From: Alphaproteobacteria bacterium
GTDB taxonomy: Bacteria > Pseudomonadota > Alphaproteobacteria > SHVZ01
Direction: 5' to 3'
Length of the DNA: 64,000 nt
NCBI GenBank assembly: GCA_044223515.1
Contig: JBGALV010000002.1
Coordinates: forward strand, 64,015 to 128,014
In this document: piece after piece, positions 1-64,000 of the stretch
Layout: every line of letters begins with the position of its first letter
Numbering within the stretch: position 1 is the first letter of the stretch
Translations under genes and position numbers: made by a program
Notes under the pieces: model-generated
What the model saw: only the letters and a program-made list of their open reading frames with translations
The model's database searches: none
What the model was told of the DNA's origin: nothing

Positions 1-1125
1 GCGATCCGCACGACCGGCGCCCGCGTCATCGAGGTCGGAACCCGCAAGGCGCTGGACGAGGAGCTCAGATCGGGCGTTGCGATGATCGCGACCATCGGCA
101 CCAAGGATGCCGAGTTGCCGCTCAAGCTCGAGGACTGTGTCGCTGCGGCTGCGCCGCATGGCATCCCGGTACTGGTCGATGCCGCCTCCGAGCATCTCGA
201 GAAGCCGAGCCCCTACCTCGCCCGTGGCGCCAGCTGCGTCGCCTATAGCGGCGGCAAGTACCTGAAGGGCCCGCAGTCGACCGGACTTCTGCTCGGCAAG
301 CGGCAATGGATCGAGGCTGCCCGCCTCAACGCCGCGCCACATCACGCCATCGGCCGGCCCATGAAGGTCAGCAAGGAAGAGGTCCTGGGCCTCCTCGCCG
401 CGGTCGAGTTCTGGGCCGACGGCCGCGACCGGGAGGCCGAGAAGGCAAGGCTGATGAACGATCTCGAAACCGTCGCCGGCCATGTGCGGCGCATCACCGG
501 TGTGAGCGCCGAGCTTCTGCCGCCGTCGAAGACGAACGAGCAGGCACCGCGCCTCAAGATCACGTGGGACCTCGCGAAGATCTGCCTCGACGGTCTCGGG
601 CTCCGCGATCTTCTGCTGGCGCATGATCCAAAGATCATGCTCGACGATCGCGGTGCCACGGAGAACTCGATCTTCATCCTGCCGTTCAGCCTGGAACCGG
701 GCGAGGCCGAGATCGTCGGATCCGCGATCGCCAAGGCCTTGGATACGGCCCCCGCCGCCCAGCCCGCGGCAATCGAGCCACCTTCCGGCGACGCGAGCGG
801 GCTCTGGGTGGTCGAGATTGCCTTTGCTGCCGAGACCACGCCGCACCGTGTCCGGCTTCGCCAGACCGGCGGCACCCTCGATGGCACGCACGCAACCCTC
901 GATCTGGTAGGCCCGGTCAACGGCACGATCGCCGGCACCCGCGTCGCCTTCGCGAGCCTGCACCCTTACGAGGGCAGCAACCTCTCCTACGCCTTTACCG
1001 GAACGCTGGCCGACGGCCGTATGTCTGGCACCGTGCTGCTCGGCACCTCCGGCGACTCCGCCCCCGGTCCCCTCAACATGCGCGAGTTCGGCAGCGCCTC
1101 CTGGCAGGCTCGCCGGCTGAGTTGA
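1..1125 (+). CDS. PLP-dependent SelA-like (L-seryl-tRNA(Sec) selenium transferase family) protein, 5'-truncated by the window edge
   Basis: The reading frame is open from nt 1, so the gene starts upstream. The motif YSGGKYLKGPQSTGLLLGK resembles the SelA PLP region FSGDKLLGGPQAGII. It has a long Ala/Gly/Thr-rich C-terminal tail. Confidence 0.55.
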   Translation, partial: AIRTTGARVIEVGTRKALDEELRSGVAMIATIGTKDAELPLKLEDCVAAAAPHGIPVLVDAASEHLEKPSPYLARGASCVAYSGGKYLKGPQSTGLLLGKRQWIEAARLNAAPHHAIGRPMKVSKEEVLGLLAAVEFWADGRDREAEKARLMNDLETVAGHVRRITGVSAELLPPSKTNEQAPRLKITWDLAKICLDGLGLRDLLLAHDPKIMLDDRGATENSIFILPFSLEPGEAEIVGSAIAKALDTAPAAQPAAIEPPSGDASGLWVVEIAFAAETTPHRVRLRQTGGTLDGTHATLDLVGPVNGTIAGTRVAFASLHPYEGSNLSYAFTGTLADGRMSGTVLLGTSGDSAPGPLNMREFGSASWQARRLS

Positions 1126-1167
1126 TCGTTTCGTTATGTTTGCAAAGATATATCGCCCTGCTATTCT

Positions 1168-1950
1168 TTGTCGATGTATCCCATCAGATATATCGCTAGC
1201 CTTCTGGCGGCTGCCTGGGTCGCGCTGGCAGTGCCAGCCACGGCTCGGGCTCAGTCCGACGTCGTGGTCTTCGCCGCCGCGAGCTTGAAGGACGCCCTTG
1301 ACGGCGTCGCCGCCAAGTGGACGAAGGAGACCGGCAAGAAGACGGCGATCTCCTATGCCGCGAGCTCGGCGCTCGCCCGCCAGATCGAGCAGGGCGCCCC
1401 GGCGCAGATCTTCATCTCGGCCGACCTCGACTGGATGGACTACGTCGCCAACAAGAACCTGATCAAGCCGGCGACCCGCAGCAACATCCTCGGTAATCGT
1501 ATCGTGCTGGTCGCACCGAAGACTTCGACCGCGGCGATCAAGATCGAGCCCAACTTCCAGCTCGCCGCGGCGCTCGGCGGCGGCCGCCTCGCGATCGCCG
1601 ACGTCAACGCGGTGCCGGCCGGGAAGTACGGCAAGGCCGCGCTGGAGAAGCTCGGCGTATGGAGCTCGGTCGAAAGCAAGGTCGCACAAGCCGAGAACGT
1701 GCGCGCCACCCTCCTCCTCGTCTCGCGCGGCGAGGCGCCGCTCGGCATCGTCTACCAGACCGACGCCGCCGCCGACCCGAACGTAAGGATCGTCGGAACC
1801 TTCCCCGAGGACACTCACCCGCCGATCATCTACCCTGTGGCCTTGACCGCGAACGCGAACAGTCCGGATGCCGAGGCATTCCTCGCCTATATGAAGTCGG
1901 CGAAGGCGCGGCCGCTGTTCGCGGCGCAAGGTTTCGCGGTCTTCGACTGA
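1168..1950 (+). CDS. modA: molybdate ABC transporter periplasmic substrate-binding protein
   Basis: Signal peptide, then DVVVFAAASLKDAL...FISADLDWMDY, which is typical of ModA. It is followed by modB and modC. Confidence 0.85.
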   Translation: MSMYPIRYIASLLAAAWVALAVPATARAQSDVVVFAAASLKDALDGVAAKWTKETGKKTAISYAASSALARQIEQGAPAQIFISADLDWMDYVANKNLIKPATRSNILGNRIVLVAPKTSTAAIKIEPNFQLAAALGGGRLAIADVNAVPAGKYGKAALEKLGVWSSVESKVAQAENVRATLLLVSRGEAPLGIVYQTDAAADPNVRIVGTFPEDTHPPIIYPVALTANANSPDAEAFLAYMKSAKARPLFAAQGFAVFD

Positions 1951-1954
1951 TCTC

Positions 1955-2656
1955 GTGACCTGGCTCGCCCTGACCCCGCAGGAGTGGACAGCCGTCCAAC
2001 TCAGCCTCAAGGTCGCCACCGTCGCCACGGTGACCAGCCTTCCGTTCGGGCTGCTGATCGCGCTTCTGCTTGCCCGCGGGCGGTTCTGGGGGAAGACGAT
2101 CCTGAACGGGCTCGTCCACCTGCCGCTGGTGCTGCCGCCGGTCGTCACCGGCTTCCTGCTGCTGGTCGTATTCGGACGGAAGGGCGTGGTCGGCGGCTTC
2201 CTCGCCGACCATCTCGGCATCGTCCTCTCGTTCCGCTGGACCGGTGCCGCGCTCGCCTCGGCAATCATGGGATTTCCGCTCATGGTCCGCTCGATCCGAC
2301 TTTCGATCGAGGCGGTGGATCGCCGGCTCGAGGCCGCCGCCTCGACGCTCGGCGCGAGCCCGGCCTGGGTCTTCGCGACCGTCACGCTACCCCTGATCCT
2401 GCCCGGCATCCTCGCCGGCATGATCCTGACCTTCGCCAAGGCGATGGGCGAGTTCGGTGCGACGATCACCTTCGTTTCCAACATTCCGGGCGAGACCCAG
2501 ACACTACCGGCGGCGATCTACACCTTCACCCAGGTGCCGAGCGGCGATGCCGGCGCCTTCCGGCTGACGCTGGTCTCCATCGTCATCGCGATGGCGGCGC
2601 TCGTCGCCTCCGAGTGGCTGGCCCAGCGGGTCGGCCGCCGGATCGGTCCCGAATGA
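1955..2656 (+). CDS. modB: molybdate ABC transporter permease
   Basis: Polytopic membrane protein with the ABC permease EAA-like loop (LGASPAWVFATVTLP). GTG start. Its stop overlaps the modC start (ATGA). Confidence 0.85.
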   Translation: MTWLALTPQEWTAVQLSLKVATVATVTSLPFGLLIALLLARGRFWGKTILNGLVHLPLVLPPVVTGFLLLVVFGRKGVVGGFLADHLGIVLSFRWTGAALASAIMGFPLMVRSIRLSIEAVDRRLEAAASTLGASPAWVFATVTLPLILPGILAGMILTFAKAMGEFGATITFVSNIPGETQTLPAAIYTFTQVPSGDAGAFRLTLVSIVIAMAALVASEWLAQRVGRRIGPE

Positions 2657-3777
2657 CGGTCGAGATCGACATCTCCCATCGCCTGGGGAAGTTCAGCCTC
2701 GATGTCCGCTTCTCGGCACCCGCCGGCCTCACCGCGCTGTTCGGGCCCTCGGGCTCAGGCAAGACGTCGCTCGTCAACATCATTGCCGGGCTGGTGCGGC
2801 CCGATCGCGGCCGTGTCGTCGTCGACGGAGAGGTCCTTGTCGACACTGAGAAATCGGTATTCCTGCCGCCGCATCGGCGCCGCATCGGCTACGTCTTCCA
2901 GGAAGGCCGCCTGTTCCCGCACATGACCGTGCGCCAGAACCTTCTCTACGGTCACTGGTTCGCCTCCGATGGTCGCCGCCGCGACCAGGATGTCGAGCGG
3001 GCGATCGATCTGCTCGGCATCGACGGCCTTCTGGACCGACGCCCCGGCCTCTTGTCCGGCGGAGAGAAGCAGCGGGTCGCGATCGGCCGCGCGCTCCTAT
3101 CCAATCCACGCATCGTGCTGATGGACGAGCCGCTCGCCTCGCTCGACGAGGCGCGGAAGGCCGAGATCCTTCCCTATATCGGAAAGCTTCGCGACCAGTC
3201 GCGGGTGCCGATCGTCTATGTCAGCCATTCGGTCGTCGAGGTTGCGCGGCTTGCGACCACGGTCGCTGTGCTTTCAGGCGGCCACATCACAAGTGTGGGG
3301 CCGACCGCCAGCGTGATGCAGAGCCTCGATCTCCTGCCCGCGACCGCGCGCGCCGAGGCCGGCTCCGTCCTGGAAACCCAGATCGAGGCCCACGATGAGC
3401 CCTACGGCCTGACCACGCTCCGTTCGCGGGCCGGACACTTCCGCGTGCCTCGCATCGAGCTTCCGGTCGGTGCCCCCGTACGTATCCGCGTGCGCTCCCG
3501 CGACGTGATCGTCGCGACCTCGGCCCCGCACGGCCTGAGCGCGATCAACGTGCTCGCCGGCACGATCGCCGAGATCCTGCCGCGCGGCGACACCGCCGCC
3601 GACATCCGCATCGACTGTTCCGGCGAGAGCGTGCTGGCACGCCTTACCCGCCGCTCAGTCGACACGCTCGGCCTCAAGCCGGGCCTGCCGGTCCATGCCG
3701 TGGTGAAGAGCGTCGCCTTCGACGGCGGCAGCCTCGGCGCGCCGCTCAGGGGCGCCGAGGCCGAGCTCGACGCCTAG
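2653..3777 (+). CDS. modC: molybdate ABC transporter ATP-binding protein with C-terminal TOBE domains
   Basis: Walker A GPSGSGKTS, signature LSGGEKQRVAIGRAL and Walker B LMDEPL. The ATG at 2653 is in frame within the longer 1984..3777 ORF. Confidence 0.85.
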   Translation: MTVEIDISHRLGKFSLDVRFSAPAGLTALFGPSGSGKTSLVNIIAGLVRPDRGRVVVDGEVLVDTEKSVFLPPHRRRIGYVFQEGRLFPHMTVRQNLLYGHWFASDGRRRDQDVERAIDLLGIDGLLDRRPGLLSGGEKQRVAIGRALLSNPRIVLMDEPLASLDEARKAEILPYIGKLRDQSRVPIVYVSHSVVEVARLATTVAVLSGGHITSVGPTASVMQSLDLLPATARAEAGSVLETQIEAHDEPYGLTTLRSRAGHFRVPRIELPVGAPVRIRVRSRDVIVATSAPHGLSAINVLAGTIAEILPRGDTAADIRIDCSGESVLARLTRRSVDTLGLKPGLPVHAVVKSVAFDGGSLGAPLRGAEAELDA

Positions 3778-4754
3778 GTTCGCTCGAGCGGACGGCCGGG
3801 GATCGACTGCACACCGTACTGCCGGTCCCAATCGTCCTGCGCCGCCTGCAGCACCCGCATCGCCGGCAACACCGAGGGACCGGAGGCGATCGGCTGGCGG
3901 CCCTCCTTGATCGCATCGAGGAAGTCGAAGATCACCCGCGCGCAATTGTCCTGCTCGCTCTCCATCGGTACCGTGCCGGCCTCGGTCTTCAGCGTGCCGG
4001 CAAGAATGTCGAAAAGGTAGGTATCCTTGTCGGTGACGATGACCTTGTCGTAGAGCCGGTAGGTCGCGTGATAGGAGCCGTGGACCATCAGCGTCTGATC
4101 GGCCTCGGTCTCGACGAGCAGCACGCACTCCATCGGAATGCCGGTCACTGGATGCAGCTTGCCGAGCGAGCTTTGCACGCGCTTCACCGGCGCGCCGTCG
4201 AACATGTACATGCCGAGATCGGCGAAGTGGCAGAAATGATGCCAAAGGATGTTGTCGATCCAGCTCCGCTTGTAGCCGGTGGCGCCGACGTTCACGAGGC
4301 GCTTGATGAAGAAGCGGCCGGCGATGTGACGGATCTTCTCCTCGCCTGACTTGAGGCGAGCACGCAGCGCGTCGCGTTCCCGGCGAAATCGCATCGGGTG
4401 GCAGAGGCCGTAGACCTTTCCGCTCTTCTCGCCTGCGGCGACCACGCGCTCGGCGCCCTTGAGGCTCATCGCGATCGGGATCTCGAGCAGCATGTGCTTC
4501 CCAGCCTCGAGGGTCTTGATCGCCTGCTCCTCATGCACCTCGCTGGGGCTTCCAACAATGACCGCGTCGATCGCCGGATCGGCCAGAGCCTCCTCCAGCG
4601 ACACCGTCCATTTCTTGTAGCCGTAGCGGTCGGCGAATTCCTTCGACGCGTCGGGACGACGGCCGACGACGGTGTGAAGCACGGCGTCGGTTCTCTTGAG
4701 CGCCTCCGAATGCCAGATGCCCATCATCCCGTAGCCGACCATGCAGATGTTCAT
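3774..4754 (-). CDS. Gfo/Idh/MocA family NAD(P)-dependent oxidoreductase
   Basis: N-terminus MNICMVGYGMMG (Rossmann fold). A GGAGGA RBS lies 6 nt upstream of the ATG at 4754. The longer ORF to 4790 lacks an RBS. Confidence 0.8.
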   Translation of the reverse strand: MNICMVGYGMMGIWHSEALKRTDAVLHTVVGRRPDASKEFADRYGYKKWTVSLEEALADPAIDAVIVGSPSEVHEEQAIKTLEAGKHMLLEIPIAMSLKGAERVVAAGEKSGKVYGLCHPMRFRRERDALRARLKSGEEKIRHIAGRFFIKRLVNVGATGYKRSWIDNILWHHFCHFADLGMYMFDGAPVKRVQSSLGKLHPVTGIPMECVLLVETEADQTLMVHGSYHATYRLYDKVIVTDKDTYLFDILAGTLKTEAGTVPMESEQDNCARVIFDFLDAIKEGRQPIASGPSVLPAMRVLQAAQDDWDRQYGVQSIPGRPLERT

Positions 4755-4840
4755 GTCCCGTCCTCCTGGTACCCGCCTTCCATACCGCAATCGCGCCGTT
4801 CGGTGGTAGGTTGATCCAAACGAACCTCACGGACCTTTTC

Positions 4841-5980
4841 ATGAAGATCGAGCGGCTTCGAGCCTATATGTCGCGCGACAAGGACCGGCCACGGCTCCTG
4901 GTCGCGATCGACACCGACCAGGGCATCACCGGCTGGGGCGAGTGCTACAATCACGGGCCCGACAAGGCGCTGCCGCCGCTCCTCGACTACCTATTCACCT
5001 TCATCAAGGGCCGTGATCCCCGGCGGATCGAGTTCCTGATCCTCTACCTCTTGCAGCAGACACGCTTCCCGCCGGGCGCGCTCGGCCTTGCGGCGATCTC
5101 CGCGATCGACCATTGCCTCTGGGACATTTCGGCCAAAGCGCTCGGCGTACCCGTCTACATGCTGCTCGGCGGCAATGCCCGCGACCGGGTGCGGGTCTAT
5201 GCCGGCGTCTATACCGCTCCCGATCCGGTGGTCGCCCGAGACCAGCTCGACACGCTGAACGGCGAGTGGGGCTTCTCCGCCTTCAAGCTGAGCCCCTTCC
5301 GGATCGACCTGCATGCGCATCGCTGGGGCGAGGTGGTCCGCACCAGTGCCGAGTATTTCCGGAAGCTCCGCGAGACGGTGCGATCGGACTACGAGATCGC
5401 CTTCGACGCGCACGCCAAGATCTTCGAGCCGAAGCAGGCGATCCAGCTCGGCAATGCGCTCGCCCCCTACGATCCCATGTTCTTCGAGGAGCCGATCCGG
5501 CCTGAGAACATCGAGGCGATGGCCGAGGTGAAGCGCGACGTCGCCTGCACCGTCGCGACCGGCGAGTCGCTCTACAGCCGCTTCGAGTTCCTGAGGCTCC
5601 TCACCGTCAAGGGGGCCGACATCATCCAGCCGGACATCTGTGTCGTCGGCGGGCTGCTGGAGATGCGGAAGATCGCCGCGATCGCCGAGGCGCACTACGT
5701 GACCGTCGCCCCGCACAACCCGATGGGCCCGCTGGCGACTGCGGTCAACCTGCACTTCTCGGCGGCGCAGCCGAACTTCAGGATCCTCGAATACCGGCTG
5801 CCCGAGGAGGCGCCGTACGTGAAGGACCCGTACCTGCCCAAGGACGGCTATCTCGAGCTCCGCCCCGATCGACCCGGCTGGGGTGTCGAGATCGACGAGG
5901 AAGTCCTGAAGAAGGACGGCTACCTCCATTGGGAGCGGAAGGTACCCTTCCGCCCCGATGGATCGAGCGCTTACGTCTAA
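4841..5980 (+). CDS. enolase-superfamily (mandelate racemase/muconate lactonizing enzyme family) sugar-acid dehydratase-like protein
   Basis: MKIERL... start typical of MR/MLE. GWGE and ligand motifs (DAH..E..E) are spread as in D-galactonate/L-rhamnonate dehydratases. The alternative TTG at 4811 is less likely. Confidence 0.75.
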   Translation: MKIERLRAYMSRDKDRPRLLVAIDTDQGITGWGECYNHGPDKALPPLLDYLFTFIKGRDPRRIEFLILYLLQQTRFPPGALGLAAISAIDHCLWDISAKALGVPVYMLLGGNARDRVRVYAGVYTAPDPVVARDQLDTLNGEWGFSAFKLSPFRIDLHAHRWGEVVRTSAEYFRKLRETVRSDYEIAFDAHAKIFEPKQAIQLGNALAPYDPMFFEEPIRPENIEAMAEVKRDVACTVATGESLYSRFEFLRLLTVKGADIIQPDICVVGGLLEMRKIAAIAEAHYVTVAPHNPMGPLATAVNLHFSAAQPNFRILEYRLPEEAPYVKDPYLPKDGYLELRPDRPGWGVEIDEEVLKKDGYLHWERKVPFRPDGSSAYV

Positions 5981-5987
5981 CGTTCGT

Positions 5988-6150
5988 ATCCCCTCTCCCG
6001 CGTCGTACGCGGGGGAGGGTTAGGGTGGGGGCCGTCGCGAAGCGGCGGTAACCGCCATCACAGATCTCCATCTCCGCCACCCTCGCTTTCGCTCGGGCCC
6101 CACCCCATCCCTCCCCCGTCGCTACGCGCCGGGAGAGGGGGTGGAGAGAG
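5988..6150. repeat. Pair of GC-rich REP-like palindromic elements (CCCCTCTCCCGCG..CGCGGGGGAGGGTTAGGGTGGGG) in inverted orientation
   Basis: Element A is at ~5988-6031 and element B at ~6095-6150, which is its near reverse complement. Each folds into a hairpin, CCCTCTCCCGCG / CGCGGGGGAGGG. A related copy occurs at 54134-54176. Confidence 0.7.
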
Positions 6151-6156
6151 TCTTCG

Positions 6157-6951
6157 CTATCGCGCCTTCTTCGCCTTCGGCACCGCCGGCCGCATCGCCT
6201 CGATGCCGGTCTGCAGCGCGTGCTGCATCAGCCAGATGTCGCCCATATAGGCGATCATCCGGAAGCCCTTCTTGATCCAGGCCTTGCCCCAGGTCGGGTT
6301 GCCGACCAGGTTGCCGGCGATCTTGCCGTGACGACGGCACGCCGCGACCGTCGCGTCGCGCGCCTTCACGAACTCGGGGTGCTCGAACTCGAGCGGCCGG
6401 CCAAGCGAGACCGAGAGATCGGTGTGGCCGACGAAGGCGACGTCGATGCCCGGCACCGACATGATCTCGTCGACGTTCTGCACGCCCTTCTTGGTCTCGA
6501 TCTTGACCATGACCAGCACGCTCGAATTGGCTGCCTTCATGGTCTTGCGCGCATCGCCGATGATGTAGTCGTCGTGGGCGACGCCGAAGGCCGAGCCGCG
6601 GCGGCCATGCGGGGGATATCGGGTGGCGCGAACGATCGCCTCGGCCTGGGCCTTGGTCTCGACCACCGGGACCAGGATGCCCTTGGCGCCGAGGTCGAGC
6701 GATCGGGTGATCAGGTTGAAGTCGTCGCCGGCCGGATTGACCAGCGGCACAATGCCGGCGCCACGGGCGAACTGGATCTGGTTCTTGACCGTCTCGAAGC
6801 TCCAGCCCGAGTGCTCCATGTCGAAGATGATGTAGTCGCAGCCCGCCGACTTGGCGATCTTGGCCATGCCCGGAGACGCGAACTCGAACACGAAGGTCCC
6901 GAAAACCGTTTCGCCCCGGGTGAGCTTGGTCTTGAGCGGATTGTCGCGCAT
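6157..6951 (-). CDS. HpcH/HpaI family aldolase (2-keto-3-deoxy sugar acid aldolase-like)
   Basis: Sequence typical of the 2-dehydro-3-deoxy-aldonate aldolase family (..DYIIFDMEHSGWSFET...GILVPVVETKAQAE..). Confidence 0.8.
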   Translation of the reverse strand: MRDNPLKTKLTRGETVFGTFVFEFASPGMAKIAKSAGCDYIIFDMEHSGWSFETVKNQIQFARGAGIVPLVNPAGDDFNLITRSLDLGAKGILVPVVETKAQAEAIVRATRYPPHGRRGSAFGVAHDDYIIGDARKTMKAANSSVLVMVKIETKKGVQNVDEIMSVPGIDVAFVGHTDLSVSLGRPLEFEHPEFVKARDATVAACRRHGKIAGNLVGNPTWGKAWIKKGFRMIAYMGDIWLMQHALQTGIEAMRPAVPKAKKAR

Positions 6952-7031
6952 TGAATGTCCCCCTTCCCTGTTTCCGATCGGGAAAACTGTCTAAACTAGG
7001 GTTCCGTTCGAGCCGCGAGAGAGCAAGCGAA

Positions 7032-7937
7032 ATGGACAATTGCCGGGTCAAGGGCCAGCCGGTGCCCTCTTCCCTGATCCACGAGATGGTGGACAGCGCC
7101 TCCCTTCTCGACAACCCCGCGGCGCTTCGCGCACGACTGGCCGAGGACGGCTACCTGTTCCTCAAGGGCGTGGTCGACCGGGACGCTGTCATGGCCGCCC
7201 GCCGGGAAGTGTTCCAGCGCCTGGTCGCGGTCGGCGAGATCAAGGAGCCGGCGATCGACGGCATCGCCACCGGCGACAGCAAGCGAAAGGAGCTGGAACC
7301 AGACCTCGGCGCCTTCTGGCGCTCGGTCAGCGAGGGTAAAAATCTACGCGCCGCCAGCAACGGTCGCGACATGCAGCGAATCATGTCGCTGGTCTTCGGC
7401 GAACCCGCCCGCAACCAGGACTACATCTTCCTTCGCGCTGGCGCGCTCGGCCGCGCGACCGGGCTTCATTTCGACTATCCATTCTTCACGCGGGCGCACG
7501 ACAAGGTCTGCACCGTATGGATGCCGATCGGCGACGTGCCCGTCGAGGACGGTCCGGTGGTCGTGGTCGAGGGTTCGAACAAATACCGCGACCTGATCGA
7601 CCCGATGATCGGCTTCGATATCTCGACCGACAACTCGCGGAAAGCCGATTTCGGCGCCGACGCGATTTCCTTCGCACAGTCCCGCGGCACGCGGCTGCTC
7701 ACCCGGAACTTCGAGGCCGGCGATATCTGTCTGTTCGGCATGTATTTGGCGCACGGATCGCTCGACAACCACTCGCCGATCCATCGCGTCCGACTGTCCT
7801 GCGATCTCCGATGGCAACCGGCATCCCTGCCGCTCGACGATCGCTATTTTGGCGATCCGCCGAAGGGTACGACCGGCGCCAGCTACGGCGAGCTGAACGG
7901 TGCCAAGCCGCTGACCCAGGACTGGCACGTCCGGTGA
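7032..7937 (+). CDS. phytanoyl-CoA dioxygenase (PhyH) family Fe(II)/2-oxoglutarate oxygenase
   Basis: PhyH-family fold motifs (HFDYPFF ... HGSLDNHS..R). The ATG at 7032 is in frame in the 6951 ORF. The stop overlaps the next gene's GTG. Confidence 0.7.
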   Translation: MDNCRVKGQPVPSSLIHEMVDSASLLDNPAALRARLAEDGYLFLKGVVDRDAVMAARREVFQRLVAVGEIKEPAIDGIATGDSKRKELEPDLGAFWRSVSEGKNLRAASNGRDMQRIMSLVFGEPARNQDYIFLRAGALGRATGLHFDYPFFTRAHDKVCTVWMPIGDVPVEDGPVVVVEGSNKYRDLIDPMIGFDISTDNSRKADFGADAISFAQSRGTRLLTRNFEAGDICLFGMYLAHGSLDNHSPIHRVRLSCDLRWQPASLPLDDRYFGDPPKGTTGASYGELNGAKPLTQDWHVR

Positions 7938-9040
7938 CAGACGCGACGCAGCCAAAGCCTCGCGACAAGGACGCGATCCGCGCCCGCTGCACGCGCTTCC
8001 TGACACGCAGCAAGTCCCCGACGCCGAAGGAGATGCTGCAGGCGATCGCCGACGAGGTGGGATCCGAAGAGGCCGTCGACACCTACGGCAAAGGCAAGCT
8101 GATCGAGGATTTCGAGGCAGATGTCGCCTCCAGGCTCGGCAAGCCGGCGGCGGTGTTCATGCCGTCGGGCACGATGGTCCAGACGATCGCGCTCAGGCTC
8201 TGGTGCGACCGGACGGGCGTCAAGACCGTCGGCCTGCATCCCCTAAGCCACCTCGAGCGCAATGAATCCCAGTCCTACCGCGCGCTGCACGGGCTCGCCG
8301 CCGCCTATCTCGGCGACGACTCCCGGCAGTTCCGCCGGAAGGACGTCGAGGCGGTCGCCGAGAAGCTCGGCGTCGTCGTGCTCGAAATGCCGCTCCGGCC
8401 GCTCGGTTGCGCGCTGCTGCCCTGGGAAGAGGTCGCGGCGATCTCGGCGCTCGCCAAGGAGCGCGGAATCCCGTTCCACCTCGACGGCGCCCGGATATGG
8501 GAGAGCCAGCCTTACTACGGCCGGAGCCTGGCGGAAATCGCCGCGCTCTTCGACAGCGTCTACGTCTCCTTCTACAAGGGCCTCGCCGGTATCTCGGGCG
8601 CGGTGCTCGCGGGCCCGAAGGCGCTGATCGACGAAGCGCGGCTTTGGCAACATCGCTACGGCGGCCGATTGTTCCAGCTCTATCCCTACGTCCTCGCCGC
8701 GCGCAAAGGGCTCCGCGAAAGGCTGGACCTGATGCCGTCGTTCCATCGCGAAATCCGCCGCGTCGCCGATGCGATCCGTGACCTGCCCGGCGTCCAGGTG
8801 ACGCCTGATCCGCCGCAGGCGACATCGATGCACATCCAGCTCCCCGGTCCGCAGGAGAAGATCGAGGCGGCCTTCCTCGATCTCGCCGAGGAGACCGGCA
8901 TCTGGCTTCTCGACCGCGTGTTCGCGAGCTCGGTCCAGGGCGTATCGATGGCCGAACTCACCGCCGGCACCGGAACCCTCGATTTCACCTCCGAGGAGAT
9001 CCGCGCGCTGTTCCAGAAGCTGCTCGCCCGGATCGCCTGA
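7934..9040 (+). CDS. threonine aldolase-like PLP-dependent enzyme (beta-eliminating lyase family)
   Basis: The region KPAAVFMPSGTMVQTIALR matches the low-specificity threonine aldolase region AALFVPSGTMANQ. The 5' part of the 7517 ORF overlaps phyH out of frame. The start is tentatively GTG 7934, with ATG 8032 as the alternative. Confidence 0.65.
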   Translation: MTDATQPKPRDKDAIRARCTRFLTRSKSPTPKEMLQAIADEVGSEEAVDTYGKGKLIEDFEADVASRLGKPAAVFMPSGTMVQTIALRLWCDRTGVKTVGLHPLSHLERNESQSYRALHGLAAAYLGDDSRQFRRKDVEAVAEKLGVVVLEMPLRPLGCALLPWEEVAAISALAKERGIPFHLDGARIWESQPYYGRSLAEIAALFDSVYVSFYKGLAGISGAVLAGPKALIDEARLWQHRYGGRLFQLYPYVLAARKGLRERLDLMPSFHREIRRVADAIRDLPGVQVTPDPPQATSMHIQLPGPQEKIEAAFLDLAEETGIWLLDRVFASSVQGVSMAELTAGTGTLDFTSEEIRALFQKLLARIA

Positions 9041-10143
9041 TGCGCGTCGTCATCGTCGGAGCCGGCATCCTGGGATCCAGCACCGCCTATCATCTCGCCA
9101 AGGCCGGTGCCGAGGTCGTGGTCGTGGATGCCGTGCATCAGGGCAAGGCGACGCTGGCCGGCGCCGGGATCATCTGTCCCTGGGCCAGCAAGCTCGACCA
9201 GCCCGCCTGGCTCCGCCTCAGCCTCGCCGGCGCCCGGTACTATCCGGAGCTGGCAGCCGCTCTCGCGGCAGCCGGCGAGACGAACAACGGCTATCGCCGT
9301 GTCGGCGCCCTGATCACCTCGGAAGATCCGGCCGAGCTGGCTGCCGCCGAGCAGCGCATCCTTACCCGCCGCGAGAATGCGCCTGAAGCCGGTACGGTGC
9401 GGCGCCTCACCAATGCCGAGGCGCGGGTGCTGTTCCCGCCGTTCCGCGAGGACCTGCCGGCGATCCATATCGAGGGCGCGGCCCGGGTCGAGGCGCGCGC
9501 ATTTTCGGCCGCGTTGCTGAAGGTCGCGATGGCGCGAGGCGCCGTGCACCGGAACGAGCGCGCCAGCCTCCGCATCGAGAAGGATCGTGCGGTCTGCCTC
9601 GGCGCTGACGGCAAGCCGATCCAGGGCGATGTCGTCATCGTCACCGCCGGCGCCTGGGCGCATGAGGTCCTGGGGCCGCTGGGCGTGGACCTGAAGGTCG
9701 AGCCGCAAAAGGGCCAGATCCTTCACCTGGGCCTCGGCGGCATCGATACCAGCAACTGGCCGGTGCTGCTGCCGATGAACAGCTACTACATGCTGGCCTT
9801 CGACGACTCGCGCGTGGTCGTGGGTGCCACGCGCGAAACCGGATCGGGCTTCGACTATCGCATCACCGCCGGCGGCCAGAAGGAAGTGCTCGACTTCGGC
9901 CTCGCCTACGCGCCGGGCTTGAGGAACGCGACGCTGATCGAGACCCGCATCGGCTTCCGCCCGGCCGGCCCATCCTTCGTGCCGATGCTGGGGCCGGTCA
10001 AAGGCGTCGGCGGCCTTCTGGTCGGCAACGGCCTCGGCGCCGGCGGGCTGACGCTCGGACCGATCTCCGGACGCCTGCTCGCCGAGTGCGCACTCGGGCA
10101 GAAAACCGCGCTCGACCTCGCCGACTACGCCCCTCTGCTCTGA
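9040..10143 (+). CDS. FAD-dependent oxidoreductase (DAO / D-amino-acid oxidase-glycine oxidase family)
   Basis: N-terminal dinucleotide fold VVIVGAGILGSSTAYHLAKAG. The ATG overlaps the upstream stop (TGATG), so the two genes are coupled. Confidence 0.8.
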   Translation: MRVVIVGAGILGSSTAYHLAKAGAEVVVVDAVHQGKATLAGAGIICPWASKLDQPAWLRLSLAGARYYPELAAALAAAGETNNGYRRVGALITSEDPAELAAAEQRILTRRENAPEAGTVRRLTNAEARVLFPPFREDLPAIHIEGAARVEARAFSAALLKVAMARGAVHRNERASLRIEKDRAVCLGADGKPIQGDVVIVTAGAWAHEVLGPLGVDLKVEPQKGQILHLGLGGIDTSNWPVLLPMNSYYMLAFDDSRVVVGATRETGSGFDYRITAGGQKEVLDFGLAYAPGLRNATLIETRIGFRPAGPSFVPMLGPVKGVGGLLVGNGLGAGGLTLGPISGRLLAECALGQKTALDLADYAPLL

Positions 10144-11418
10144 CTACTGCATCAGGCGCGGCAGCCAGAGCACGAGCTCCGGCACGTAGGCGACCAGGAA
10201 GATCACCACCATCCAGATCGCCGTATACGGGAAGAGCATGCCGAGTGCCGAGTTGTAGCTGATCCCGGCTATCCGGCACGCCACCATCGCCAGCACCCCG
10301 ACCGGCGGCGTCACCGAGCCCACGACCAGCAGCATGATGACGACGATACCGAAATGCACCGGGTCGTATCCCAGGTGCCGGATCAGCGGCCCCATGATCG
10401 GAACGACGATGATCAGCGCCGGCACCGGCTCGAGGAAGGTCCCGAGCAGGAAGAAGAAGACGATGAGGATGGCCATCGCCAGCTTCGGGTTCTCGGTGAT
10501 CGAGAGCATCAGCTGCAGGGCCTGCTGGCCGACGCCGGCACGACTCAGGACCCAGCTGAACAGCGCGGCGCCGCCGAGCGTGATCAGCGCGCTCGCCGTC
10601 ACCTCCGCAGCCGAGGCGAAGTTGCGATAGAGCGAGCCGACCGTGTGCCGACGAGCGACGAGGCCGTAAATCAGCGCATAAAGCGCTGCGACACTGCCGG
10701 CTTCGGTCGGCGTGAACGCACCCGACAAGATGCCGCCGATGATGATGATCGGCATGAACATCGCGGGAATCGCACGCGTGGTCGCGCTGGTGACTTCGGA
10801 GAAGGAGGCCCGCGGGATCGTCCTGGCGCCGGCGCGCGGCGCCAAAAACCAAGTGACCGCCATCATCGAGACGCCGGCGATGACGCCGGGGATGGCGCCG
10901 CCAAGGAACAGAGCGCCGATCGACACGCCGGTCACCGAGCCGTAGATCACGGCGATGATGCTGGGCGGGATGATCGGCGCCATCATCGCGGCACAGGCCG
11001 TGACGGCGACCGCGAAGGCCGGCTTGTAACCTTCCTTCTTCATCGCCGGGATCATCATCGAGCCGATCGCGGCCAAGTCGGCCAGCGCCGAGCCCGAGAT
11101 CGCGGCCATGAACATGTTGGTCAGGATGTTCGCCTGGGCGAGGCCACCGCGCAGGTGGCCGATCATCGCCTTGGACATGCCGACCAGCCGCTCGGTGATG
11201 CCGGCAACGCTCATCAGCTCGCCGGCGAGGATGAAGAGCGGCACCGCCAGCAGCGAGAAATTGTCGAGAGAATCATAGAACTGCTGCGCCAGGATCAGCA
11301 CCGGCAGCTGCCCGTCAATCAGGATCACCAGGATGGCGGCGAAACCCATGCAGTAGGCGATGGGCATGCCCAGGCACATGAACACGAAGAACAGTGCCAG
11401 CATCAATCCGATGCTCAT
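10144..11418 (-). CDS. dctM: TRAP transporter large permease subunit
   Basis: MSIGLMLALFFVFMCLGMPIAYCMGF... is a classic DctM N-terminus. The ATG at 11418 overlaps the dctQ stop. The longer ORF to 11742 overlaps dctQ in another frame. Confidence 0.85.
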   Translation of the reverse strand: MSIGLMLALFFVFMCLGMPIAYCMGFAAILVILIDGQLPVLILAQQFYDSLDNFSLLAVPLFILAGELMSVAGITERLVGMSKAMIGHLRGGLAQANILTNMFMAAISGSALADLAAIGSMMIPAMKKEGYKPAFAVAVTACAAMMAPIIPPSIIAVIYGSVTGVSIGALFLGGAIPGVIAGVSMMAVTWFLAPRAGARTIPRASFSEVTSATTRAIPAMFMPIIIIGGILSGAFTPTEAGSVAALYALIYGLVARRHTVGSLYRNFASAAEVTASALITLGGAALFSWVLSRAGVGQQALQLMLSITENPKLAMAILIVFFFLLGTFLEPVPALIIVVPIMGPLIRHLGYDPVHFGIVVIMLLVVGSVTPPVGVLAMVACRIAGISYNSALGMLFPYTAIWMVVIFLVAYVPELVLWLPRLMQ

Positions 11419-11924
11419 AGCGTGCGATCCGTCGGTTCGCCGGTGGGATTGTGCTTCTGCCAGGTCATGACCATGAAGACCGCCTCGATCGCGGCACCCA
11501 CCGGAACCGCGAGATAGACCGAGTATTTCGGTACGTCGAGAAACGGCGAACGCTGGAACCAGGTGCGGTCGACCAGCTCGATGCCGGCCCAGAGAAGCGT
11601 CAGCAGGAACGCGAGGGTCAGGATATCGATCATCATCATGACGATACGCCGGCCGGCCGGTGCCAGCATGAGCTCCAGCACCTCGATCCGAATATGGGCG
11701 CGGCCTGCGGCGACCAGCGCCGAGCTCAGCATGACGCCCCAAAGCATGGCGCCGCGCACGAACTCCTCGGCCCAGAACAAGGACTCGTTCAGCACGTAGC
11801 GGAAAAAGACCTGCAGGAGCACGAGGCAGAAGTAAGAGAAAAGCAAGACGACCGACACGAATGTCAGGGCCGCCTTTATCTTGCCGAAGAACAATCCGTC
11901 TTCCGCGACTGATGATGCGTTCAT
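11415..11924 (-). CDS. dctQ: TRAP transporter small permease subunit
   Basis: 169 aa with 4 TM helices and DctQ-like length and topology. It sits directly upstream of dctM with an ATGA overlap. Confidence 0.8.
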   Translation of the reverse strand: MNASSVAEDGLFFGKIKAALTFVSVVLLFSYFCLVLLQVFFRYVLNESLFWAEEFVRGAMLWGVMLSSALVAAGRAHIRIEVLELMLAPAGRRIVMMMIDILTLAFLLTLLWAGIELVDRTWFQRSPFLDVPKYSVYLAVPVGAAIEAVFMVMTWQKHNPTGEPTDRTL

Positions 11925-11930
11925 CTAGGC

Positions 11931-11960
11931 CTCAAAAAAACACCCCCGGAAGGGCCGGGG
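11931..11960 (-). terminator. Intrinsic terminator/attenuator between dctP and dctQ
   Basis: Perfect 10-bp stem ACACCCCCGG-aaggg-CCGGGGGTGT, followed on the minus strand by TTTTTT. It lies 7 nt before the dctQ start. Confidence 0.65.
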
Positions 11961-11985
11961 GTGTCCGTTTCAACACACTGGAAGC

Positions 11986-12990
11986 TTACGCCTTGCCGGC
12001 GGCCTGGACCGCCTCGATGTAGGCCTTGGCCTTCGGGCCTGCCTTGGCGACGAAGCTGTCGACGACTGGCCCCATCTTGGAACGGAATGACGCGACATTC
12101 GGCGAGTCGTTGGCAGTCGCCTTGGTAGTCAGGTCCTTCCAGGCGTCGCCTTGCTCCTTGAGGTTCGCTTCCCACATGAACTTGCCGGTCGACTCCACCG
12201 CAGCGTCGCGGATGACCTTCTGCACGTTAGCCGGCAGCGCCGCCATCTTCTTGGCGCTCGACATCATCGAGACCTCGGTGAAGATGTGGTGCGTGCGGGT
12301 CACGAACTTCGCGACCTCGTACTGCTTGCCTGTCTGGACGAAATCTGCCGGCCCTTCGAAGGCATCGATCACGCCGGTCTGCAGCGCGGTGTAGATTTCG
12401 CCGGCCGGGATCGGCGTCGGGTTGGTACCCAGCGCGCGCGCCATGTCGACATAGACCGGAATCTCGGGCACGCGCAGCTTGATACCGCGCACGTCGTCGG
12501 CCGACTTGATCTCCTTCTTCGAGCAGAAGATGCGGAAGCCCGACGCGCCGAGTTGGAGGATCTCGATACCGAGGGTCGACTTCACGTCGCCGACGACCTG
12601 CTGGCCGACGGGCCCCTGCAGGATCTTCTTCACATGGTCGTAGTCGTTGAACAGGAAGGGCACGGAGGTGAAGCCGAACTGCGGCTGCCAGTTGGCGAGC
12701 GTGCCGAGGTCGGTCCAGCAGAAGTCGAGCGTGCCGAGCTGAAGGGCTTCGGCGGAAGTGCGCAGGTTGAAGAGCTGCGAGGCAGGCCGGATGTCGATCG
12801 CGTACTGACCGTTGGTCCCCTTGCTCACCAAGTCGGCGAACATTTCGGCCGTCTTGTGCGAGATATGGGTGGTCGGGACGTGGTGCGAGAAGACAAGCCG
12901 CACCGGTTGAGCTTGCGCGCGCGTCACGTACGGCATGGCCAAAACGCCTGCCGCGGCGCCGTAGCCTAGGACCTTTCGCCTGGTGATCAT
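11986..12990 (-). CDS. dctP: TRAP transporter substrate-binding protein (copy 1)
   Basis: Tat/Sec-like leader RRKVLGYGAAAGVLAMP, then VRLVFSHHVP..ALQLGTLD..NDYDH, the DctP family signature. Confidence 0.85.
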   Translation of the reverse strand: MITRRKVLGYGAAAGVLAMPYVTRAQAQPVRLVFSHHVPTTHISHKTAEMFADLVSKGTNGQYAIDIRPASQLFNLRTSAEALQLGTLDFCWTDLGTLANWQPQFGFTSVPFLFNDYDHVKKILQGPVGQQVVGDVKSTLGIEILQLGASGFRIFCSKKEIKSADDVRGIKLRVPEIPVYVDMARALGTNPTPIPAGEIYTALQTGVIDAFEGPADFVQTGKQYEVAKFVTRTHHIFTEVSMMSSAKKMAALPANVQKVIRDAAVESTGKFMWEANLKEQGDAWKDLTTKATANDSPNVASFRSKMGPVVDSFVAKAGPKAKAYIEAVQAAGKA

Positions 12991-13089
12991 GTCGTTTCCT
13001 CCGTGTTTGCGGCCGTATCCCGGCCTTTGATTTATTCCGGCCCTTCGCGCTCTCTCCGAGCGTCGAAGGGCCGCCTTTTTGTCCCTAGC

Positions 13090-14088
13090 TTACGCCGCCT
13101 TCTGCGTTGCCTCGATATATGCCTTTGCCTTCGGACCGGCCTTGGCGACGAAGTTGTCGAGCACGGGCCCCATCTTTGAGCGGAAGGACGCGATGTCGGG
13201 CGACGCGTTCGCCTTGACCTTGGTCGCCAGGAAATTCCAGGCGTCCTGCTGCTCCTTCAGGTTCGCCTCCCACATGTACTTCTGCACCTGCTCGACCGAG
13301 GCGTCGCGGATCGCCTTCTGCACGTTGGCCGGCAGCGTCGCCATCTTCTTGGCGCTGGCGAACATCGAGACTTCGGTGAAGATGTGGTGGGTCTTCGTCG
13401 CGAAGCCCGCAACCTCGTAGCTCCTGGCCGAGACGATGAAGTCGGCCGGCACCTCGATCGCATCGACGACGCCAGTCTGCAGCGCCGTGTAGATCTCGCC
13501 CGCAGGAATCGGCGTCGGATTGGCGCCGATCGCCTTCGCCATCTCGACCCAGGTCGGGATCTCGGGCACGCGCAGCTTGATGCCGCGGCAATCTTCCGCC
13601 TTGTCGATCTGCTTCTTGGAAAGGAAGACGCGGAAGCCCGAGGCCCCGAGCGACAGGGTCTCGATGCCGAGCGTGTCCTTGGTCTCCTTGGCGATCTGCT
13701 CGCCGATCGGCCCGTAGAGGACTTTCTTGATGTGGTCGTAGTCGTTGAACAGGAACGGCATCGAGACGAATCCGAACTGCGGCTGCCAGTTCGCGAGTGT
13801 GCCGAGATCGCTCCAGCACAGGTCGAGCGTTCCCAGCTGGAGCGCCTCGGCCGAGGTGCGGAGATTGAACAGCTGAGAGGCCGGCTTGATGTCGATCGTG
13901 ACCTGTCCGTTGGTCGCGTTCTTGACCTGCTCCGCCATCTTCTCGGCCACGCCGTGGATCAGGTGCGCCGTCGGAACATGGTGCGAGAACACCAGCCGGA
14001 TCGCCTGAGCGCGTGCTACATGCGGCATGGCCAGCACGCCCGCGGCCGCGCCGTAGCCCAAAAGTTTCCGCCTGGAAATCTTCGTCAT
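13090..14088 (-). CDS. dctP: TRAP transporter substrate-binding protein (copy 2, tandem paralog)
   Basis: About 70% identical to copy 1 over its full length. Shared blocks include LRTSAEALQLGTLD and GFxSxPFLFNDYDH. Confidence 0.85.
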   Translation of the reverse strand: MTKISRRKLLGYGAAAGVLAMPHVARAQAIRLVFSHHVPTAHLIHGVAEKMAEQVKNATNGQVTIDIKPASQLFNLRTSAEALQLGTLDLCWSDLGTLANWQPQFGFVSMPFLFNDYDHIKKVLYGPIGEQIAKETKDTLGIETLSLGASGFRVFLSKKQIDKAEDCRGIKLRVPEIPTWVEMAKAIGANPTPIPAGEIYTALQTGVVDAIEVPADFIVSARSYEVAGFATKTHHIFTEVSMFASAKKMATLPANVQKAIRDASVEQVQKYMWEANLKEQQDAWNFLATKVKANASPDIASFRSKMGPVLDNFVAKAGPKAKAYIEATQKAA

Positions 14089-14329
14089 CGACGTCTCCCC
14101 CTATGGCCTGAGCACGGCCGCTACAGTTGCGATAGCCGGTTTCTTGGATCGTTTCGGACCACGAAACCTTTCATTTATTTAAACTTAGTCTAGCGAGAGC
14201 CTGTCATTGAAGGCAAGCAACTCCGGCGCTAAACTGCAGCCGTATTTCTCATGGGTCGTCGTTCCGGAAATGTTACCGCTACCATAGCGGCATCGAGGCA
14301 GGCGCCGAGCGCCCAGCGGAGTCCAAGGC

Positions 14330-15232
14330 ATGATCAGCGACAAGGATGTCGAAACCTACAACAAGCGCGGCTACCTGGTCGTGCCGAACGTGCTGACCGA
14401 TGCCGAGGTCGCCGAACTCCGCCAGGTGACCGAAGAGTTCGTCGAGAAGTCGCGTGCCGTCAGCGAGCACACCGACATCTTCGACCTCGAGCCCGGCCAC
14501 ACCAAGGACTCGCCGAAGGTCCGCCGCATCAAGACCCCGCATGCCTGGCATCCGGTCTACGAGAAGATGGTCAAGCATCCGAAGATCCTTTCGGTGCTGC
14601 AGAAGCTGTGGGGACCGAGCATCCGCTTCGACGTTTCCAAGCTGAACCTCAAGTCCGCGGGCTTCGGCTCGCCGATCGAGTGGCACCAGGACTGGGCTTT
14701 CTATCCCCACACCAACGACGATCTCGCCGCCGTCGGCATCATGATCGACGATTTCAAGCCCGATAACGGCGCAATGATGGTGATCCCGGGAAGCCACAAG
14801 GGCCCAACCTACGACCACCACTCGAACGGCTATTTCGTCGGCGGCATCGACCCGTCGAAGTCGAACATCGACTTCTCGAAGGCTGTGCAGTGCCTGGGCA
14901 AGGCCGGATCGATCACCATCCATCACGTCCGCCTGCTGCATGCGTCGGCCGCCAACATCTCGGGCGAGCCGCGCCGCTTCCTGCTGCACCAGTACCGCAC
15001 TGCCGACGCGTGGCCGCTGATCTACAAGCCGGAGTCGTTCGAGAAGTGGGAGGCCATGCTGGTCTGCGGCGAAGAGACCGTGGCACCGCGGATGAAGGAG
15101 CTGCCCATCCGCCTCCCCTATCCGCCGGCACCGAACCAGGGCTCGATCTACGAGAACCAGCGCGACCTCGAGACCAAATTCTTCAAGACCGCCGAAGAGA
15201 TGGCGGAGAAGAAGCTCGAACCGGCGCAGTAA
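14330..15232 (+). CDS. phytanoyl-CoA dioxygenase (PhyH) family Fe(II)/2OG oxygenase (second copy)
   Basis: HxD...H facial triad context (WHQDWAFYPH ... SITIHHVRLLHAS). Distinct from the first PhyH, at about 25% identity. Confidence 0.75.
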   Translation: MISDKDVETYNKRGYLVVPNVLTDAEVAELRQVTEEFVEKSRAVSEHTDIFDLEPGHTKDSPKVRRIKTPHAWHPVYEKMVKHPKILSVLQKLWGPSIRFDVSKLNLKSAGFGSPIEWHQDWAFYPHTNDDLAAVGIMIDDFKPDNGAMMVIPGSHKGPTYDHHSNGYFVGGIDPSKSNIDFSKAVQCLGKAGSITIHHVRLLHASAANISGEPRRFLLHQYRTADAWPLIYKPESFEKWEAMLVCGEETVAPRMKELPIRLPYPPAPNQGSIYENQRDLETKFFKTAEEMAEKKLEPAQ

Positions 15233-15259
15233 CCGCGCTCCCGCTTTCAGTTATGCCGA

Positions 15260-15292
15260 GCCGCCCGCAACACTCATTGCGGGCGGCTTTTT
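15260..15292 (+). terminator. Intrinsic terminator after second phyH
   Basis: Stem GCCGCCCGC-aacactcatt-GCGGGCGGC, then TTTTT. Confidence 0.6.
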
Positions 15293-15308
15293 CATGTCCG
15301 GAGTCTCC

Positions 15309-16553
15309 ATGAGCGTCATCGACCTGGTCGAAGTGCACGAGTTCACCTTCGAGGCCGAGAACATGGGCGTCGAAGCCTCGGGCTCGAGCGCCATCGGCAA
15401 CATCGGCTACGTGCCGGGCAGCAAGCTCACCATGTCCAAGTATGCCGTGGTGATCGGCACCAAGGATGGCGCCCGCGGCGAGTACGTGGCGCTATGGGGC
15501 GGACACAAGGCGGCGCTGGCACAGACCCTCATGCTGGCCCCGAGCCTCATCGGCCGCAACGCCGATGAGCGAGAGATTATCTACGATGACCTCAAGCGCG
15601 AGATCCGACAGCTCGATCACGTGGGCCACGGGATCCTCGACATCGCGCTCTGGGATCTCGCCGGCAAGAAGTTCGGCGCCTCGGTGACGCAGCTGCTCGG
15701 CGGGTATCGGAAACGGCTCAAGGCCTACGCATCCACCTATCACGCCGACCGCAACGGCGGGCTCGACTCCAAGGAGGCCTTCGTCGCCTTCGCCGAGGAG
15801 TGCTACGACCTCGGCTACCGCGCCTTCAAGATCCATGGCTGGCACGACGGCGACGTGAAGGAGGAAGCCGACAACGTCCGCTACATGGGCAAGAAAATGG
15901 GCGATCGGATGACGCTCATGATCGACCCGGCCTGCGAGCTCCGCACCTTTGCCGATGCGCTGGCGGTCGGACGCGCATGCGACGATGCCAACTTCTTCTG
16001 GTACGAGGATCCGTTCCGCGACTCGGGCGTCTCTGCCTTCGCGCACAAGAAGCTGCGCGAGATGATCAGAACGCCGCTGCTCCAGACGGAGCATGTGCGC
16101 GGCGTCGAGCCCAAGGCCGACTTCCTCATCGCCGGTGGCACCGACTTCCTCCGCGCCGACCCCGAATACGACATGGGCATCACCGGCACGATGAAGATCG
16201 CGCATCTGGCCGAGGCGTTCGGCGTCGATGTCGAGGTGCACGCCTCCGGGCCGGCGCACCGGCACTGCATGGCGGCGATCCGCAATACGAACTTCTACGA
16301 AGTCGCACTGGTCGGTCCGAACTGCCCGAACGCGCAGCCCCCGGTCTATGCCTGCGGCTATTCAGACCAGCTTGAGGCGATCGGCAAGGACGGATGCTTC
16401 CCGGTACCTGACGGCCCCGGTCTCGGCGTCACTTATGACTGGAAGTTCATCGACAAGCGCCGGACACAGCTCCATCGCTTCGGCGGCGAACGGAAATCGG
16501 TCCCCGTGACGCAGAACGACCGCACCAAGGCGAAGCCCCGGCGCGGTCGCTAG
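15309..16553 (+). CDS. enolase-superfamily (MR/MLE) enzyme, second copy
   Basis: MSVIDLVEVHEF... with the KxK/D/E/D ligand pattern. A GGAG RBS precedes the ATG at 15309. The ATG at 15294 abuts the terminator T-run. Confidence 0.7.
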   Translation: MSVIDLVEVHEFTFEAENMGVEASGSSAIGNIGYVPGSKLTMSKYAVVIGTKDGARGEYVALWGGHKAALAQTLMLAPSLIGRNADEREIIYDDLKREIRQLDHVGHGILDIALWDLAGKKFGASVTQLLGGYRKRLKAYASTYHADRNGGLDSKEAFVAFAEECYDLGYRAFKIHGWHDGDVKEEADNVRYMGKKMGDRMTLMIDPACELRTFADALAVGRACDDANFFWYEDPFRDSGVSAFAHKKLREMIRTPLLQTEHVRGVEPKADFLIAGGTDFLRADPEYDMGITGTMKIAHLAEAFGVDVEVHASGPAHRHCMAAIRNTNFYEVALVGPNCPNAQPPVYACGYSDQLEAIGKDGCFPVPDGPGLGVTYDWKFIDKRRTQLHRFGGERKSVPVTQNDRTKAKPRRGR

Positions 16554-16564
16554 ATCGAGTTGCC

Positions 16565-17611
16565 TCAGCGAAGGACGACGCGCGTCCCGATCGTCCGGCA
16601 GGAGAGCGCGCCGACCACCGAGGCGATTGCGCCGATGGCCAGCGACAGGAAGGCGAGGAGCGCACCGAGCGCCCCGGCCTTCGCGGCCTTGTCGGCCACC
16701 TCCTTCGCCTGCTTCTCGGCTTCCGCCCGCGCCGACTTGATCCGCTGCTCCGCCTCGCCGACCCGCTGCTCGGCGTCGGCTTGGCTGATGCCGTTGTACC
16801 GCGCCAGCAGGCTCGCGAGATAGGTCCTCTCCGACGGCGCCAGCCCGTTCCGGCCCCATGCCCGTGTCAGGATGTTGCCGGCCTCGTCCATCGCATCGTC
16901 GCCGTAGTCGGGCCTGCTCTGCTGCTGACCGCCCTGCTGCTGGCCCTGGGCGGACGAACCGGCGGCCGTCGGCGCAATCGGGGCGGCCGGCGACGCCGAG
17001 CTTGCGGTCGTCGCGGTCGAAGAAGCAGGAGCGGACGTCGATGACTGCGCCTGACCGGACGATGCCGGCGGCGAGAAGAGTTGTCGGACATGGAAGCCCA
17101 TGTCCATGTGGTCGTCATCCTCCGCCATGGCAGCGCCACCGGCGCCGAGACCAGCGGCGGCGCCTCCAGCCGCCATCTGAGCGGTGTCGGCAGCGAAGCC
17201 GACGACGCTGCTCAAGGCCGACAAGCCGAGAAGGCTGGCGCCGACCGTGGCGATCGCCCAGACGGTCAGACCGTGGGCGGCGCAGCGGAAGCGGAAGTCC
17301 TTAACGTCCATGGTCGTCTCGTTCATCGCCGAGCGGCCGGCGACGTAGCCGCCGACGCCCATGCCGACGATGTTGACGATAAAGAGCCAGATGAGGGCGC
17401 CGAGGCCGATCGACTGCGCCGACGGACCTTCGTAAGGATCGGCCAGCGTGAATCCGAGGGCGGCGCCGGCAACGCTGAGGCAGATCGAGGCGGCGAGCCC
17501 GATGAAGGCGCCGGCGATCACCGCGTCCCAGGCAATGGCGCGGCGGTTTTCGACCAGCACGTCGGGCGTGTCGGCCGGCACCCCGGAAACCGTCCGGGTA
17601 GGAGCTGTCAT
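16565..17611 (-). CDS. hypothetical membrane protein with Gln/Ser/Ala-rich low-complexity linker and C-terminal coiled coil plus TM
   Basis: Three predicted N-terminal TM helices, a long ASSTATTASSASPAAPIAPTAAGSSAQGQQQGGQQQ tract, then AEQRVGEAEQRIKSARAEAEKQAKE and a C-terminal TM. A GGAGA RBS precedes the ATG at 17611. Confidence 0.5.
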   Translation of the reverse strand: MTAPTRTVSGVPADTPDVLVENRRAIAWDAVIAGAFIGLAASICLSVAGAALGFTLADPYEGPSAQSIGLGALIWLFIVNIVGMGVGGYVAGRSAMNETTMDVKDFRFRCAAHGLTVWAIATVGASLLGLSALSSVVGFAADTAQMAAGGAAAGLGAGGAAMAEDDDHMDMGFHVRQLFSPPASSGQAQSSTSAPASSTATTASSASPAAPIAPTAAGSSAQGQQQGGQQQSRPDYGDDAMDEAGNILTRAWGRNGLAPSERTYLASLLARYNGISQADAEQRVGEAEQRIKSARAEAEKQAKEVADKAAKAGALGALLAFLSLAIGAIASVVGALSCRTIGTRVVLR

Positions 17612-17675
17612 AGGCAAATCTCCGAGGTTGAGGCGCACCCGCTATCAGGGCGTCGTGCGCTCAACTCGGAGGTCG

Positions 17676-17704
17676 CAGAAAAGTTCCCCTTTCAGAGGGA
17701 ACTT
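17676..17704 (-). terminator. Intrinsic terminator downstream of the sugar-phosphate isomerase gene
   Basis: Perfect palindrome AAGTTCCC-ctttcaga-GGGAACTT, followed on the minus strand by TTTTCT. Confidence 0.6.
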
Positions 17705-17719
17705 GTCACTGGTTGCGGC

Positions 17720-18586
17720 CTACTCCGCCGCCTTCGCCGCCCCCTGCTCCTCGGCCTCGATCCGCTTCCAGAGCGCGCGGACCATGTCCTTCATCATGAG
17801 GGCTTCCTGCCATCGGTCGGACAGATCCTCGTCGTTCCGGTCGACGATGGCGTATGGCCGCGGCCCCATCTCGCAAAGGAAGGTCAGCGTGCCGTCCTTC
17901 GGTGCACGTCGGCGCCAGGAACGGATGCCGTTTTCCCACCAGCCCATGAACAGGTCGACCCACGGCTTATGGTGCGGGAAGCTGATCGGAACCTGGATCT
18001 GTTCGCGGCTGGCGACGCGACCGTGGAAGCCCCAGCAATTGTCGAGGATCCGGTGCATCAGCTTGTGGTTCTCCTCGCTGATCGGCGGCCCGGCGAACTC
18101 GCGCCCGACAAGATAGTGGGAGATGTCGCCGGTCAGCTTCAGGTCCGGGAAGCAGTCGAGCAGATGCAGCGTGAAGAACAGGTCGGTCGTCATGCGGTCG
18201 CGATGCGTCTCGATGTGCATGCGCACGCCAGCCTCGTTCGCCAGCCGGCGCCACCCCTCGATATAGGGGATGCACTCCTCGATCCGATACGGCCGCACGT
18301 CCGGCTGCAGATTCAGGTGCTCGGCACCGAGCTTGGCGACGTTGTCGAGGATCGGCTTCAGGTCGTCGACCGTCTGCGGATAGCACTGCGCCTGCCAGGT
18401 GAGACCGTAGTCCTTGAGGATGGTCGTATGCGCCTTCGCCTGCTCGAAGTCGAAGAAGCGGACGCCGGCGCCGTCGAAGCCGGCGTCGCGGATCATCTTG
18501 AGCTTCTCTTCGAGCGTCCACTCCTTGCCGTCCGGAGCACGACGCTCCATCGCCCACATCGACTGGTAGACGAGCAGCTTCTGCAT
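17720..18586 (-). CDS. sugar phosphate isomerase/epimerase (xylose-isomerase-like TIM barrel) family protein
   Basis: 288 aa with the ..HIETHRDR../..DISHY.. metal-ligand pattern typical of the AP endonuclease 2 / xylose isomerase-like fold. Confidence 0.6.
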   Translation of the reverse strand: MQKLLVYQSMWAMERRAPDGKEWTLEEKLKMIRDAGFDGAGVRFFDFEQAKAHTTILKDYGLTWQAQCYPQTVDDLKPILDNVAKLGAEHLNLQPDVRPYRIEECIPYIEGWRRLANEAGVRMHIETHRDRMTTDLFFTLHLLDCFPDLKLTGDISHYLVGREFAGPPISEENHKLMHRILDNCWGFHGRVASREQIQVPISFPHHKPWVDLFMGWWENGIRSWRRRAPKDGTLTFLCEMGPRPYAIVDRNDEDLSDRWQEALMMKDMVRALWKRIEAEEQGAAKAAE

Positions 18587-18608
18587 GTCGTTCCCTCCGT
18601 TAGCCGCT

Positions 18609-19441
18609 TCAGGCGAGCCCGGCGGCGTGATGCTTCAAGTGGTCTTCGACGAAGGTCTGGATGAAGTAGTAGCTGTGGTCGTAGCCTGCGTGCCGGCGAA
18701 GCTCCAGCTTCTGGCCCGATGCCTTGGCCGCCTCCTCGAACAGCTCAGGCTTGAGCTGCTCGACCAGGAACTTGTCGGCCAGACCCTGATCGATGAGGAT
18801 CTTGCCGGCCAAGGGCTTCTTCTTCACGAGCTCGGACGCGTCGTAGTCGCGCCAGCCCGCCTGGTCGGGGCCGAGATATCCGGAGAACGCCTTCTGGCCC
18901 CAGGGGCAGCGCATCGGCGCCACGATCGGCGCGAAGGCTGAGACGGTCCGGTACTTGTCGGGGTTACGCAGCCCGAGGACCAGCGCGCCGTGTCCGCCCA
19001 TCGAATGTCCGAAGATGCCCTGGCGGTCCGCTTTCGCCGGGAACGAGCCGTCGATCAGCGTCCTAAGCTCGCTCGTAACATAGGCGTACATCCGGTACGC
19101 CTGCTTCCACGGCTCGGCCGTGGCGTCGACGTAGAAGCCGGCGCCGATGCCGAAGTCCCAGTTCGCATCGTCGCCCGGAAAGCGGGCGGCGCGCGGGCTG
19201 GTATCCGGCATCACCAGCATCAGGCCGAGCTCAGCGGCAACGCGCTGAGCTCCGGCCTTGATGGTGAAGGTCTCCTCCGTGCAGGTGAGACCAGCAAGGT
19301 AGGTGACGACCGGCACCTTGCCTTTGGCCGCCTGGGGCGGCTTGTAGACGGCGAACCGCATAGGCCCGCCGACGGCCTTGGACTCGTGCTTGTAGAAGCC
19401 CTGGGTGCCGCCGAAGCAGGCCTGCTCGGAGATCGTCTCCA

Positions 19442-19442
<1 letters not shown>
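18609..19442 (-). CDS. fghA: S-formylglutathione hydrolase (esterase D)
   Basis: METISEQACFGGTQGFYKHESK..., the GHSMGGHGAL nucleophile elbow and 278 aa are classic for FrmB/FghA. The ATG overlaps the adhC stop (ATGA). Confidence 0.9.
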
Positions 19443-20551
<1,109 letters not shown>

Positions 20552-20695
20552 GTCTGGTTTCCTCACCCGGATTCGTTGACGGCCGATCTTAAGGCCGCGA
20601 GCGAGGATAGCGGCACCGGATTTGCCGCGCCATGGAACCGGCTACCGCGCCGGGGGTTCTCCCAGGACCATAACAATGAAAGAACGGAGACACCG

Positions 20696-20854
20696 ATGAG
20701 CGTCGGTACCATTCTCCTGATCATCCTCGTCATCCTGCTGATCGGCTCGCTGCCGACCTGGCCCTACAGCTCCGGCTGGGGCTACTACCCGACCGGCGGT
20801 CTTGGGACCATCCTGGTCATCGTCATCATCCTGCTGCTGATGGGACGCATATAG
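20696..20854 (+). CDS. DUF3309 family small membrane protein
   Basis: MSVGTILLIILVILLIGSLPTWPYSSGWGYYPTGGLGTILVIVIILLLMGRI (52 aa) is the canonical DUF3309 pattern. A GGAGA RBS is present. Confidence 0.75.
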   Translation: MSVGTILLIILVILLIGSLPTWPYSSGWGYYPTGGLGTILVIVIILLLMGRI

Positions 20855-20875
20855 GGCCTCCCTCCCGCCTTCCCT

Positions 20876-20918
20876 GGCCGCCTCGGTTTCCCTCCCCGAG
20901 GCGGCCGGATCGGTTTTG
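20876..20918 (+). terminator. Intrinsic terminator after DUF3309 gene
   Basis: Stem GGCCGCCTCGG-tttccctcc-CCGAGGCGGCC, then GGATCGGTTTTG. Confidence 0.6.
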
Positions 20919-20962
20919 CTCTCCTACCTCCGGAATCCAACCAGCAACCGGCTATTTATCTA

Positions 20963-21018
20963 GCAACGCAAGTAGTTGCCGCGCGCCGGACCCTCTGTCA
21001 TAAAATTGTAACTGACAG
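20963..21018. promoter_or_regulatory. Candidate operator palindromes upstream of the ABC operon (GCAAC-N7-GTTGC and CTGTCA-N12-TGACAG)
   Basis: Two dyads sit in the 190-nt leader before the permease ATG at 21045. The second is AT-rich at its centre (TAAAATTGTAAC). Confidence 0.4.
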
Positions 21019-21044
21019 GCGACGACGGATTCACGGCGGGGGCG

Positions 21045-22895
21045 ATGACGACGACGGCCGGGACGAAACACGCGCCGCTCGTCTTCGCGCTGAGACGTCT
21101 CGGCGCTCGACCGGAACTCATTCTCGGCAGTCTGCTGACGCTGGTCCTAGGCCTCCTCGTTCTCACGCCGCTTGCCGAGGCACTTCACGACGCTTTTACC
21201 TACCAGCCCTACGACCTCGCCTACCGTCGCGACGCGGAGGTCGGCAGCTTCACGCTCTTCCATTTCGAGCGCATCTTCGCCGGGCAGCTGTCGCTCGCAC
21301 TCTTCTATCGCCCGTTTCTCAACAGCCTGATCGTTGGCGTAGGCGTCACCGCGATTGCGATCGTGGTCGGCACCGGGCTCGCCTGGCTGATGGTGCGGAC
21401 CGACATGCCCGGCCGCTCGTTCTTCGGCTTCCTCGCCGTCGTTCCCTACATGATGCCGTCCTGGGTCCTGGCGCTGGCCTGGCTCAGCCTGTTCCGCAAC
21501 AGCCGCTACGGCGGCGGCGACGGCATGGTCACCTACTTCTTCGACGTCGAGCCCGCGAACTGGTTCTCCTACGGGCTCCTGCCGATCGTCATCTGCCTTG
21601 CTCTCCACTATTACGCCTATGCCTTCCTGCTGATGGGCGGCGCGATGGAGAGCGTCGACTCCGAGCTCGAGGAGGCCGGGGCCACCTCCGGCATCCCGAA
21701 ATTCAAGCGCCTGATGCTGATCACCGTGCCGCTCCTGCTGCCGGCACTGGGATCGGCGATCGTCATGACCTTCATCCGCGTGCTCGGCACCTTCGGCACG
21801 CCGGCGCTGCTGGGCCTGCCGGTCCGCTTCTTCACCTTCTCGACCCAGATCTATGCCGCGCTCAAGTCCAGGAACGCTGGCGATGGCTTCGTCCTGGCGC
21901 TGGTGCTGGTGGTCATGGCGATCCTGTTCATCCAGATCAACAGCCGCATCGTCGGCGTGCGCAAAAGCTTCGTCACGCTCACCGGCAAGGGCTTCCGGCG
22001 CCGCCCCGTCCGGCTTGGCGCCTGGCGCTGGCCGATGGTCGGGCTGGTCACGCTGTTCATGCTGATCGTCGTTGCGTTCCCGATGATGATCCTGGTCTGG
22101 GAATCGCTGATGTTCCGGGCCAACGACTACAGCCTGGGAAACCTGACGCTCCACTACTGGATCGGCGGCGCCACCGAGTCCCTGCAGACCGGCGATCCCG
22201 GGATCCTCAACAACCCGCGCATCCACGAGGCGCTTTGGAACAGCCTCAAGCTGGGATTCTCGGCATCGATCGTGAACGGCCTTCTCGGCCTGCTGGTCGG
22301 ATATGCCATCGTCCGTAGCCGCGGCAGCCTGATGGCGAAGGCGCTCGAAGGCATTTCGTTCGCCCCCTACATCTTCCCGTCGATCGCGCTCGGCGCGATC
22401 TACATTGGCATCTTCGCTCGCAGCTACGGGCCGCTTCCGGCACTCTATGGCACCTTCACTCTCCTCGTGCTGATCACGGTGGTGAAGAACCTGCCGTTCA
22501 CGGCACGAACCGGCATGGCCGCCATGCACCAGATCGACAAATCGCTGGAGGAGACGGCGCGGGTCCAGGGCATCGGCTGGCTCCGCCGCATGTGGCAGAT
22601 CATTCTGCCGATGTCGCGCAGCGGCGTGGTCGCCGGCATGCTGCTGACCTTTATCTCGGCAATGCGCGAGCTGTCGCTGATCGTCCTGCTGGTGACGCCG
22701 TCGACCATGGTGCTGCCCGGGCTGATCTACGGCTACCAGGAGCAGAATCAGCCACAGCACTCGAGCGCGGTGTCCCTGATGCTCGTCTTGATCATCTTCG
22801 TCGTCAACGGCTTGGTCCGGCTGACCACCGGACAGAGCTTCTCGAGCCGGAAGAAGCCCGACGTCGATCGGGCCGAACGGGCGGTCGCCCATTGA
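21045..22895 (+). CDS. ABC transporter permease, fused tandem (Fe3+/2-AEP/spermidine-type, two TMD repeats)
   Basis: 616 aa with two copies of the BPD-transporter inner membrane domain and its EAA loops. Layout resembles FbpB/SfuB. Confidence 0.8.
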   Translation: MTTTAGTKHAPLVFALRRLGARPELILGSLLTLVLGLLVLTPLAEALHDAFTYQPYDLAYRRDAEVGSFTLFHFERIFAGQLSLALFYRPFLNSLIVGVGVTAIAIVVGTGLAWLMVRTDMPGRSFFGFLAVVPYMMPSWVLALAWLSLFRNSRYGGGDGMVTYFFDVEPANWFSYGLLPIVICLALHYYAYAFLLMGGAMESVDSELEEAGATSGIPKFKRLMLITVPLLLPALGSAIVMTFIRVLGTFGTPALLGLPVRFFTFSTQIYAALKSRNAGDGFVLALVLVVMAILFIQINSRIVGVRKSFVTLTGKGFRRRPVRLGAWRWPMVGLVTLFMLIVVAFPMMILVWESLMFRANDYSLGNLTLHYWIGGATESLQTGDPGILNNPRIHEALWNSLKLGFSASIVNGLLGLLVGYAIVRSRGSLMAKALEGISFAPYIFPSIALGAIYIGIFARSYGPLPALYGTFTLLVLITVVKNLPFTARTGMAAMHQIDKSLEETARVQGIGWLRRMWQIILPMSRSGVVAGMLLTFISAMRELSLIVLLVTPSTMVLPGLIYGYQEQNQPQHSSAVSLMLVLIIFVVNGLVRLTTGQSFSSRKKPDVDRAERAVAH

Positions 22896-22916
22896 TCGGT
22901 AGGTAAGGAGGACACC

Positions 22917-24155
22917 ATGAGGATGTTCAAGCGCGCATTCCTGGCGACCGTTGCAGCGGCGGCTCTGGCATTCGCCGCTCCCGCCATCGCCCAGGACAAA
23001 GTCCCGGCCGACATCGACGCCTGGATGAAGCAGGCGAAGCTCGGCGCCTACGACGTCAGCGAGAACTGGGACGAGGTGATCAAGAACGCCAAGGCCGAGG
23101 GCGCCCTGGTGATCTACTCGTCCTCATCACGCATGAGCAAGGTCGCGCAGTGGTTCATGGAGGTCTATCCGGAGATCAAGGTCTCGGCCTTCGACCTCGG
23201 CTCGACCCAGACGATCGAGAAGACGATCCGCGAGCAGGACGCCAAGCAGTACAACGCCGACATCGTCACCACCGGCGGCTCGGGCGAGATCGTCCACGAC
23301 ATGATGAAGAAGCACCGGCTCTTCAACTACGTGCCGAAGCACTTCGTCGACAAGATCCCGAAGGAGAATCGCGAGCCGCTGCTGGTGCGCGTCAACGAGG
23401 CCGTGGTCTTCTTCTATTCTGGCGAGGCCTGGCCGAACGAGCAGCCGATCAAGAACATCTGGGAACTGACGCTGCCCAAGTGGAAGGGCCGCGTCGGAAT
23501 CAAGGACCCGCTCGACTCAGGCTCGCTGTTCATGGGCATCGCCACCTACGTCCAGCACAAGGACGAGATGGCCGCCGCCTACAAGCGCATGACCGGCCAG
23601 GACATCAAGCTTTCGCCGGGCGTGCCGGATGCCGGGCATGAATGGCTCTACCGGCTGCTCAAGAACGATGCGATCCCGAACAAGTCCGGTCCGAAGCTGA
23701 TCGCTGCGGCCGGCACCAAGGGTGCCCGCAACCCGATGATCGCCATGTCGAACATGACGCACATCTCGTACAACGACGAGTACGGTCTCGTGAACAAGAT
23801 GGTGGTCGAGCTCGATCCGGCGGCGAAGATCGTCTACCCGACCTACACGGCGATCGCGCGCTTCGCCAAGCACCCGAACGCGGCGAAGCTGTTCACCGCC
23901 TACTCGCTCGGCTCGACGCAGCTTACCAAGGACACGAAGATCGAGAGACCCTACGACAAGGGCAAGAGCCGCGACCTGCTCCTGGGCTTCGCGCCGTTCT
24001 TCGACCCGGGCTCGGTAAGCCCGCGAAACGACGTACCGCTGCCCCCGGGCGGCGAGGCCTGGGACAAGATGGCCGGCTGGATCGCCGATCCGGACTATCT
24101 CTGGTTCGAAAGCGCCAAGGTCCGCGACTTCTACATCCAGCACGTCTCGCCTTAA
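22917..24155 (+). CDS. ABC transporter periplasmic substrate-binding protein (SBP family 1, Fe3+-type)
   Basis: Signal peptide ...AFAAPAIAQD. 412 aa, cluster-D SBP size and context. Confidence 0.7.
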   Translation: MRMFKRAFLATVAAAALAFAAPAIAQDKVPADIDAWMKQAKLGAYDVSENWDEVIKNAKAEGALVIYSSSSRMSKVAQWFMEVYPEIKVSAFDLGSTQTIEKTIREQDAKQYNADIVTTGGSGEIVHDMMKKHRLFNYVPKHFVDKIPKENREPLLVRVNEAVVFFYSGEAWPNEQPIKNIWELTLPKWKGRVGIKDPLDSGSLFMGIATYVQHKDEMAAAYKRMTGQDIKLSPGVPDAGHEWLYRLLKNDAIPNKSGPKLIAAAGTKGARNPMIAMSNMTHISYNDEYGLVNKMVVELDPAAKIVYPTYTAIARFAKHPNAAKLFTAYSLGSTQLTKDTKIERPYDKGKSRDLLLGFAPFFDPGSVSPRNDVPLPPGGEAWDKMAGWIADPDYLWFESAKVRDFYIQHVSP

Positions 24156-24164
24156 GTCACCGGC

Positions 24165-25250
24165 ATGGAAGAGATCCAGCTGAGGGGCGTGGCCAAGGCC
24201 TATGGCCGCGCCCCTGCCGTGCGGAACCTGGACCTGACGGTCCCACCCGGCGAGTTCCTGACCATCCTCGGCCCTTCGGGCTGCGGAAAGACTACGACGC
24301 TTCGCATCGTCGCCGGGCTCGAGGACCCGGACCAGGGTCAGGTCCAGCTGGGTTCGCGTCTCGTGTTCTGCCGAGACCAGGGTGTTCTCGTGCCGCCGGA
24401 AAATCGGCAGCTCGGCCTGATCTTCCAGAGCTACGCACTCTGGCCGCACATGACCGTGGCGAGGAACGTCACTCTCGCCTTGAAGGAAAGGCGCCTTGCA
24501 GCGCACGAGATCGCCCGTCGCCTCGACGACGCGCTCGAGCGCGTGCAGCTCGGCCCGATGCGCGATCGCTATCCTTCGGAGCTTTCAGGCGGACAGCAGC
24601 AGCGCGTCGCCGTCGCACGGCTGATCGCGCTCAAGCCGTCGATCCTCCTGATGGACGAGCCGCTCTCCAACCTGGACGCCGTTCTCCGGACGGAGATGCG
24701 CGGTGAGCTTCGTCGGCTGCACCAGGATCTCGGCGCCACCACGATCTATGTGACGCACGATCAGGTGGAGGCGCTGACGCTTTCCGACACCATCGTCATC
24801 ATGAACGAAGGTGTGGTCGAGCAGCGAGGATCGCCCTACGACACCTATCACCGCCCGGAGACGCTGTTCGTCGCCGAGTTCATCGGGGATCCCCGCATCA
24901 ACCGAGTCGACGGGCGCCTGTCCGGCGACCGCGGTGCCGACTTCGGCGACTTCTCGCTCGCGCTGGACCAGCCACTCTCCGCAAAGAGTGGCGAAGTCAT
25001 CGGGACGATCCGCCCCGAGATGATCTCGTTGTCGCAGAAGGAAGCGGCCGGCGCGATCCCGGTCACGATCGAGACCATCCAGCCGACCGGCTCGCAGACC
25101 ATCCTGCACGTGCGGAGCGCCGGACGCCCCTACACAGTGCTCCAGTCGGGCTTCGTCCGTGCACGCCCGGGTGACACGGCTTGGCTCTCATTCGATGCGG
25201 CGTCGTTCAATTTCTTCGACCCGGCAAGCCGGCGGCGCATCGGCCCCTAG
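24165..25250 (+). CDS. ABC transporter ATP-binding protein with C-terminal TOBE domain
   Basis: Walker A GPSGCGKTT, signature LSGGQQQRVAVARL and Walker B LLMDEPLSNLD. Confidence 0.85.
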   Translation: MEEIQLRGVAKAYGRAPAVRNLDLTVPPGEFLTILGPSGCGKTTTLRIVAGLEDPDQGQVQLGSRLVFCRDQGVLVPPENRQLGLIFQSYALWPHMTVARNVTLALKERRLAAHEIARRLDDALERVQLGPMRDRYPSELSGGQQQRVAVARLIALKPSILLMDEPLSNLDAVLRTEMRGELRRLHQDLGATTIYVTHDQVEALTLSDTIVIMNEGVVEQRGSPYDTYHRPETLFVAEFIGDPRINRVDGRLSGDRGADFGDFSLALDQPLSAKSGEVIGTIRPEMISLSQKEAAGAIPVTIETIQPTGSQTILHVRSAGRPYTVLQSGFVRARPGDTAWLSFDAASFNFFDPASRRRIGP

Positions 25251-25864
25251 GCCAGAGGACCGTCCGCTTCCTCAATCTTCCTGATCCAGCCGGCCGCACG
25301 CTTCACCGCATCGAGCAACATCGGCTTAGGCGTCTCGAACCATTCGTCGGGCTGAAGCTCGCGGTGATGGCGGATATGCGCCAGCGCCGCATCGATGGTC
25401 GGGAACTGCTTCGGCAGCTGAATGTGCAGGTAGAGCGCCACCAGCGCCACCGACCGGCTGCGCCCGCCCCGGCAGTGGACCAGGATGTTGCCGCGCTCGC
25501 GCCTCGGATAGCTCGGCTTCTCGGGCAGCTCCTGATGGGCCGCGCCGTAGAGGAGATAGTAGCCGGCCAACATCATGCTCTCGGGATTGCCCGCCCCGTC
25601 GACGAGTCCGAGCTTGTAGGACCGGATCGCACCGGTTCCGGCCGCGCACTGCATGCCGGCCGCCGGGATGCTCGGCTCGGTGACGTAGTTGATGTCGAGG
25701 TTGACGGCGCAGTTCACCACCGTGGTGATGCCGTTCTCCTTCAGCAACGCGAGGTCCCGAGCACCTTCCGTGTCGCCGATATAGAGCTTGGCTCCGTAGG
25801 GCGGCAGTCCCTCGGCGATCAGGCTGACGGCAGGACGCTCATAGACCGGAGCTTCGATCGCCAT
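25247..25864 (-). CDS. dual-specificity / tyrosine-type protein phosphatase (CX5R family)
   Basis: P-loop VHCRGGRSRS (HCxxGxxR[ST]) with an upstream Asp. 205 aa, convergent with the ABC operon. Confidence 0.7.
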   Translation of the reverse strand: MAIEAPVYERPAVSLIAEGLPPYGAKLYIGDTEGARDLALLKENGITTVVNCAVNLDINYVTEPSIPAAGMQCAAGTGAIRSYKLGLVDGAGNPESMMLAGYYLLYGAAHQELPEKPSYPRRERGNILVHCRGGRSRSVALVALYLHIQLPKQFPTIDAALAHIRHHRELQPDEWFETPKPMLLDAVKRAAGWIRKIEEADGPLA

Positions 25865-25963
25865 GGAAGTCGATTTTCCTGACAGGAAATATATTTTCCG
25901 GGAGTTGACCCGCCCGGTCGCGCCGTTATCATCGGGCGTCCCCTCCCTCGGAGACTACGAAAA

Positions 25964-26863
25964 ATGTGCGGGATCGTCGGCCTCTTCCTCAAGGATCCGA
26001 AACTCGAGCCCGACCTCGGGCGGCTCCTGTCCAACATGATGGGGGTGCTATCAGATCGCGGCCCCGACAGCGCCGGCTTCGCGGTCTTCGGCCGCGGCCA
26101 GTCCGGCAACGTCAAGCTGACGGTGCGTGGCGCCGAGGGAACCGACTTCGCGGCCCTCGCCCGCAAGCTCTCCGAGGCGCTCGGCACCAAGGTCGCCGCC
26201 GTAGGCCGGCATACCCATGGCATCCTGACCCTGCCGGCGGACCGCGAGGCCGACGCCAAGGCGGCGCTGGCCAGGATCGCCCCGAAGATCGACCTCGTCG
26301 GTGCCGGCGCCCGCATGGAGCTCTACAAGGAGGTTGGCCGGCCCGAGCTGGTTGCGACCCAGTTCGGCCTCGAACGCATGCCCGGCACCCACGGCATCTG
26401 CCACACGCGCATGGCGACAGAATCGGCAGTGACCACCAACGGCGCACACCCCTTCTCGACCGGGCTCGACCAGTGCCTGGTCCACAACGGATCTCTCTCC
26501 AACCACAACGCCGTCCGCCGCGACCTGCGCCGTGACGGCATCGAGTTCGCGACCGAGAACGACACCGAGGTCGCAGCCGGCTACCTCACCGCCCGCATGC
26601 ACAAGGGTGCCAGCCTCAAGCAGGCGCTGACCGACGCGCTGACCGATCTCGACGGCTTCTACACCTTCGTCGTCGGGACCGAGTCCGGCTTCGGCGTGCT
26701 GCGCGATCCGATCGCCTGCAAGCCGGCGGTGATGGCCGAGACCGACCGCTACGTCGCCTTCGGCTCCGAATATCGCGCGCTGGTCGACCTCCCGGACATC
26801 GGCAAGGCGAAGATCTGGGAGCCGGAACCGGCCACCGTCTATTTCTGGGAGCGGCCGAATTGA
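25964..26863 (+). CDS. mgsA: class-II glutamine amidotransferase subunit (N-methylglutamate synthase subunit A-like)
   Basis: Starts MCGIVG (Ntn-hydrolase Cys1). At 299 aa it is a GltB N-domain standalone. It heads a four-gene set with GXGXG, FMN and GS-like genes. Confidence 0.7.
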   Translation: MCGIVGLFLKDPKLEPDLGRLLSNMMGVLSDRGPDSAGFAVFGRGQSGNVKLTVRGAEGTDFAALARKLSEALGTKVAAVGRHTHGILTLPADREADAKAALARIAPKIDLVGAGARMELYKEVGRPELVATQFGLERMPGTHGICHTRMATESAVTTNGAHPFSTGLDQCLVHNGSLSNHNAVRRDLRRDGIEFATENDTEVAAGYLTARMHKGASLKQALTDALTDLDGFYTFVVGTESGFGVLRDPIACKPAVMAETDRYVAFGSEYRALVDLPDIGKAKIWEPEPATVYFWERPN

Positions 26864-27552
26864 ACGCGAGCGAGCAGGTCGTCGATCTTTCGACGACCGA
26901 ACTGAGAGAGCTGAATTCCGCCCTTCACAAGCTGAAGCCCGACACCAACCAGACGCTTTGGCGCATCTCCAATCCGCGTGGCCGCCATTCTGTCGCGGTC
27001 GGCGTGGATGCGCCGGTCACCATCGAGATCGACGGCCATGTCGGCTACTACTGCGCCGGCATGAACAAGCATGCGACGGTGATCGTCAATGGTAACGCCG
27101 GCACCGGCGTCGCCGAGAACATCATGTCGGGCACCGTGCATGTGAAGGGCGATGCCAGCCAGTCGGCAGGTGCCACCGGCTGCGGCGGCATGCTGATCAT
27201 CGACGGCAACGCCTCTGCCCGCTGCGGCATCTCGATGAAGGGCGTCGACATCGTGGTGAAAGGCAGCGTCGGCCATATGTCGGCGTTCATGGCCCAGGCG
27301 GGAACCCTGGTCGTGCTCGGCGATGCAGGCGAGAGCCTCGGCGACTCGATCTACGAGGCGCGCCTTTATGTACGCGGCAAAGTGCAGGGCCTCGGCGCCG
27401 ACTGCATCGAGAAGCCGATGACCGATCATCACAAGGCCAAGCTCGTCGCCAAGCTGAGATCCGCCGGCGTCACCGGTGTCGATGTCGGCGCCTTCAAGCG
27501 CTACGGATCGGCTCGCCGCCTCTATCACTTCCACGTCGACAACGTGTACTGA
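26860..27552 (+). CDS. mgsB: glutamate synthase GXGXG-domain subunit (N-methylglutamate synthase subunit B-like)
   Basis: 230 aa with repeated GxGxG beta-helix motifs (VNGNAGTGV..KGDASQSAGATGCGG..). The start overlaps the mgsA stop. Confidence 0.7.
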   Translation: MNASEQVVDLSTTELRELNSALHKLKPDTNQTLWRISNPRGRHSVAVGVDAPVTIEIDGHVGYYCAGMNKHATVIVNGNAGTGVAENIMSGTVHVKGDASQSAGATGCGGMLIIDGNASARCGISMKGVDIVVKGSVGHMSAFMAQAGTLVVLGDAGESLGDSIYEARLYVRGKVQGLGADCIEKPMTDHHKAKLVAKLRSAGVTGVDVGAFKRYGSARRLYHFHVDNVY

Positions 27553-27555
27553 GCC

Positions 27556-28878
27556 ATGAGCCAGCCGATCACCACACCCCGCAAGTCGGCGACCTTCGAC
27601 GACTACACGCTGTCCGAGATCCGCCGCGCCGCGTCGACCGGGATCTACGACATCCGCGGCGCCGGCGCCAAGCGCAAGGTCCCGCATTTCGACGACCTGC
27701 TTTTCCTCGGCGCCTCGATCTCGCGATATCCGCTCGAAGGCTATCGCGAGCGCTGCGGCACCAACGTCATTCTGGGCGCGCGCCATGCCAAAAAGCCGAT
27801 CGAGCTCAAGATCCCGATCACCATCGCCGGCATGAGCTTCGGCTCGCTCTCGGCGAACGCAAAAGAAGCGCTCGGCCGTGGTGCCTCGATGGTGGGAACC
27901 TCGACCACCACCGGCGACGGCGGCATGACGCAGGAAGAACGCGGCCACTCCTCGCTGCTGGTCTACCAGATCCTGCCGTCGCGCTACGGCATGAACCCCG
28001 ACGACCTTCGACGGGCGGACGCGATCGAGATCGTCGTCGGCCAGGGTGCGAAGCCCGGCGGCGGCGGCATGCTGCTGGGGCAGAAGATCACGGAACGGGT
28101 CGCCGGCATGCGCGTGCTGCCGGTCGGCATCGACCAGCGCTCTGCCTGCCGCCACCCGGACTGGACCGGCCCGGACGATCTCCAGATCAAGATCGAGGAA
28201 GTCCGCGAAATCACCGATTGGGAGAAGCCGATTTACGTCAAGGTAGGCGCATCCCGCCCCTACTACGACACGGCACTGGCTGTGAAAGCGGGCGCCGACG
28301 TGGTCGTGCTCGATGGCATGCAGGGCGGTACGGCCGCGACCCAGGAAGTCTTCATCGAGAATGTCGGCCTGCCGATCCTGTCGGCGATCCGGCCGGCGGT
28401 GCAAGCGCTCATCGATCTCGGCCTGCACCGGAAGGTGCAGCTGATCGTCTCCGGCGGCATCCGCAACGGCGCCGACGTGGCGAAGGCATTGGCGCTCGGC
28501 GCCGACGCCGTCGCGATCGGCAGCGCGGCGCTGGTCGCGCTCGGCGACAACGATCCGGCGCTCGAGGCGGAGTACGCGAAGCTCGGCACCACCGCCGGCG
28601 CCTATGACGACTGGCACGAGGGCCGCGATCCCGCCGGCATCACCACTCAGGACCAGGCGCTGATGGCGCGGCTCGATCCGGTGAAGGCCGGTCGCCGGCT
28701 CGCCAACTACCTCGCCGTGATGACGCTGGAGGCGCAGACGATCGCGCGCGCCTGCGGCAAGAGCCACGTGCACAATCTCGAGCCCGAGGACCTGGTGGCG
28801 CTGACCATCGAGGCGGCGGCGATGGCACGGGTCCCTCTTGCCGGTACGAACTGGGTACCCGGCGGAGGCTCGTTCTAA
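27556..28878 (+). CDS. mgsC: glutamate synthase FMN-binding domain subunit (N-methylglutamate synthase subunit C-like)
   Basis: 440 aa, homologous to the GltB FMN/TIM-barrel domain (GMSFGSLS..VVGQGAKPGGGG..SGGIRNGADVAKALALGADAV). Confidence 0.7.
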   Translation: MSQPITTPRKSATFDDYTLSEIRRAASTGIYDIRGAGAKRKVPHFDDLLFLGASISRYPLEGYRERCGTNVILGARHAKKPIELKIPITIAGMSFGSLSANAKEALGRGASMVGTSTTTGDGGMTQEERGHSSLLVYQILPSRYGMNPDDLRRADAIEIVVGQGAKPGGGGMLLGQKITERVAGMRVLPVGIDQRSACRHPDWTGPDDLQIKIEEVREITDWEKPIYVKVGASRPYYDTALAVKAGADVVVLDGMQGGTAATQEVFIENVGLPILSAIRPAVQALIDLGLHRKVQLIVSGGIRNGADVAKALALGADAVAIGSAALVALGDNDPALEAEYAKLGTTAGAYDDWHEGRDPAGITTQDQALMARLDPVKAGRRLANYLAVMTLEAQTIARACGKSHVHNLEPEDLVALTIEAAAMARVPLAGTNWVPGGGSF

Positions 28879-28901
28879 GCAAGACGAACAGGGGGACTGT
28901 C

Positions 28902-30203
28902 ATGGCGACGGATCTGGCGAAGGCGGCGAAGGAACGAGGGATCAAGTACTTCATGATCTCCTACACCGATCTCTTCGGGACCCAGCGGGCGAAGCTGGTG
29001 CCGGCCGCGGCGATCGGAGCGATGCAGAAGTCGGGCGCGGGATTCGCCGGGTTCGCCACCTGGCTCGACATGACACCGGCCGATCCCGATCTCTTCGCCG
29101 TTCCAGATCCCGACAGCCTGATCCAGCTCCCGTGGAAGCCGGAGGTCGGCTGGCTCGCCTCGGATCTCGTCATGGACGGAAAGTCCGTCGAGCAGGCCCC
29201 ACGCAATCTCCTGAAGCGCCTCGTCGCCGAAGCCGCCTCCAAAGGCTTCGAGATGAAAACAGGCGTCGAGTGCGAGTACTTCCTGATCACGCCGGACGGC
29301 ACCCAGATCTCCGATCCTGCCGACCATCAGGCCAAGCCCTGCTACGACCAGTCGGCGCTGACCCGGCGCTACGATGTCGTCACGGAAATCTGCGATGCGA
29401 TGCTGGCGCTGGGCTGGAAGCCCTATCAGAACGATCACGAGGACGGGAACGGCCAGTTCGAGATGAACTGGGAATACGACCATGCGCTCATCACCGCCGA
29501 CCGCCACGCCTTCTTCAAGTACATGGTCAGAACCATCGCGGAGAAGCACGGGCTCCGCGCCACCTTCATGCCGAAGCCGTTCATCAACCTGACCGGCAGC
29601 GGCTGCCACGCCCATGTGTCGCTGTGGAAAGGGAAGAAGAACCTGTTCGAGGATCCGAAGGGAGAGCTAGGCCTCTCCTCCCTTGCCTACCAGTTCCTCG
29701 GCGGCATCGTTCACAACGCCGAGGCGCTCTGCGCGCTGACCAATCCGACGGTGAACTCCTACAAGCGTATCAACGCGCCGGTGACGACATCGGGTGCAAC
29801 CTGGTCGCCGAATACGGTGACCTACGCCGGCAACAACCGCACCCACATGATCCGCATCCCGGAGCCGAACCGCTTCGAGTTCCGTCTGCCGGACGGTGCG
29901 GTCAATCCGTACCTGCTGCAAGCCTCGCTTCTAGCCGCCGGCCTCGACGGCATCGCCAACAAGCGCGATCCAGGCAAGCGCCTCGACATCAACATGTACA
30001 CCGAGGGGCATACGGTGAAGGGCGCCAAGCGCCTGCCGCTCAATCTGCTCGACGCGCTCCGCAACCTCGAGAAGTCGGCTGTGTTGAAGGCCGGTCTCGG
30101 CGAGGCCTTCATGAGTTCATATCTCAAGCTCCGCCATGCCGACTGGAACGACTACGCCCGCCACCTGACCGAGTGGGAGCGGCGGACGACGCTCGACTGC
30201 TGA
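28902..30203 (+). CDS. gmaS: glutamine synthetase family gamma-glutamyl-amide synthetase (gamma-glutamylmethylamide synthetase-like)
   Basis: 433 aa with GS catalytic motifs (..GVECEYFL..; ..NPTVNSYKRI..; ..RIPEPNRFEFR..). It lacks the adenylylation loop and sits directly after the mgsABC-like genes. Confidence 0.7.
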   Translation: MATDLAKAAKERGIKYFMISYTDLFGTQRAKLVPAAAIGAMQKSGAGFAGFATWLDMTPADPDLFAVPDPDSLIQLPWKPEVGWLASDLVMDGKSVEQAPRNLLKRLVAEAASKGFEMKTGVECEYFLITPDGTQISDPADHQAKPCYDQSALTRRYDVVTEICDAMLALGWKPYQNDHEDGNGQFEMNWEYDHALITADRHAFFKYMVRTIAEKHGLRATFMPKPFINLTGSGCHAHVSLWKGKKNLFEDPKGELGLSSLAYQFLGGIVHNAEALCALTNPTVNSYKRINAPVTTSGATWSPNTVTYAGNNRTHMIRIPEPNRFEFRLPDGAVNPYLLQASLLAAGLDGIANKRDPGKRLDINMYTEGHTVKGAKRLPLNLLDALRNLEKSAVLKAGLGEAFMSSYLKLRHADWNDYARHLTEWERRTTLDC

Positions 30204-30847
30204 TGGCAGCGCGCAAACCTATACCGAAGCGCGGCGACCTCGCGACCGGGTCGAGCGCGCCGAACTCCGCCGAGCGGCGCACGGTCGAGGAAGCGGTCGG
30301 CATCCGCGTCCGCGCATTACGCAAGCGCCTCGACATGACCGTCGCCGAACTCGCCGGCCAGGCCGGGCTTTCGGTCGGCATGCTGTCGAAGATCGAGAAC
30401 GGTGCGACCTCGCCGTCGCTGACGACGCTGCAGGCTCTGGCGGACGCCTGCAACGTGCCGATCTCCAGCCTGTTTGCCGAACTCGAGGAAGCCCGCGACT
30501 GCTCTTACGTCCCGCGCGGCCAGGGCGTCACCATCGACCGGCGTGGCACCAAGGCCGGGCACCAGTACCAGCTTCTCGGCCACTCGCTCCGCGGCGATGT
30601 CGTGGTCGAGCCCTACCTGATCACGCTGTCGAAGGAAGCCGAGCCCTACGCCAACTTCCGCCATGCCGGCGTCGAGGTCATCTACATGCTCTCAGGCGCC
30701 GTCGCGTATCGTCACGCCGACAAGGTGTACGACCTCGGCCCCGGCGACACCCTCTTCTTCGACGCCGGGGCGCCGCATGGTCCGTCGATCCTGACCAAGC
30801 TTCCCAGCCAGTACCTCTCGATCATCATCTACCCGCGCGACGCCTGA
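30203..30847 (+). CDS. XRE-family HTH plus cupin domain transcriptional regulator (PuuR-like)
   Basis: HTH LDMTVAELAGQAGLSVGMLSKIENG, then a cupin (..GDTLFFDAGAPHG..). The ATG overlaps the gmaS stop (TGATG). Confidence 0.75.
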   Translation: MAARKPIPKRGDLATGSSAPNSAERRTVEEAVGIRVRALRKRLDMTVAELAGQAGLSVGMLSKIENGATSPSLTTLQALADACNVPISSLFAELEEARDCSYVPRGQGVTIDRRGTKAGHQYQLLGHSLRGDVVVEPYLITLSKEAEPYANFRHAGVEVIYMLSGAVAYRHADKVYDLGPGDTLFFDAGAPHGPSILTKLPSQYLSIIIYPRDA

Positions 30848-31494
30848 GCTTCGGGCCACCCGAGAATCCCACTCGCCATCCGGGCCAACAGGATGACCAG
30901 GCCGATCGTGACCGCATGGACGCCCAGATCCATGAAGGTCACGTCGAACGGATGGAAGAACTGCAAAAGCACCGCCGCGATTGCAGCCACGCCGAGCCCG
31001 CCTGACACCGCGACCGGTGTCGGGTTCAGCGGCCGTGCCTTGGAAAGGACCAGGAGGAGTGCGGCACCGAGCGGCAGGCTGACGCCGAGCAGTAGGCGGA
31101 AACAGTCCGTGCTCTCGCCGAGCGTCCAGCCATCGGGGCCGAAAAGGATCCAGTGCTGCCAGCAGCTGTAACCGCTGGAGGCGATCCACAGGACCAGCGG
31201 CGGGATCGGCAGCCAAGCCCAGGACATCGACCGATCCGGCAGGCTGAGGTGGAAGGCGGCGACTATCGCCGCGATGCCGGTCAGCACGGTGCCGGCGAGT
31301 TCCAGGCGCAGCTTCGTTTCCTCGATGCGAGACATGAAGAGGGGCAGGTCGGCAAAGCTCGCAACCCCCAGCGCCGAGGCGAGGGCGACCACGCCCAGCC
31401 ACAAGCTTGCCCGCGTCGTCGGCGAGCGCAGACGCCTGACCGGGCGGCCGTCGGCAGCTAGATTCGCTATCAAGTCGTCGAGAGGCTCGGCCAT
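30829..31494 (-). CDS. nrsF: NrsF-family (DUF1109) membrane anti-sigma factor
   Basis: 221 aa with six TM segments and an N-terminal cytosolic region. It lies immediately downstream of, and coupled to, the ECF sigma gene, the same arrangement as Caulobacter sigF-nrsF. Confidence 0.75.
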   Translation of the reverse strand: MAEPLDDLIANLAADGRPVRRLRSPTTRASLWLGVVALASALGVASFADLPLFMSRIEETKLRLELAGTVLTGIAAIVAAFHLSLPDRSMSWAWLPIPPLVLWIASSGYSCWQHWILFGPDGWTLGESTDCFRLLLGVSLPLGAALLLVLSKARPLNPTPVAVSGGLGVAAIAAVLLQFFHPFDVTFMDLGVHAVTIGLVILLARMASGILGWPEAQASRG

Positions 31495-31495
31495 C

Positions 31496-32062
31496 CTATC
31501 CGCCCTTCAGCTTGGCCCGGAGCGCCTTGATCGCCCGGTGCACGTTGACCTTGAGACCCCCGACCGACTGGCCGCTCACCGCCGAGGCCTCCACCAGCGA
31601 CATCTCCTTCAGCTTCACCAGCTCCAGCGCCTCCCGCTGCCCGCGCGGAAGAGCCGCCAGCGCCGCAGCCAACTGGTCCGTCGCCTCGCGACCCTCCAGC
31701 TCCCTGTTCGCCAGGGGGTCGGCAAAGGTTTCATAAGAAGTGTCGTCCCGGATCTCCATCGTCTCGGTCCGGGTCCGGCGGCGGATCGCGTCGATCGAGC
31801 GGCGCCGAGCAACCGCCACCAGCCAGGGCATGAATGGCCGGCCAGGGTCGTAGGTGTGGCGGATGCGGTGGAGGGTCAGCAGCACGTCTTGGACGACGTC
31901 GTCGACCCGGTCCGCTCTTCGATGGTGATGGGCAACGACCGCACGCACCATCGGCACGATCTCCTTCAGCAGGCGCGCATAGTCCGCCTGATTGCCGTCC
32001 TGCGCCGAGGTCATCAGACCTACCCAACGCGGCTCGTCGCTCTGCCGCCCGCCTGCCGCCAT
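31496..32062 (-). CDS. sigF: ECF RNA polymerase sigma factor (SigF-type)
   Basis: Region 2 (DDVVQDVLLTLHRIRHTYDPGRPFMPWLVAVARRRSIDAIRR) and region 4 (LPRGQREALELVKLKEMSLVEASAVSGQSVGGLKVNVHRA) are present. Confidence 0.8.
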   Translation of the reverse strand: MAAGGRQSDEPRWVGLMTSAQDGNQADYARLLKEIVPMVRAVVAHHHRRADRVDDVVQDVLLTLHRIRHTYDPGRPFMPWLVAVARRRSIDAIRRRTRTETMEIRDDTSYETFADPLANRELEGREATDQLAAALAALPRGQREALELVKLKEMSLVEASAVSGQSVGGLKVNVHRAIKALRAKLKGG

Positions 32063-32106
32063 CCGCTCCTTCCCGGTTCACACACGCGTGACCACGATCG
32101 CCCTCT

Positions 32107-32131
32107 GTAACTTCCGCCGACATTCGGCGAA
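32107..32131 (+). promoter_or_regulatory. Candidate SigF-type ECF promoter (GTAACT-N15-CGAA) upstream of bufA
   Basis: tGTAACTtccgccgacattcggCGAAcc lies ~70 nt upstream of the bufA ATG. It matches the GTAACC-N16-CGAA pattern I recall for Caulobacter sigmaF-dependent promoters. That recollection is unverified. Confidence 0.4.
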
Positions 32132-32199
32132 CCGAAGGGCATGGGACGCCGGCAGGGGCCGACGCTTCCCCTCACCGAAGCATAAGAGGAGTTCGTAAC

Positions 32200-32481
32200 A
32201 TGCAGAAGCCTTCGCTCAAGACCGTCGCCGGCTCTACCCTTCTCGGCGCGCTCGCCGTCGCCGTCGTCTCGGTTGCCGCCGCCCAGGCGGCACCGGTCGC
32301 GCAGCCGATGGGATCGGAGAAGTGCTACGGCATCGCCAAGGCCGGCAAGAACGACTGCGCCGCCGCCGGCGCTCATTCCTGCGCCGGTCAGGCGACCAAA
32401 GACATGGACAAGGCCTCCTACGTCTACCTGCCGGCCGGCCTCTGCGCCAAGATCGCCGGCGGCAACATGGGGGCGATGTAA
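32200..32481 (+). CDS. bufA: DUF2282-family secreted Cys-containing precursor peptide (bufferin BufA1-like RiPP precursor)
   Basis: 93 aa with Sec signal peptide ...AAAQA, then a core with 4 Cys in conserved spacing (EKCYG, NDCAA, HSCAG, GLCAK). An AGGAG RBS is present. Confidence 0.75.
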
Positions 32482-32518
32482 GTCCGTATCCGCGCCGCCT
32501 GCTCGGAAGCTCACCGGC

Positions 32519-33376
32519 ATGTCCACCGATCGCATCCCGGCGTCCGCCGGCATCGGCCTCCGCTTCCCGCATCATCGGGAAGTCGCGGCAGAGCCCGGAG
32601 GCATCGCCTGGGTCGAGGTCCATCCGGAGAACTACATGGCGGGCGGCGCGGTGCTCGACCTGCTCGTCTCAATCCGCCGGGATCTGCCCGTCTCGCTTCA
32701 TGGCGTCGGGCTCTCGCTGGGGAGCGCCGCCGGCCTCGACCGCGATCATCTCGCGGGCCTCAGGAAGATGATCGACCGGATCGAGCCGGGGCTCGTTTCC
32801 GATCACCTTTCCTGGAGCGTCGCCGGTGGCGTCTATCTGCCCGACCTCCTGCCGCTTCCCTATACCGAGGAAGCGCTCGCGGTCGTCGCGGCCAACATCG
32901 ATCGCGCGCAAGAGGCGCTGAAGCGGCCGCTGCTGATCGAGAACCCGTCGCGCTATCTCGACTTCAAGCATGCGACCCTGTCCGAGGCCGAATTCCTGAC
33001 CGCGCTGGTGGAGCGTACCGGCTGCCGCCTGCTCTACGATCTCAACAACCTGCTGGTGAGCGCGCGGAACCTCGATAAGGATCCGCTCGCGTCCCTGTTC
33101 TCGATCCCGCTCGACGCAGTCGCCGAAATCCACCTCGCCGGGCATGCACGCAAGCGGCTCGACGACGGCAGCGAGATCCGGATCGACGACCATGGATCGG
33201 CGGTGTCGCCGGAAGTCTGGGATCTCTACAGCCGCTTCATCCATCGCGCCGAAGCGGTTCCGACGCTGATCGAATGGGACACCGCGCTGCCCGCCTTGAC
33301 GGTGCTGTGTGCCGAAGCGGCCAAGGCCCAGAGGTTCCTGGACATCGCCTCGACCGGAGAGCGTCGTGTCGCCTGA
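32519..33376 (+). CDS. bufB: DUF692 / MNIO (multinuclear non-heme iron oxidase, MbnB-TglH family) peptide-modifying enzyme
   Basis: TIM-barrel xylose-isomerase-like DUF692 motifs (GIGLRFPH..EVHPENYM..VSDHLSW..HLAGH..IEWDT). Confidence 0.8.
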   Translation: MSTDRIPASAGIGLRFPHHREVAAEPGGIAWVEVHPENYMAGGAVLDLLVSIRRDLPVSLHGVGLSLGSAAGLDRDHLAGLRKMIDRIEPGLVSDHLSWSVAGGVYLPDLLPLPYTEEALAVVAANIDRAQEALKRPLLIENPSRYLDFKHATLSEAEFLTALVERTGCRLLYDLNNLLVSARNLDKDPLASLFSIPLDAVAEIHLAGHARKRLDDGSEIRIDDHGSAVSPEVWDLYSRFIHRAEAVPTLIEWDTALPALTVLCAEAAKAQRFLDIASTGERRVA

Positions 33377-34112
33377 TCTCGCGACGCTGCAAGCCGACAT
33401 CGTGCGCATGATCCTCGCCGATGGCCGGATGGTTCCTTCGTTCCTGGACGACGACGCCGGGCTTAGGCTCGCCGTCTATCGCAACACCGCGCTCAGCGGC
33501 CTCTGCGACGCGCTCAGGCTCAGCTATCCACTGATCGAAAAGGTCGTCGGCACACCGTTCTTCGACCAAACCGCGCTCGCCTTCGCACGCGTGAACCCGC
33601 CGGCGGATCCGGTACTCGCCCGCTACGGCGCCGGCTTTCCGGCCTTCCTGGAATCCCTGTCGAGCCTCGCCGCCCTTCCCTACCTGCCGGACCTCGCCCG
33701 GCTCGAGTGGGCCATCGACCAAGTAGGCTACGAACCAACGGTGGAAGATCGCGGCGTCACGCTCGAGGTCGAAGGGCGCATCGCGACCGTGACGCTTAGC
33801 CCCTCACTCCGCCTGCTCGCGACGGCCACGAGCGTCCTCCCGCTCTGGCGGGCGCTCGACGCCGGCGACGACGAAGGGCTCGGAGCCGTGGACTGGAACG
33901 CCGGCCCGCAATTCCTGGCCGTCCACTATGGCAAGGACGGCGTCCGGATCACGCCGCTCTCGGAATCGGCGTGGCGCCTCGCCGCCGCTCTCCTCGCCGG
34001 CGACGATCTCGACATGGCGACCGAAGCAGCCGAGGCCGCGATCGAGCTTCTCTCCACCCCTTTCATTCGCATCGCCATAGCCGATCCTGACGGATCGATG
34101 AGGATCTCATGA
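33366..34112 (+). CDS. bufC: DUF2063 family protein (MNIO partner, BufC/MbnC-like)
   Basis: Follows DUF692 with an overlap. Sequence VSPDLATLQADIVRMIL...; the DUF2063-after-DUF692 architecture is conserved. The start is probably the GTG at 33366. Confidence 0.65.
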   Translation: MSPDLATLQADIVRMILADGRMVPSFLDDDAGLRLAVYRNTALSGLCDALRLSYPLIEKVVGTPFFDQTALAFARVNPPADPVLARYGAGFPAFLESLSSLAALPYLPDLARLEWAIDQVGYEPTVEDRGVTLEVEGRIATVTLSPSLRLLATATSVLPLWRALDAGDDEGLGAVDWNAGPQFLAVHYGKDGVRITPLSESAWRLAAALLAGDDLDMATEAAEAAIELLSTPFIRIAIADPDGSMRIS

Positions 34113-34567
34113 GCACGCTTGCCGCCGCCGGGTCGAACAGCCTCGGCCGTTCCGTCCGTACCGTCATCTCGGCCCTGGACGGGCTTCCCTGGACCGTCCT
34201 CGCTTTGCCGATGCGCCTCGCCGGCTTCGCCGTATTCTGGCGCGCCGGCATGGTCAAGCTCGCCAGCTGGGAGAGCACAGTCCTGCTGTTCCGTGAGGAG
34301 TACCAAGTGCCGGTGCTGCCGCCGGAGCTGGCGGCTTATCTCGCCACATCCGTCGAGCTCGGCTGCGCGATCGCGCTTCTGCTCGGGCTTCTGACGCGGT
34401 TCTCGGCGCTGGCGCTGCTCGGCCTGACCTCCGTGATCCAGCTCTTCGTCTATCCGGAGGCCTGGCCGACCCACATCCAATGGCTCGCCTTCCTGCTGCC
34501 GCTCCTCGCCCGCGGCGCCGGCGACCTGTCTCTCGATCATCTGATCGCCCGCAGGCTTGCCCGCTGA
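34109..34567 (+). CDS. DoxX family membrane protein
   Basis: 152 aa with 4 TM helices and DoxX-like sequence (..FAVFWRAGMVKL...LLGLTSVIQLFVYPEAW). Coupled to bufC (ATGA). Confidence 0.75.
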   Translation: MSTLAAAGSNSLGRSVRTVISALDGLPWTVLALPMRLAGFAVFWRAGMVKLASWESTVLLFREEYQVPVLPPELAAYLATSVELGCAIALLLGLLTRFSALALLGLTSVIQLFVYPEAWPTHIQWLAFLLPLLARGAGDLSLDHLIARRLAR

Positions 34568-34597
34568 TCTAGGATCGCCTCCGACTAGGAGGCGTCC

Positions 34598-35476
34598 ATG
34601 TTCTTCGAGGGCTTCTCACTCGAGACGGTCGAGGCCAACGGCCAGAAGATCCGCTTGCGCCGCGGCGGCAGCGGACCACCGCTCCTGCTGCTCCACGGCA
34701 ACCCACAGACCCATGCCATGTGGCACAAGGTGGCGCCGGTACTGGCCAGGCGCTTCGCCGTCATCTGCCCGGACATCAGAGGCTACGGCTTCTCCTCTTC
34801 GCCGCCGCCCACGCCCGACAGCCGCCACTACGCCAAACGCGAGATGGCGAAGGATCTGGTCGCGTTGATGAAGCACTTCGGCTTCCCGCGCTTCGGCGTG
34901 GTCAGCCACGATCGCGGCGCACGCGTCGCCCATCGGCTCGCCATCGATCATCCGGACGCGGTGGAGAGGCTCTGCGTCATGGACATCGTGCCGACGATCG
35001 AGCACTTCGAGCGCACCGAGATGGCCTTCGCGCTCGGCTACTATCACTGGTTCTTCCTGGCGCAGCCGTACGACAAGCCCGAACGCATGATCCTTCGGGA
35101 CGTCGAGGACTGGTTCGACAGCCATACGACGCGTGAACCCAAGGACAAGGGCTTCTTCCATCCCGAGGCGCGTGCCGACTACGTCGCTGCTTTGCGCGAG
35201 CCTGGCACCGTCGCCTCGATCTGCGAGGACTATCGGGCGGCGACGGGCATCGACCTCGTCCATGACCGAGGGAGCCGATCGGCCGGGCAACGCATCCACT
35301 GCCCTCTTCTCGTACTTTGGGGCGCCAAGGGCAAGATCGGCCAGTGGTACCAGCCGATCGAGCTGTGGCGGCGATATGCGGATGGACCAGTAACCGGCGG
35401 GCCGGTCGCCAGCGGCCACTACCTTGCCGAGGAAGCGCCGGACGAGACGATCGCCCGGCTCGACGCCTTCCTGTGA
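34598..35476 (+). CDS. alpha/beta-hydrolase haloacetate (fluoroacetate) dehalogenase-like protein
   Basis: Close in motif order to characterised fluoroacetate dehalogenases. It has LLLHGNPQTHAMW, nucleophile elbow VVSHDRGARVAHR (Asp nucleophile), YYHWFF and a C-terminal HY dyad. Confidence 0.7.
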   Translation: MFFEGFSLETVEANGQKIRLRRGGSGPPLLLLHGNPQTHAMWHKVAPVLARRFAVICPDIRGYGFSSSPPPTPDSRHYAKREMAKDLVALMKHFGFPRFGVVSHDRGARVAHRLAIDHPDAVERLCVMDIVPTIEHFERTEMAFALGYYHWFFLAQPYDKPERMILRDVEDWFDSHTTREPKDKGFFHPEARADYVAALREPGTVASICEDYRAATGIDLVHDRGSRSAGQRIHCPLLVLWGAKGKIGQWYQPIELWRRYADGPVTGGPVASGHYLAEEAPDETIARLDAFL

Positions 35477-35497
35477 GGAAAGCGTCGAGCGCGAAGG

Positions 35498-37183
35498 CTA
35501 GTAGGTGTACCGCTGGATCGAGATCTGCCGGCCGCTCGGCAGCGTGATCGTGCCGGTGGTCGTCGAACTGAAGGTCATCGTCGTCGTGCCCCGGTTCGCG
35601 GTCGCGCTCGCGTTGCCCGACGATCCGGTCAGCGTCGGGCCGTTGCCGAACTCGAACAGGTCGCCCGACCAAGTCGAGGTCGAGCTCGACTGTCGCACCA
35701 GGTTGCCGGTTCCGACGTACCAGTTGGCCTGACCGCTGGCGCCGGTACTGCCATAGGCGTAGCCGACGGTGAAGAAATTAGAGGTCGTGGTCCCTCCGCT
35801 CGTCGTCGTGTTCTGGCTTTCGATCAGCCAGCCGGTGCCACTGTAGTCGGGCGACCACCACCAGCCCGTCTCCGGTGCCCAGCTCTGGGTCGAGCCGACG
35901 GTCGAACCGGTGAGCGGGTAGCGGACGAGGGCGTAGCTGGTCGAGCTGCCGCTGGTCGGCGTGATCGTGACGGTCGCCGCAGTCGACGAAGAGAAGGTCA
36001 CCGAGAAGGTGCCCGGCGAGGTCGTACTGGTCGGCGACGTGTTCGCGACACCGATGTTCGCCAAGGTGGTGCCGTTGGAAAACTGCTCGAGCGCGCCGGT
36101 GCAGGTGGTCGACCCCAGCATGCACGGGATCACGTACCAGACGTCGTCGCCGCCAGCGCCGTAGGTGTAGATGCCGATGAAAAGCTTCGAGGCGTTGGTC
36201 TCGATCGCGTAGCCGCGGCCCGAGGACGTGGTCGTGTACCAGAGCCCGTTCGCGGGCGTCGTCAGCGCGTAGGTGTTGCGCCCGGTAACCGATCGCGAGC
36301 CGCGGAAGCAGCCAACCGTGTACGGAAACTCTCGGTTGCCGTGATAGTGGTAGATATCCTTCACCTGCCCGTCGGCCTGGGTCACGCTGTGCTGGTGGCC
36401 ATGGCATTCGTCGAGCTCGGCATTGGTGATCGTCGAGCCGCTCGTACCCTTCGGCCCATAGATGCCGTAGCCGTCGAGCGCCCATCCCACCTGAACCGAA
36501 TGACCGGAGGTCGAGTCGGTAAAGCAGTTGGTCAGGTGGTGATAGTGGTAGGTACCGGTCGTCTCGGGGTGACCTTCGCACAGGTCCTGGATCTCGTTGG
36601 CGACGGCGTCGCGCCCATCCGCATCGAGCGCATCGAAAAGCATGCCGCCCGTGAACAGGTAGCCCACCTCGCCCGAGACGCAGGTCGGGGTCGACGAATA
36701 GACCGGATCGGACGGCAACTCGGCATAGCGCCGGCTGACCGCCATCGACGACGGGTTGGGGTGGTATTGAGCCTGCCCCGCCTCGCTCGAGGAAGAGACC
36801 GGGAAGGTGCCGGTGTAGTGGTTCGGCAGGCCGTTGCCGCCGAGATAGCGGATGCTGCCGCTGGTCACCTCGCGCGTCTGCGAGGTCCAGGCGTTCGAGC
36901 CCTCGACGATCGGCTTGCCCGAGAACGAGATGACGTTCGAGGAGCTGACCCAGGAGAAGCCGTAGCCGGACGTGCCGGAGGTGAAGCGGCAATGATAAAT
37001 GGTGTTTCGCGCTGCGGACCGCATCGAGACACCGTCGACCGCCGCCGTGCCGGTCGCTCCCTGCGCCTTGAATGTCGTGTAGGAGGTCACCGCCGGCGTG
37101 GCGATATCGGCCGCCGAGGCAATGCCCGATCCGGCGAGCAAAAGCCCAACAACCGCTCCGAGAGCGGACAGGCACGACTTCAT
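35498..37183 (-). CDS. secreted YHYH-motif protein with Thr/Ser/Gly-rich C-terminal region
   Basis: Signal peptide MKSCLSALGAVVGLLLAGSGIASA. Repeated YHYH motifs (GTYHYHHLTNC, DIYHYHGN). The C-terminal ~250 aa are ~40% Thr/Ser/Gly. A GGGGAG RBS is present. The longer 615-aa ORF start is unlikely. Confidence 0.6.
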   Translation of the reverse strand: MKSCLSALGAVVGLLLAGSGIASAADIATPAVTSYTTFKAQGATGTAAVDGVSMRSAARNTIYHCRFTSGTSGYGFSWVSSSNVISFSGKPIVEGSNAWTSQTREVTSGSIRYLGGNGLPNHYTGTFPVSSSSEAGQAQYHPNPSSMAVSRRYAELPSDPVYSSTPTCVSGEVGYLFTGGMLFDALDADGRDAVANEIQDLCEGHPETTGTYHYHHLTNCFTDSTSGHSVQVGWALDGYGIYGPKGTSGSTITNAELDECHGHQHSVTQADGQVKDIYHYHGNREFPYTVGCFRGSRSVTGRNTYALTTPANGLWYTTTSSGRGYAIETNASKLFIGIYTYGAGGDDVWYVIPCMLGSTTCTGALEQFSNGTTLANIGVANTSPTSTTSPGTFSVTFSSSTAATVTITPTSGSSTSYALVRYPLTGSTVGSTQSWAPETGWWWSPDYSGTGWLIESQNTTTSGGTTTSNFFTVGYAYGSTGASGQANWYVGTGNLVRQSSSTSTWSGDLFEFGNGPTLTGSSGNASATANRGTTTMTFSSTTTGTITLPSGRQISIQRYTY

Positions 37184-37338
37184 CGTCTCGACTCCCCAGT
37201 CAACCACCCCGTCCCAAGATAAAGGTTGAGTAAGCGCTAAGCCAAGTGTGCTTTGGAGCCCGGTATCGCTTGCCGCCGCACGTCTCCGCATGGACAATCG
37301 CGGTGCCGCAGTGCCTTCACGTCTCAGGATAATTCGCC

Positions 37339-38556
37339 ATGCCACACCCTCTCTCCGACCGCGCCAAGGACCTTGCCTCCCGGGTGACCCGGTTCATGGA
37401 TGCCCATGTCTACGAGGCCGAAGGTCCTTACAAGAGGCACACCGACGAGGCCGCCGACCGCTGGACCGTTCCGCCCGCGATGGACGAGCTCAAGGCCAAG
37501 GCAAAGGCGCAGGGGCTGTGGAACCTGTTCCTGCCCGAATCCGACCTGGGCGCGGGACTCACCAACAGCGAGTACGCGCCGCTCTGCGAGATCATGGGAC
37601 GCTCGCTGATCGGGGCCGAGGCCTTCAACTGCAGCGCGCCCGATACCGGCAACATGGAGGTGCTGGTCCGTTACGGCACGCCCGAGCAGAAGAAGGCATG
37701 GCTGGAGCCTCTGCTCGACGGCAAGATCCGGTCTGCCTTCTGCATGACCGAGCCCGATGTCGCCTCCTCGGACGCGACCAACGTTCGCTGCTCGATCGAG
37801 CGCGAGGGCAATAGCGGCTACGTCATCAACGGGCGCAAATGGTATGCGAGCGGAGCGATGGATCCGCGCTGCGAGATCTTCATCGTGATGGGGAAGACCG
37901 ACCCGAACGCGCCGAAGCACCAGCAGCAGTCCATGATCCTGGTCCCGCGCTCGACGCCCGGGGTCAAGATCATCCGTCCGATGCACGTGTTCGGCAGCGA
38001 CGACGCACCACACGGCCATGCAGAGATCGTCTTCGAGAACGTCAGGGTGCCGGCCGAGAACATCCTGCTCGGTGAGGGCCGCGGCTTCGAGATCGCGCAA
38101 GGCCGGCTCGGCCCCGGACGCATCCACCATTGCATGCGACTCATCGGCTGCGCCCAGCGCGCGCTCGAGCTGATGTGCATCCGCGCCCAGGAGCGCGTCG
38201 CCTTCGGCCGCAAGCTCGCCGATCACGGCCCGGTACGCGAGGAAATCGCGCGTTCGGCCTGCGAGATCGAGCAGGCGCGCCTTCTGACCCTGGCCGCTGC
38301 CGAGAAGATGGACAAGGAAGGCAACAAGTCGGCCCGCGACGCGATCGCGATGATCAAGATCGTTGCGCCGATGATGGCGCAGACCGTGATCGACCGTGCG
38401 ATCCAGATCCATGGGGCGATGGGCGTGAGCCAGGACACCTTCCTCGTAGATGCCTGGAAGTACGCGCGGACCATCCGGATCGCCGACGGTCCCGATGCCG
38501 TCCATCTCGCCGCACTCGGCAAGCAGGTGATCGGACGCTACGGGGTGAAGGCCTGA
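37339..38556 (+). CDS. acyl-CoA dehydrogenase family protein
   Basis: 405 aa with ACAD N-, middle and C-domains (..[14 protein letters not shown].. catalytic region; ..[11 protein letters not shown]..). Confidence 0.85.
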
Positions 38557-39578
38557 TGACGGGCGCCGGCCTGGTCGATCTCGACCGCCTGGTTCCCTTT
38601 CTGGAGGCAAATCTGCCGGGCTTCCGCGGACCGGCGTCCACCCGGAAATTCGCCAGCGGCCAGTCCAATCCGACCTTCCTGCTCGATGCGGCATCGGGCC
38701 GCTACGTGCTGCGGCGGAAGCCGTCAGGCACGCTGCTCAAGTCGGCGCACGCCGTCGAACGCGAATACCGGGTGATGAAGGCCCTGGCACCGACTGCGGT
38801 GCCCGTCCCTGCCGTGCATCTTCTTTGCGAGGATGCGAGCGTTCTCGGCACGGCGTTCTTCGTCATGGAGTTTCTCGACGGCCGGATCTTCTGGGATCCG
38901 GCGCTGCCAGAAATCGCGCGCGGCGACCGTGCCCCCTACTTTGGCGAGATGGCACGCGTGCTGGGCGAGCTCGCGAAGCTCGACACGACCGCCGCGGGTC
39001 TCGCCGACTATGGCCGGGCCGGCGGCTATGTCGAGCGCCAGATCTCGCGCTGGGTCCAGCAGTATCGGGCCTCGGAGACGGAGAAGGTCCAGGACATGGA
39101 GGACCTGATCGCGTGGTTGGTCAGCCGATCGGCGCCGGATGACGGCGTCTCGCTTGTCCATGGCGACATCCGCTTCGACAACGTCGTGTTCCACCCGACC
39201 GAGCCACGGATCATCGGCATGCTCGATTGGGAGCTGTCGACGCTGGGCACCCCGCTCGTCGACGTCACCTATTTCTGCACGATGCTGCGCCTGCCGCGCA
39301 CGAACCAGGTGAAGGGATTGGCCGGCCTCGATCGCGCCGAACAGGGTCTTCCGACCGAGCAGGCCTTCCTCAGCGAGTTTCTTCGCCATTCCGGATTCAG
39401 GGGGCAGGTCGACTGGCCATTCTGGATCGCCTTCCACGCCTTCCGCTTCGCCGCGATCTCTCAAGGCGTCAAGAAGCGGCGGATCGACGGGAACGCGTCG
39501 AGCGAAAGCGCAGGCGGGGTCGGCGACATGGTCGCCGTTTCGGCCAAGCTCGGGCTCGACGCAGCCTCCGGGACTTAG
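38556..39578 (+). CDS. APH-family phosphotransferase (aminoglycoside phosphotransferase-like kinase, ACAD10/11 N-domain-like)
   Basis: Kinase motifs: Brenner-like VHGDIRFDNVVFHP (HGD..N) and DWELSTLG (DxE). The ATG overlaps the ACAD stop (TGATG). Confidence 0.8.
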   Translation: MTGAGLVDLDRLVPFLEANLPGFRGPASTRKFASGQSNPTFLLDAASGRYVLRRKPSGTLLKSAHAVEREYRVMKALAPTAVPVPAVHLLCEDASVLGTAFFVMEFLDGRIFWDPALPEIARGDRAPYFGEMARVLGELAKLDTTAAGLADYGRAGGYVERQISRWVQQYRASETEKVQDMEDLIAWLVSRSAPDDGVSLVHGDIRFDNVVFHPTEPRIIGMLDWELSTLGTPLVDVTYFCTMLRLPRTNQVKGLAGLDRAEQGLPTEQAFLSEFLRHSGFRGQVDWPFWIAFHAFRFAAISQGVKKRRIDGNASSESAGGVGDMVAVSAKLGLDAASGT

Positions 39579-39582
39579 GGCC

Positions 39583-40395
39583 TTACTCGGCGGCGATGAC
39601 GGGCGGCGCCTTCCAGCGGTAGCCGAAGGACGGGTAGTTCTCGATCTCGTCGAAGTTGGCGTCGACCGCGCGGAACTTGTCGCGGATCCGACGCATCGCC
39701 GATCGCACGTTGGTGCGGAAGCCGTTGTCGCCAGCACCCGCGATGAAGCCGGCCCGATGGACGCAGTCGTAAAGCGCGCGGTAGGTCGCATGCTCACCGA
39801 CGCTCGCCGCCAGCATCCGGACGATATTGTACTCGGTTACGGTCAAATTGACGTCGATGCCGTCCCAATAGGCTCGACCAACCTTGGCCCGGAGCAACAG
39901 CCGGCCGCGATGAATGTCCTCGGCGGTGGCCGGCCTGAGCCTGACGCCTTCGGCCTCGACGGCCAGCTTGATGCGCTTGGTCAGGATGTCGGTGCCGCGC
40001 GACTTGTCGACGAAGTCGACGGCCCCTTGATCCAGCGCCGCCGCCTCGAAGGATCGCTCGGGCATGCCGGTCAGGAAGATCGTCGGCATGGCTGCGCCCT
40101 GATTGCGCATCCGGCTCAGGAGATCGATGCCGCTCATCGACGGCATCTTCCAGTCCAGAATGACCACGTCGGCCGGGCCGCCGCCTGCGAGGTGGCGAAG
40201 AAGGTCGCCGCCTTCCGCGAAGGCAGTGACCTCGAACCCGTTGTCGGCGAGGCCACCTTTGACCATCTCGCGGAATCGATCGTCGTCATCGACCAGGGCA
40301 ACACGGATCTTGTCCACGATCCGAGCCTGCTCTGCCGGCGCCGGACCGGGGCCGGCACCGGACGTGGCGACGACCTTCTGAAGGATTGTCATCAT
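39583..40395 (-). CDS. OmpR-family two-component response regulator (receiver plus winged-helix), orphan
   Basis: Receiver (VALVDDDDRFREMV...DVVILDWKMPSMSGIDLL..) and winged helix (..LTVTEYNIVRML..). A GAGGG RBS is present. No kinase gene is adjacent. Confidence 0.8.
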   Translation of the reverse strand: MMTILQKVVATSGAGPGPAPAEQARIVDKIRVALVDDDDRFREMVKGGLADNGFEVTAFAEGGDLLRHLAGGGPADVVILDWKMPSMSGIDLLSRMRNQGAAMPTIFLTGMPERSFEAAALDQGAVDFVDKSRGTDILTKRIKLAVEAEGVRLRPATAEDIHRGRLLLRAKVGRAYWDGIDVNLTVTEYNIVRMLAASVGEHATYRALYDCVHRAGFIAGAGDNGFRTNVRSAMRRIRDKFRAVDANFDEIENYPSFGYRWKAPPVIAAE

Positions 40396-40845
40396 CGGAT
40401 ACCCTCGCCGTCCTTGTCGATGCTTCGTCCCTGTGACGAAGTCGTGCTGTTTCCCTAGAACGGCGGAGAAGGCTTCCGGTTCAACGGACTTCTTTAACAA
40501 GCTCAATGTTCGAGAAACCGGGACTCCTGGTCGAGGCGGGCAAAGAACTGGTCCGCCCGGTCGGCTTCGCCGGCCCGGCACATGAACCCGACACTGGCCA
40601 ACCACTCCGCCAATTCGGGCGACGGCCTCGACCTGGCAGCCTGGCTTTGCTGCCGCCTCAACCCGCTCGGTGCACGAAGCCGGTTCACCACCCAGCACGG
40701 GCCAGCCGAAGCCAACGAGCACCATGCAGGCCGCGGTCACGATGACGGATGTCAGCGGCGACCGATCGATCGCCTTGGCCGAGCGGTCGAGGACGGCGGC
40801 GGCGTTGGCACGCGCAACGGGTTCACGGCCAGCTCTATGATGCCC

Positions 40846-41265
40846 TCATGACCGCAACCAAGCGCCGCGCAGCGCCAAGGTTCCATGAAGGAGCGATGGC
40901 AAGGCACGGCGGGAGGCGAGGCGACGATCGAGCTCGCGGGTCAGCGCCTCCAACGGTTCCGTGAGGGGCGGCAGGTCCCGATCGAAAAGGCGGTGAAGCT
41001 CGACGTTGAGGGCGCGATAAGCGGTCGTTGCTGACAAGGCATCCGGATCGCGGGCGAGCGCGGCTTCAACGGCCGACCTGCGGCCGGCCTTCAGCAGAGC
41101 GTCGACATAAGCGTGCAGGTCCGCCTCATCGATCGTGCCTGATGAGCGGCCAACCTCGGCGAGCCGAACCACCTTTACGTCCGGTGTGTCCTGGTTCGCT
41201 GCCTCAAACACAATATTCGTAAAGACGGTCGTCACGGTTCGGCCAGTGGATGCAATGCGATCCAT
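40846..41265 (-). CDS. hypothetical protein (139 aa)
   Basis: High GC3 codon bias is consistent with coding. I recognise no motifs. It is embedded in a ~1 kb low-confidence region. Confidence 0.3.
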   Translation of the reverse strand: MDRIASTGRTVTTVFTNIVFEAANQDTPDVKVVRLAEVGRSSGTIDEADLHAYVDALLKAGRRSAVEAALARDPDALSATTAYRALNVELHRLFDRDLPPLTEPLEALTRELDRRLASRRALPSLLHGTLALRGAWLRS

Positions 41266-41405
41266 TCATAGACACATGTAAATCGATTCTATTCCGCCCC
41301 GTACGGAGCCTCTCCGCGGGAATAATTGTTATCCGGTGCAGTCCATGCAAAGGCGGGAGCCCAACGGCGGCGTTCGCTCGACAAAGCAACGGCAAGGAGC
41401 TCTCG

Positions 41406-42407
41406 ATGCTGGCTAAACCGGGATTTCGGTTACTCGCCTCGCGTCTCAAGTCCACGAGCAAGACGGTCCGAAAAGCGATTTTCCCGGTGGGTGGACTCGG
41501 AACGCGTTTCCTGCCGGCAACCAAGGCGGTTCCGAAGGAAATGCTGCCGGTCGTGGATAAGCCCTTGATCCAGTACGCAGTCGAGGAAGCCCTCGCCGCC
41601 GGCATCGAGGAGTTCATCTTCGTCACCAGCCGCGGCAAGGAAGCGATCCAGGATCACCTCGATCGAAGCCAGGATCTGGAGACAGCCCTTCTGTCGCGCG
41701 GAAAGAAAAACGAAGCGGCCGCTCTCAACACGTGGCTGCCCGAGCCGGGCAAGGTCACCTTTCTCCGCCAGCCGAAGCCGCGTGGTCTCGGCCACGCCGT
41801 GTGGTGCGCCCGGTCCCAGATCGGCAACGAGCCGTTCGCGGTCATTCTCCCCGACGACCTGATCCTTGCGGTCACACCTTGCTTGCGCCAAATGATCCAC
41901 GCCCACGCCCAGGTCGGCGGCAACCTCCTGGCACTGATGCCGGTTCCTCGCGCTCATATCTCACGCTATGGCGTCATCGACCCGGTGACACAGCATGGAC
42001 GCCTGATCGAAGCCAGCGGCGTGGTCGAGAAGCCGCCCGCGGAACGCGCGCCATCGGCGCTCGCCGTGATCGGCCGCTACATCCTGCAGCCCGATATCTT
42101 CCGGTACCTCGAAGAGGTGGAACCGGGTGCCGGCGGAGAAATCCAGCTCACCGACGCGATCGCGAGGATGATCTCCGACCACGCATTGCACGGCTACCGC
42201 TTCGACGGACGACGCTTCGATTGCGGCGACAAGCTCGGTTTTCTCGAAGCGAACCTCGCCTTCGCACTCGGACGAGCCGACCTCGCCGAAGGTGCCGCAG
42301 AAATCCTTCAGCGATATGCGCATCCGCACGCGGAGCCGGAATTCGATCAGGAGATCGTACCGAATCCGCTTCCCGCGGCTTCGAACGGCGTTCGCATCAG
42401 GGCCTAG
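41406..42407 (+). CDS. galU: UTP--glucose-1-phosphate uridylyltransferase
   Basis: KAIFPVGGLGTRFLPATKAVPKEMLPVVDKPLIQY is the signature N-terminal nucleotide-binding motif of GalU. Confidence 0.85.
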   Translation: MLAKPGFRLLASRLKSTSKTVRKAIFPVGGLGTRFLPATKAVPKEMLPVVDKPLIQYAVEEALAAGIEEFIFVTSRGKEAIQDHLDRSQDLETALLSRGKKNEAAALNTWLPEPGKVTFLRQPKPRGLGHAVWCARSQIGNEPFAVILPDDLILAVTPCLRQMIHAHAQVGGNLLALMPVPRAHISRYGVIDPVTQHGRLIEASGVVEKPPAERAPSALAVIGRYILQPDIFRYLEEVEPGAGGEIQLTDAIARMISDHALHGYRFDGRRFDCGDKLGFLEANLAFALGRADLAEGAAEILQRYAHPHAEPEFDQEIVPNPLPAASNGVRIRA

Positions 42408-43027
42408 GCTCGCGCCGACGCACGGCGACCAACGTTTTGCCGCCCGTCCGTCATGCGCCGTAGCGCCTCGCGGCCGCGTGACAACCGCGACATGACAGTG
42501 CCGATCGGCAGGTCGAGCACCTGGGCAGTTTCCTCGTAGCTGAGGCCTTCAAGACCGACCAGCATCACCACCCGATGCTGCTCGACGGGCAAGGATTCGA
42601 GCGCGCGCGCAAGATCGCGAAGCTCGATCGCGGCAGGCTGCGATGCGGGCTGCGGCAAGGAACCGGCGACCTCGTCGAAGTCTACCGCGTCCGTCGTCTC
42701 GGCGCGGCGGCTCACCTGATCGACATGGACGTTGTGCAGGACAGTGAAGAGATAGGCCCGCACATTCCGGATGTCGGCCGGAAAATTGGGCCGCGAAAGC
42801 GCGCGCGCCAGGCATTCCTGCACCAGGTCGTCGGCATCGCCGCGACCGGCAGACAGAACACGCGCGTATCGGCGGAGATCGGCAACGTACCGCTCCACCC
42901 CACTGGGTGAATTGCTCACGATTGGCCCCCTGCCCTCGAGGTCGGCGCCGCGATGGGCGCCGACGCGGTCTGCGTCCCTCAAGAAATAAAGATCCGGGAC
43001 CCGCGGCAGCGTGACATTGCCCGACAC
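42404..43027 (-). CDS. ECF sigma factor (sigma-70 family), no adjacent anti-sigma
   Basis: Region 2 (DADDLVQECLARAL..AYLFTVLHN) and region 4 (LPVEQHRVVMLVGLEGLSYEETAQVLDLPIGTVMSRLSRGREAL). The true start is probably internal to the 207-aa ORF. Confidence 0.7.
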   Translation of the reverse strand: MSGNVTLPRVPDLYFLRDADRVGAHRGADLEGRGPIVSNSPSGVERYVADLRRYARVLSAGRGDADDLVQECLARALSRPNFPADIRNVRAYLFTVLHNVHVDQVSRRAETTDAVDFDEVAGSLPQPASQPAAIELRDLARALESLPVEQHRVVMLVGLEGLSYEETAQVLDLPIGTVMSRLSRGREALRRMTDGRQNVGRRASARA

Positions 43028-43290
43028 GGCAGTGACAAATCTGGGATCGCTTCGGAAAGCCGTCGCACCCCACGAAGTTCTATGAAGAAATATGCGGGAG
43101 ACGGCGGAATAAAGCTCCGCTGTCCAGGTCTGTCTGGTCGAGAGAGCTTTGAGACGCGGCCTGCTAGTCCAGTCGGCAGGCCGATGTTCGAAAGGCGACG
43201 GGACCCATACCTACGGCGACTCCCCCCTGCCGCCCATAGGGTACCGTCGCTGCCGGCGCGCCGCCCACCCCGGCGCGCCGGCCTCTTCTT

Positions 43291-43611
43291 CTAAATCTTC
43301 GAAATCGGCAGCGTCAGGACGAGAAACGACAGCGATTTGCCGTGGCCGTCGAGATTCAGGCTGCCATTCACGCCGCCCTCGAGGGCGTCGTCGATGACGA
43401 AGTTGAGCGCCTTGAGCAGTGGCAGCTCGTAGCGCCGCACCTCGCTGGCTCCCCGCCCCGCGAACAAGGCCTTCACCCTTTCCGGCGTCACCTGCTCGAG
43501 CAGCAGCGGATAGTCTTCTCTTCGGTAGGCGATGACGCTGACGTTGAGCCGGTTGCCTTTGTCGCCGGTCCGCGCATGCGCGATCTCGTGAAGAGGAACA
43601 TCGGCCATCAC
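43291..43611 (-). CDS. DUF4387-like small protein (AtuA-associated ferredoxin-fold partner)
   Basis: 106 aa, coupled downstream of the DUF1446 gene. It contains ..HARTGDKGN.., typical of this partner family. Confidence 0.55.
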   Translation of the reverse strand: MMADVPLHEIAHARTGDKGNRLNVSVIAYRREDYPLLLEQVTPERVKALFAGRGASEVRRYELPLLKALNFVIDDALEGGVNGSLNLDGHGKSLSFLVLTLPISKI

Positions 43612-44984
43612 GCGGCTCCCGTCAGGATCGAGATTGCAGGTCGGATCGACGCCACCGGCACATAGGCCGAGACGGTCCTCACGCGCCCGGTGACCGTTGT
43701 CCGAACGCCCGCCCCTCCGGCGGGCCCGGTCGGATAGAGCGACAGGACTTCACGGGCGATGCGGTCAGCGGTCGCGCGATCGTCCGACGTGCCGGAAAGC
43801 CGGACCCTATAGTCGCCGTCGGGTGGCGGCGCGGCGGACCGTCGGCGGATTCCACCGTCGCTGTCGAAGATGCTGACCGCGCCGATGACGTCGCAGCGCA
43901 CCGGCTGGTTGATGCCGAGCGTCTTGATCCTCTTGAGCAGAACCTCGGCGGCAAGTTCGGCGCGGGCCAGTGCGTTGGGGCCAGCATAGGAGATCTCGCC
44001 TTCGGCAAGGAAACCGCCTTCCAGGCTGACGGTGACCTTATAGGTCGGCGGTGGGGGTGCGCCGCGCACGCCTTGAATGCGCACGCGGTCCCGAGCCTCG
44101 GTCTCCAGCCGGACCCCGGTGATATCCATCGTCACATCCGGTGTCAGGTATGCCTTGGGATCGTGCAGTTCGTAGAGCATCTGCTCGGTGACCGTCGCCT
44201 CCGAGACCAGGCCGCCTGTGCCCGCCGGCTTTGTGACGACCATCGCGCCGTCCCTCGCCACCTCGACAATCGGAAAACCGACGCGATCGAGATCGGGGAT
44301 ATCCTTCCGGCCCGGATCGGCAAAGTAACCGCCGCTCACCTGGGCGCAGCACTCGATCAGGTGGCCGGCGAGGACACCGGCTGCGATCCGGTCCCAGTCC
44401 GGCGGGGCCCAGCCGAACTCATGTAGGAGCGGGCCGAGCACGAGCGCCGAATCCGTGCAGCGCCCGGTGACGACGACATCGGCGCCTTTGGCAAGGGCCT
44501 GAGCGATGGGTTGTGCGCCGAGATAGGCGTTGGCGGCGATAATGTCGCGCCCGCTCAAGTTCGCTCGCTCGTCGTTAGGCCAACCACGGACCGCGTCGGC
44601 TCCGAGTGTCGCCAGAAGATCGTCGCCTTCGACGACCGCGACCTTGAGACCGGACAGGCCGAGTTCACCAGCGACGTCCAGCACGCGCCTGCCCGCGGCC
44701 ATCGGATTTGCAGCACCGAAATTGGCCACGATCCGGATTCCTGATCGCAGGCACTTCGCGAGAATGGGCCTAAGGAAATCGGCAAGGTACGGCGTGAAGC
44801 CGGCTCCCGGATCGCGCCGACGATCGAGCTGGGCCAGCGCCAGCGTCCGTTCAGCCAAGGTCTCGAAGATCAAGTAGGACGGCACGCCGGAAGAAGCGAG
44901 CGCGTCGACCACCGGCCCGGAGGCATCCGTCCGGTCACCGGAAAATCCGGCGCCGCACCCGACATGAACACGATCCGGCGCCAT
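43608..44984 (-). CDS. DUF1446 / acyclic-terpene-utilization AtuA-family protein
   Basis: 458 aa. MAPDRVHVGCGAGFSGDR... with a GxGxxG start is characteristic of the AtuA family. Confidence 0.6.
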   Translation of the reverse strand: MAPDRVHVGCGAGFSGDRTDASGPVVDALASSGVPSYLIFETLAERTLALAQLDRRRDPGAGFTPYLADFLRPILAKCLRSGIRIVANFGAANPMAAGRRVLDVAGELGLSGLKVAVVEGDDLLATLGADAVRGWPNDERANLSGRDIIAANAYLGAQPIAQALAKGADVVVTGRCTDSALVLGPLLHEFGWAPPDWDRIAAGVLAGHLIECCAQVSGGYFADPGRKDIPDLDRVGFPIVEVARDGAMVVTKPAGTGGLVSEATVTEQMLYELHDPKAYLTPDVTMDITGVRLETEARDRVRIQGVRGAPPPPTYKVTVSLEGGFLAEGEISYAGPNALARAELAAEVLLKRIKTLGINQPVRCDVIGAVSIFDSDGGIRRRSAAPPPDGDYRVRLSGTSDDRATADRIAREVLSLYPTGPAGGAGVRTTVTGRVRTVSAYVPVASIRPAISILTGAA

Positions 44985-45194
44985 CTCATGCCCCTCTCAA
45001 GCCCTTGTTTTGACTGTGCGGTCGACCCTTCCGACGGGTCAACCGGAAGGGCATCGCGCGGAAACAGGGGTACCTAGGTGCCGTGACAGCTAAACCCCAG
45101 CCAAATCACTGAAATGCCACACGTGATTAGCCAATTCTAAGGCGTGACAGCGGCAAGCCTTGCCACGGTTTTCAAATATAAAAGAGGCCTCCCC

Positions 45195-45782
45195 ATGAGC
45201 GCGATGATGCATGAAGACATTCTCGACTGCCTTCCCCACATCAACGGTTTCGCGCGACGGCTGACCCGCGACCGAGCGATGGCCGACGATCTGGTGCAGA
45301 CCGCGGTCATGCGGGCGCTCGCCCATGCCCACCAGTACAAGCCGGGCACCAATTTTCGGGCCTGGATCACCACCATTCTCCGCAACTCTTACTTCAACGA
45401 GATGCGGGCCCTGAGCCGGCGTCCGAGCGTCGACATCGACGTCGAGGGCATCGCCGCGATCACCAGCGGCGGCCAGGAAGAGCGCATGAATGTTCGCGAC
45501 TTTTGCCGTGCTTTCCGCCGCCTGTCGGCCGAGCAGCAGAAGGCCCTCCTTCTGGTCGGCCTGGACGGCCGTTCCTATGAGGAAGCCGCGGAGATCGCCA
45601 ACTGCGCCGTCGGCACCATGAAGAGCCGCGTCTCTCGCGCCCGCCTTCAGCTCCAGCAACTGCTGGAAGGCAGCGGCGCGAAGCTGTCGATGCTGCCGAT
45701 CGCGCTGGCCGCCGCCAGCGCCGACGAGGACCGTCCGCGCCGCCGCCGCGCCGCGGCGAAGGACCAGCCGACCGCCCACTAA
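45195..45782 (+). CDS. ECF sigma factor, candidate EcfG-type general stress sigma
   Basis: Region 2 DDLVQTAVMRAL..FRAWITTILRNSYFNEMR and region 4 LSAEQQKALLLVGLDGRSYEEAAEIANCAVGTMKSRVSRAR. An AAAAGAGG RBS precedes ATG 45195. It sits in the phyR-nepR stress island. Confidence 0.7.
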   Translation: MSAMMHEDILDCLPHINGFARRLTRDRAMADDLVQTAVMRALAHAHQYKPGTNFRAWITTILRNSYFNEMRALSRRPSVDIDVEGIAAITSGGQEERMNVRDFCRAFRRLSAEQQKALLLVGLDGRSYEEAAEIANCAVGTMKSRVSRARLQLQQLLEGSGAKLSMLPIALAAASADEDRPRRRRAAAKDQPTAH

Positions 45783-45807
45783 CGTCGATCCCAACGGCCC
45801 CTCCAGA

Positions 45808-45840
45808 CGCCCGCCGGCTTCCGGCGGGCGTCGTCGTTTG
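45808..45840 (+). terminator. Intrinsic terminator after ECF sigma gene
   Basis: Stem CGCCCGCCGG-cttc-CGGCGGGCG, then TCGTCGTTTG. Confidence 0.5.
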
Positions 45841-45950
45841 AGCTCTTCGATGCTTGAATCCTCGCAACCATTCGCACCGAGCGACGGTTGATCACCCGAC
45901 GACGCCTGCGACGCGGCAGGTCGCTCCAAGATCAGTTTCGGAGGAGAGAA

Positions 45951-46367
45951 ATGCTTAAGATTCTTCTCTTGAGCGCCGCAGTGACGACCGGCATTGCCGC
46001 GCCGTCCTTCGCCCAGACTCAGCCGTCGACCTCGCCCAGCGCTCCCGCCACGACCATGCCGGTGACGCCTCCGGTCACGGGACCTGCGCCGGGTGCGATC
46101 AAGGGCAGCACCCTCATCAACATGGACGTCAAGAATGGCGCGGACGAGAAGGTCGGCGATATCAACGACGTGATCGTGGCCGCGGACGGCAAGGTCCAGC
46201 AGGTGATCATTTCTGTCGGCGGTTTCCTCGGCGTGGGAACCCGCAAGGTGGCGGTCGCCTGGAACGACGTGAAGGTCGACACCGCTGCCGACGTGGCGTT
46301 CGTGAACCTCTCACGCGAGCAGCTGGCGGCCGTGCCCGAGTTCAAGGACCGTCGCACCACGCCGTAA
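45951..46367 (+). CDS. secreted PRC-barrel domain protein
   Basis: Signal peptide MLKILLLSAAVTTGIAAPSFA. PRC-barrel core ..LINMDVKNGADEKVGDINDVIV..DGKVQQVIISVGGFLGVG.. GGAGGAG RBS. Confidence 0.7.
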   Translation: MLKILLLSAAVTTGIAAPSFAQTQPSTSPSAPATTMPVTPPVTGPAPGAIKGSTLINMDVKNGADEKVGDINDVIVAADGKVQQVIISVGGFLGVGTRKVAVAWNDVKVDTAADVAFVNLSREQLAAVPEFKDRRTTP

Positions 46368-46573
46368 AGAGATCCTCGGGGCTCCTCGCCTCTCGGGGAC
46401 TGAGGAGAGGACACACCGAGGTCTGGCGCCTCTCCGGCCGCTTCGGCGGATCGGAGAGGCGCCGGTCGCATTTCAGGACCCTCCGTGCATCTACGCCGGC
46501 GTCAATTCCCCACGTCCATAAAAGAAAACGGCCAGGCGATGCCTGGCCGTTTCTCCAAGCAGGCTTGAACCGT

Positions 46574-46966
46574 TCAGATCCAGAACGGCGGGACGTTGTA
46601 GTAGTCGTGCACCTTCCGGGCCCAGACGGGATCGTCCCAGTCGAGCGCGTCGGTCTTACGATAGGTCGGAGCGCCTTCGAGCTGTTCCTTGTCGAGATCG
46701 ATGACGTAGCTTTCCAGCTTGGGATCGTACCTGAGCACGCTCCATGGCAGAGCATGGTAGCGATCGCCGATACCGAGGAAGCCGCCGAACGACATCACGG
46801 CGTAGGCGACCTTTCCGGTCAGCTTGTCGATCATCACGTTGTCGATCGAGCCGAGCTTCTCTCCCGACCGATTACGGACGGTGGTACCTTCGACCTTGTC
46901 CGCGGCGATCAGCTTGCGGGTCTCTGACGAGGACAGATGATCTTGATCCTGCGTATGCGTGGCCAT
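46574..46966 (-). CDS. PRC-barrel domain protein (cytoplasmic paralog)
   Basis: ..LIAADKVEGTTVRNRSGEKLGSIDNVMID..GKVAYAVMSFGGFLGIG.. parallels the neighbouring PRC-barrel protein. A GGAGG RBS precedes ATG 46966. Confidence 0.7.
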   Translation of the reverse strand: MATHTQDQDHLSSSETRKLIAADKVEGTTVRNRSGEKLGSIDNVMIDKLTGKVAYAVMSFGGFLGIGDRYHALPWSVLRYDPKLESYVIDLDKEQLEGAPTYRKTDALDWDDPVWARKVHDYYNVPPFWI

Positions 46967-47044
46967 TCCGGCCTCCTTCTTTGTTGAGAGCGGTCCGAAA
47001 CCGAACGCGGGATCGACGCTTGGAGTTGCCGGCACCGCCAACGC

Positions 47045-47890
47045 CTAAGCGGCAGCGACCCGCCGACGTCGGGCGATATTCTTGCGGGAGGGTGCCGAGC
47101 TCTTTCGAGACGCCTTCTGCCGGGTCGCCAGCGCCTGGGCGATGGTTGCCGTCAGCGCCTCGGGGTCGAACGGCTTGGTCAGCAGGAACGTAGGCTCCAC
47201 TTTGTCGCCGGTGAGGAAAGCTTCCGGGAATCCGGTGACGAAGATCACCGGGACCTCGCTGATGCGCATGATCTTCTCGACCGCTTCGATGCCGCTGTCC
47301 CCGTCCTTGAGCTGAACGTCGGCAAGAATAAGGTCCGGACGGAACTCCTCCGACAAGGCGACGGCCTTCGCCTCGGTATCGGCGACGCCGACGACGGTGT
47401 GACCTGCGGAACGGACGGTGACGACGATGTCCATCGCGATAACCGCCTCGTCTTCGATGACGAGGACCCGGGCGCCGGCGTCCTTCTGAAGGTCGAGCCG
47501 CGCTTGCAGCAGCTTTTCGCGGGCCTCGTCTGCCGAAAGTCCCAGGATCTCGCCGGCATTCGCAACCGAGAAGCCTTCGAGCGAGACCAGCAGAAGGATC
47601 TGCCGGTCCAGCGCCGGCAACGCGGCGATTTGGCGCTCGAGGTCGTCGTCGCCATCAGCGACGGTCGAGGGCTCGGCGGCCGGTTCGAGGCCATCGCACA
47701 CTTGGTGGAAGGCGCGGAAGGTCTCGAGCTTCGCGTCGCCGCTGCCGGAGACCAGCTCAGGATCCGCGAGCACAACCTCGAGAAATTGCCGGACGTAACG
47801 GTCGCCACGTTCCTGAGTGCCGGTCAGGGCTCGCGTATAACGACGAAGATAGGGGAGCACGCGAACCATCGAATCTGCGTGGAGGGCCAT
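47045..47890 (-). CDS. phyR: PhyR anti-anti-sigma response regulator (ECF-sigma-like N-domain plus receiver)
   Basis: N-terminal sigma-like VRVLPYLRRYTRALTG..FLEVVL and a C-terminal receiver (ARVLVIEDEAVIAMD..DLILADVQLKDGDSG..TKPF). 282 aa. A GGAGA RBS is present. Confidence 0.85.
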   Translation of the reverse strand: MALHADSMVRVLPYLRRYTRALTGTQERGDRYVRQFLEVVLADPELVSGSGDAKLETFRAFHQVCDGLEPAAEPSTVADGDDDLERQIAALPALDRQILLLVSLEGFSVANAGEILGLSADEAREKLLQARLDLQKDAGARVLVIEDEAVIAMDIVVTVRSAGHTVVGVADTEAKAVALSEEFRPDLILADVQLKDGDSGIEAVEKIMRISEVPVIFVTGFPEAFLTGDKVEPTFLLTKPFDPEALTATIAQALATRQKASRKSSAPSRKNIARRRRVAAA

Positions 47891-48027
47891 CTGTTTCTCC
47901 GTTTTAGGCGGGCCGGCGCGACCGTGCCCGACCGCCATTTTGTCCCTAGGTCGAAGGAGGATCCCGTGGTCGCCGAAGCTATCGGTGGCCACAGCTTGTG
48001 GGTGGATTGGATAAGACCTTGATTGCC

Positions 48028-48052
48028 TGAACCAATGCGTCTCCGGACCGTT
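48028..48052 (+). promoter_or_regulatory. EcfG-type promoter (GAAC-N16-CGTT) driving nepR, divergent from phyR
   Basis: The sequence is tGAACcaatgcgtctccggacCGTTga. The -35 GGAAC-like element and the -10 CGTT are spaced 16 nt apart. Confidence 0.6.
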
Positions 48053-48151
48053 GACTCAAACGCAGGGGACGCAACCGCCCCCGCACTGAAATGGTATCTG
48101 CGGGTGCAGCGGGGTCGAGCGGCAAACCGGTGGCAAAGGGGTGATCAGGCC

Positions 48152-48337
48152 GTGACCGAGCCGAATCGTCCAAAGAAACCAATTCATAAACAAAAAAAGG
48201 CAAATACCAGGGAGCCACCCGTCGTTGCTCCGGCCGATGAACGGCGTGCGCTCTCCGACCGTCTGAAAACACTCTATGGCGCGGTCGTCGAAGAGCCTCT
48301 TCCATTGGACATGTTGCGTCTCTTGAGGAAGCAGTGA
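48152..48337 (+). CDS. nepR: NepR anti-sigma factor
   Basis: C-terminal ERRALSDRLKTLYGAVVEEPLPLDMLRLLRKQ matches the conserved NepR core (..L..LY..V..EP.P..L..LL). A GTG start lies after an AAGGGG RBS. The longer ORF starts upstream of its own promoter. Confidence 0.7.
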   Translation: MTEPNRPKKPIHKQKKANTREPPVVAPADERRALSDRLKTLYGAVVEEPLPLDMLRLLRKQ

Positions 48338-48402
48338 CCCGCAAAAGGAAACGGCCGGGCGCGAGCCCGGCCGTCCGTACCTCTTCATGGAATGGATCTG
48401 CG

Positions 48403-48681
48403 TTAGGCGCCAGGCCCGTTGAGGTCGCGACGCCAGATCGGCTCGCCCAGATCTACCTGCCGTTCATTGGTGACCGCGCCGGTAGCACCGCCGGCCGCCG
48501 CACCGATCAGCGCACCCGGAACCGCACCGATGCCGCCGAAGATCGCGCCCACGGCCGCACCGCCAGCTGCGCCGATGGCTGCTCCGCCGCCGGCGCGTTC
48601 AACCGGCCGGTTGGCCGTACCGCAGCCGGCCACGACCGCAGCCGTCACGAGCAGACAAGGGATCAAGCGAAGGTAAGTCAT
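48403..48681 (-). CDS. glycine-zipper (Gly-zipper_2TM / YMGG-like) lipoprotein
   Basis: Lipobox LLVTAAVVAGC, then GAAIGAAGGAAVGAIFGGIGAVPGALIGAAAGGATGAV. Confidence 0.7.
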   Translation of the reverse strand: MTYLRLIPCLLVTAAVVAGCGTANRPVERAGGGAAIGAAGGAAVGAIFGGIGAVPGALIGAAAGGATGAVTNERQVDLGEPIWRRDLNGPGA

Positions 48682-48762
48682 GTCACACTCCTCGATACCA
48701 ATCTCATGCCCTTAGAAGGTCGCGGGTATGAATGCGTTCCTTATCCGACGTCCTTCAACCGA

Positions 48763-49335
48763 CTAAGTCGCCGTGATTTCATGGACATGCACGTCGGTAG
48801 CCCCGTGCCGTTTTAGGATCTCCAAGGCCTGTTCTTCCTGTGCGCCGCTCTGGATCTTCACCCAGAGCAGGATTCCGCCCTGGTCGACCTGATCGCGCAG
48901 GAAATCGCTGCGGCTCCCGCTGATCCACCGGCCGATCGTATTTGCCGCAGCGGCAGCGCCGCCGCCAGCGGCGGCCGCTCCGATCGCCGCGGCCAGCGCA
49001 CCGCCGCCTGTCAGGATAGTGGCGCCCGATGCCGCGAACGCAGCGATCACCGCCGCCAGGCTGGTCGCAAGCGTGCGGCCCTGCCGGACATCTTCGTCCT
49101 CGACGACCGGGCTCCTCTTCACCTCGGGCTCGTCGGCCGCCTGGTGCATGTCATGACCGTGCGCTGGAATGCCGGGCTGGAAGACACCCTCCTGCCCGAG
49201 CAGGCTCATCTCGGACTTGTCCCAGCCGGAGCTGGCGAGCTCGGCGATCGCCTTCTCCAGCGCCTCGGCCGAGTGAAAAGCGCCGACGACCTCGCGGACG
49301 ACCGCCTCTTCATGGACGACGCGTCGAGTAGTCAT
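48763..49335 (-). CDS. YflT/GSP17M-like general stress protein with glycine-zipper segment
   Basis: N-terminal VVGAFHSAEALEKAIAELASSGW resembles the YflT domain. The central Gly/Ala zipper is ILTGGGALAAAIGAAAAGGGAAAAAN. Confidence 0.5.
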   Translation of the reverse strand: MTTRRVVHEEAVVREVVGAFHSAEALEKAIAELASSGWDKSEMSLLGQEGVFQPGIPAHGHDMHQAADEPEVKRSPVVEDEDVRQGRTLATSLAAVIAAFAASGATILTGGGALAAAIGAAAAGGGAAAAANTIGRWISGSRSDFLRDQVDQGGILLWVKIQSGAQEEQALEILKRHGATDVHVHEITAT

Positions 49336-49370
49336 GATCTCGCTCCTCGGGGATGGATCGGTTGTGCGGG

Positions 49371-49727
49371 TCAGCCGTGGTGGCGATTGCGCATGAACAG
49401 CCCGAACATCAGGCCCGCCGCTGCCGCGAGGACGGTCAACGGCGACTCCTGCTTGAGCGCGCTCACGATCTGGTCGACCGCTTCGTCGCCGGACTGCGCA
49501 CCGACGGCCGCTTTGGCTATCGGCGCGATTGCGCCACGCGAACGCCGACGGTTGGCCATCGCCTCCGAGACGAGCCAGATGAAGCCCGCCAGGATGATGA
49601 GACCGCCACCGACCATGAGAGCCGCCAGCGCCGGGGGATAGATCGCGCTCAGCGCCAGGTAGCTGGACGCGATCAAGAACGCCGCGCCGGTCACGGCCAG
49701 CACGATGACGACGATGGTCGAAACCAT
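49371..49727 (-). CDS. YqjE-like (phage-holin-family / DUF1469-like) small membrane protein
   Basis: 118 aa with two TM helices, directly downstream of the DUF883 gene as in E. coli yqjD-yqjE. The ATG is at 49727. The longer 170-aa ORF overlaps DUF883. Confidence 0.55.
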   Translation of the reverse strand: MVSTIVVIVLAVTGAAFLIASSYLALSAIYPPALAALMVGGGLIILAGFIWLVSEAMANRRRSRGAIAPIAKAAVGAQSGDEAVDQIVSALKQESPLTVLAAAAGLMFGLFMRNRHHG

Positions 49728-49746
49728 GGGGACTATCGCTTCGACG

Positions 49747-50061
49747 TCAACGCCGCAGCGTAAGCATCGCCGCGGCCACGCCCGCGGCGAACGCGGTGGC
49801 GAGCGAGGCCATCGGATTGTTCGCGACCTGGCTCCGTACCACGTCTCCGGTATCGGCGGCGGCCTGCCGGGCGGTGCCGACACCGTCGGTCAGCAGATCC
49901 TGAAACTGCTCTTGGATCCGGTCCAGCTGCTCGCGCGCCTTCTCGACGCCGACTTCCTTTCCGCTCGACGCGATCTGCTCGAGATCGCCGACAAGGGATG
50001 ACAGGTCGTTCTGCAGAGCACGGATGCCGGACTGCAGCTTACGGCTCTCACGGGATGCCAT
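49747..50061 (-). CDS. DUF883 (ElaB/YqjD/YgaM family) membrane-anchored stress protein
   Basis: MASRESRKLQSGIRALQNDLSSLVGDLEQ... coiled coil plus a C-terminal TM anchor (MASLATAFAAGVAAAMLTL). A GGAAGGAG RBS is present. Confidence 0.75.
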   Translation of the reverse strand: MASRESRKLQSGIRALQNDLSSLVGDLEQIASSGKEVGVEKAREQLDRIQEQFQDLLTDGVGTARQAAADTGDVVRSQVANNPMASLATAFAAGVAAAMLTLRR

Positions 50062-50106
50062 TGGTGACTCCTTCCGCGGCGGGGAATTGCCGTCTTCGAA
50101 GCGAAA

Positions 50107-50131
50107 AACGCGAACTGGCGCGAAGGGTTCC
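50107..50131 (-). promoter_or_regulatory. EcfG-type promoter (GGAAC-N16-CGTT) for the DUF883 operon
   Basis: The minus strand reads GGAACccttcgcgccagttcgCGTTtttc, 37 nt upstream of the DUF883 ATG. Confidence 0.65.
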
Positions 50132-50199
50132 GCCCGTCGCGGGAACCGGCGAAGGGGCAAGGGGTTGAATGTTCGTTGAGCCCTCAGGGGGAGGTCCCC

Positions 50200-50361
50200 A
50201 TGCCGACATTAGGAATCATGCTGATGGTGGCGCTGGTCCTGACGCTGATCGGGCTGGTGCCGACCACCACCGACGGACGCAGCTGGACACGTTCCGGCGG
50301 CGGAGTCCTCGGCGCCTTCCTGGTCGTCGTCCTTCTGTTGAGCGCCAGCGTCCGTCTCTAG
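50200..50361 (+). CDS. DUF3309-like small membrane protein (second copy)
   Basis: MPTLGIMLMVALVLTLIGLVPTTTDGRSWTRSGGGVLGAFLVVVLLLS parallels the DUF3309 protein at 20696. A GGGGGAGG RBS is present. Confidence 0.55.
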   Translation: MPTLGIMLMVALVLTLIGLVPTTTDGRSWTRSGGGVLGAFLVVVLLLSASVRL

Positions 50362-50375
50362 GTGAAGGCTCTCAG

Positions 50376-50627
50376 ATGACTCCAGACAAGAAGCGCCCTG
50401 AAGACGCGATGCGGGAGCCGCGGCATTCCGAAGAGACGCCGTTGCAGGCACGCGGCCCTGATCCGCGCCTGGACACACGCCCGGAGGAGATCGACGACGG
50501 CCCCAACGGGAAACTCGCCGGCGGGGCTCACCACGACAAAAAGCCGCCGGTTCTGAAGAAGCAGGAAGACAAGCACCGCGCCCTCGAGCGCGGACGCCCG
50601 TCAGATACCGGACGCGCAGGCGCCTGA
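50376..50627 (+). CDS. small hydrophilic (hydrophilin-like) stress protein, hypothetical
   Basis: 83 aa, highly charged (K/R/D/E/P-rich), with a GAAGG RBS. Context is the general stress island. Confidence 0.4.
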   Translation: MTPDKKRPEDAMREPRHSEETPLQARGPDPRLDTRPEEIDDGPNGKLAGGAHHDKKPPVLKKQEDKHRALERGRPSDTGRAGA

Positions 50628-50657
50628 TCGCGCGTCCTTCAATTTCCGGAGTGAAGC

Positions 50658-50825
50658 ATGTTGCAATGGGCCCTGACGTTTCTGCTGATCGCGCTCGTGG
50701 CCGGCCTCTTCGGCTTCGGCGGCGTCGCGGTCGTCGCCGCCGACTTCGCTCGGATCTTGTTCTTCATCTTCCTGGTTCTGTTCGTCGTGACGTTGGCATC
50801 GGGCCTGTTCCGACGCCGCGCCTGA
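50658..50825 (+). CDS. DUF1328 (UPF0391) small membrane protein
   Basis: MLQWALTFLLIALVAGLFGFGGVAVVAADFARILFFIFLVLFVVTLASGLFRRRA (55 aa) is the canonical DUF1328 pattern. It is below the ORF-track size cutoff. Confidence 0.7.
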   Translation: MLQWALTFLLIALVAGLFGFGGVAVVAADFARILFFIFLVLFVVTLASGLFRRRA

Positions 50826-50850
50826 CCCAGCGAGCTGACTTCCGCTCTGC

Positions 50851-50876
50851 GGAACCTCACCCTCCGCGATCGCGTT
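50851..50876 (+). promoter_or_regulatory. EcfG-type promoter (GGAAC-N17-CGTT) for csbD
   Basis: GGAACctcaccctccgcgatcgCGTTgg lies ~33 nt upstream of the csbD ATG. Confidence 0.65.
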
Positions 50877-50908
50877 GGAGAACTGCTTTTCAGCAGAGGA
50901 GAATTGCA

Positions 50909-51109
50909 ATGAATTGGGATATCGCCGACGGCAACTGGAAGACCTTCAAGGGCAAGGTCAAGCAGCAGTGGGGCAAGCTCACCGATGACGACCTGACCCA
51001 GATCGAGGGCAAGCGCGACGAGCTGCTCGGCCGCCTCCAGGAGCGGTACGGCATCGCCAAGGACGAAGCCGACAAGCAGGTGAGGGACTGGGAGTCGCGG
51101 CTGAACTAG
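50909..51109 (+). CDS. csbD: CsbD-family general stress protein
   Basis: MNWDIADGNWKTFKGKVKQQWGKLTDDDLTQIEGKRDELLGRLQERYGIAKDEADKQVRDWESRLN is the textbook CsbD pattern. An AGGAGA RBS is present. Confidence 0.9.
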   Translation: MNWDIADGNWKTFKGKVKQQWGKLTDDDLTQIEGKRDELLGRLQERYGIAKDEADKQVRDWESRLN

Positions 51110-51188
51110 CCGCTCCCTCTCGGTGTCACGGCGGCCGGGCGATGCCCGGCCGCTTCGTTTTTGGCCGGGCCGCGGATAGATTGTCCGC

Positions 51189-52214
51189 ATGACCAAGAAG
51201 CATCGCGCCGCCATCGTCGGTCTCGGCATGGCCCATGGCCAACACCTCCAGAGCCTTCGCGACCTCGAGGACCGTGTCGAGATCGCGTCAGCTTTCACGC
51301 CGAGCGCCAAGCGACGCGAGACGTTCGGCAGTGCCAATCCCGGCATTCGGCTCGTCGACGATCTGAAGCCTATACTCGACGACGCCTCGATCGACGTCGT
51401 CCTGATCCTCACGCCACCCAACTCCCATCTCGATCTCGTCGAACGCTGCGCCGCGGCCGGCAAGCATGTGCTGCTGGAGAAGCCGGTCGAGGTCACGACC
51501 GAGCGCGCGGAGAAAGCGGTCGTCGCCATGGAGCGTGCCGGCCGGAAGCTCCAGATCATGCTGCAGCACCGGTTCCGAGAGGGGGCTCGCCATCTGGCCG
51601 AGATCATGCGCGCCGGCGGTCTTGGTGCGCTGGTCTCCGGATCGGCGCAGATCCGCTGGTGGCGATCGCCCGAATACTTCGCCCAGCCCGGCCGCGGCAT
51701 GAAGGCGCGCGACGGTGGCGGCGTGCTCATCACCCAGGCGATCCACACACTCGACCTGTTCCAGAGCCTGACCGGCCCGATCTCCCAGGTCGCGGCGATG
51801 GCCGTCACCTCCCCACTCCGCAGGATCGACACCGAGGACGTAGTCGGCGCCGCGATCCGCTTCGCCAATGGCGCGGTCGGCACCATCGATGCGACGACGG
51901 TGGCATATCCCGGCTTCACCGAACGAATGGAACTCGCCTGCGAGAAGGGCACTGCGGTACTGACCGCCGGCGATCTGGTCATCGACTGGAAGGACGGCCG
52001 CGAGGAGAAGGTCGCCTCCGATCAGGGCAGCGGCGGCGGCGCCGATCCGATGGCGTTCTCCCACAAGGGCCATCGTTCGGTGATCGCCGACCTGCTCGAC
52101 GCGATCGACCAGGATCGGGAGCCGGAGATCAGCGGCCGGAAGGCTCTTGCCGTGCATCGCCTGATAGATGGCCTGCTGGCGTCGTCGGAACGAGGCGCGC
52201 CGGTCACGCTGTAA
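51189..52214 (+). CDS. Gfo/Idh/MocA family oxidoreductase
   Basis: AAIVGLGMAHGQH Rossmann start and ..EKP.. motif. 341 aa. Confidence 0.8.
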   Translation: MTKKHRAAIVGLGMAHGQHLQSLRDLEDRVEIASAFTPSAKRRETFGSANPGIRLVDDLKPILDDASIDVVLILTPPNSHLDLVERCAAAGKHVLLEKPVEVTTERAEKAVVAMERAGRKLQIMLQHRFREGARHLAEIMRAGGLGALVSGSAQIRWWRSPEYFAQPGRGMKARDGGGVLITQAIHTLDLFQSLTGPISQVAAMAVTSPLRRIDTEDVVGAAIRFANGAVGTIDATTVAYPGFTERMELACEKGTAVLTAGDLVIDWKDGREEKVASDQGSGGGADPMAFSHKGHRSVIADLLDAIDQDREPEISGRKALAVHRLIDGLLASSERGAPVTL

Positions 52215-52295
52215 GATTGCGCCACCCTCGACCCGTCGCTATAAGCTCACCTTCCCCGGCCGGCGGCCTCGTGCCGCCGGTGGAACTGCCTCGGT

Positions 52296-52372
52296 CGGAG
52301 CGTAGCGCAGCCTGGTAGCGCATCAGTCTGGGGGACTGGGGGTCGTGGGTTCAAATCCCGCCGCTCCGACCA
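52296..52372 (+). tRNA. tRNA-Pro (anticodon GGG)
   Basis: Manual fold: acceptor CGGAGCG/CGCTCCG, D-stem GCGC/GCGC, anticodon stem TCAGT/ACTGG with loop CTGGGGG (anticodon GGG), T-arm GTGGG-TTCAAAT-CCCGC, discriminator A plus CCA. Confidence 0.8.
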
Positions 52373-52541
52373 ATTCTCTCGAATATTTGGCTCGACCGAT
52401 CGCCTTCGATTTCGGAGGATGACCTGACATAGCCGTCGCATATTTTTACTAAATAATATTGTGTATTGATTTTTTTCACATAAACAACCAGCTTTTCGCC
52501 ATCTACTGTCCACGCCATCGATATCCCCCGGGGAGGCCGTC

Positions 52542-54125
52542 GTGATCTCATCTGTTTTCCGTACCATCGCAGTTGCCGCTGCCCTACTCGCCGGCGCGGC
52601 ACTCGTCACGCCCACGGCCGAGGCCCAGCAGCCTAAGCACGGCGGCACGCTCCGCTTCGTCATGAAGTACGAACCGCCGACACTCTCGGTGCTCAACAAC
52701 ACCTCGACGACGACGACCTCGCCCAAGATCTGGGACGGGCTCCTCGCCTACGATCCCGACCTCAAGCCGCTGCCGATGCTGGCGACCTCCTGGGCGGTCT
52801 CGCCGGACGGGCTGCAGTACACCTTCAACCTGCGTGAAGGCGTCACCTTCCATGACGGCAAGCCGTTCACCTCGGCCGATGTGGCCTTCTCGATCCTGCG
52901 CCTGAAGGCCGGCCATCCGCGCGGCCGCGGCACCTTCGCCAATGTCGAAGAGGTGAAGACTCCCGACGCCAAGACCGCGATCGTCGTGCTTTCGAAGCCC
53001 TCGCCCTACATGCTGGTGGCGCTCGGCGGCTCGGAATCTCCCATGATCCCGAAGCACCTCTATGAAGGCGTCGACGTTGCGGCTCCGCCCGCGCAAGCGC
53101 TGCACATCGGCACGGGACCGTTCGTCCTCAAGGAATGGGTGCGTGGCAGCCACGCGCTCCTCGAGCGCAATCCAAACTACTGGGACAAGCCGAAGCCCTA
53201 CCTCGACCGGGTGATCATCCGCTTCATGCCGGATGCCGCCGCCCGCGCCGCGGCCTTCGAGTCCGGCGATCTCGACCTCGGCGGCAGCGCACCCGTGCCG
53301 CTCGCCGACCTCGAGCGCTACAAGAACCACCCGAAGCTCGCCGTCGACACGCGCAGCTTCGCCTATACCGGCGCGCAGCATCAGATCTTCTTCAACCTCG
53401 ACACGCCGGTGCTGAAGAACAAGAAGGTCCGAGAGGCAGTCGCGCATTCGCTCAACCTCGACGCCATCGTCGAGACGGTGTTCTACGGCCAGGCCAAGGT
53501 CTCGCCCTCGCCGGTCAGCGTCGCGCTGACGCCGTGGTACGACCCGGCCGTGCAGCCGCGTAAGTTCGACGTGGCCCTCGCCAACAAACTGCTCGACGAA
53601 GCCGGTCAGCCGCGCACCGGCGGCGGCAACCGCTTCCAGGTCCGCCTGCTGATCAACCCATTCATCGACGGGCGCTTGGCTGAATTCGTCCGCCAGTCGC
53701 TGCGCCAGGTCGGTATCGATGCAGTGATCCAGAACCTCGAGTTCGGCGCCTATGCCAAGGCGGTCTACACCGACCGCGCCTTCGACCTGACGATCGAGTC
53801 CTTGACCAACGTCTTCGACCCGACCGTCGGCGTTCAGCGCGGCTACTGGTCGAAGAACTTCAAGCCGGGCCTGCCCTTCTCGAACTCGGCGCACTACGAG
53901 AACCCCGAGGTCGACCGTCTTCTCGAAGCGGCGGCGATCGAGGTCGATGCCGCCAAGCGCAAGCAGCTGTTCTCGCAGTTCCAGCGGATCGTCCACGAGG
54001 ACGTGCCCTCGGTCGACATGATCTCCCCGCTCGAGATCATCATCGCCAACAAGAAGATCCGGAACTACGCCCGCGGCGCCGAAGGCCTCGGCGACAACTT
54101 CGCCGACGTGCATTTCGTCGACTGA
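52542..54125 (+). CDS. ABC transporter substrate-binding protein, family 5 (peptide/nickel/opine type)
   Basis: Signal peptide, then family-5 SBP architecture over 527 aa. GTG start. Followed by dppBCDF-like genes. Confidence 0.8.
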   Translation: MISSVFRTIAVAAALLAGAALVTPTAEAQQPKHGGTLRFVMKYEPPTLSVLNNTSTTTTSPKIWDGLLAYDPDLKPLPMLATSWAVSPDGLQYTFNLREGVTFHDGKPFTSADVAFSILRLKAGHPRGRGTFANVEEVKTPDAKTAIVVLSKPSPYMLVALGGSESPMIPKHLYEGVDVAAPPAQALHIGTGPFVLKEWVRGSHALLERNPNYWDKPKPYLDRVIIRFMPDAAARAAAFESGDLDLGGSAPVPLADLERYKNHPKLAVDTRSFAYTGAQHQIFFNLDTPVLKNKKVREAVAHSLNLDAIVETVFYGQAKVSPSPVSVALTPWYDPAVQPRKFDVALANKLLDEAGQPRTGGGNRFQVRLLINPFIDGRLAEFVRQSLRQVGIDAVIQNLEFGAYAKAVYTDRAFDLTIESLTNVFDPTVGVQRGYWSKNFKPGLPFSNSAHYENPEVDRLLEAAAIEVDAAKRKQLFSQFQRIVHEDVPSVDMISPLEIIIANKKIRNYARGAEGLGDNFADVHFVD

Positions 54126-54133
54126 CGACGCTC

Positions 54134-54176
54134 GCCCCTCCCCCGCCCAATCGTGTGAGTGTGGGGGGGGAGGGTT
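54134..54176. repeat. REP-like GC-rich palindromic element (CCCCTCCCCCGCCC..GTGGGGGGGGAGGGTTA)
   Basis: Same element family as 5988-6150. The GGGGGAGGGTTA arm is shared. Confidence 0.6.
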
Positions 54177-54187
54177 ATAGTCCCGAC

Positions 54188-55174
54188 ATGTTCGAGAGCC
54201 GACGCCTGCTGCGCGTGCTGAGACGGACCGTGCTGCAGGCGGTGCCGACGATGCTCGGCATCGTCATCCTCAACTTCCTGCTGCTCCAGCTCGCGCCCGG
54301 CGATGCCGCCGACGTGATGGCCGGCGAGTTCGGCGGGGCCACCGAAGAGACGATGGCGATGCTGCGCCAGCGCTTCGGCCTCGACCTCCCGGTGCTGCAG
54401 CAGCTCCTCGCCTACTTGAGCAACCTTGCGCACTTCAGCCTCGGGCAGTCGCCGCGCTACGGCATGCCGGTCTCGGAGCTGATCGGCCAGCGCCTGCCAT
54501 CGACGCTGCTGCTGATGGGCTTCGCGCTCGCGATCGCGCTGGTGATCGGAATAGCGATCGGCACGGCCATGGCCATGACCGCCGGTCGCTGGACCGATCG
54601 CACGTTGTCGGTCATCTCCCTGGTCTTCTATTCGGTGCCGGGCTTCTGGATCGGCCTGATGCTGATCGTCGCCTTCTCGGTGAAGCTCGGCTGGCTGCCG
54701 AGCGGCGGCCAGGAGACGATCGGTGCCGGGCTTACCGGCCTCGACCATGTCGTCGACCGGCTGAGGCATATGATCCTGCCGGCTACCTCACTCGCCCTCT
54801 TCTACGTCGCGATCTATGGCCGACTGACCCGCGCCGCGGTGCTCGAGGTCGCCTCCCAGGATTATGTCCGCACCGCCGCGGCGAAGGGCCTGTCGCCGTT
54901 CAGCGTCACGCTGCGCCACATCCTTCGGAACGCGCTGCTGCCGGTGACGACGCTCGCCGGCATCCACCTGGGCGGCATCCTCGGCGGCGCCGTCGTCGTC
55001 GAGACGGTCTACAGCTGGCCGGGCCTCGGCCGTCTCGCCTTCGAGTCCGTGACGCGCCGAGACTTCAGCGTGCTGCTCGGCGTCCTGCTCCTGTCGTCGT
55101 TCCTGGTGATCATCGCCAATACGCTGATCGATCTGCTGCAAGCCTGGCTCGATCCCCGGATCGAGGTCCGCTGA
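54188..55174 (+). CDS. ABC transporter permease (DppB-like)
   Basis: MFESRRLLRVLRRTVLQAVPTMLGIVILNFLL is the typical DppB/OppB N-terminus. The ORF-track start at 54155 lies inside the REP element. Confidence 0.8.
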   Translation: MFESRRLLRVLRRTVLQAVPTMLGIVILNFLLLQLAPGDAADVMAGEFGGATEETMAMLRQRFGLDLPVLQQLLAYLSNLAHFSLGQSPRYGMPVSELIGQRLPSTLLLMGFALAIALVIGIAIGTAMAMTAGRWTDRTLSVISLVFYSVPGFWIGLMLIVAFSVKLGWLPSGGQETIGAGLTGLDHVVDRLRHMILPATSLALFYVAIYGRLTRAAVLEVASQDYVRTAAAKGLSPFSVTLRHILRNALLPVTTLAGIHLGGILGGAVVVETVYSWPGLGRLAFESVTRRDFSVLLGVLLLSSFLVIIANTLIDLLQAWLDPRIEVR

Positions 55175-56042
55175 TGGAGGCGGCCTTCATAGACGCGGCA
55201 CCGTCCACGCGCTGGCGCGCCCTTCGCGCGTTTGTCCGCAACCCGCCGGCCGTGGCGGCAACCCTATTCCTCCTCCTGGTCGCGGCCATCGCGCTCGCCG
55301 CTCCGCTGATCTATCCGGACGATCCGCTGTCGATGGTCGCCCGCCCCTTCCTGTGGCCCGGCCAGAATCCGAAGTTCCCGCTCGGTAGCGACAGCCTCGG
55401 CCGCGACGTCGCCGCCGGGCTGGTCTGGGGGGCCAGGATCTCACTGGTGATCGGCATCGCCGCGATGGCCTTGGGCGTCACGGTCGGCATCGTCGTCGGC
55501 GCCACCGCCGGCTACTACGGCGGCCGCATCGACGACGGCCTCGTCCGCCTGGTCGAGATCTTCCAGACGACACCGAGCTTCCTGATGCTGGTGGTCCTGG
55601 TCGCGATCGCCGAGCCGCGCGTCGAAAGCATCACGGTTGCGATCGCCCTGGTCACCTGGCCGACCATCGCACGTCTGGTCCGTGCCGAGTTCCGCTCGCT
55701 CCGCGAGAAGGATTTCGTCACCGCTGCCCGTGGGCTCGGATACGGACATGCACGCATCATCTTCATCGAGATCCTGCCGAACGCCCTGCCTCCAATCATC
55801 GTCACCTCGTCGGTGATCGTCGCCTCCGCGATCCTGATGGAGTCGGCGCTGTCGTTCATGGGACTCGGCGATCCCAACCGCATCAGCTGGGGGAGCATGA
55901 TCGGCGCCGGGCGCGAGCTGCTGCGCACCGCCTGGTACCTCACCGCCATTCCCGGCATCGCGATCGTGCTGACCGTCCTCGCCCTCAACCTCATCGGCGA
56001 TGCGCTCAACGACGCGCTCAATCCCCGGCTCTCTTCCGAACG

Positions 56043-56046
<4 letters not shown>
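55174..56046 (+). CDS. ABC transporter permease (DppC-like)
   Basis: 290 aa. DppC/OppC family, with the ATG overlapping the upstream stop. Confidence 0.8.
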
Positions 56047-57024
<978 letters not shown>

Positions 57025-57047
<23 letters not shown>

Positions 57048-57984
57048 TCTCCACACCCATTTTCAGACGCCCGAAGGCGAGCTCCGCGCCGTCGACGGCG
57101 TCTCGCTGTCCGTCGACAAGGGCGAGAGCGTCGGCCTGGTCGGCGAATCCGGCTGCGGCAAGTCGACCCTCGGCAAGACCGTCCTCCGCCTGGTCGACCC
57201 CACCTCCGGCGATGTCCGCTTCGACGGCGAGGATATCGGCCGGGTTGCCGCCGGCACGCTGGGGCCGTTCCGCCGCCGGGCGCAGATGATCTTCCAGGAC
57301 CCGTTCAGCTCGCTGAACCCGCGCCACACGATCGAGCGCATCCTGACCGCGCCGCTCTCCGTCCATGGCATCGGCGACGGGCCTGAGCGGAAGCGCCGCG
57401 TCGCCGCGATGATCGAGCGGGTCGGGCTTCCGGTCTCGTCGCTCGGTCGATACCCACACGAATTCTCCGGTGGCCAGCGCCAGCGCATCGGCATCGCCCG
57501 CGCGCTGATCCTAGGCCCCGAGCTCGTCGTCTGCGACGAGCCGGTCTCCGCACTCGACCTTTCGATCCAGGCGCAGATCCTGAACCTGCTGGTCGAGATG
57601 AAGCGGGAGTTCGGCCTCTCCTACCTCTTCATCTCCCACGATCTCTCGGTGATCCGCTACTTCGCCGACCGCGTGCTGGTCATGTATCTCGGGCGGATCG
57701 TCGAAAGCGCTACCGGCGCCGATCTCTGGGCGAGGCCGCTGCATCCCTATACGCGCGCCTTAATCGCAGCGATCCCCGACCCGGCTCGACGCCGTCAGGC
57801 GGCACCGATCGGCGGCGACATCGCAAGCCCGCTCGACATCCCGAAGGGATGCCGCTTCCACCCACGCTGCCCGATCGCCACCTCGATTTGCAGGCAAGTC
57901 GATCCGGCCCTCGTCCGGCATGGCGACGGCCACGAGGCGGCGTGCCATCATGCGGGACAACTCACCCGCCCTCCCGAGGCCTAG
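57025..57984 (+). CDS. ABC transporter ATP-binding protein (DppF-like)
   Basis: [13 protein letters not shown].., Walker [10 protein letters not shown] and signature [15 protein letters not shown]. Overlaps the dppD end by 23 nt. Confidence 0.85.
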
Positions 57985-57987
57985 GTC

Positions 57988-58938
57988 ATGTTCTCGCTCG
58001 CCGAACTCGAAGCCGCATCCGCGGAAGTCCATGCCGTCATCCCGCCGACCGCGCAGCATCGCTGGGCGCTGCTGTCCGATCGCGTCGGCGCCGACGTCTT
58101 CGTCAAGCACGAGAACCACACGCCGCTCGGCGCCTTCAAGTGCCGCGGCGGCGTCACCTACCTGAACCGGCTAAAGAGGCGCGAACCGAACACGCCGGGC
58201 GTGGTCAGCGCCAGCAGCGGCAATCATGGCCAGAGCCTCGCCTACTCCGCAAAGCGCCTCGGCATGCGGGCGATGATCGTGATCGGCGAGACCTCGAATC
58301 CGGAGAAGCGCGCCTCGATGGCCGCGCTAGGCGCCGAACTCGTCGACCAGGGGGTCACCACTGAGGAGAAGATCGCGCTCGCCCAGAAGCTCGGCGGCAA
58401 TGCCGGGCTCCATTTCGTTCCGCCCTGGCACCCGGACCTAGTCATCGGCGTCGCCTCGTACGGGCTCGAGCTGTTCAAGGGCGTGCCCGACCTCGACACC
58501 GTCTATGTGCCGATCGGCCTGGGATCCGGCGCCTGCGGCGTGATCGCGGCCCGCGACGCGCTCGGCCTCAAGACCAAGGTCGTCGGCGTCGTCTCGGCGA
58601 ACGCCAACGCCTACGAGATCTCCTGGGATGCGGACAGGGTCATCGACAAGCCCGGCCGCACGGTCGCTGAAGGATTGGAGATCGCCTCGCCCCATCCGGA
58701 AGCCTTCAAGTGGCTGAAGCGGGGACTGGAGCGGATCGTCTCGGTCACCGAGGACGAGATACTGGACGGCATCCGCATCCTGCTCAAGGACACGCACAAC
58801 TTGGCAGAGGGCGCCGGCTCAGCCGCGCTTGCCGCCCTCCTCAAAGAGAAAGACCGCCAGCGCGGCAAGCGCGTGGCGGTCGTTCTCTCCGGCGGCAACG
58901 CCGACAAGGCGCTCATCAGCCGCGCACTCCAGGATTGA
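57988..58938 (+). CDS. threonine/serine dehydratase family PLP enzyme (fold type II; serine racemase / hydroxyaspartate ammonia-lyase-like)
   Basis: PLP-lysine motif ..PLGAFKCRGG.. and Gly-rich phosphate loop SASSGNHGQS. 316 aa, lacking ACT regulatory domains. Confidence 0.75.
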   Translation: MFSLAELEAASAEVHAVIPPTAQHRWALLSDRVGADVFVKHENHTPLGAFKCRGGVTYLNRLKRREPNTPGVVSASSGNHGQSLAYSAKRLGMRAMIVIGETSNPEKRASMAALGAELVDQGVTTEEKIALAQKLGGNAGLHFVPPWHPDLVIGVASYGLELFKGVPDLDTVYVPIGLGSGACGVIAARDALGLKTKVVGVVSANANAYEISWDADRVIDKPGRTVAEGLEIASPHPEAFKWLKRGLERIVSVTEDEILDGIRILLKDTHNLAEGAGSAALAALLKEKDRQRGKRVAVVLSGGNADKALISRALQD

Positions 58939-58956
58939 AGCGCGCGGTCCTCGCGG

Positions 58957-60540
58957 TTACTTCGTCGCGGTCGTGTACCAGAGCTTGAAGGAGTGGGTCT
59001 TGAAGTCCTTCAGGTTCTTGTGGACGGCGATGTTACGCACGGCCTGGAACATGTAGACCATGCCGGACTCTTCCATGTGGCGCTTCTGGATCTCGTGGTA
59101 CATCGCGATCCGCTTCGCCGGGTCCGGCTCCATGCGCGACTTCATCCACATGTCGTCGAACCACTCGCTCTTCCAGGCGGCGTTCCATGACGGGAACATG
59201 TTCTGCTTGGCTTCGAGGCGGTTGTCCGGGTTGAAGCCGTGGCGCGAGACCATCGCGTCGGCGTCCGGATAGCCGGTCGACCACACCGACGAGGAGATCT
59301 GGTACTCGCGCGAGCGCACCTTGGTCAGGCGCGCGGCGCTCGCCATCTGGTTCAGCTGAAGGTCGATGCCGATCTTCGCCGCATTCGCCTGGATATGCTG
59401 CGCGATATCCGGGAACGGGAAGGTAGTGGCGACGATCACCTCCTTCTTGAAGCCGTTCGGGAAGCCCGCCTCGGTCATCAGCTGCTTCGCCTTCGCGAGG
59501 TCGAGCTTGTAGGGGAGGCCCTCCTCGCGCGACAGCGCGCCGAAGGCGCCGAGCGGCACCAGGCTGGCGCGGCCGATGCCCTCGTAGCGCATGACCGTCT
59601 TCTCTAGCCCCTGATAGTCGATCAGGTAGCGGAAGGCCTGACGGACCTTCGGGTTCGAGAGCTCGGGATCGCTCGTGTTGAAGGACAGGTAGTAGTACTG
59701 GTGCCGCGGCGTGCGGACGATGCGCGTGTTCGGGTTCGCTTCGAGCGCGGCCAGATCCTCCGGATTGAGGATGCGCGCCATGTCGACGTCACCCTTCTCG
59801 AGCTGCAGGCGTTGCGCGCCCGACTCCGGCACGTGGCGGACTATGACGCGGCGGAGCGGCGGCTTCTCTCCCCAGTAGATGTCGTTGCGCTCGAGGATCA
59901 GGTTGTCGTTGGCGGTGTGGCTGCGGAGCTTGTAGGGGCCGACGCAGGCCGAGTTGCCCTTGAGCCAGGCATTGGCATGGTCGTCACCCTTCGCGTTCTT
60001 CATCGCCTCGACCTTGTCGAGGGCATAGGCGGTGCGCCCGGTGAAGATCGCCGGCAGGATCAGCGACTCGGGGTACGGCTTGTCGAAGGTCACCGCGAGG
60101 GTGTTCGCGTCGGTCGCGCGGATGCCCTTCTCGACGTTGTCCTTGGTGAAGCCCCACTGGGTCAGGCTCGCGGCATTGCCGAAATTGAGCCAGATGATGC
60201 GGCGCATGGACCAAGCGGCGTCCTCGGCGGTCACCGGGTTGCCGGACGGGTGCTTCATGCCCTGACGGATCTTGAAGGTGTAGGTCAGGCCGTCCGGCGA
60301 GCGGGTCCAGCTCTCGGCCAGTTTCGGCTGCATCTTGCTTGGATCGTCATAGGCGGTGGTCAGCAGGGAATCGCAGACGTTCCCCATGAACTCGTCGGAG
60401 TTCACCTCGCCGATCTGGGCCGGGTCGAGCGTGATCACGTCGTCGAGCGCCCAGGCGATCACCAGCGTGTCGGCCGGGGTCGCCGCGATCGCGGTACCGG
60501 CCATCAGCGCGCCGATCATTCCGCCAAGCAACTTGCGCAT
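58957..60540 (-). CDS. ABC transporter substrate-binding protein, family 5 (second, convergent)
   Basis: Signal peptide MRKLLGGMIGALMAGTAIAA. Family-5 SBP, 527 aa, with GGAGGAATGG RBS. Confidence 0.8.
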   Translation of the reverse strand: MRKLLGGMIGALMAGTAIAATPADTLVIAWALDDVITLDPAQIGEVNSDEFMGNVCDSLLTTAYDDPSKMQPKLAESWTRSPDGLTYTFKIRQGMKHPSGNPVTAEDAAWSMRRIIWLNFGNAASLTQWGFTKDNVEKGIRATDANTLAVTFDKPYPESLILPAIFTGRTAYALDKVEAMKNAKGDDHANAWLKGNSACVGPYKLRSHTANDNLILERNDIYWGEKPPLRRVIVRHVPESGAQRLQLEKGDVDMARILNPEDLAALEANPNTRIVRTPRHQYYYLSFNTSDPELSNPKVRQAFRYLIDYQGLEKTVMRYEGIGRASLVPLGAFGALSREEGLPYKLDLAKAKQLMTEAGFPNGFKKEVIVATTFPFPDIAQHIQANAAKIGIDLQLNQMASAARLTKVRSREYQISSSVWSTGYPDADAMVSRHGFNPDNRLEAKQNMFPSWNAAWKSEWFDDMWMKSRMEPDPAKRIAMYHEIQKRHMEESGMVYMFQAVRNIAVHKNLKDFKTHSFKLWYTTATK

Positions 60541-60634
60541 TCCATTCCTCCAGGTTGAAGACCCAGCATAGGAAAAGCCGGCCGTGGGCGACCAGCTATT
60601 TCCCGGCAATGTCGAGGCATGGGAAGCCCGCGGA

Positions 60635-61102
60635 TCAGCCGCGGGTGCGGGCCCGCATCAGGAGACGCTTGAGCTCGGCCAGCTCGTCGGCGACGGCAGC
60701 AAGATCGCGAGGCGGCATGGCCGCCTTGGGGGCGGCCGGGGCCGGTACCGGCTGGACCCGGACTGGCGCTGGCGGCGGGGCCGGAGGCTCCGGGGCGACA
60801 GGCTCGACTTCGCCGCCCAGATCGCCCGAGCGGTCGCGGAGGAGGCGCTGGACGCCCTTGATGGTGTAGCCGTCGCGGTAGAGGAGCTGGCGGATCCGGC
60901 GCAGCAGCTCGACGTCCTCCGGCCGGTAGTAGCGCCGCCCGCCACCCCGCTTCAGGGGGCGGATCTGGCTGAACTTGGTCTCCCAGAATCGAAGCACGTG
61001 CGAGGGCACGTCGAGATCCTCGGCGACCTCGCTGATCGTTCGGAAGGCGGTAGCGGACTTGGCATGCCGCCGACCCGCCACGATCTCGACCTCACCGGTC
61101 AT
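60635..61102 (-). CDS. MerR family transcriptional regulator
   Basis: [28 protein letters not shown] (MerR N-terminal), then a Pro/Ala-rich linker. Positioned downstream of ihfA as in many Rhizobiales. Confidence 0.8.
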
Positions 61103-61132
61103 GCGCTGGTTCCCACCCCTCCCCTAGACGCC

Positions 61133-61459
61133 TTAGTCCGAGGACCCGGAGGACGACGGGGCAGCGAGCGCGTTGTTGATGTGGCCCTTCAGCACATGCG
61201 AGGCGCGGAAGACGAGAACCCGGCGCGGCAGGATCGGAACCTCCTGACCGGTCTTCGGATTGCGGCCGACGCGCTGCCCCTTCTGGCGCACCGAGAAGGT
61301 GCCGAAGGAGGAAATCTTGACCATCTCGCCCCGCGTCAACGCGTCGGCGATCTCGTCCAGGACGGACTCGACGAGCGCCGCGGACTCGTTCCGCGACAAG
61401 CCGACTTCCTGGTAGACCGCTTCGCTCAAATGCGCGCGGGTGATCGTCTGTTCGGTCAT
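61133..61459 (-). CDS. ihfA: integration host factor subunit alpha
   Basis: [23 protein letters not shown]...[23 protein letters not shown] is the IHF-alpha signature. Confidence 0.9.
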
Positions 61460-61560
61460 GGACGCCTCCCTAGAGCAAAACCTTAGCTCGACCGAAAAAA
61501 TCGGTCAACGACAGGGAGATGGCTATCGATCTTGAGACGAGGTAGAGCGCGAAGGTCCGC

Positions 61561-62535
61561 CTACATCCGAACCAGGGCGGCGCCCCAGGCGAGCCCGCCG
61601 CCGATCGCCTCGAGGACGACCAGGTGGCCCGGCTTGATGCGGCCGTCGCCGACCGCCTCCGCCAGCGCCAGGGGCACCGAGGCGGCCGAGGTGTTGGCAT
61701 GCCGGTCGACGGTCACCACCACCTTCTCCTTGGGCAGGCCGTACTTGTCGGCCATGCCGTCGATGATCCTCCGGTTGGCCTGGTGGGGCACCAGCCAGTC
61801 GATCTGCTCGGGCTTCATGCCGTTGGCGTCGAGGGCTTCCTGGATCACCTGGGCGAGCTTGGAGACGGCGTGCTTGAAGACCTCTTTGCCCTGCATCTTG
61901 ACCACCCCGACCTTGCCGGTCGAGGACGGGCCGCCGTCGACATAGAGGGCGTCGTGGCCCCTTCCATCGGAGTGCAGGTGGGTGCTCAGGACGCCCCGGT
62001 CTTGGGAGCCGCCGGCCCCCTCGGTGGCCTTCAGGACCACCGCTCCGGCACCGTCGCCGAACAGCACGGCCGTGCCGCGGTCGTTCCAGTCGAGGATCCG
62101 GGTAAAGGTCTCCGCGCCGATCACCAGGGCGATCCTGGCCTGCCCCGCCCGGATGAAATTGTCGGCGACGGCCAGGGCATAGATGAACCCGGCGCACACC
62201 GCCTGGACGTCGAAGGCCGCCCCCCGGGTGATCCCGAGCATGGCCTGGACCCGGGTCGCCGTGGCCGGAAAGGTTTCATCCGGCGTGGTCGTGGCCAGCA
62301 CGATCAGATCGACGTCGCTGGGCTTGAGCCCGGCCTGGGCCAGCGCTTTCTCCGACGCCTTGACCGCCAGGTGCGAGGTGAACTCCCCCTCGGCCGCGAC
62401 GTGGCGCTGGCGGATGCCTGTCCGCTGCTGGATCCACTCGTCCGTAGTTTCCATCTGCTGGGAAAGGTCGTCGTTGGTCACGACCTTGGCCGGCAGGTAG
62501 GCGCCGGTGCCGACGATCAGCGAGCGGAGGGTCAC
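61561..62535 (-). CDS. fabH: 3-oxoacyl-ACP synthase III
   Basis: Active-site region ..[15 protein letters not shown].. and C-terminal ..[22 protein letters not shown]. 324 aa. Confidence 0.9.
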
Positions 62536-63572
62536 GCCATCGCCCCCCTGAGATCGACGTTCGCGAGCTCGGCGAGCTCCGCCTTCACCTTGTCCAGGAA
62601 GCCGTGGACAGCCATGTCGTTGGCGACCCCGATCGCATTGGCAAAGCCGAGCGCGTCGGTCCCGCCGTGGCTCTTGACCGCGATGCCGTTGAGGCCGAGG
62701 AAGACCGCGCCGTTGTAGCGGCGAGGATCGGTCCGCTCGCGCACCTTCTGGAGCGCGCCGCGGCTCAGGAGGTACCCGAGCTTGGCCAGGATCGAGCTCT
62801 TGAAGCTCGCCCGGATGAAGTTGGTGTAGAGGCGCGCGGTACCTTCGGCGGTCTTCAACGCGACATTGCCGGTGAAGCCGTCGGTGACGACCACGTCGAC
62901 GGTGCCGGCGGTGATGTCGTCGCCCTCGATGAAGCCGTGGAACTCGACCGGCACCTTGCCTTCGCGGAGCGTGGCGCCGGCGCGTTTCACTTCGTCATGG
63001 CCCTTCATCTCCTCCGAGCCGACGTTGAGGAGGCCGATGGTGGGCTTCGGGATGCCCAGCACGGCGCGGGCGAACATGTCGCCGAGAATCGCGAACTGGA
63101 TCAGGTTCTCGGCGTCGCACTCGACGTTGGCTCCGAGATCGAGCATGCAGCTTTCGCCGCGCTCGGTCGGGAAGAAGGAAGCGATGGCCGGGCGGTCGAT
63201 GCCGGGCAGCATGCGAAGCCCCAGCTTCGCCATCGCCATCAGGGCCCCGGTGTTGCCCGCTGAGACGACCCCGGCGGCCTTGCCTTCCTTCACGGCATCG
63301 ATGGCGAGGCGCATCGAGGAGTTGCGTCCGGCGCGAAGCGCCACCGACGGCTTGTCCTCGTTCTTCACCACATCCTCGGTATGGAACAGCGTCGTCCGCT
63401 CGGCGAGCGCGCGATGGCGCTCAAGCAGCGGCCTGATCTTCGCCTCGTCGCCGTAGATCAGGAAGTCGATCCCGGGAAAGCGGATCCGGGCCATCTCGGC
63501 GCCCTCGATCACCATGTCGGGGGCCTGGTCCCCGCCCATGGCATCCAGCGCAAGCGTCAGCCGCTGGCTCAA
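62532..63572 (-). CDS. plsX: phosphate acyltransferase PlsX
   Basis: Conserved [11 protein letters not shown] start region. The TTG at 63572 follows a GAGGG RBS. The longer ORF to 63635 would overlap rpmF. Confidence 0.8.
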
Positions 63573-63615
63573 GGGGGCAGCCCTCGGGCGGCCGGGTACT
63601 GGTTCTACCCGGCGA

Positions 63616-63795
63616 TCAGGCCTTGGACGCGACAACCTCGCGGCCGTCGTAATGGCCGCACGCCTTGCAGACGTGATGAGGGCGCTTCAACTCGCCGCAG
63701 TTCGAGCACTCCATCACGGTTACCGACGGCAACGCGTGGTGGGCGCGGCGCATGTTGCGGCGCGACTTCGAAGTCTTTTTCTTAGGAACAGCCAT
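63616..63795 (-). CDS. rpmF: 50S ribosomal protein L32
   Basis: [59 protein letters not shown] (59 aa, zinc-ribbon Cys4). Confidence 0.9.
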
Positions 63796-63923
63796 GGCAA
63801 CCTACACTTTCGATTGTGCAGGCCGTGCAGCGAACACGCCGACGGCCCTGCCGGAAACGCATCCACCCATCGCGGCCGGCGCGGCGCTTATGTAGCCGGG
63901 AACCCCCCGGGGGGCAAGCGGCT

Positions 63924-64000
63924 TTAGGGCTCCTTCTTGAGCCTGGAGAGCGCGGCAAAAGGCCCCTCCCGGCCCTCTTTCTCCCCCGGAATCGCGGCGG
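63924..64000 (-). CDS. YceD/DUF177-like protein, C-terminal fragment (gene continues beyond window)
   Basis: The frame is open to the window edge and ends ..GPFAALSRLKKEP*. YceD is the usual neighbour upstream of rpmF. Confidence 0.35.
   Translation of the reverse strand, partial: AAIPGEKEGREGPFAALSRLKKEP

Follow-up and report, generated by a model that had tools for sequence, protein, structure and literature searches.

An acyl-CoA dehydrogenase (ACAD) gene and a gene for a kinase of the aminoglycoside phosphotransferase (APH) type lie next to each other, and overlap, in a 64,000-nucleotide stretch of contig JBGALV010000002.1 of an Alphaproteobacteria bacterium (referred to here as the window). 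The eukaryotic ACAD10 and ACAD11 proteins carry the same two modules in one polypeptide, which raises the question whether this pair is a split bacterial counterpart of ACAD10/11 that acts on 4-hydroxyacyl-CoAs, as was proposed in a sequence-only reading of the locus. The genes and the features assigned to them are listed in Table 1. At the junction (...GGCC TGATG ACG...) the ACAD stop codon TGA (38554-38556) and the kinase start codon ATG (38556-38558) have a single base, A38556, in common, and the overlap noted in the earlier reading was thereby borne out. We infer that the two genes are co-translated, and the overlap is consistent with translational coupling.

Table 1. Features of the ACAD-kinase gene pair and its upstream region (positions in the window)
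Feature	Position	Strand	Remark
Divergent intergenic region, presumed operon promoter region	37183..37338	.	Promoter inferred from position only
AGGA, possible ribosome-binding site	37326..37329	+	9 nt before ACAD ATG; read from sequence
ACAD gene	37339..38556	+	ATG to TGA, 405 aa
GAAGG, possible kinase ribosome-binding site	38547..38551	+	Within ACAD 3' end, 4 nt before ATG
TGATG stop/start overlap	38554..38558	+	Read from sequence; fits translational coupling ACAD to kinase
APH-fold kinase gene	38556..39578	+	ATG start, 340 aa

Both reading frames carry the coding GC pattern of the window (overall GC 65.7%), with GC at the three codon positions of 0.65/0.46/0.87 in the ACAD gene and 0.68/0.48/0.84 in the kinase gene. 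Two long antisense open reading frames (37324-38694 and 38724-39797) have low GC at the third position, a shadow pattern. The true start of the kinase is ATG 38556, because almost all of the nearest homologues in the database have a length of 340 amino acids and the identical TGATG is kept in all seven of the closest genome loci that span the junction (L001-L004 and L006-L008). An in-frame TTG further upstream (38130) is ruled out on the same grounds. At the position of the possible kinase ribosome-binding site, AAGG or AGGG is kept in these seven loci, which is weak evidence for such a site since the same bases encode the C-terminus of the ACAD. Each of the two families has one copy in the window.

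The ACAD protein shows the three-domain acyl-CoA dehydrogenase fold in a Pfam search (Acyl-CoA_dh_N, 3.9e-12; Acyl-CoA_dh_M, 1.8e-18; Acyl-CoA_dh_1, 8.1e-37). Its best match in the PDB is mouse ACAD11 (8v3u; 452 bits, E 1.6e-134), and the second-best distinct relative is a bacterial protein deposited as 'putative acyl-CoA dehydrogenase' (4hr3; 449 bits). Human ACAD11 (2wbi) scored 446 bits and ordinary ACADs at most 138 bits. Aligned end to end, the protein is 54.8% identical to residues 374-765 of mouse ACAD11. Asp383 in the motif RIADGPD aligns with Asp753 of mouse ACAD11 (RLADGPD) and replaces the usual catalytic Glu; the mutant chain 8v3v has an Asn in this column of the alignment. A helix of 13 residues ("HCMR" helix, residues 255-267) is identical in the two proteins. 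Mapped against the residues described by Rashan et al. (2025), Arg256, Arg261, His264 and Arg267 correspond to Arg626, Arg631, His634 and Arg637 of ACAD11, and His227 to His597. Substitution of Arg626, His634 or Arg637 in ACAD11 abolishes phosphate elimination (Rashan et al., 2025). The product of 37339..38556 is thus predicted from its residues to be a 4-phosphoacyl-CoA phosphate-eliminating enzyme of the ACAD10/11-LvaC type.

The kinase belongs to the Pfam family APH (PF01636, E 1.8e-48), and the HGDxxxxN and DxE motifs are intact, as the sequence-only reading had stated (HGDIRFDN, residues 202-209; DWE, residues 224-226). Its best match in the PDB is an APH-like protein of Cupriavidus pinatubonensis (3dxp; 317 bits, 45.7% identity), followed by the kinase domain of mouse ACAD11 (244 bits, E 2.4e-71), to which it is 40.1% identical over residues 18-352 in an end-to-end alignment, and by 9o56 (161 bits). 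Antibiotic and other APH proteins scored at most 34 bits, including 3ats (34) and capreomycin phosphotransferase (21.7). Grouping with antibiotic APH(3') enzymes had been named as the outcome that would speak against the proposal, and this is not what was found: the NCBIfam model APH_3p gave 29 bits with a cutoff of 205. Asp204 and Asn209 align with Asp220 and Asn225 of ACAD11. Arg53, the beta3 Arg in YVLRRKP, takes the place of a Lys and pairs with the alphaC Glu. Arg69 and Glu70 in EREY are the CoA-contacting Arg and the alphaC Glu; under the numbering of the PDB chain, the published 'R86' is offset by two residues from the Arg that aligns with Arg69. Arg161 in YVERQ aligns with YCKRQ as the equivalent of Arg176. 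All 120 homologues among the matches listed are 362 amino acids or shorter (most 338-362, with two shorter fragments) and have kinase-type Pfam domains only, without an ACAD domain. The kinase falls in a similarity class (class A; 40-51% mutual identity) that includes the eukaryotic kinase domain, and members of this class are about 30% identical to a second class that is also linked to ACADs (class B). The product of 38556..39578 is predicted to be an ATP:4-hydroxyacyl-CoA 4-O-kinase of the ACAD10/11 type. Both proteins align over their full length with the corresponding module of mouse ACAD11, the species used for this comparison, and keep the diagnostic residues, which upholds the earlier description of the pair as a split counterpart of ACAD10/11 with the ACAD gene in front.

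Co-occurrence of the gene pair, which had been suggested as a check, was surveyed from both sides. Among 72 genome loci with a homologue of the kinase, the ACAD gene precedes the kinase gene on one strand in 22 and is found on the other strand, no more than 6 kb away, in a further 14. Stop and start overlap in 18 of the 22 loci, and 4-base overlaps (ATGA or GTGA) occur in 10 more distant loci. The gap analysis used as kinase start the in-frame start nearest to the ACAD stop, a choice that favours small gaps. Adequate flanks were available for 61 of the kinase loci. The kinase is linked to an ACAD in 36 of these 61 and no ACAD11-type gene is within reach in the other 25, so that the kinase family is not strictly tied to this type of ACAD. 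On the ACAD side, 59 metagenome loci were used, in which the ACAD had 2 kb or more of flank on each side or a kinase match was present, and an APH kinase was found within 6 kb in 48 of them; percentages from either side are rough, since the loci were chosen by peptide patterns and include many near-identical lineages. Because the adjacency of the two families recurs across many lineages, it is not due to chance. Neighbouring genes of the relatives encode short-chain dehydrogenases (SDR), FadB-like hydratase/dehydrogenases, MaoC and thiolase, which are CoA- and beta-oxidation-related functions, and an SDR gene adjoins the kinase or the ACAD gene in many of them. The survey showed pairs that overlap, pairs that diverge, and the orders ACAD-SDR-kinase and ACAD-thiolase-kinase, and the kinases were of two classes.

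The residues implicated in the mammalian ACAD10/11 enzymes are all conserved in the aligned window pair, and entry of 4-hydroxy fatty acids into beta-oxidation is very probably the function of this pair; a two-gene stand-alone operon with this role is the reading in which we have good confidence. In the proposed mechanism, the kinase would use ATP to phosphorylate the 4-hydroxyl group of a 4-hydroxyacyl-CoA, with Asp204 as the base, Asn209 and Asp224 (of DWE) binding the metal, and Arg69 and Arg161 contacting the CoA moiety. The ACAD-fold enzyme would bind the resulting 4-phosphoacyl-CoA, its phosphate held by the helix with Arg256, His264 and Arg267. With Asp383 as the base and FAD transiently redox-active, phosphate would be eliminated to give 2-enoyl-CoA. 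This product is an ordinary intermediate of beta-oxidation.

Other readings of the pair were weighed against this one. The ACAD might be a conventional alpha,beta-dehydrogenase and the kinase an unrelated phosphotransferase for a small molecule or an antibiotic that is merely its neighbour, which would agree with the generic Pfam families (ACAD and APH) and with public labels that say no more than acyl-CoA dehydrogenase or phosphotransferase family protein. We consider this extremely unlikely, given the Asp in place of the catalytic Glu in IADGPD and the phosphate-binding residues of the HCMR helix, and since no activity of ACAD10/11 on C6-C22 acyl-CoAs was detected in the cited literature. 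The low score with the APH(3') model argues against an antibiotic phosphotransferase, and linkage and overlap that are conserved across distant lineages argue against a mere neighbour. It is also conceivable that the physiological substrate of the kinase is a non-CoA lipid alcohol, 1-O-alkylglycerol or a related glycerolipid; CoA would then merely activate the enzyme, and the connection with the ACAD would be regulatory or incidental. Phosphorylation of chimyl alcohol in vitro is reported for the kinase domains of ACAD10/11 and for several prokaryotic homologues in purified form, in some cases only with acetyl-CoA (Ye et al., preprint 2025-26), and the 25 kinase loci without a nearby ACAD11-type gene would fit such a role. 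However, the kinase gene is probably coupled in translation to that of an ACAD whose phosphate-binding helix is sensible only for a phosphorylated acyl-CoA, the CoA-contacting arginines are conserved, and a kinase from Burkholderia pseudomallei acts on 4-hydroxyhexanoyl-CoA (PMC11342911). In the relatives the neighbouring genes belong to beta-oxidation or encode SDRs and are not those of glycerolipid metabolism, and among the window ORFs scanned no ether-lipid gene was found, which together make a glycerolipid substrate improbable.

A narrower role, restricted to 4-hydroxyvaleryl-CoA from levulinic acid, is suggested by Pseudomonas putida. According to later papers that cite Rand et al. (2017) (PMC12440821, PMC11342911, PMC6692424), its lva operon, which is dedicated to levulinate, encodes the kinase LvaA, the small partner protein LvaB, the ACAD LvaC, the SDR LvaD and the CoA ligase LvaE, and LvaA(B) and LvaC convert 4-hydroxyacyl-CoA via 4-phosphoacyl-CoA to enoyl-CoA. 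LvaA and LvaC are the founding bacterial members, homologues of lvaABCD have been reported in Alpha-, Beta- and Gammaproteobacteria, the split into kinase and ACAD is the same as in the window, and LvaC has the catalytic Asp and active-site residues in common with ACAD10/11. The window operon differs in that the ACAD gene comes first and overlaps the kinase gene by one base, and it is without an LvaB partner, an LvaD-type SDR, an LvaE ligase and an LvaR regulator. There is no room for an LvaB-like third gene either between the overlapping genes or beyond them, where a divergent YHYH-domain gene and a convergent response regulator gene flank the operon. The reported identity of LvaA to the ACAD10/11 kinases is no more than 29%, against 40% between the window kinase and mouse ACAD11, and the window kinase belongs to the ACAD10/11-like similarity class. 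A levulinate-specific role is therefore very unlikely.

In B. pseudomallei, the kinase Q63VL0 and the ACAD Q63VL1 can stand in for the corresponding parts of human ACAD10 in vitro, with 4-hydroxyhexanoyl-CoA as the substrate (Paquay et al., 2024; PMC11342911). Like the window pair, these are separate bacterial proteins of the ACAD10/11-like type, and their consecutive accessions suggest that the genes are adjacent. Their host is a betaproteobacterium, unlike that of the window pair; 3dxp, the closest solved relative of the window kinase, is from the related C. pinatubonensis. In the eukaryotic proteins (8v3u, 8v3v, 2wbi) the kinase is N-terminal to the ACAD, whereas the window has two ORFs in the reverse order. 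ACAD10 in addition has a HAD domain, and the eukaryotic proteins carry organelle-targeting signals. The proposal of a bacterial 4-hydroxyacyl-CoA module was thus supported by sequence, but it amounts to a rediscovery, as the split pair had already been described and assayed (LvaA/LvaC; Q63VL0/Q63VL1). The window pair adds one more ordinary case, poorly annotated so far, of a pathway that had been demonstrated in Pseudomonas and Burkholderia, and it opens no new question because both the chemistry and its occurrence in bacteria have been published.

The surroundings of the operon were analyzed for genes that could supply its substrate and for signs of regulation. The upstream intergenic region extends from the likely start of the minus-strand YHYH-domain gene (Met near 37183) to the ACAD start; in the YHYH ORF a signal-peptide-like stretch, MKSCLSALGAVVGLLLAGSGIASA, starts 54 codons after the first GTG. 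The convergent response regulator gene lies 4 nt downstream of the pair, further neighbours in the window encode an NTP transferase, an ECF sigma factor and AtuA, and the flanking genes are unrelated to the pair. No CoA ligase, SDR, lactonase, hydratase partner or LvaR regulator was found in the operon or in the flanking window ORFs scanned. Possible sources of the 4-hydroxy acids are gamma-lactones, products of lipid peroxidation and reduced 4-oxo acids. An alpha/beta hydrolase gene (34598-35476) was rejected as a partner, as a gene on the opposite strand stands between it and the operon. A megablast search of the pair against plasmids gave partial matches to the ACAD gene only (73-77% identity).

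The pair adjoins a PhyR/EcfG general-stress locus. A search of 37183..37338 for sigma-70-like and EcfG-like promoter motifs gave no match, and a promoter and terminator scan of 36900-39900 gave one promoter-like and one terminator-like site, each of which lies within coding sequence, a yield that shuffled sequences equalled. The EcfG motif (GGAAC N15-18 CGTT) has two matches in the window, which is no more than expected by chance, and none is near the operon, so that general-stress control is without sequence support. Given this location and the lack of substrate-supplying genes, the pair might serve the housekeeping clearance of 4-hydroxy acids derived from lipid peroxidation and not a growth-substrate pathway. 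The overlap may also set the stoichiometry for a non-covalent complex of an ACAD tetramer and kinase dimers that channels 4-phosphoacyl-CoA, and the pair would then represent the ACAD11 assembly in its ancestral, unfused form. Both suggestions are speculative, and we hold them to be unlikely.

The value of the pair lies in annotation. That its function is rarely annotated was correct, as public labels are generic for both families ('acyl-CoA dehydrogenase family protein' and 'phosphotransferase / aminoglycoside phosphotransferase family protein'). The sequence permits a specific prediction, a 4-hydroxyacyl-CoA kinase together with a 4-phosphoacyl-CoA phosphate-eliminating enzyme, where the kinase is otherwise open to misreading as an antibiotic-resistance gene. 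The layouts and the two kinase classes could guide the choice of enzymes for biochemistry and for engineering of levulinate or gamma-lactone utilization. The PDB entries 3dxp, itself deposited as 'putative acyl-CoA dehydrogenase', 4hr3 and 9o56 ('aminoglycoside phosphotransferase') carry no functional assignment; for 9o56 our guess is identity with the Caldalkalibacillus thermarum kinase studied by Ye et al.

We identified in the window an acyl-CoA dehydrogenase (ACAD) gene that overlaps a gene for an APH-fold kinase by one base, a pair which very probably encodes a kinase and a phosphate-eliminating ACAD that together take 4-hydroxyacyl-CoA into beta-oxidation. The junction reads GGCC-TGATG-ACG, in which the ACAD stop codon TGA (38554-38556) and the kinase start codon ATG (38556-38558) have one base in common. 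GC3 is 0.87 in the ACAD frame and 0.84 in the kinase frame, both with the GC profile by codon position that genuine genes have (window 65.7% GC), and the long antisense ORFs across the pair show a shadow pattern. Each gene occurs once within the window. The kinase starts at ATG 38556, because its nearest homologues in sequence, among the matches listed, are almost all 340 aa long and because TGATG is identical in all seven closest genome loci that span the junction. The upstream in-frame TTG 38130 was ruled out on the same two grounds. The coordinates and the TGATG overlap given in the sequence-only reading were correct; through this overlap, translation of the kinase is probably coupled to that of the ACAD.

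The database names of these proteins are generic. Pfam searches found three ACAD domains in the 405-aa protein and the APH phosphotransferase family in the 340-aa protein (E 1.8e-48). Among solved structures, the ACAD matched best the mouse form of ACAD11 (8v3u, residues 374-765, E 1.6e-134), which like ACAD10 is a eukaryotic kinase-ACAD fusion, followed by the bacterial orphan 4hr3 and the ACAD domain of human ACAD11 (2wbi); these three scored approximately 446-452 bits, against 138 bits for the best conventional ACAD. The kinase matched 3dxp (317 bits), the mouse ACAD11 kinase domain (8v3v, residues 18-352, 244 bits) and 9o56 (161 bits), and all other structures, including a M. tuberculosis APH-like protein and capreomycin phosphotransferase, scored at most 34 bits. 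The alignment to ACAD11 suggested in the sequence-only reading gave 54.8% identity for the ACAD and 40.1% for the kinase with the respective mouse domains; the kinase is 45.7% identical to 3dxp. Grouping of the kinase with antibiotic APH(3') enzymes had been named as evidence against an ACAD10/11-type pair; the NCBIfam APH(3') model scored 29 bits with a cutoff of 205, and this test therefore does not refute the assignment.

The ACAD domain of ACAD10/11 has a catalytic Asp (D753) instead of the usual Glu, and a helix in the 'HCMR region' of ACAD11 forms salt bridges to the 4-phosphate through R626, H634 and R637, replacement of which halts phosphate elimination, with R631 and H597 as further contributors (Rashan et al., PMC12440821). 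By alignment, the window ACAD has the equivalents H227, R256, R261, H264, R267 and D383 (in IADGPD), and a 13-residue stretch that includes R256, R261, H264 and R267 is identical to mouse ACAD11. In the ACAD11 kinase, D220 and N225 are catalytic and CoA is contacted by R176 and by the Arg beside the alphaC Glu (Rashan et al., PMC12440821); in the kinase family a beta3 Arg replaces Lys, with the alphaC Glu as its partner, and a DWE motif binds metal (Ye et al., PMC13596139). The aligned window kinase carries R53, R69-E70, R161, D204 and N209 in HGDIRFDN, and D224-W-E226, so that the motifs pointed out from the sequence are intact (the paper's R86 lies two positions off the aligned Arg by PDB-chain count). 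By homology, the kinase would move the ATP gamma-phosphate onto the 4-OH of 4-hydroxyacyl-CoA, R256, H264 and R267 of the ACAD-fold enzyme would hold the 4-phospho group, and D383 with FAD as a transiently reduced cofactor would eliminate phosphate, releasing 2-enoyl-CoA to beta-oxidation.

Linkage of the two families was surveyed from both sides, using loci picked by peptide patterns, many of the marine ones near-identical. One genome per species was scanned for the kinase, giving 76 loci, 72 of which have a clear kinase homologue. An ACAD11-type ACAD lies directly upstream on the same strand in 22 of the 72 and, in 14, up to 6 kb away on the other strand; 11 loci were too short to judge. If the kinase is assumed to begin at whichever in-frame start codon is closest to the end of the ACAD gene, the two genes overlap in 18 of the 22 same-strand loci (seven TGATG, ten ATGA or GTGA, one of 8 bases) and three more have a gap of 0-6 nt. 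Among 80 ACAD-anchored metagenome loci, 21 of them too short to judge, an APH kinase lies no more than 6 kb away in 48, and 11 show none across a flank of 2 kb or more on each side. The layout ACAD, a gene of ~0.9-1.1 kb encoding an SDR, kinase is found in 33, and one other locus has a thiolase in the middle. Recurrent kinase neighbours are FadB-like enoyl-CoA hydratase/3-hydroxyacyl-CoA dehydrogenase, MaoC dehydratase and thiolase. The expected co-occurrence of the two genes was thereby borne out, and family scores, diagnostic residues and linkage together support an ACAD10/11-type pair with activities predicted by homology. The same active-site substitutions, family scores and conserved linkage make it highly improbable that the ACAD is a conventional dehydrogenase and its neighbour an unrelated or antibiotic kinase.

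No ACAD11-type ACAD was found near the kinase in 25 of the 72 loci (flank at least 3 kb), and a preprint reports phosphorylation of 1-O-alkylglycerols by ACAD10/11 kinase domains and by several prokaryotic homologues, some of which needed acetyl-CoA for it (Ye et al., PMC13596139). A different or additional substrate is therefore conceivable; that the window gene is an alkylglycerol kinase is nevertheless unlikely, as it is probably coupled to an ACAD with the phosphate-binding residues and its homologues lie among beta-oxidation genes. According to three papers (PMC12440821, PMC11342911, PMC6692424), P. putida LvaA acts together with LvaB to phosphorylate 4-hydroxyvaleryl-CoA and LvaC takes the phosphate off; lvaABCD homologues are noted in Alpha-, Beta- and Gammaproteobacteria. 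In contrast to this levulinate operon, the window pair lacks LvaB, LvaD, LvaE and LvaR, has the overlapping order ACAD then kinase, and has a kinase that is more ACAD10/11-like (40% identity versus 29% reported for LvaA). With these accessory genes absent, a levulinate-specific role is quite improbable. Entry of 4-hydroxyacyl-CoA into beta-oxidation is the preferred reading.

Unlike ACAD10/11, the pair is unfused and has the reverse order. In vitro, purified B. pseudomallei kinase Q63VL0 and ACAD Q63VL1 each stand in for the corresponding portion of ACAD10 (Paquay et al., PMC11342911). Because these and the P. putida enzymes (LvaA/LvaC) are already published, the split bacterial form proposed in the sequence-only reading is known and the window pair is a further example. 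Its novelty is low, since this chemistry and its presence in bacteria have both been described before; what it mainly offers is improved annotation and a catalogue of operon layouts.

The kinases that adjoin ACAD11-type ACADs fall into two similarity classes. Class A comprises the window kinase, 3dxp, marine kinases and mouse ACAD11 (mutual identity 40-51%); class B is ~30% identical to class A and the window kinase and ~48% within the class, and may be an LvaA-like branch. Class B kinases (L130, 7240-9485; L132, L140, L144, L147) are either oriented divergently to the ACAD, 80-113 nt away from it, or follow a thiolase. The closest genomes to the window are uncultured Alphaproteobacteria (L001: ACAD 97%, kinase 89% identity). 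In the marine metagenome loci L084-L124 (e.g., L100, 5992-9141) ACAD, SDR and kinase lie on one strand, and some keep the ACAD-SDR pair with no kinase in reach; this SDR may, like LvaD, supply 4-hydroxyacyl-CoA from 4-oxoacyl-CoA. Kinase homologues that share 42-53% identity with the window kinase but lack an ACAD11-type gene in the surrounding 3 kb or more (L013-L015, L018, L022, L026, L055, L058-L062 and others) include those of SAR86, Nitratireductor and Pseudohongiella lineages; several are immediately preceded by an SDR gene or followed by one for a DUF4864 protein.

Features of the window around the ACAD-kinase pair
Feature	Position	Strand	Remark
NrsF anti-sigma	30829-31494	-	
ECF sigma	31496-32062	-	beside NrsF
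DUF2282 Cys-rich precursor	32200-32481	+	93 aa, signal peptide; divergent from NrsF/ECF sigma
MbnB/TglH/ChrH DUF692 enzyme	32273-33376 (ORF)		true start probably near 32515; divergent from NrsF/ECF sigma
DUF2063	33309-34112		divergent from NrsF/ECF sigma
DoxX	34109-34567		divergent from NrsF/ECF sigma
ACAD	37339-38556	+	ATG start, 405 aa
Kinase	38556-39578	+	ATG start, 340 aa
Response regulator	39583-40740	-	receiver domain, weak Trans_reg_C; convergent, 4 nt between its stop and the kinase stop
ECF sigma	42404-43027	-	PhyR_sigma2 match
ECF sigma, second	45144-45782	+	
PRC-barrel protein	45888-46367	+	
PRC-barrel protein	46574-47041	-	
PhyR anti-anti-sigma response regulator	47045-47992	-	
plsX (FA_synthesis) and fabH (KAS III)	61561-63635	-	housekeeping lipid synthesis

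The pair stands alone: its operon includes neither a CoA ligase nor an SDR, lactonase or hydratase, and scans for promoters, terminators and EcfG-type motifs gave nothing notable around it. Its divergent upstream neighbour encodes a secreted YHYH-domain protein (likely start near 37183). The plsX and fabH genes indicate a chromosomal rather than a mobile context. The 385-aa ORF of the response regulator probably starts too far upstream, because the protein annotated on an identical contig is 270 aa long. Approximately 3 kb downstream of the operon, 42404-47992 has the look of a general stress response locus of Alphaproteobacteria. The cluster at 30829-34567 resembles a bufferin-type RiPP cluster. 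AtuA (458 aa, E 6e-138) and an adjoining AtuA ferredoxin-like protein (106 aa), of the acyclic-terpene-utilisation family, are encoded at 43291-44984 on the reverse strand.

Follow-up and report, generated by a model that had tools for sequence, protein, structure and literature searches.

A PhyR-NepR general stress response locus with an EcfG-type sigma factor and small stress genes in an uncultured alphaproteobacterium

The region spanning positions 45195-51109 of the analyzed stretch of DNA (64 kb, hereafter the window) belongs to an uncultured alphaproteobacterium and is a general stress response (GSR) locus of the ordinary kind, with genes for PhyR, NepR, a sigma factor of the EcfG type and several small stress proteins. 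We consider it probable (about 0.8) that this island is a GSR control locus accompanied by a local group of its own targets, run by the PhyR-NepR-EcfG switch through the sigma factor encoded at 45195. A previous sequence-only reading had listed 13 genes in the island, and 13/13 were found where it had placed them; its central proposal, i.e., a PhyR-NepR-EcfG locus in which EcfG-type promoters precede small stress genes, was supported. The gene identities, as well as the positions, the conservation and the enrichment of the promoter motif at the island, were directly observed. Five related loci (L001-L003, L088 and L089) span the whole island and share its complete gene order, and the island portions present in L004, L086 and L087 are syntenic.

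PhyR, NepR and the candidate EcfG sigma factor

As the sequence-only reading had described, phyR (47045-47890, reverse strand) and nepR (48152-48337, forward strand) are divergent. The anti-anti-sigma response regulator PhyR scored 295 bits with the NCBIfam PhyR model NF006623 (cutoff 240 bits) and carries the Pfam domains PhyR_sigma2, PhyR_sigma-like and Response_reg, with the receiver residues E146/D147, D191, T219 and K239; its best PDB matches are the PhyR structures 5uxw, 4qic, 4g97 and 3n0r. The anti-sigma factor NepR (61 aa) is encoded by a monocistronic gene with a GTG start, and this GTG with its RBS is the sole start kept in L001-L003. NepR scored 25.0 bits with the Pfam NepR profile, below the cutoff of 25.7; a search of the PDB sequence set at E ≤ 10 returned just two chains, 2lfw_B and 3t0y_B, each of them a NepR, and across all six reading frames of the window the NepR-core motif occurs once, in this protein. 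A GC hairpin with a conserved stem, read from the sequence at 48352-48373 where nepR and the glycine-zipper gene converge, is likely a bidirectional terminator. No HWE/HisKA_2 kinase H-box was found within the 64-kb window; this absence of a PhyR kinase and the uncoupling of ecfG from nepR had both been omitted from the sequence-only reading.

The best candidate for an EcfG (ECF15-type) sigma factor is the ECF sigma encoded at 45195-45782 (forward strand; Pfam Sigma70_r2, Sigma70_r4_2 and PhyR_sigma2). A second ECF sigma gene, identified by Pfam, lies 2 kb off on the reverse strand (42404-42898, annotated to 43027); it had been overlooked, and its product is also similar to the sigma-like domain of PhyR. 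Its true start is probably a GTG near 42898 and not at 43027, and its annotated N-terminal part shows indels among relatives. An HMM built on 74 phyR-adjacent sigma factors gave 167.5 bits for the 45195 sigma versus 105.3 bits for the 42404 sigma, and the former outscored the latter against 74/74 of these proteins (mean 124 versus 81 bits). The top PDB match of the 45195 sigma is 5uxx_A (115 bits; next ECF sigma, 68), the sigma chain of the structure 5UXX, in which the partner chain 5uxx_B is NepR. Both the profile score and this match sustain the earlier EcfG-like label and suggest that the 45195 sigma is a better EcfG candidate than the 42404 sigma which, judged from the same comparisons, is more distant from canonical EcfG.

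An unlikely alternative is that the 42404 sigma is the GSR sigma controlled by NepR, or a co-equal second EcfG, and that the 45195 sigma is a subordinate or independent paralogue, the two forming a pair comparable to EcfG1/EcfG2 or SigT/SigU. By BLASTP, the sigma-like domain of PhyR aligns with the 42404 sigma over its full length (46 bits), whereas its alignment with the 45195 sigma (32 bits) is confined to region 4; likewise, Pfam PhyR_sigma2 favors the 42404 sigma (44.5 versus 32.6 bits). The frequency of multiple EcfG-like sigmas, with two or more in half of the alphaproteobacterial genomes (PMC3892343), also counts for this alternative. Against it stands the greater distance of the 42404 sigma from the HMM and from all 74 phyR-adjacent sigmas, and its match to the NepR-bound 5uxx_A (73 bits) is no closer than that to SigH and SigE of Mycobacterium tuberculosis (72 bits). 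Moreover, it lies beyond the conserved stress cluster, downstream of the atuA genes, and a Futiania homologue is followed by a 350-aa gene, as is typical of sigma/anti-sigma pairs from another ECF group.

The gene of the preferred candidate, the 45195 sigma, appears monocistronic, and no conserved EcfG box was recognisable upstream of it in the window and in the related loci. Its homologues (56-62% identity) are stand-alone genes adjoining neither nepR nor phyR. This speaks against our main reading, as do the position of the gene apart from nepR, the missing boxes upstream of ecfG and phyR, the missing kinase H-box and the slightly closer resemblance of the 42404 sigma to the sigma-like domain of PhyR. 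On the 3′ side of the 45195 sigma gene, a GC hairpin with a short T-run, read from the sequence (45806-45839, forward strand), is probably its terminator; the stem is kept in L001-L003 while the flanks vary, and the T-run was too short for the terminator scan to call it.

EcfG-type promoter boxes in the island

Exact copies of the motif GGAAC-N16/17-CGTT occur only twice in the 64 kb, at 50131-50107 (reverse strand) and 50851-50876 (forward strand), which confirms the perfect promoters that had been claimed for the DUF883-like operon and csbD, respectively. A third GGAAC promoter, claimed for nepR, was off by one base, since the nepR box is TGAAC-N16-CGTT. When seven related metagenomic loci were compared by footprinting, PRC-barrel genes 1 and 2, DUF3309 and the glycine-zipper lipoprotein gene each proved to be preceded by a conserved variant box; these four had escaped the earlier reading. 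The island thus contains two exact boxes and five with one or two mismatches, all intergenic, co-oriented with the downstream gene and 32-99 nt upstream of it. No conserved box was found upstream of phyR in the window and in the related loci.

The nepR promoter (48028-48052, forward strand, 99 nt before the GTG) has identical boxes in 6/6 covering sequences (the window, L001-L003, L088 and L089), lying 96-101 nt ahead of the start. The box of the DUF883-like operon (50107-50131, N16 spacer, 45 nt before the ATG) is exact in 6/6 covering sequences; back-to-back with it lies the promoter of the DUF3309-p83-DUF1328 unit, GGAAC-N16-GGTT (50142-50166, forward strand, 33 nt before the ATG), which is an exact consensus with CGTT in L088 and L089. 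The csbD promoter (N17 spacer, 32 nt before the ATG) is kept in five of the six covering sequences, with a conserved -35, a -10 of CGTT or GGTT (the latter in L001/L002) and a variable spacer; at the corresponding position in L088 no box was found. The candidate promoter of the lipoprotein gene, GGAAC-N16-CCTT (48716-48740, reverse strand, 34 nt before the ATG), keeps GGAAC and CCTT in the window and L001-L003, and reads GGAAC-N17-CATT in L088. Upstream of PRC-barrel gene 1, the candidate promoter GCAAC-N17-GGTT (45864-45889, forward strand, 61 nt before the ATG) shows GCAAC in 6/6 covering sequences, with CGTT, TGTT or GGTT as -10 and a varying spacer. The promoter of PRC-barrel gene 2, GCAAC-N17-CGTT (47004-47029, reverse strand, 37 nt before the ATG), directly follows the phyR stop codon and is conserved in 8/8 sequences, where its distance to the start is 26-37 nt. 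At PRC-barrel gene 2, DUF3309 and csbD, a box that matches the consensus in some of the related sequences is a variant in others.

The presence of GCAAC at both PRC-barrel genes in 7/8 sequences, all other units having GGAAC or TGAAC, would fit a scenario in which the GGAAC/TGAAC boxes are served by EcfG and the GCAAC ones by another ECF sigma, e.g., the 42404 sigma. We regard such a division of labor as quite improbable, since the PRC-barrel gene 2 box of L004 is an exact GGAAC-N16-CGTT, GCAAC ranks second in frequency among the -35 boxes of the S. granuli GSR regulon, where such promoters are transcribed by EcfG in vitro (PMC7083833), and a PRC-barrel gene of S. melonis is EcfG-dependent (PMC6599016). 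More generally, GCAAC -35 and flexible -10 boxes are documented in experimentally defined regulons (PMC7083833, PMC6599016).

Over the whole window, the motif is not enriched in numbers significantly (2 exact matches versus 0.8 expected, at least 2 in 16/100 shuffles; 29 versus 25 expected with up to one mismatch), as chance matches in a GC-rich genome, and a gene cluster lacking common regulation, would have it; this explanation is already disfavored and very improbable, given the uniform placement of the boxes described above, the six of 13 island genes with a co-oriented box (up to one mismatch, within 130 nt upstream) versus 0.27 expected, a number reached in 0/1000 shuffles, and the retention of the boxes, but not of their spacers, in the related loci (3 to 7 per box, depending on island coverage). 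Within the island, 8 boxes with up to one mismatch were counted versus 2.6 in local shuffles, none of 300 reaching 8.

PRC-barrel genes, small stress genes and a two-hairpin RNA element

Pfam or NCBIfam supported the family labels previously given to the sigma factor, both PRC-barrel proteins, PhyR, and the glycine-zipper, DUF3309, DUF1328 and CsbD proteins; the labels DUF883, YqjE and YflT turned out to be weaker. PRC-barrel protein 1 (45951-46367, forward strand; 138 aa, Pfam PRC E = 9e-12) has a signal peptide and is secreted, and PRC-barrel protein 2 (46574-46966, reverse strand; 130 aa, E = 6e-16) is cytoplasmic. A terminator scan placed the intrinsic terminator of this second gene at 46525-46553 (reverse strand); its stem is conserved and its form is bidirectional. 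Directly 3′ of the PRC-barrel gene 1 stop codon, and always between the two PRC-barrel genes, lies a two-hairpin RNA element (46374-46465, forward strand; MFE -67.7 kcal/mol, z = -5.4), which is more conserved than the adjoining coding sequence. Over eight sequences, hairpin 1 is near-invariant, with one variable bulge position, and compensatory changes affect 6 pairs of hairpin 2. The element matched no Rfam family; it is possibly a 3′-UTR, a terminator or a 3′-UTR-derived sRNA.

Four small genes were assigned by Pfam: the glycine-zipper lipoprotein (48403-48681, reverse strand; 92 aa, lipobox VAGC, Gly-zipper_YMGG 31.7 bits, cutoff 28.9), the small membrane proteins DUF3309 (50200-50361, forward strand; 53 aa, 28.1 bits, cutoff 22.3) and DUF1328 (50658-50825, forward strand; 55 aa, 52.4 bits), and the CsbD-family stress protein (50909-51109, forward strand; 66 aa, 76 bits), whose gene is followed by an intrinsic terminator (51130-51154, forward strand, terminator scan). 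The eighth small gene encodes p83 (50376-50627, forward strand; 83 aa), a highly charged, hydrophilic protein of no known family, with no hit in Pfam and NCBIfam and 62-82% conservation among relatives.

The remaining three genes form the DUF883-like operon on the reverse strand. The first (49747-50061) encodes a divergent tail-anchored protein of 104 aa, with a C-terminal TM segment at residues 84-102. It has no direct Pfam hit; its DUF883/YqjD/ElaB-like character is sustained by full-length similarity to Escherichia coli YqjD (28% identity, E = 2e-7), by NF007523 (E = 2e-5) and by its relatives, DUF883_C being detected in 8/19 and DUF883 in 3/19 sequences when the protein and 18 relatives were scanned. 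The second (49371-49727) encodes a membrane protein of 118 aa, whose hydropathy indicates two TM helices near the N-terminus and a hydrophobic C-terminus. It is possibly YqjE-like, as formerly labeled, on the basis of sub-threshold hits of two orthologues to PF07332 (E = 0.006 and 0.02), the family of E. coli YqjE; the protein itself gave E = 0.85 and showed no pairwise similarity to E. coli YqjE. The third (48763-49335) encodes a membrane protein of 190 aa from an uncharacterised family, made of a beta-alpha-beta unit, a Gly/Ala-rich hydrophobic hairpin and a second beta-alpha-beta unit. The former YflT-like label is weak for this protein (E = 0.13), more family members giving weak hits to ActD (21/35) than to YflT (11/35), and none of the 120 homologues among the matches listed had a Pfam domain. 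Its AF2 model (pLDDT 71, both ends >90) matched no PDB fold.

Proposed regulatory circuit and comparison with other GSR loci

The PhyR-NepR-EcfG partner switch is the established mechanism of the GSR, and the protein-protein contacts, the phosphorylation and the stress induction at this locus are inferred from knowledge of these families. In unstressed cells, NepR would sequester the EcfG-type sigma; upon stress, a histidine kinase encoded outside the window would phosphorylate PhyR at D191, exposing its sigma-like domain, which would capture NepR. The freed EcfG would then take RNA polymerase to the GGAAC-N16/17-CGTT-type boxes of seven predicted target units: nepR, PRC-barrel gene 1 (whose unit would include the structured element at its 3′ end), PRC-barrel gene 2, the lipoprotein gene, the DUF883-like/118-aa/190-aa operon, the DUF3309/p83/DUF1328 unit and csbD. 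One more predicted target, 7 kb away, is an OmpR-type response regulator gene (39583-40395, reverse strand), preceded at 63 nt by a TGAAC-N16-CGTT (40459-40483, reverse strand) conserved in L001 and L003.

With at least this one conserved box outside the island, and given the far larger size of experimentally defined GSR regulons (~79 transcription units, ~100 genes; PMC7083833), the earlier claim that the island holds nearly the whole core regulon is not supported. Nor is the island unusually dense, as had been proposed: within ±8 kb of phyR, 60 loci of other Alphaproteobacteria mostly hold 4-5 exact boxes (range 0-8), versus 2 here. Within 8 kb of phyR in 80 other loci, DUF1328 occurs in 50, CsbD in 17 and PRC in 13. 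Canonically, ecfG is co-transcribed with nepR in the nepR-ecfG operon that defines the GSR; here, in contrast, ecfG lies outside the nepR operon and has no recognisable EcfG box, while nepR is itself a predicted target, so that the negative feedback would act on the anti-sigma factor and not on the sigma factor.

Gene content and family assignments

Thirteen genes lie between 45195 and 51109, the majority of which were identified by Pfam and NCBIfam. The sequence-only reading had taken them for a PhyR-NepR-EcfG general stress response (GSR) system with phyR and nepR in divergent orientation, and this was confirmed by database searches and gene positions, respectively. PhyR (47045-47890, - strand) scored 295 bits against NF006623 (cutoff 240) and contains the three PhyR domains, i.e., PhyR_sigma2 and PhyR_sigma-like at the N-terminus and a Response_reg receiver at the C-terminus, in which residues D147, D191, T219 and K239 are present; its best PDB matches are PhyR structures. 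NepR proteins are some 60 aa long, share the core L..LY..v.eEPlP..ml.LL and have their gene beside phyR. In the window, the nepR gene, divergent from phyR, starts at a GTG at 48152 which, together with its ribosome-binding site, is the sole start conserved in the three syntenic metagenomic contigs L001-L003. The Pfam NepR score was 25.0 bits (cutoff 25.7), and a search against 177,635 PDB sequences matched the NepR chains 2lfw_B and 3t0y_B only; a profile of the NepR core likewise retrieved NepR chains only.

Among the families proposed for the other island genes, those of CsbD (50909-51109, +), DUF1328 (50658-50825, +), DUF3309 (50200-50361, +), the YMGG glycine-zipper lipoprotein (48403-48681, -) and the two PRC-barrel proteins, one secreted (PRC1; 45951-46367, +) and one cytoplasmic (PRC2; 46574-46966, -), were upheld by Pfam matches above the gathering score, but the labels DUF883, YqjE-like and YflT-like turned out to be weaker than stated. 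The 83-aa hydrophilic protein encoded at 50376-50627 was assigned to no family. The tail-anchored protein encoded at 49747-50061 (-) has no direct Pfam match; it matches NF007523 (E=2e-5), aligns along its full length with E. coli YqjD (28% identity, E=2e-7) and bears a P...AF..G motif in its C-terminal transmembrane (TM) helix, while a scan of 19 sequences, the protein itself and 18 relatives, found DUF883_C in eight and DUF883 in three of them. On these similarities the most fitting label is that of a divergent member of the DUF883 / ElaB-YqjD-YgaM group, whose proteins, about 100 aa long, combine a helical DUF883 domain at the N-terminus with a glycine-zipper membrane anchor (DUF883_C) at the C-terminus.

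Its partner, a small two-TM membrane protein (49371-49727, -), matched PF07332 (Phage_holin_3_6, the YqjE family) with E=0.85, and two orthologues did so with E=0.006 and E=0.02, none of these matches reaching the cutoff; BLASTP found no similarity between this protein and E. coli YqjE, itself a PF07332 member. The third gene of the operon encodes a 190-aa protein whose match to the YflT general stress protein domain (PF11181) had E=0.13. Across 35 members of its family, weak ActD matches occurred in 21 and weak YflT matches in 11 (best YflT 5e-4), and none of the 120 homologues listed carried a Pfam domain. In the AlphaFold model of the 190-aa protein, a hydrophobic segment rich in Gly and Ala lies between two beta-alpha-beta units, both confidently modelled; the model gave no significant match to PDB folds.

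The candidate EcfG sigma factor

Two ECF sigma factors are encoded in the window, one by the first gene of the island (45195-45782, +; assigned by Pfam/NCBIfam) and the other about 2 kb away (42404-43027, -), and both match Pfam PhyR_sigma2. As a reference we used 74 loci of Hyphomonadaceae, Caulobacterales and Rhodobacterales in which a sigma gene adjoins phyR. All 74 sigmas were closer to the 45195 than to the 42404 sigma (mean 124 vs 81 bits), and an HMM built from them scored the two at 167.5 and 105.3 bits, respectively, in agreement with the EcfG-like character first read for the 45195 gene. In PDB, the 45195 sigma matched 5uxx_A with 115 bits, the next ECF sigma following at 68, and the 42404 sigma matched 5uxx_A (73 bits) and M. 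tuberculosis SigH (72 bits) about equally. The second chain of 5UXX, chain B, carries a NepR annotation and fits the NepR profile, so that this structure represents a NepR-bound EcfG. In favor of the 42404 sigma, the sigma-like domain of PhyR aligns slightly better with it than with the 45195 sigma (46 vs 32 bits). Also on the opposing side, homologues of both are stand-alone genes in other genomes, so that their surroundings did not tell which of the two is EcfG. Taken together, these comparisons make it likely that the 45195 sigma is the GSR sigma factor.

On the metagenomic contigs L081 (4698-4722 and 7628-7653) and L085 (3779-3803), exact EcfG boxes (GGAAC-N16/17-CGTT) were seen near stand-alone homologues of both sigmas; they precede a DUF1328 gene, a 78-aa gene and a CBS-domain gene, and the sigma homologues also neighbour superoxide dismutase (SOD), ribosome hibernation factor and trehalose genes. 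In the window, the 42404 sigma gene lies downstream of the atuA genes, with galU converging and no adjacent anti-sigma gene. Indels in relatives led us to judge its first ~40 annotated codons as probably non-coding, the start being probably a GTG near 42898.

Conserved and enriched EcfG-type boxes in the island

We scanned the whole 64-kb window for the exact motif, aligned the island with L001-L003 (PhyR 93-95% identical) and tabulated the boxes across seven relatives. Only two exact matches occur in the 64 kb, both intergenic and correctly oriented, one lying 45 nt upstream of the DUF883-like gene and the other 32 nt upstream of csbD; these are the perfect EcfG promoters that had been proposed for the two units. 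The exact scan gave no window-wide enrichment; for a signal to emerge, position, orientation and conservation have to be considered as well. A third GGAAC-N16/17-CGTT promoter had been proposed for nepR, and here the box proved to be a variant, TGAAC-N16-CGTT.

In total, seven units of the island are preceded by boxes whose -35 and -10 elements are conserved while the spacers diverge: PRC1 (GCAAC-N17-GGTT), PRC2 (GCAAC-N17-CGTT), nepR, the lipoprotein gene (GGAAC-N16-CCTT), the DUF883-like operon (exact consensus), the DUF3309 unit (GGAAC-N16-GGTT) and csbD (exact consensus). Two of these boxes are exact and five are conserved variants. From one relative to another, a given box can switch between a variant and the consensus form: the PRC2 box has the exact GGAAC form in L004, the -10 of the DUF3309 box is CGTT in L088 and L089, and that of the csbD box is GGTT in L001 and L002, which argues for one promoter class for all seven units. 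Boxes with at most one mismatch are also enriched in the island, with eight found against 2.6 in local shuffles (0/300 shuffles reach eight); such a box lies within 130 nt upstream of 6 of the 13 genes, 0.27 being expected (0/1000 shuffles reach six). GCAAC -35 elements and flexible -10 elements are documented in experimentally defined EcfG regulons (PMC7083833, PMC6599016), and in Sphingomonas melonis a PRC-barrel gene is EcfG-dependent (PMC6599016).

A search of the regions upstream of the 45195 sigma gene, phyR and the 42404 sigma gene revealed no conserved EcfG box; the best matches upstream of ecfG and phyR have two to four mismatches and their position is not conserved. A conserved block at 45056-45125 (GGAAAC...CGTG) was rejected as an EcfG box, being two mismatches away from the consensus, and more likely belongs to another regulator, since repeated CGTGACAGC motifs, which are present before the 42404 sigma too, overlap with it. 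The CGTGACAGC / TGTCAC (GTGACA) repeats are conserved at 45080-45142 (+), in the region between the divergent 45195 sigma and atuA genes, and at 43040-43075 (-), before the 42404 sigma gene; they may form a shared operator of another regulator.

Outside the island, TGAAC-N16-CGTT, the same form as the nepR box, is found at 40459-40483 (-), 63 nt before an OmpR-type response regulator gene (39583-40395, -), and is conserved in L001 and L003, suggesting that this gene is probably a further EcfG target. Upstream of the regulator gene there is also a 139-aa ORF (40846-41265, -) with an anti-sigma-like N-terminus (DEADLHAYVDALL...), which may not be a real gene. Two intergenic EcfG-like boxes with one mismatch were noted elsewhere in the window, GGAAC-N16-AGTT at 17663-17687 (-), 25 nt before the ORF 16565-17638, and GGAAC-N16-GGTT at 20634-20658 (+), before the gene at 21045.

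Circuit layout, RNA elements and comparison with known systems

In the canonical layout, phyR is divergent from a nepR-ecfG operon and both units are autoregulated (PMC4814048, PMC7083833). This operon, the conserved context of ECF15 sigmas, is absent at the locus: nepR is monocistronic, with a hairpin (48352-48373) at its end followed by a convergent gene, and ecfG, which has its own probable terminator hairpin (45806-45839), is located 1.3 kb from phyR and 2.4 kb from nepR, on the far side of phyR and beyond the two PRC-barrel genes. Exceptions to the operon are documented (PMC4814048, PMC7083833). A motif test found no HRxKN H-box of an HWE/HisKA_2 kinase in any frame of the 64-kb window, in which one PhyR and one NepR are visible. 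The cognate HWE/HisKA_2 kinase is often, though not always, encoded adjacent to these genes.

Most likely, the established PhyR-NepR-EcfG partner switch operates here. Of this, the present analysis shows which genes and boxes are there and that the boxes are conserved and enriched; the binding, phosphorylation and induction steps are those we infer from the known system. A kinase encoded elsewhere would phosphorylate PhyR at D191, phospho-PhyR would titrate NepR, and the freed EcfG would transcribe the seven local units and probably also the OmpR-type regulator gene; induction of nepR would then provide negative feedback.

A more far-reaching reading is that the circuit has been rewired, EcfG controlling nepR and neither ecfG nor phyR in a pure negative feedback, and that the EcfG outputs may include a so far undescribed structured RNA at 46374-46465 (+), an invariant hairpin followed by a covarying terminator, which would be made from the PRC-barrel mRNA at its 3′ end and act as a stress-induced sRNA. 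This 92-nt two-hairpin element directly follows the PRC1 stop codon, surpasses the adjacent coding sequence in conservation and folds far better than shuffles (z=-5.4), always more stably on the + strand; hairpin 2 shows compensatory changes in six pairs, and hairpin 1 with its loop CUCGGGGACUGAG is almost invariant in eight sequences. The element occurs once in the window, lies invariably between the two PRC genes and matched no Rfam family. It may be a terminator with an extra hairpin or a 3′UTR-derived sRNA, possibly EcfG-dependent, and non-coding RNAs are among the EcfG targets of Rhizobium etli (PMC3892343). As a whole, this more far-reaching reading appears unlikely to us.

The nepR leader (48090-48150, +) is near-identical in L001-L003 although the N-terminal codons of NepR diverge; it was rejected both as an RNA structure, its fold being no better than shuffles (z=+0.77), and as a uORF, the ATG at 48091 being lost in L003. 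Another highly conserved two-hairpin element was observed after the AtuA ferredoxin-like gene (43185-43285, -), with compensatory changes in L004, a fold modestly better than shuffles (z=-1.5) and no Rfam match. The Rfam scan of 39000-52600 returned a tRNA and a sub-threshold SorX match only.

The island had also been described as unusually dense and as holding nearly the whole core regulon, and neither description survived comparison. Sixty other phyR-centred loci of about 16.7 kb mostly contain four to five exact boxes (range 0-8), against two for the same span of the window, and within 8 kb of phyR in 80 loci we found DUF1328 in 50, CsbD in 17 and PRC-barrel genes in 13. Published GSR regulons comprise about 79 transcription units (PMC7083833), so that the island represents a minor fraction of a regulon and not most of it. 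The 13-gene order is kept in L001-L003, L088 and L089, and segments in L004, L086 and L087 are syntenic; on this comparison of gene order, the exact arrangement is lineage-specific. Horizontal acquisition of the island was considered and rejected, since its GC content (0.63-0.66; flanks 0.65-0.68) shows no clear boundary or other compositional sign and a GFO/IDH/MocA housekeeping-type oxidoreductase gene separates csbD from the tRNA-Pro(GGG) gene 1.2 kb downstream (52296-52372, +).

The locus leaves the overall picture of the GSR system unchanged and adds a module found in a lineage of uncultured Alphaproteobacteria; the named relatives closest to the island proteins are Stellaceae and other Rhodospirillales-like metagenome-assembled genomes. 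It is a further natural example of an ecfG gene apart from nepR and apparently not autoregulated, which bears on how feedback in the partner switch varies between lineages. Furthermore, its compact set of seven phylogenetically footprinted EcfG-type promoters, with GCAAC, GGTT and CCTT variants, could help to train regulon predictors, and uncharacterised small proteins, namely the 190-aa family, the 83-aa protein and the divergent DUF883 pair, are tied to the stress regulon.

In E. coli, the yqjD-yqjE-yqjK operon is expressed in stationary phase and encodes a ribosome- and membrane-associated DUF883 protein. The operon of the island shares with it a tail-anchored DUF883-like protein followed by a small two-TM membrane protein, and a general-stress promoter, here predicted; it differs in that the partner has no detectable YqjE similarity, the weak PF07332 matches being confined to orthologues, in that the third gene encodes the unrelated 190-aa protein instead of YqjK, and in that the predicted sigma factor is EcfG and not RpoS.

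With the canonical loci of Caulobacter (SigT-NepR-PhyR), Sphingomonas and Bartonella (3T0Y, 2LFW, 5UXX), the island shares a PhyR with sigma-like and receiver domains, a short NepR with the conserved core, an EcfG-type sigma, divergent phyR and nepR, and GGAAC-N16/17-CGTT boxes before nepR and small stress genes (CsbD, PRC-barrel, DUF1328); unlike them, it has ecfG not downstream of nepR, no EcfG box before ecfG or phyR, and no HWE/HisKA_2 kinase nearby. Sphingopyxis granuli TFA has a nepR1-phyR1 pair without a sigma, and its ecfG2 acts as the main activator although it lacks a consensus promoter and is not preceded by a cognate anti-sigma gene; the two most frequent -35 boxes of this strain are GGAAC and GCAAC, and the -10 is flexible (PMC7083833). 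Its regulators are duplicated (two PhyR, two NepR, two EcfG), whereas a single PhyR and a single NepR are seen here in 64 kb. In Methylobacterium extorquens AM1, nepR and phyR form an operon without ecfG, no ecfG is present at the phyR locus, and since none of the ecfG genes has a promoter of the EcfG type, they are not autoregulated (PMC4814048). The window differs in having one EcfG-type gene, 1.3 kb from phyR and without an extension, and agrees with AM1 in that ecfG is uncoupled from nepR and has no EcfG box: the locus belongs to a well-known system, with a documented type of variant layout.
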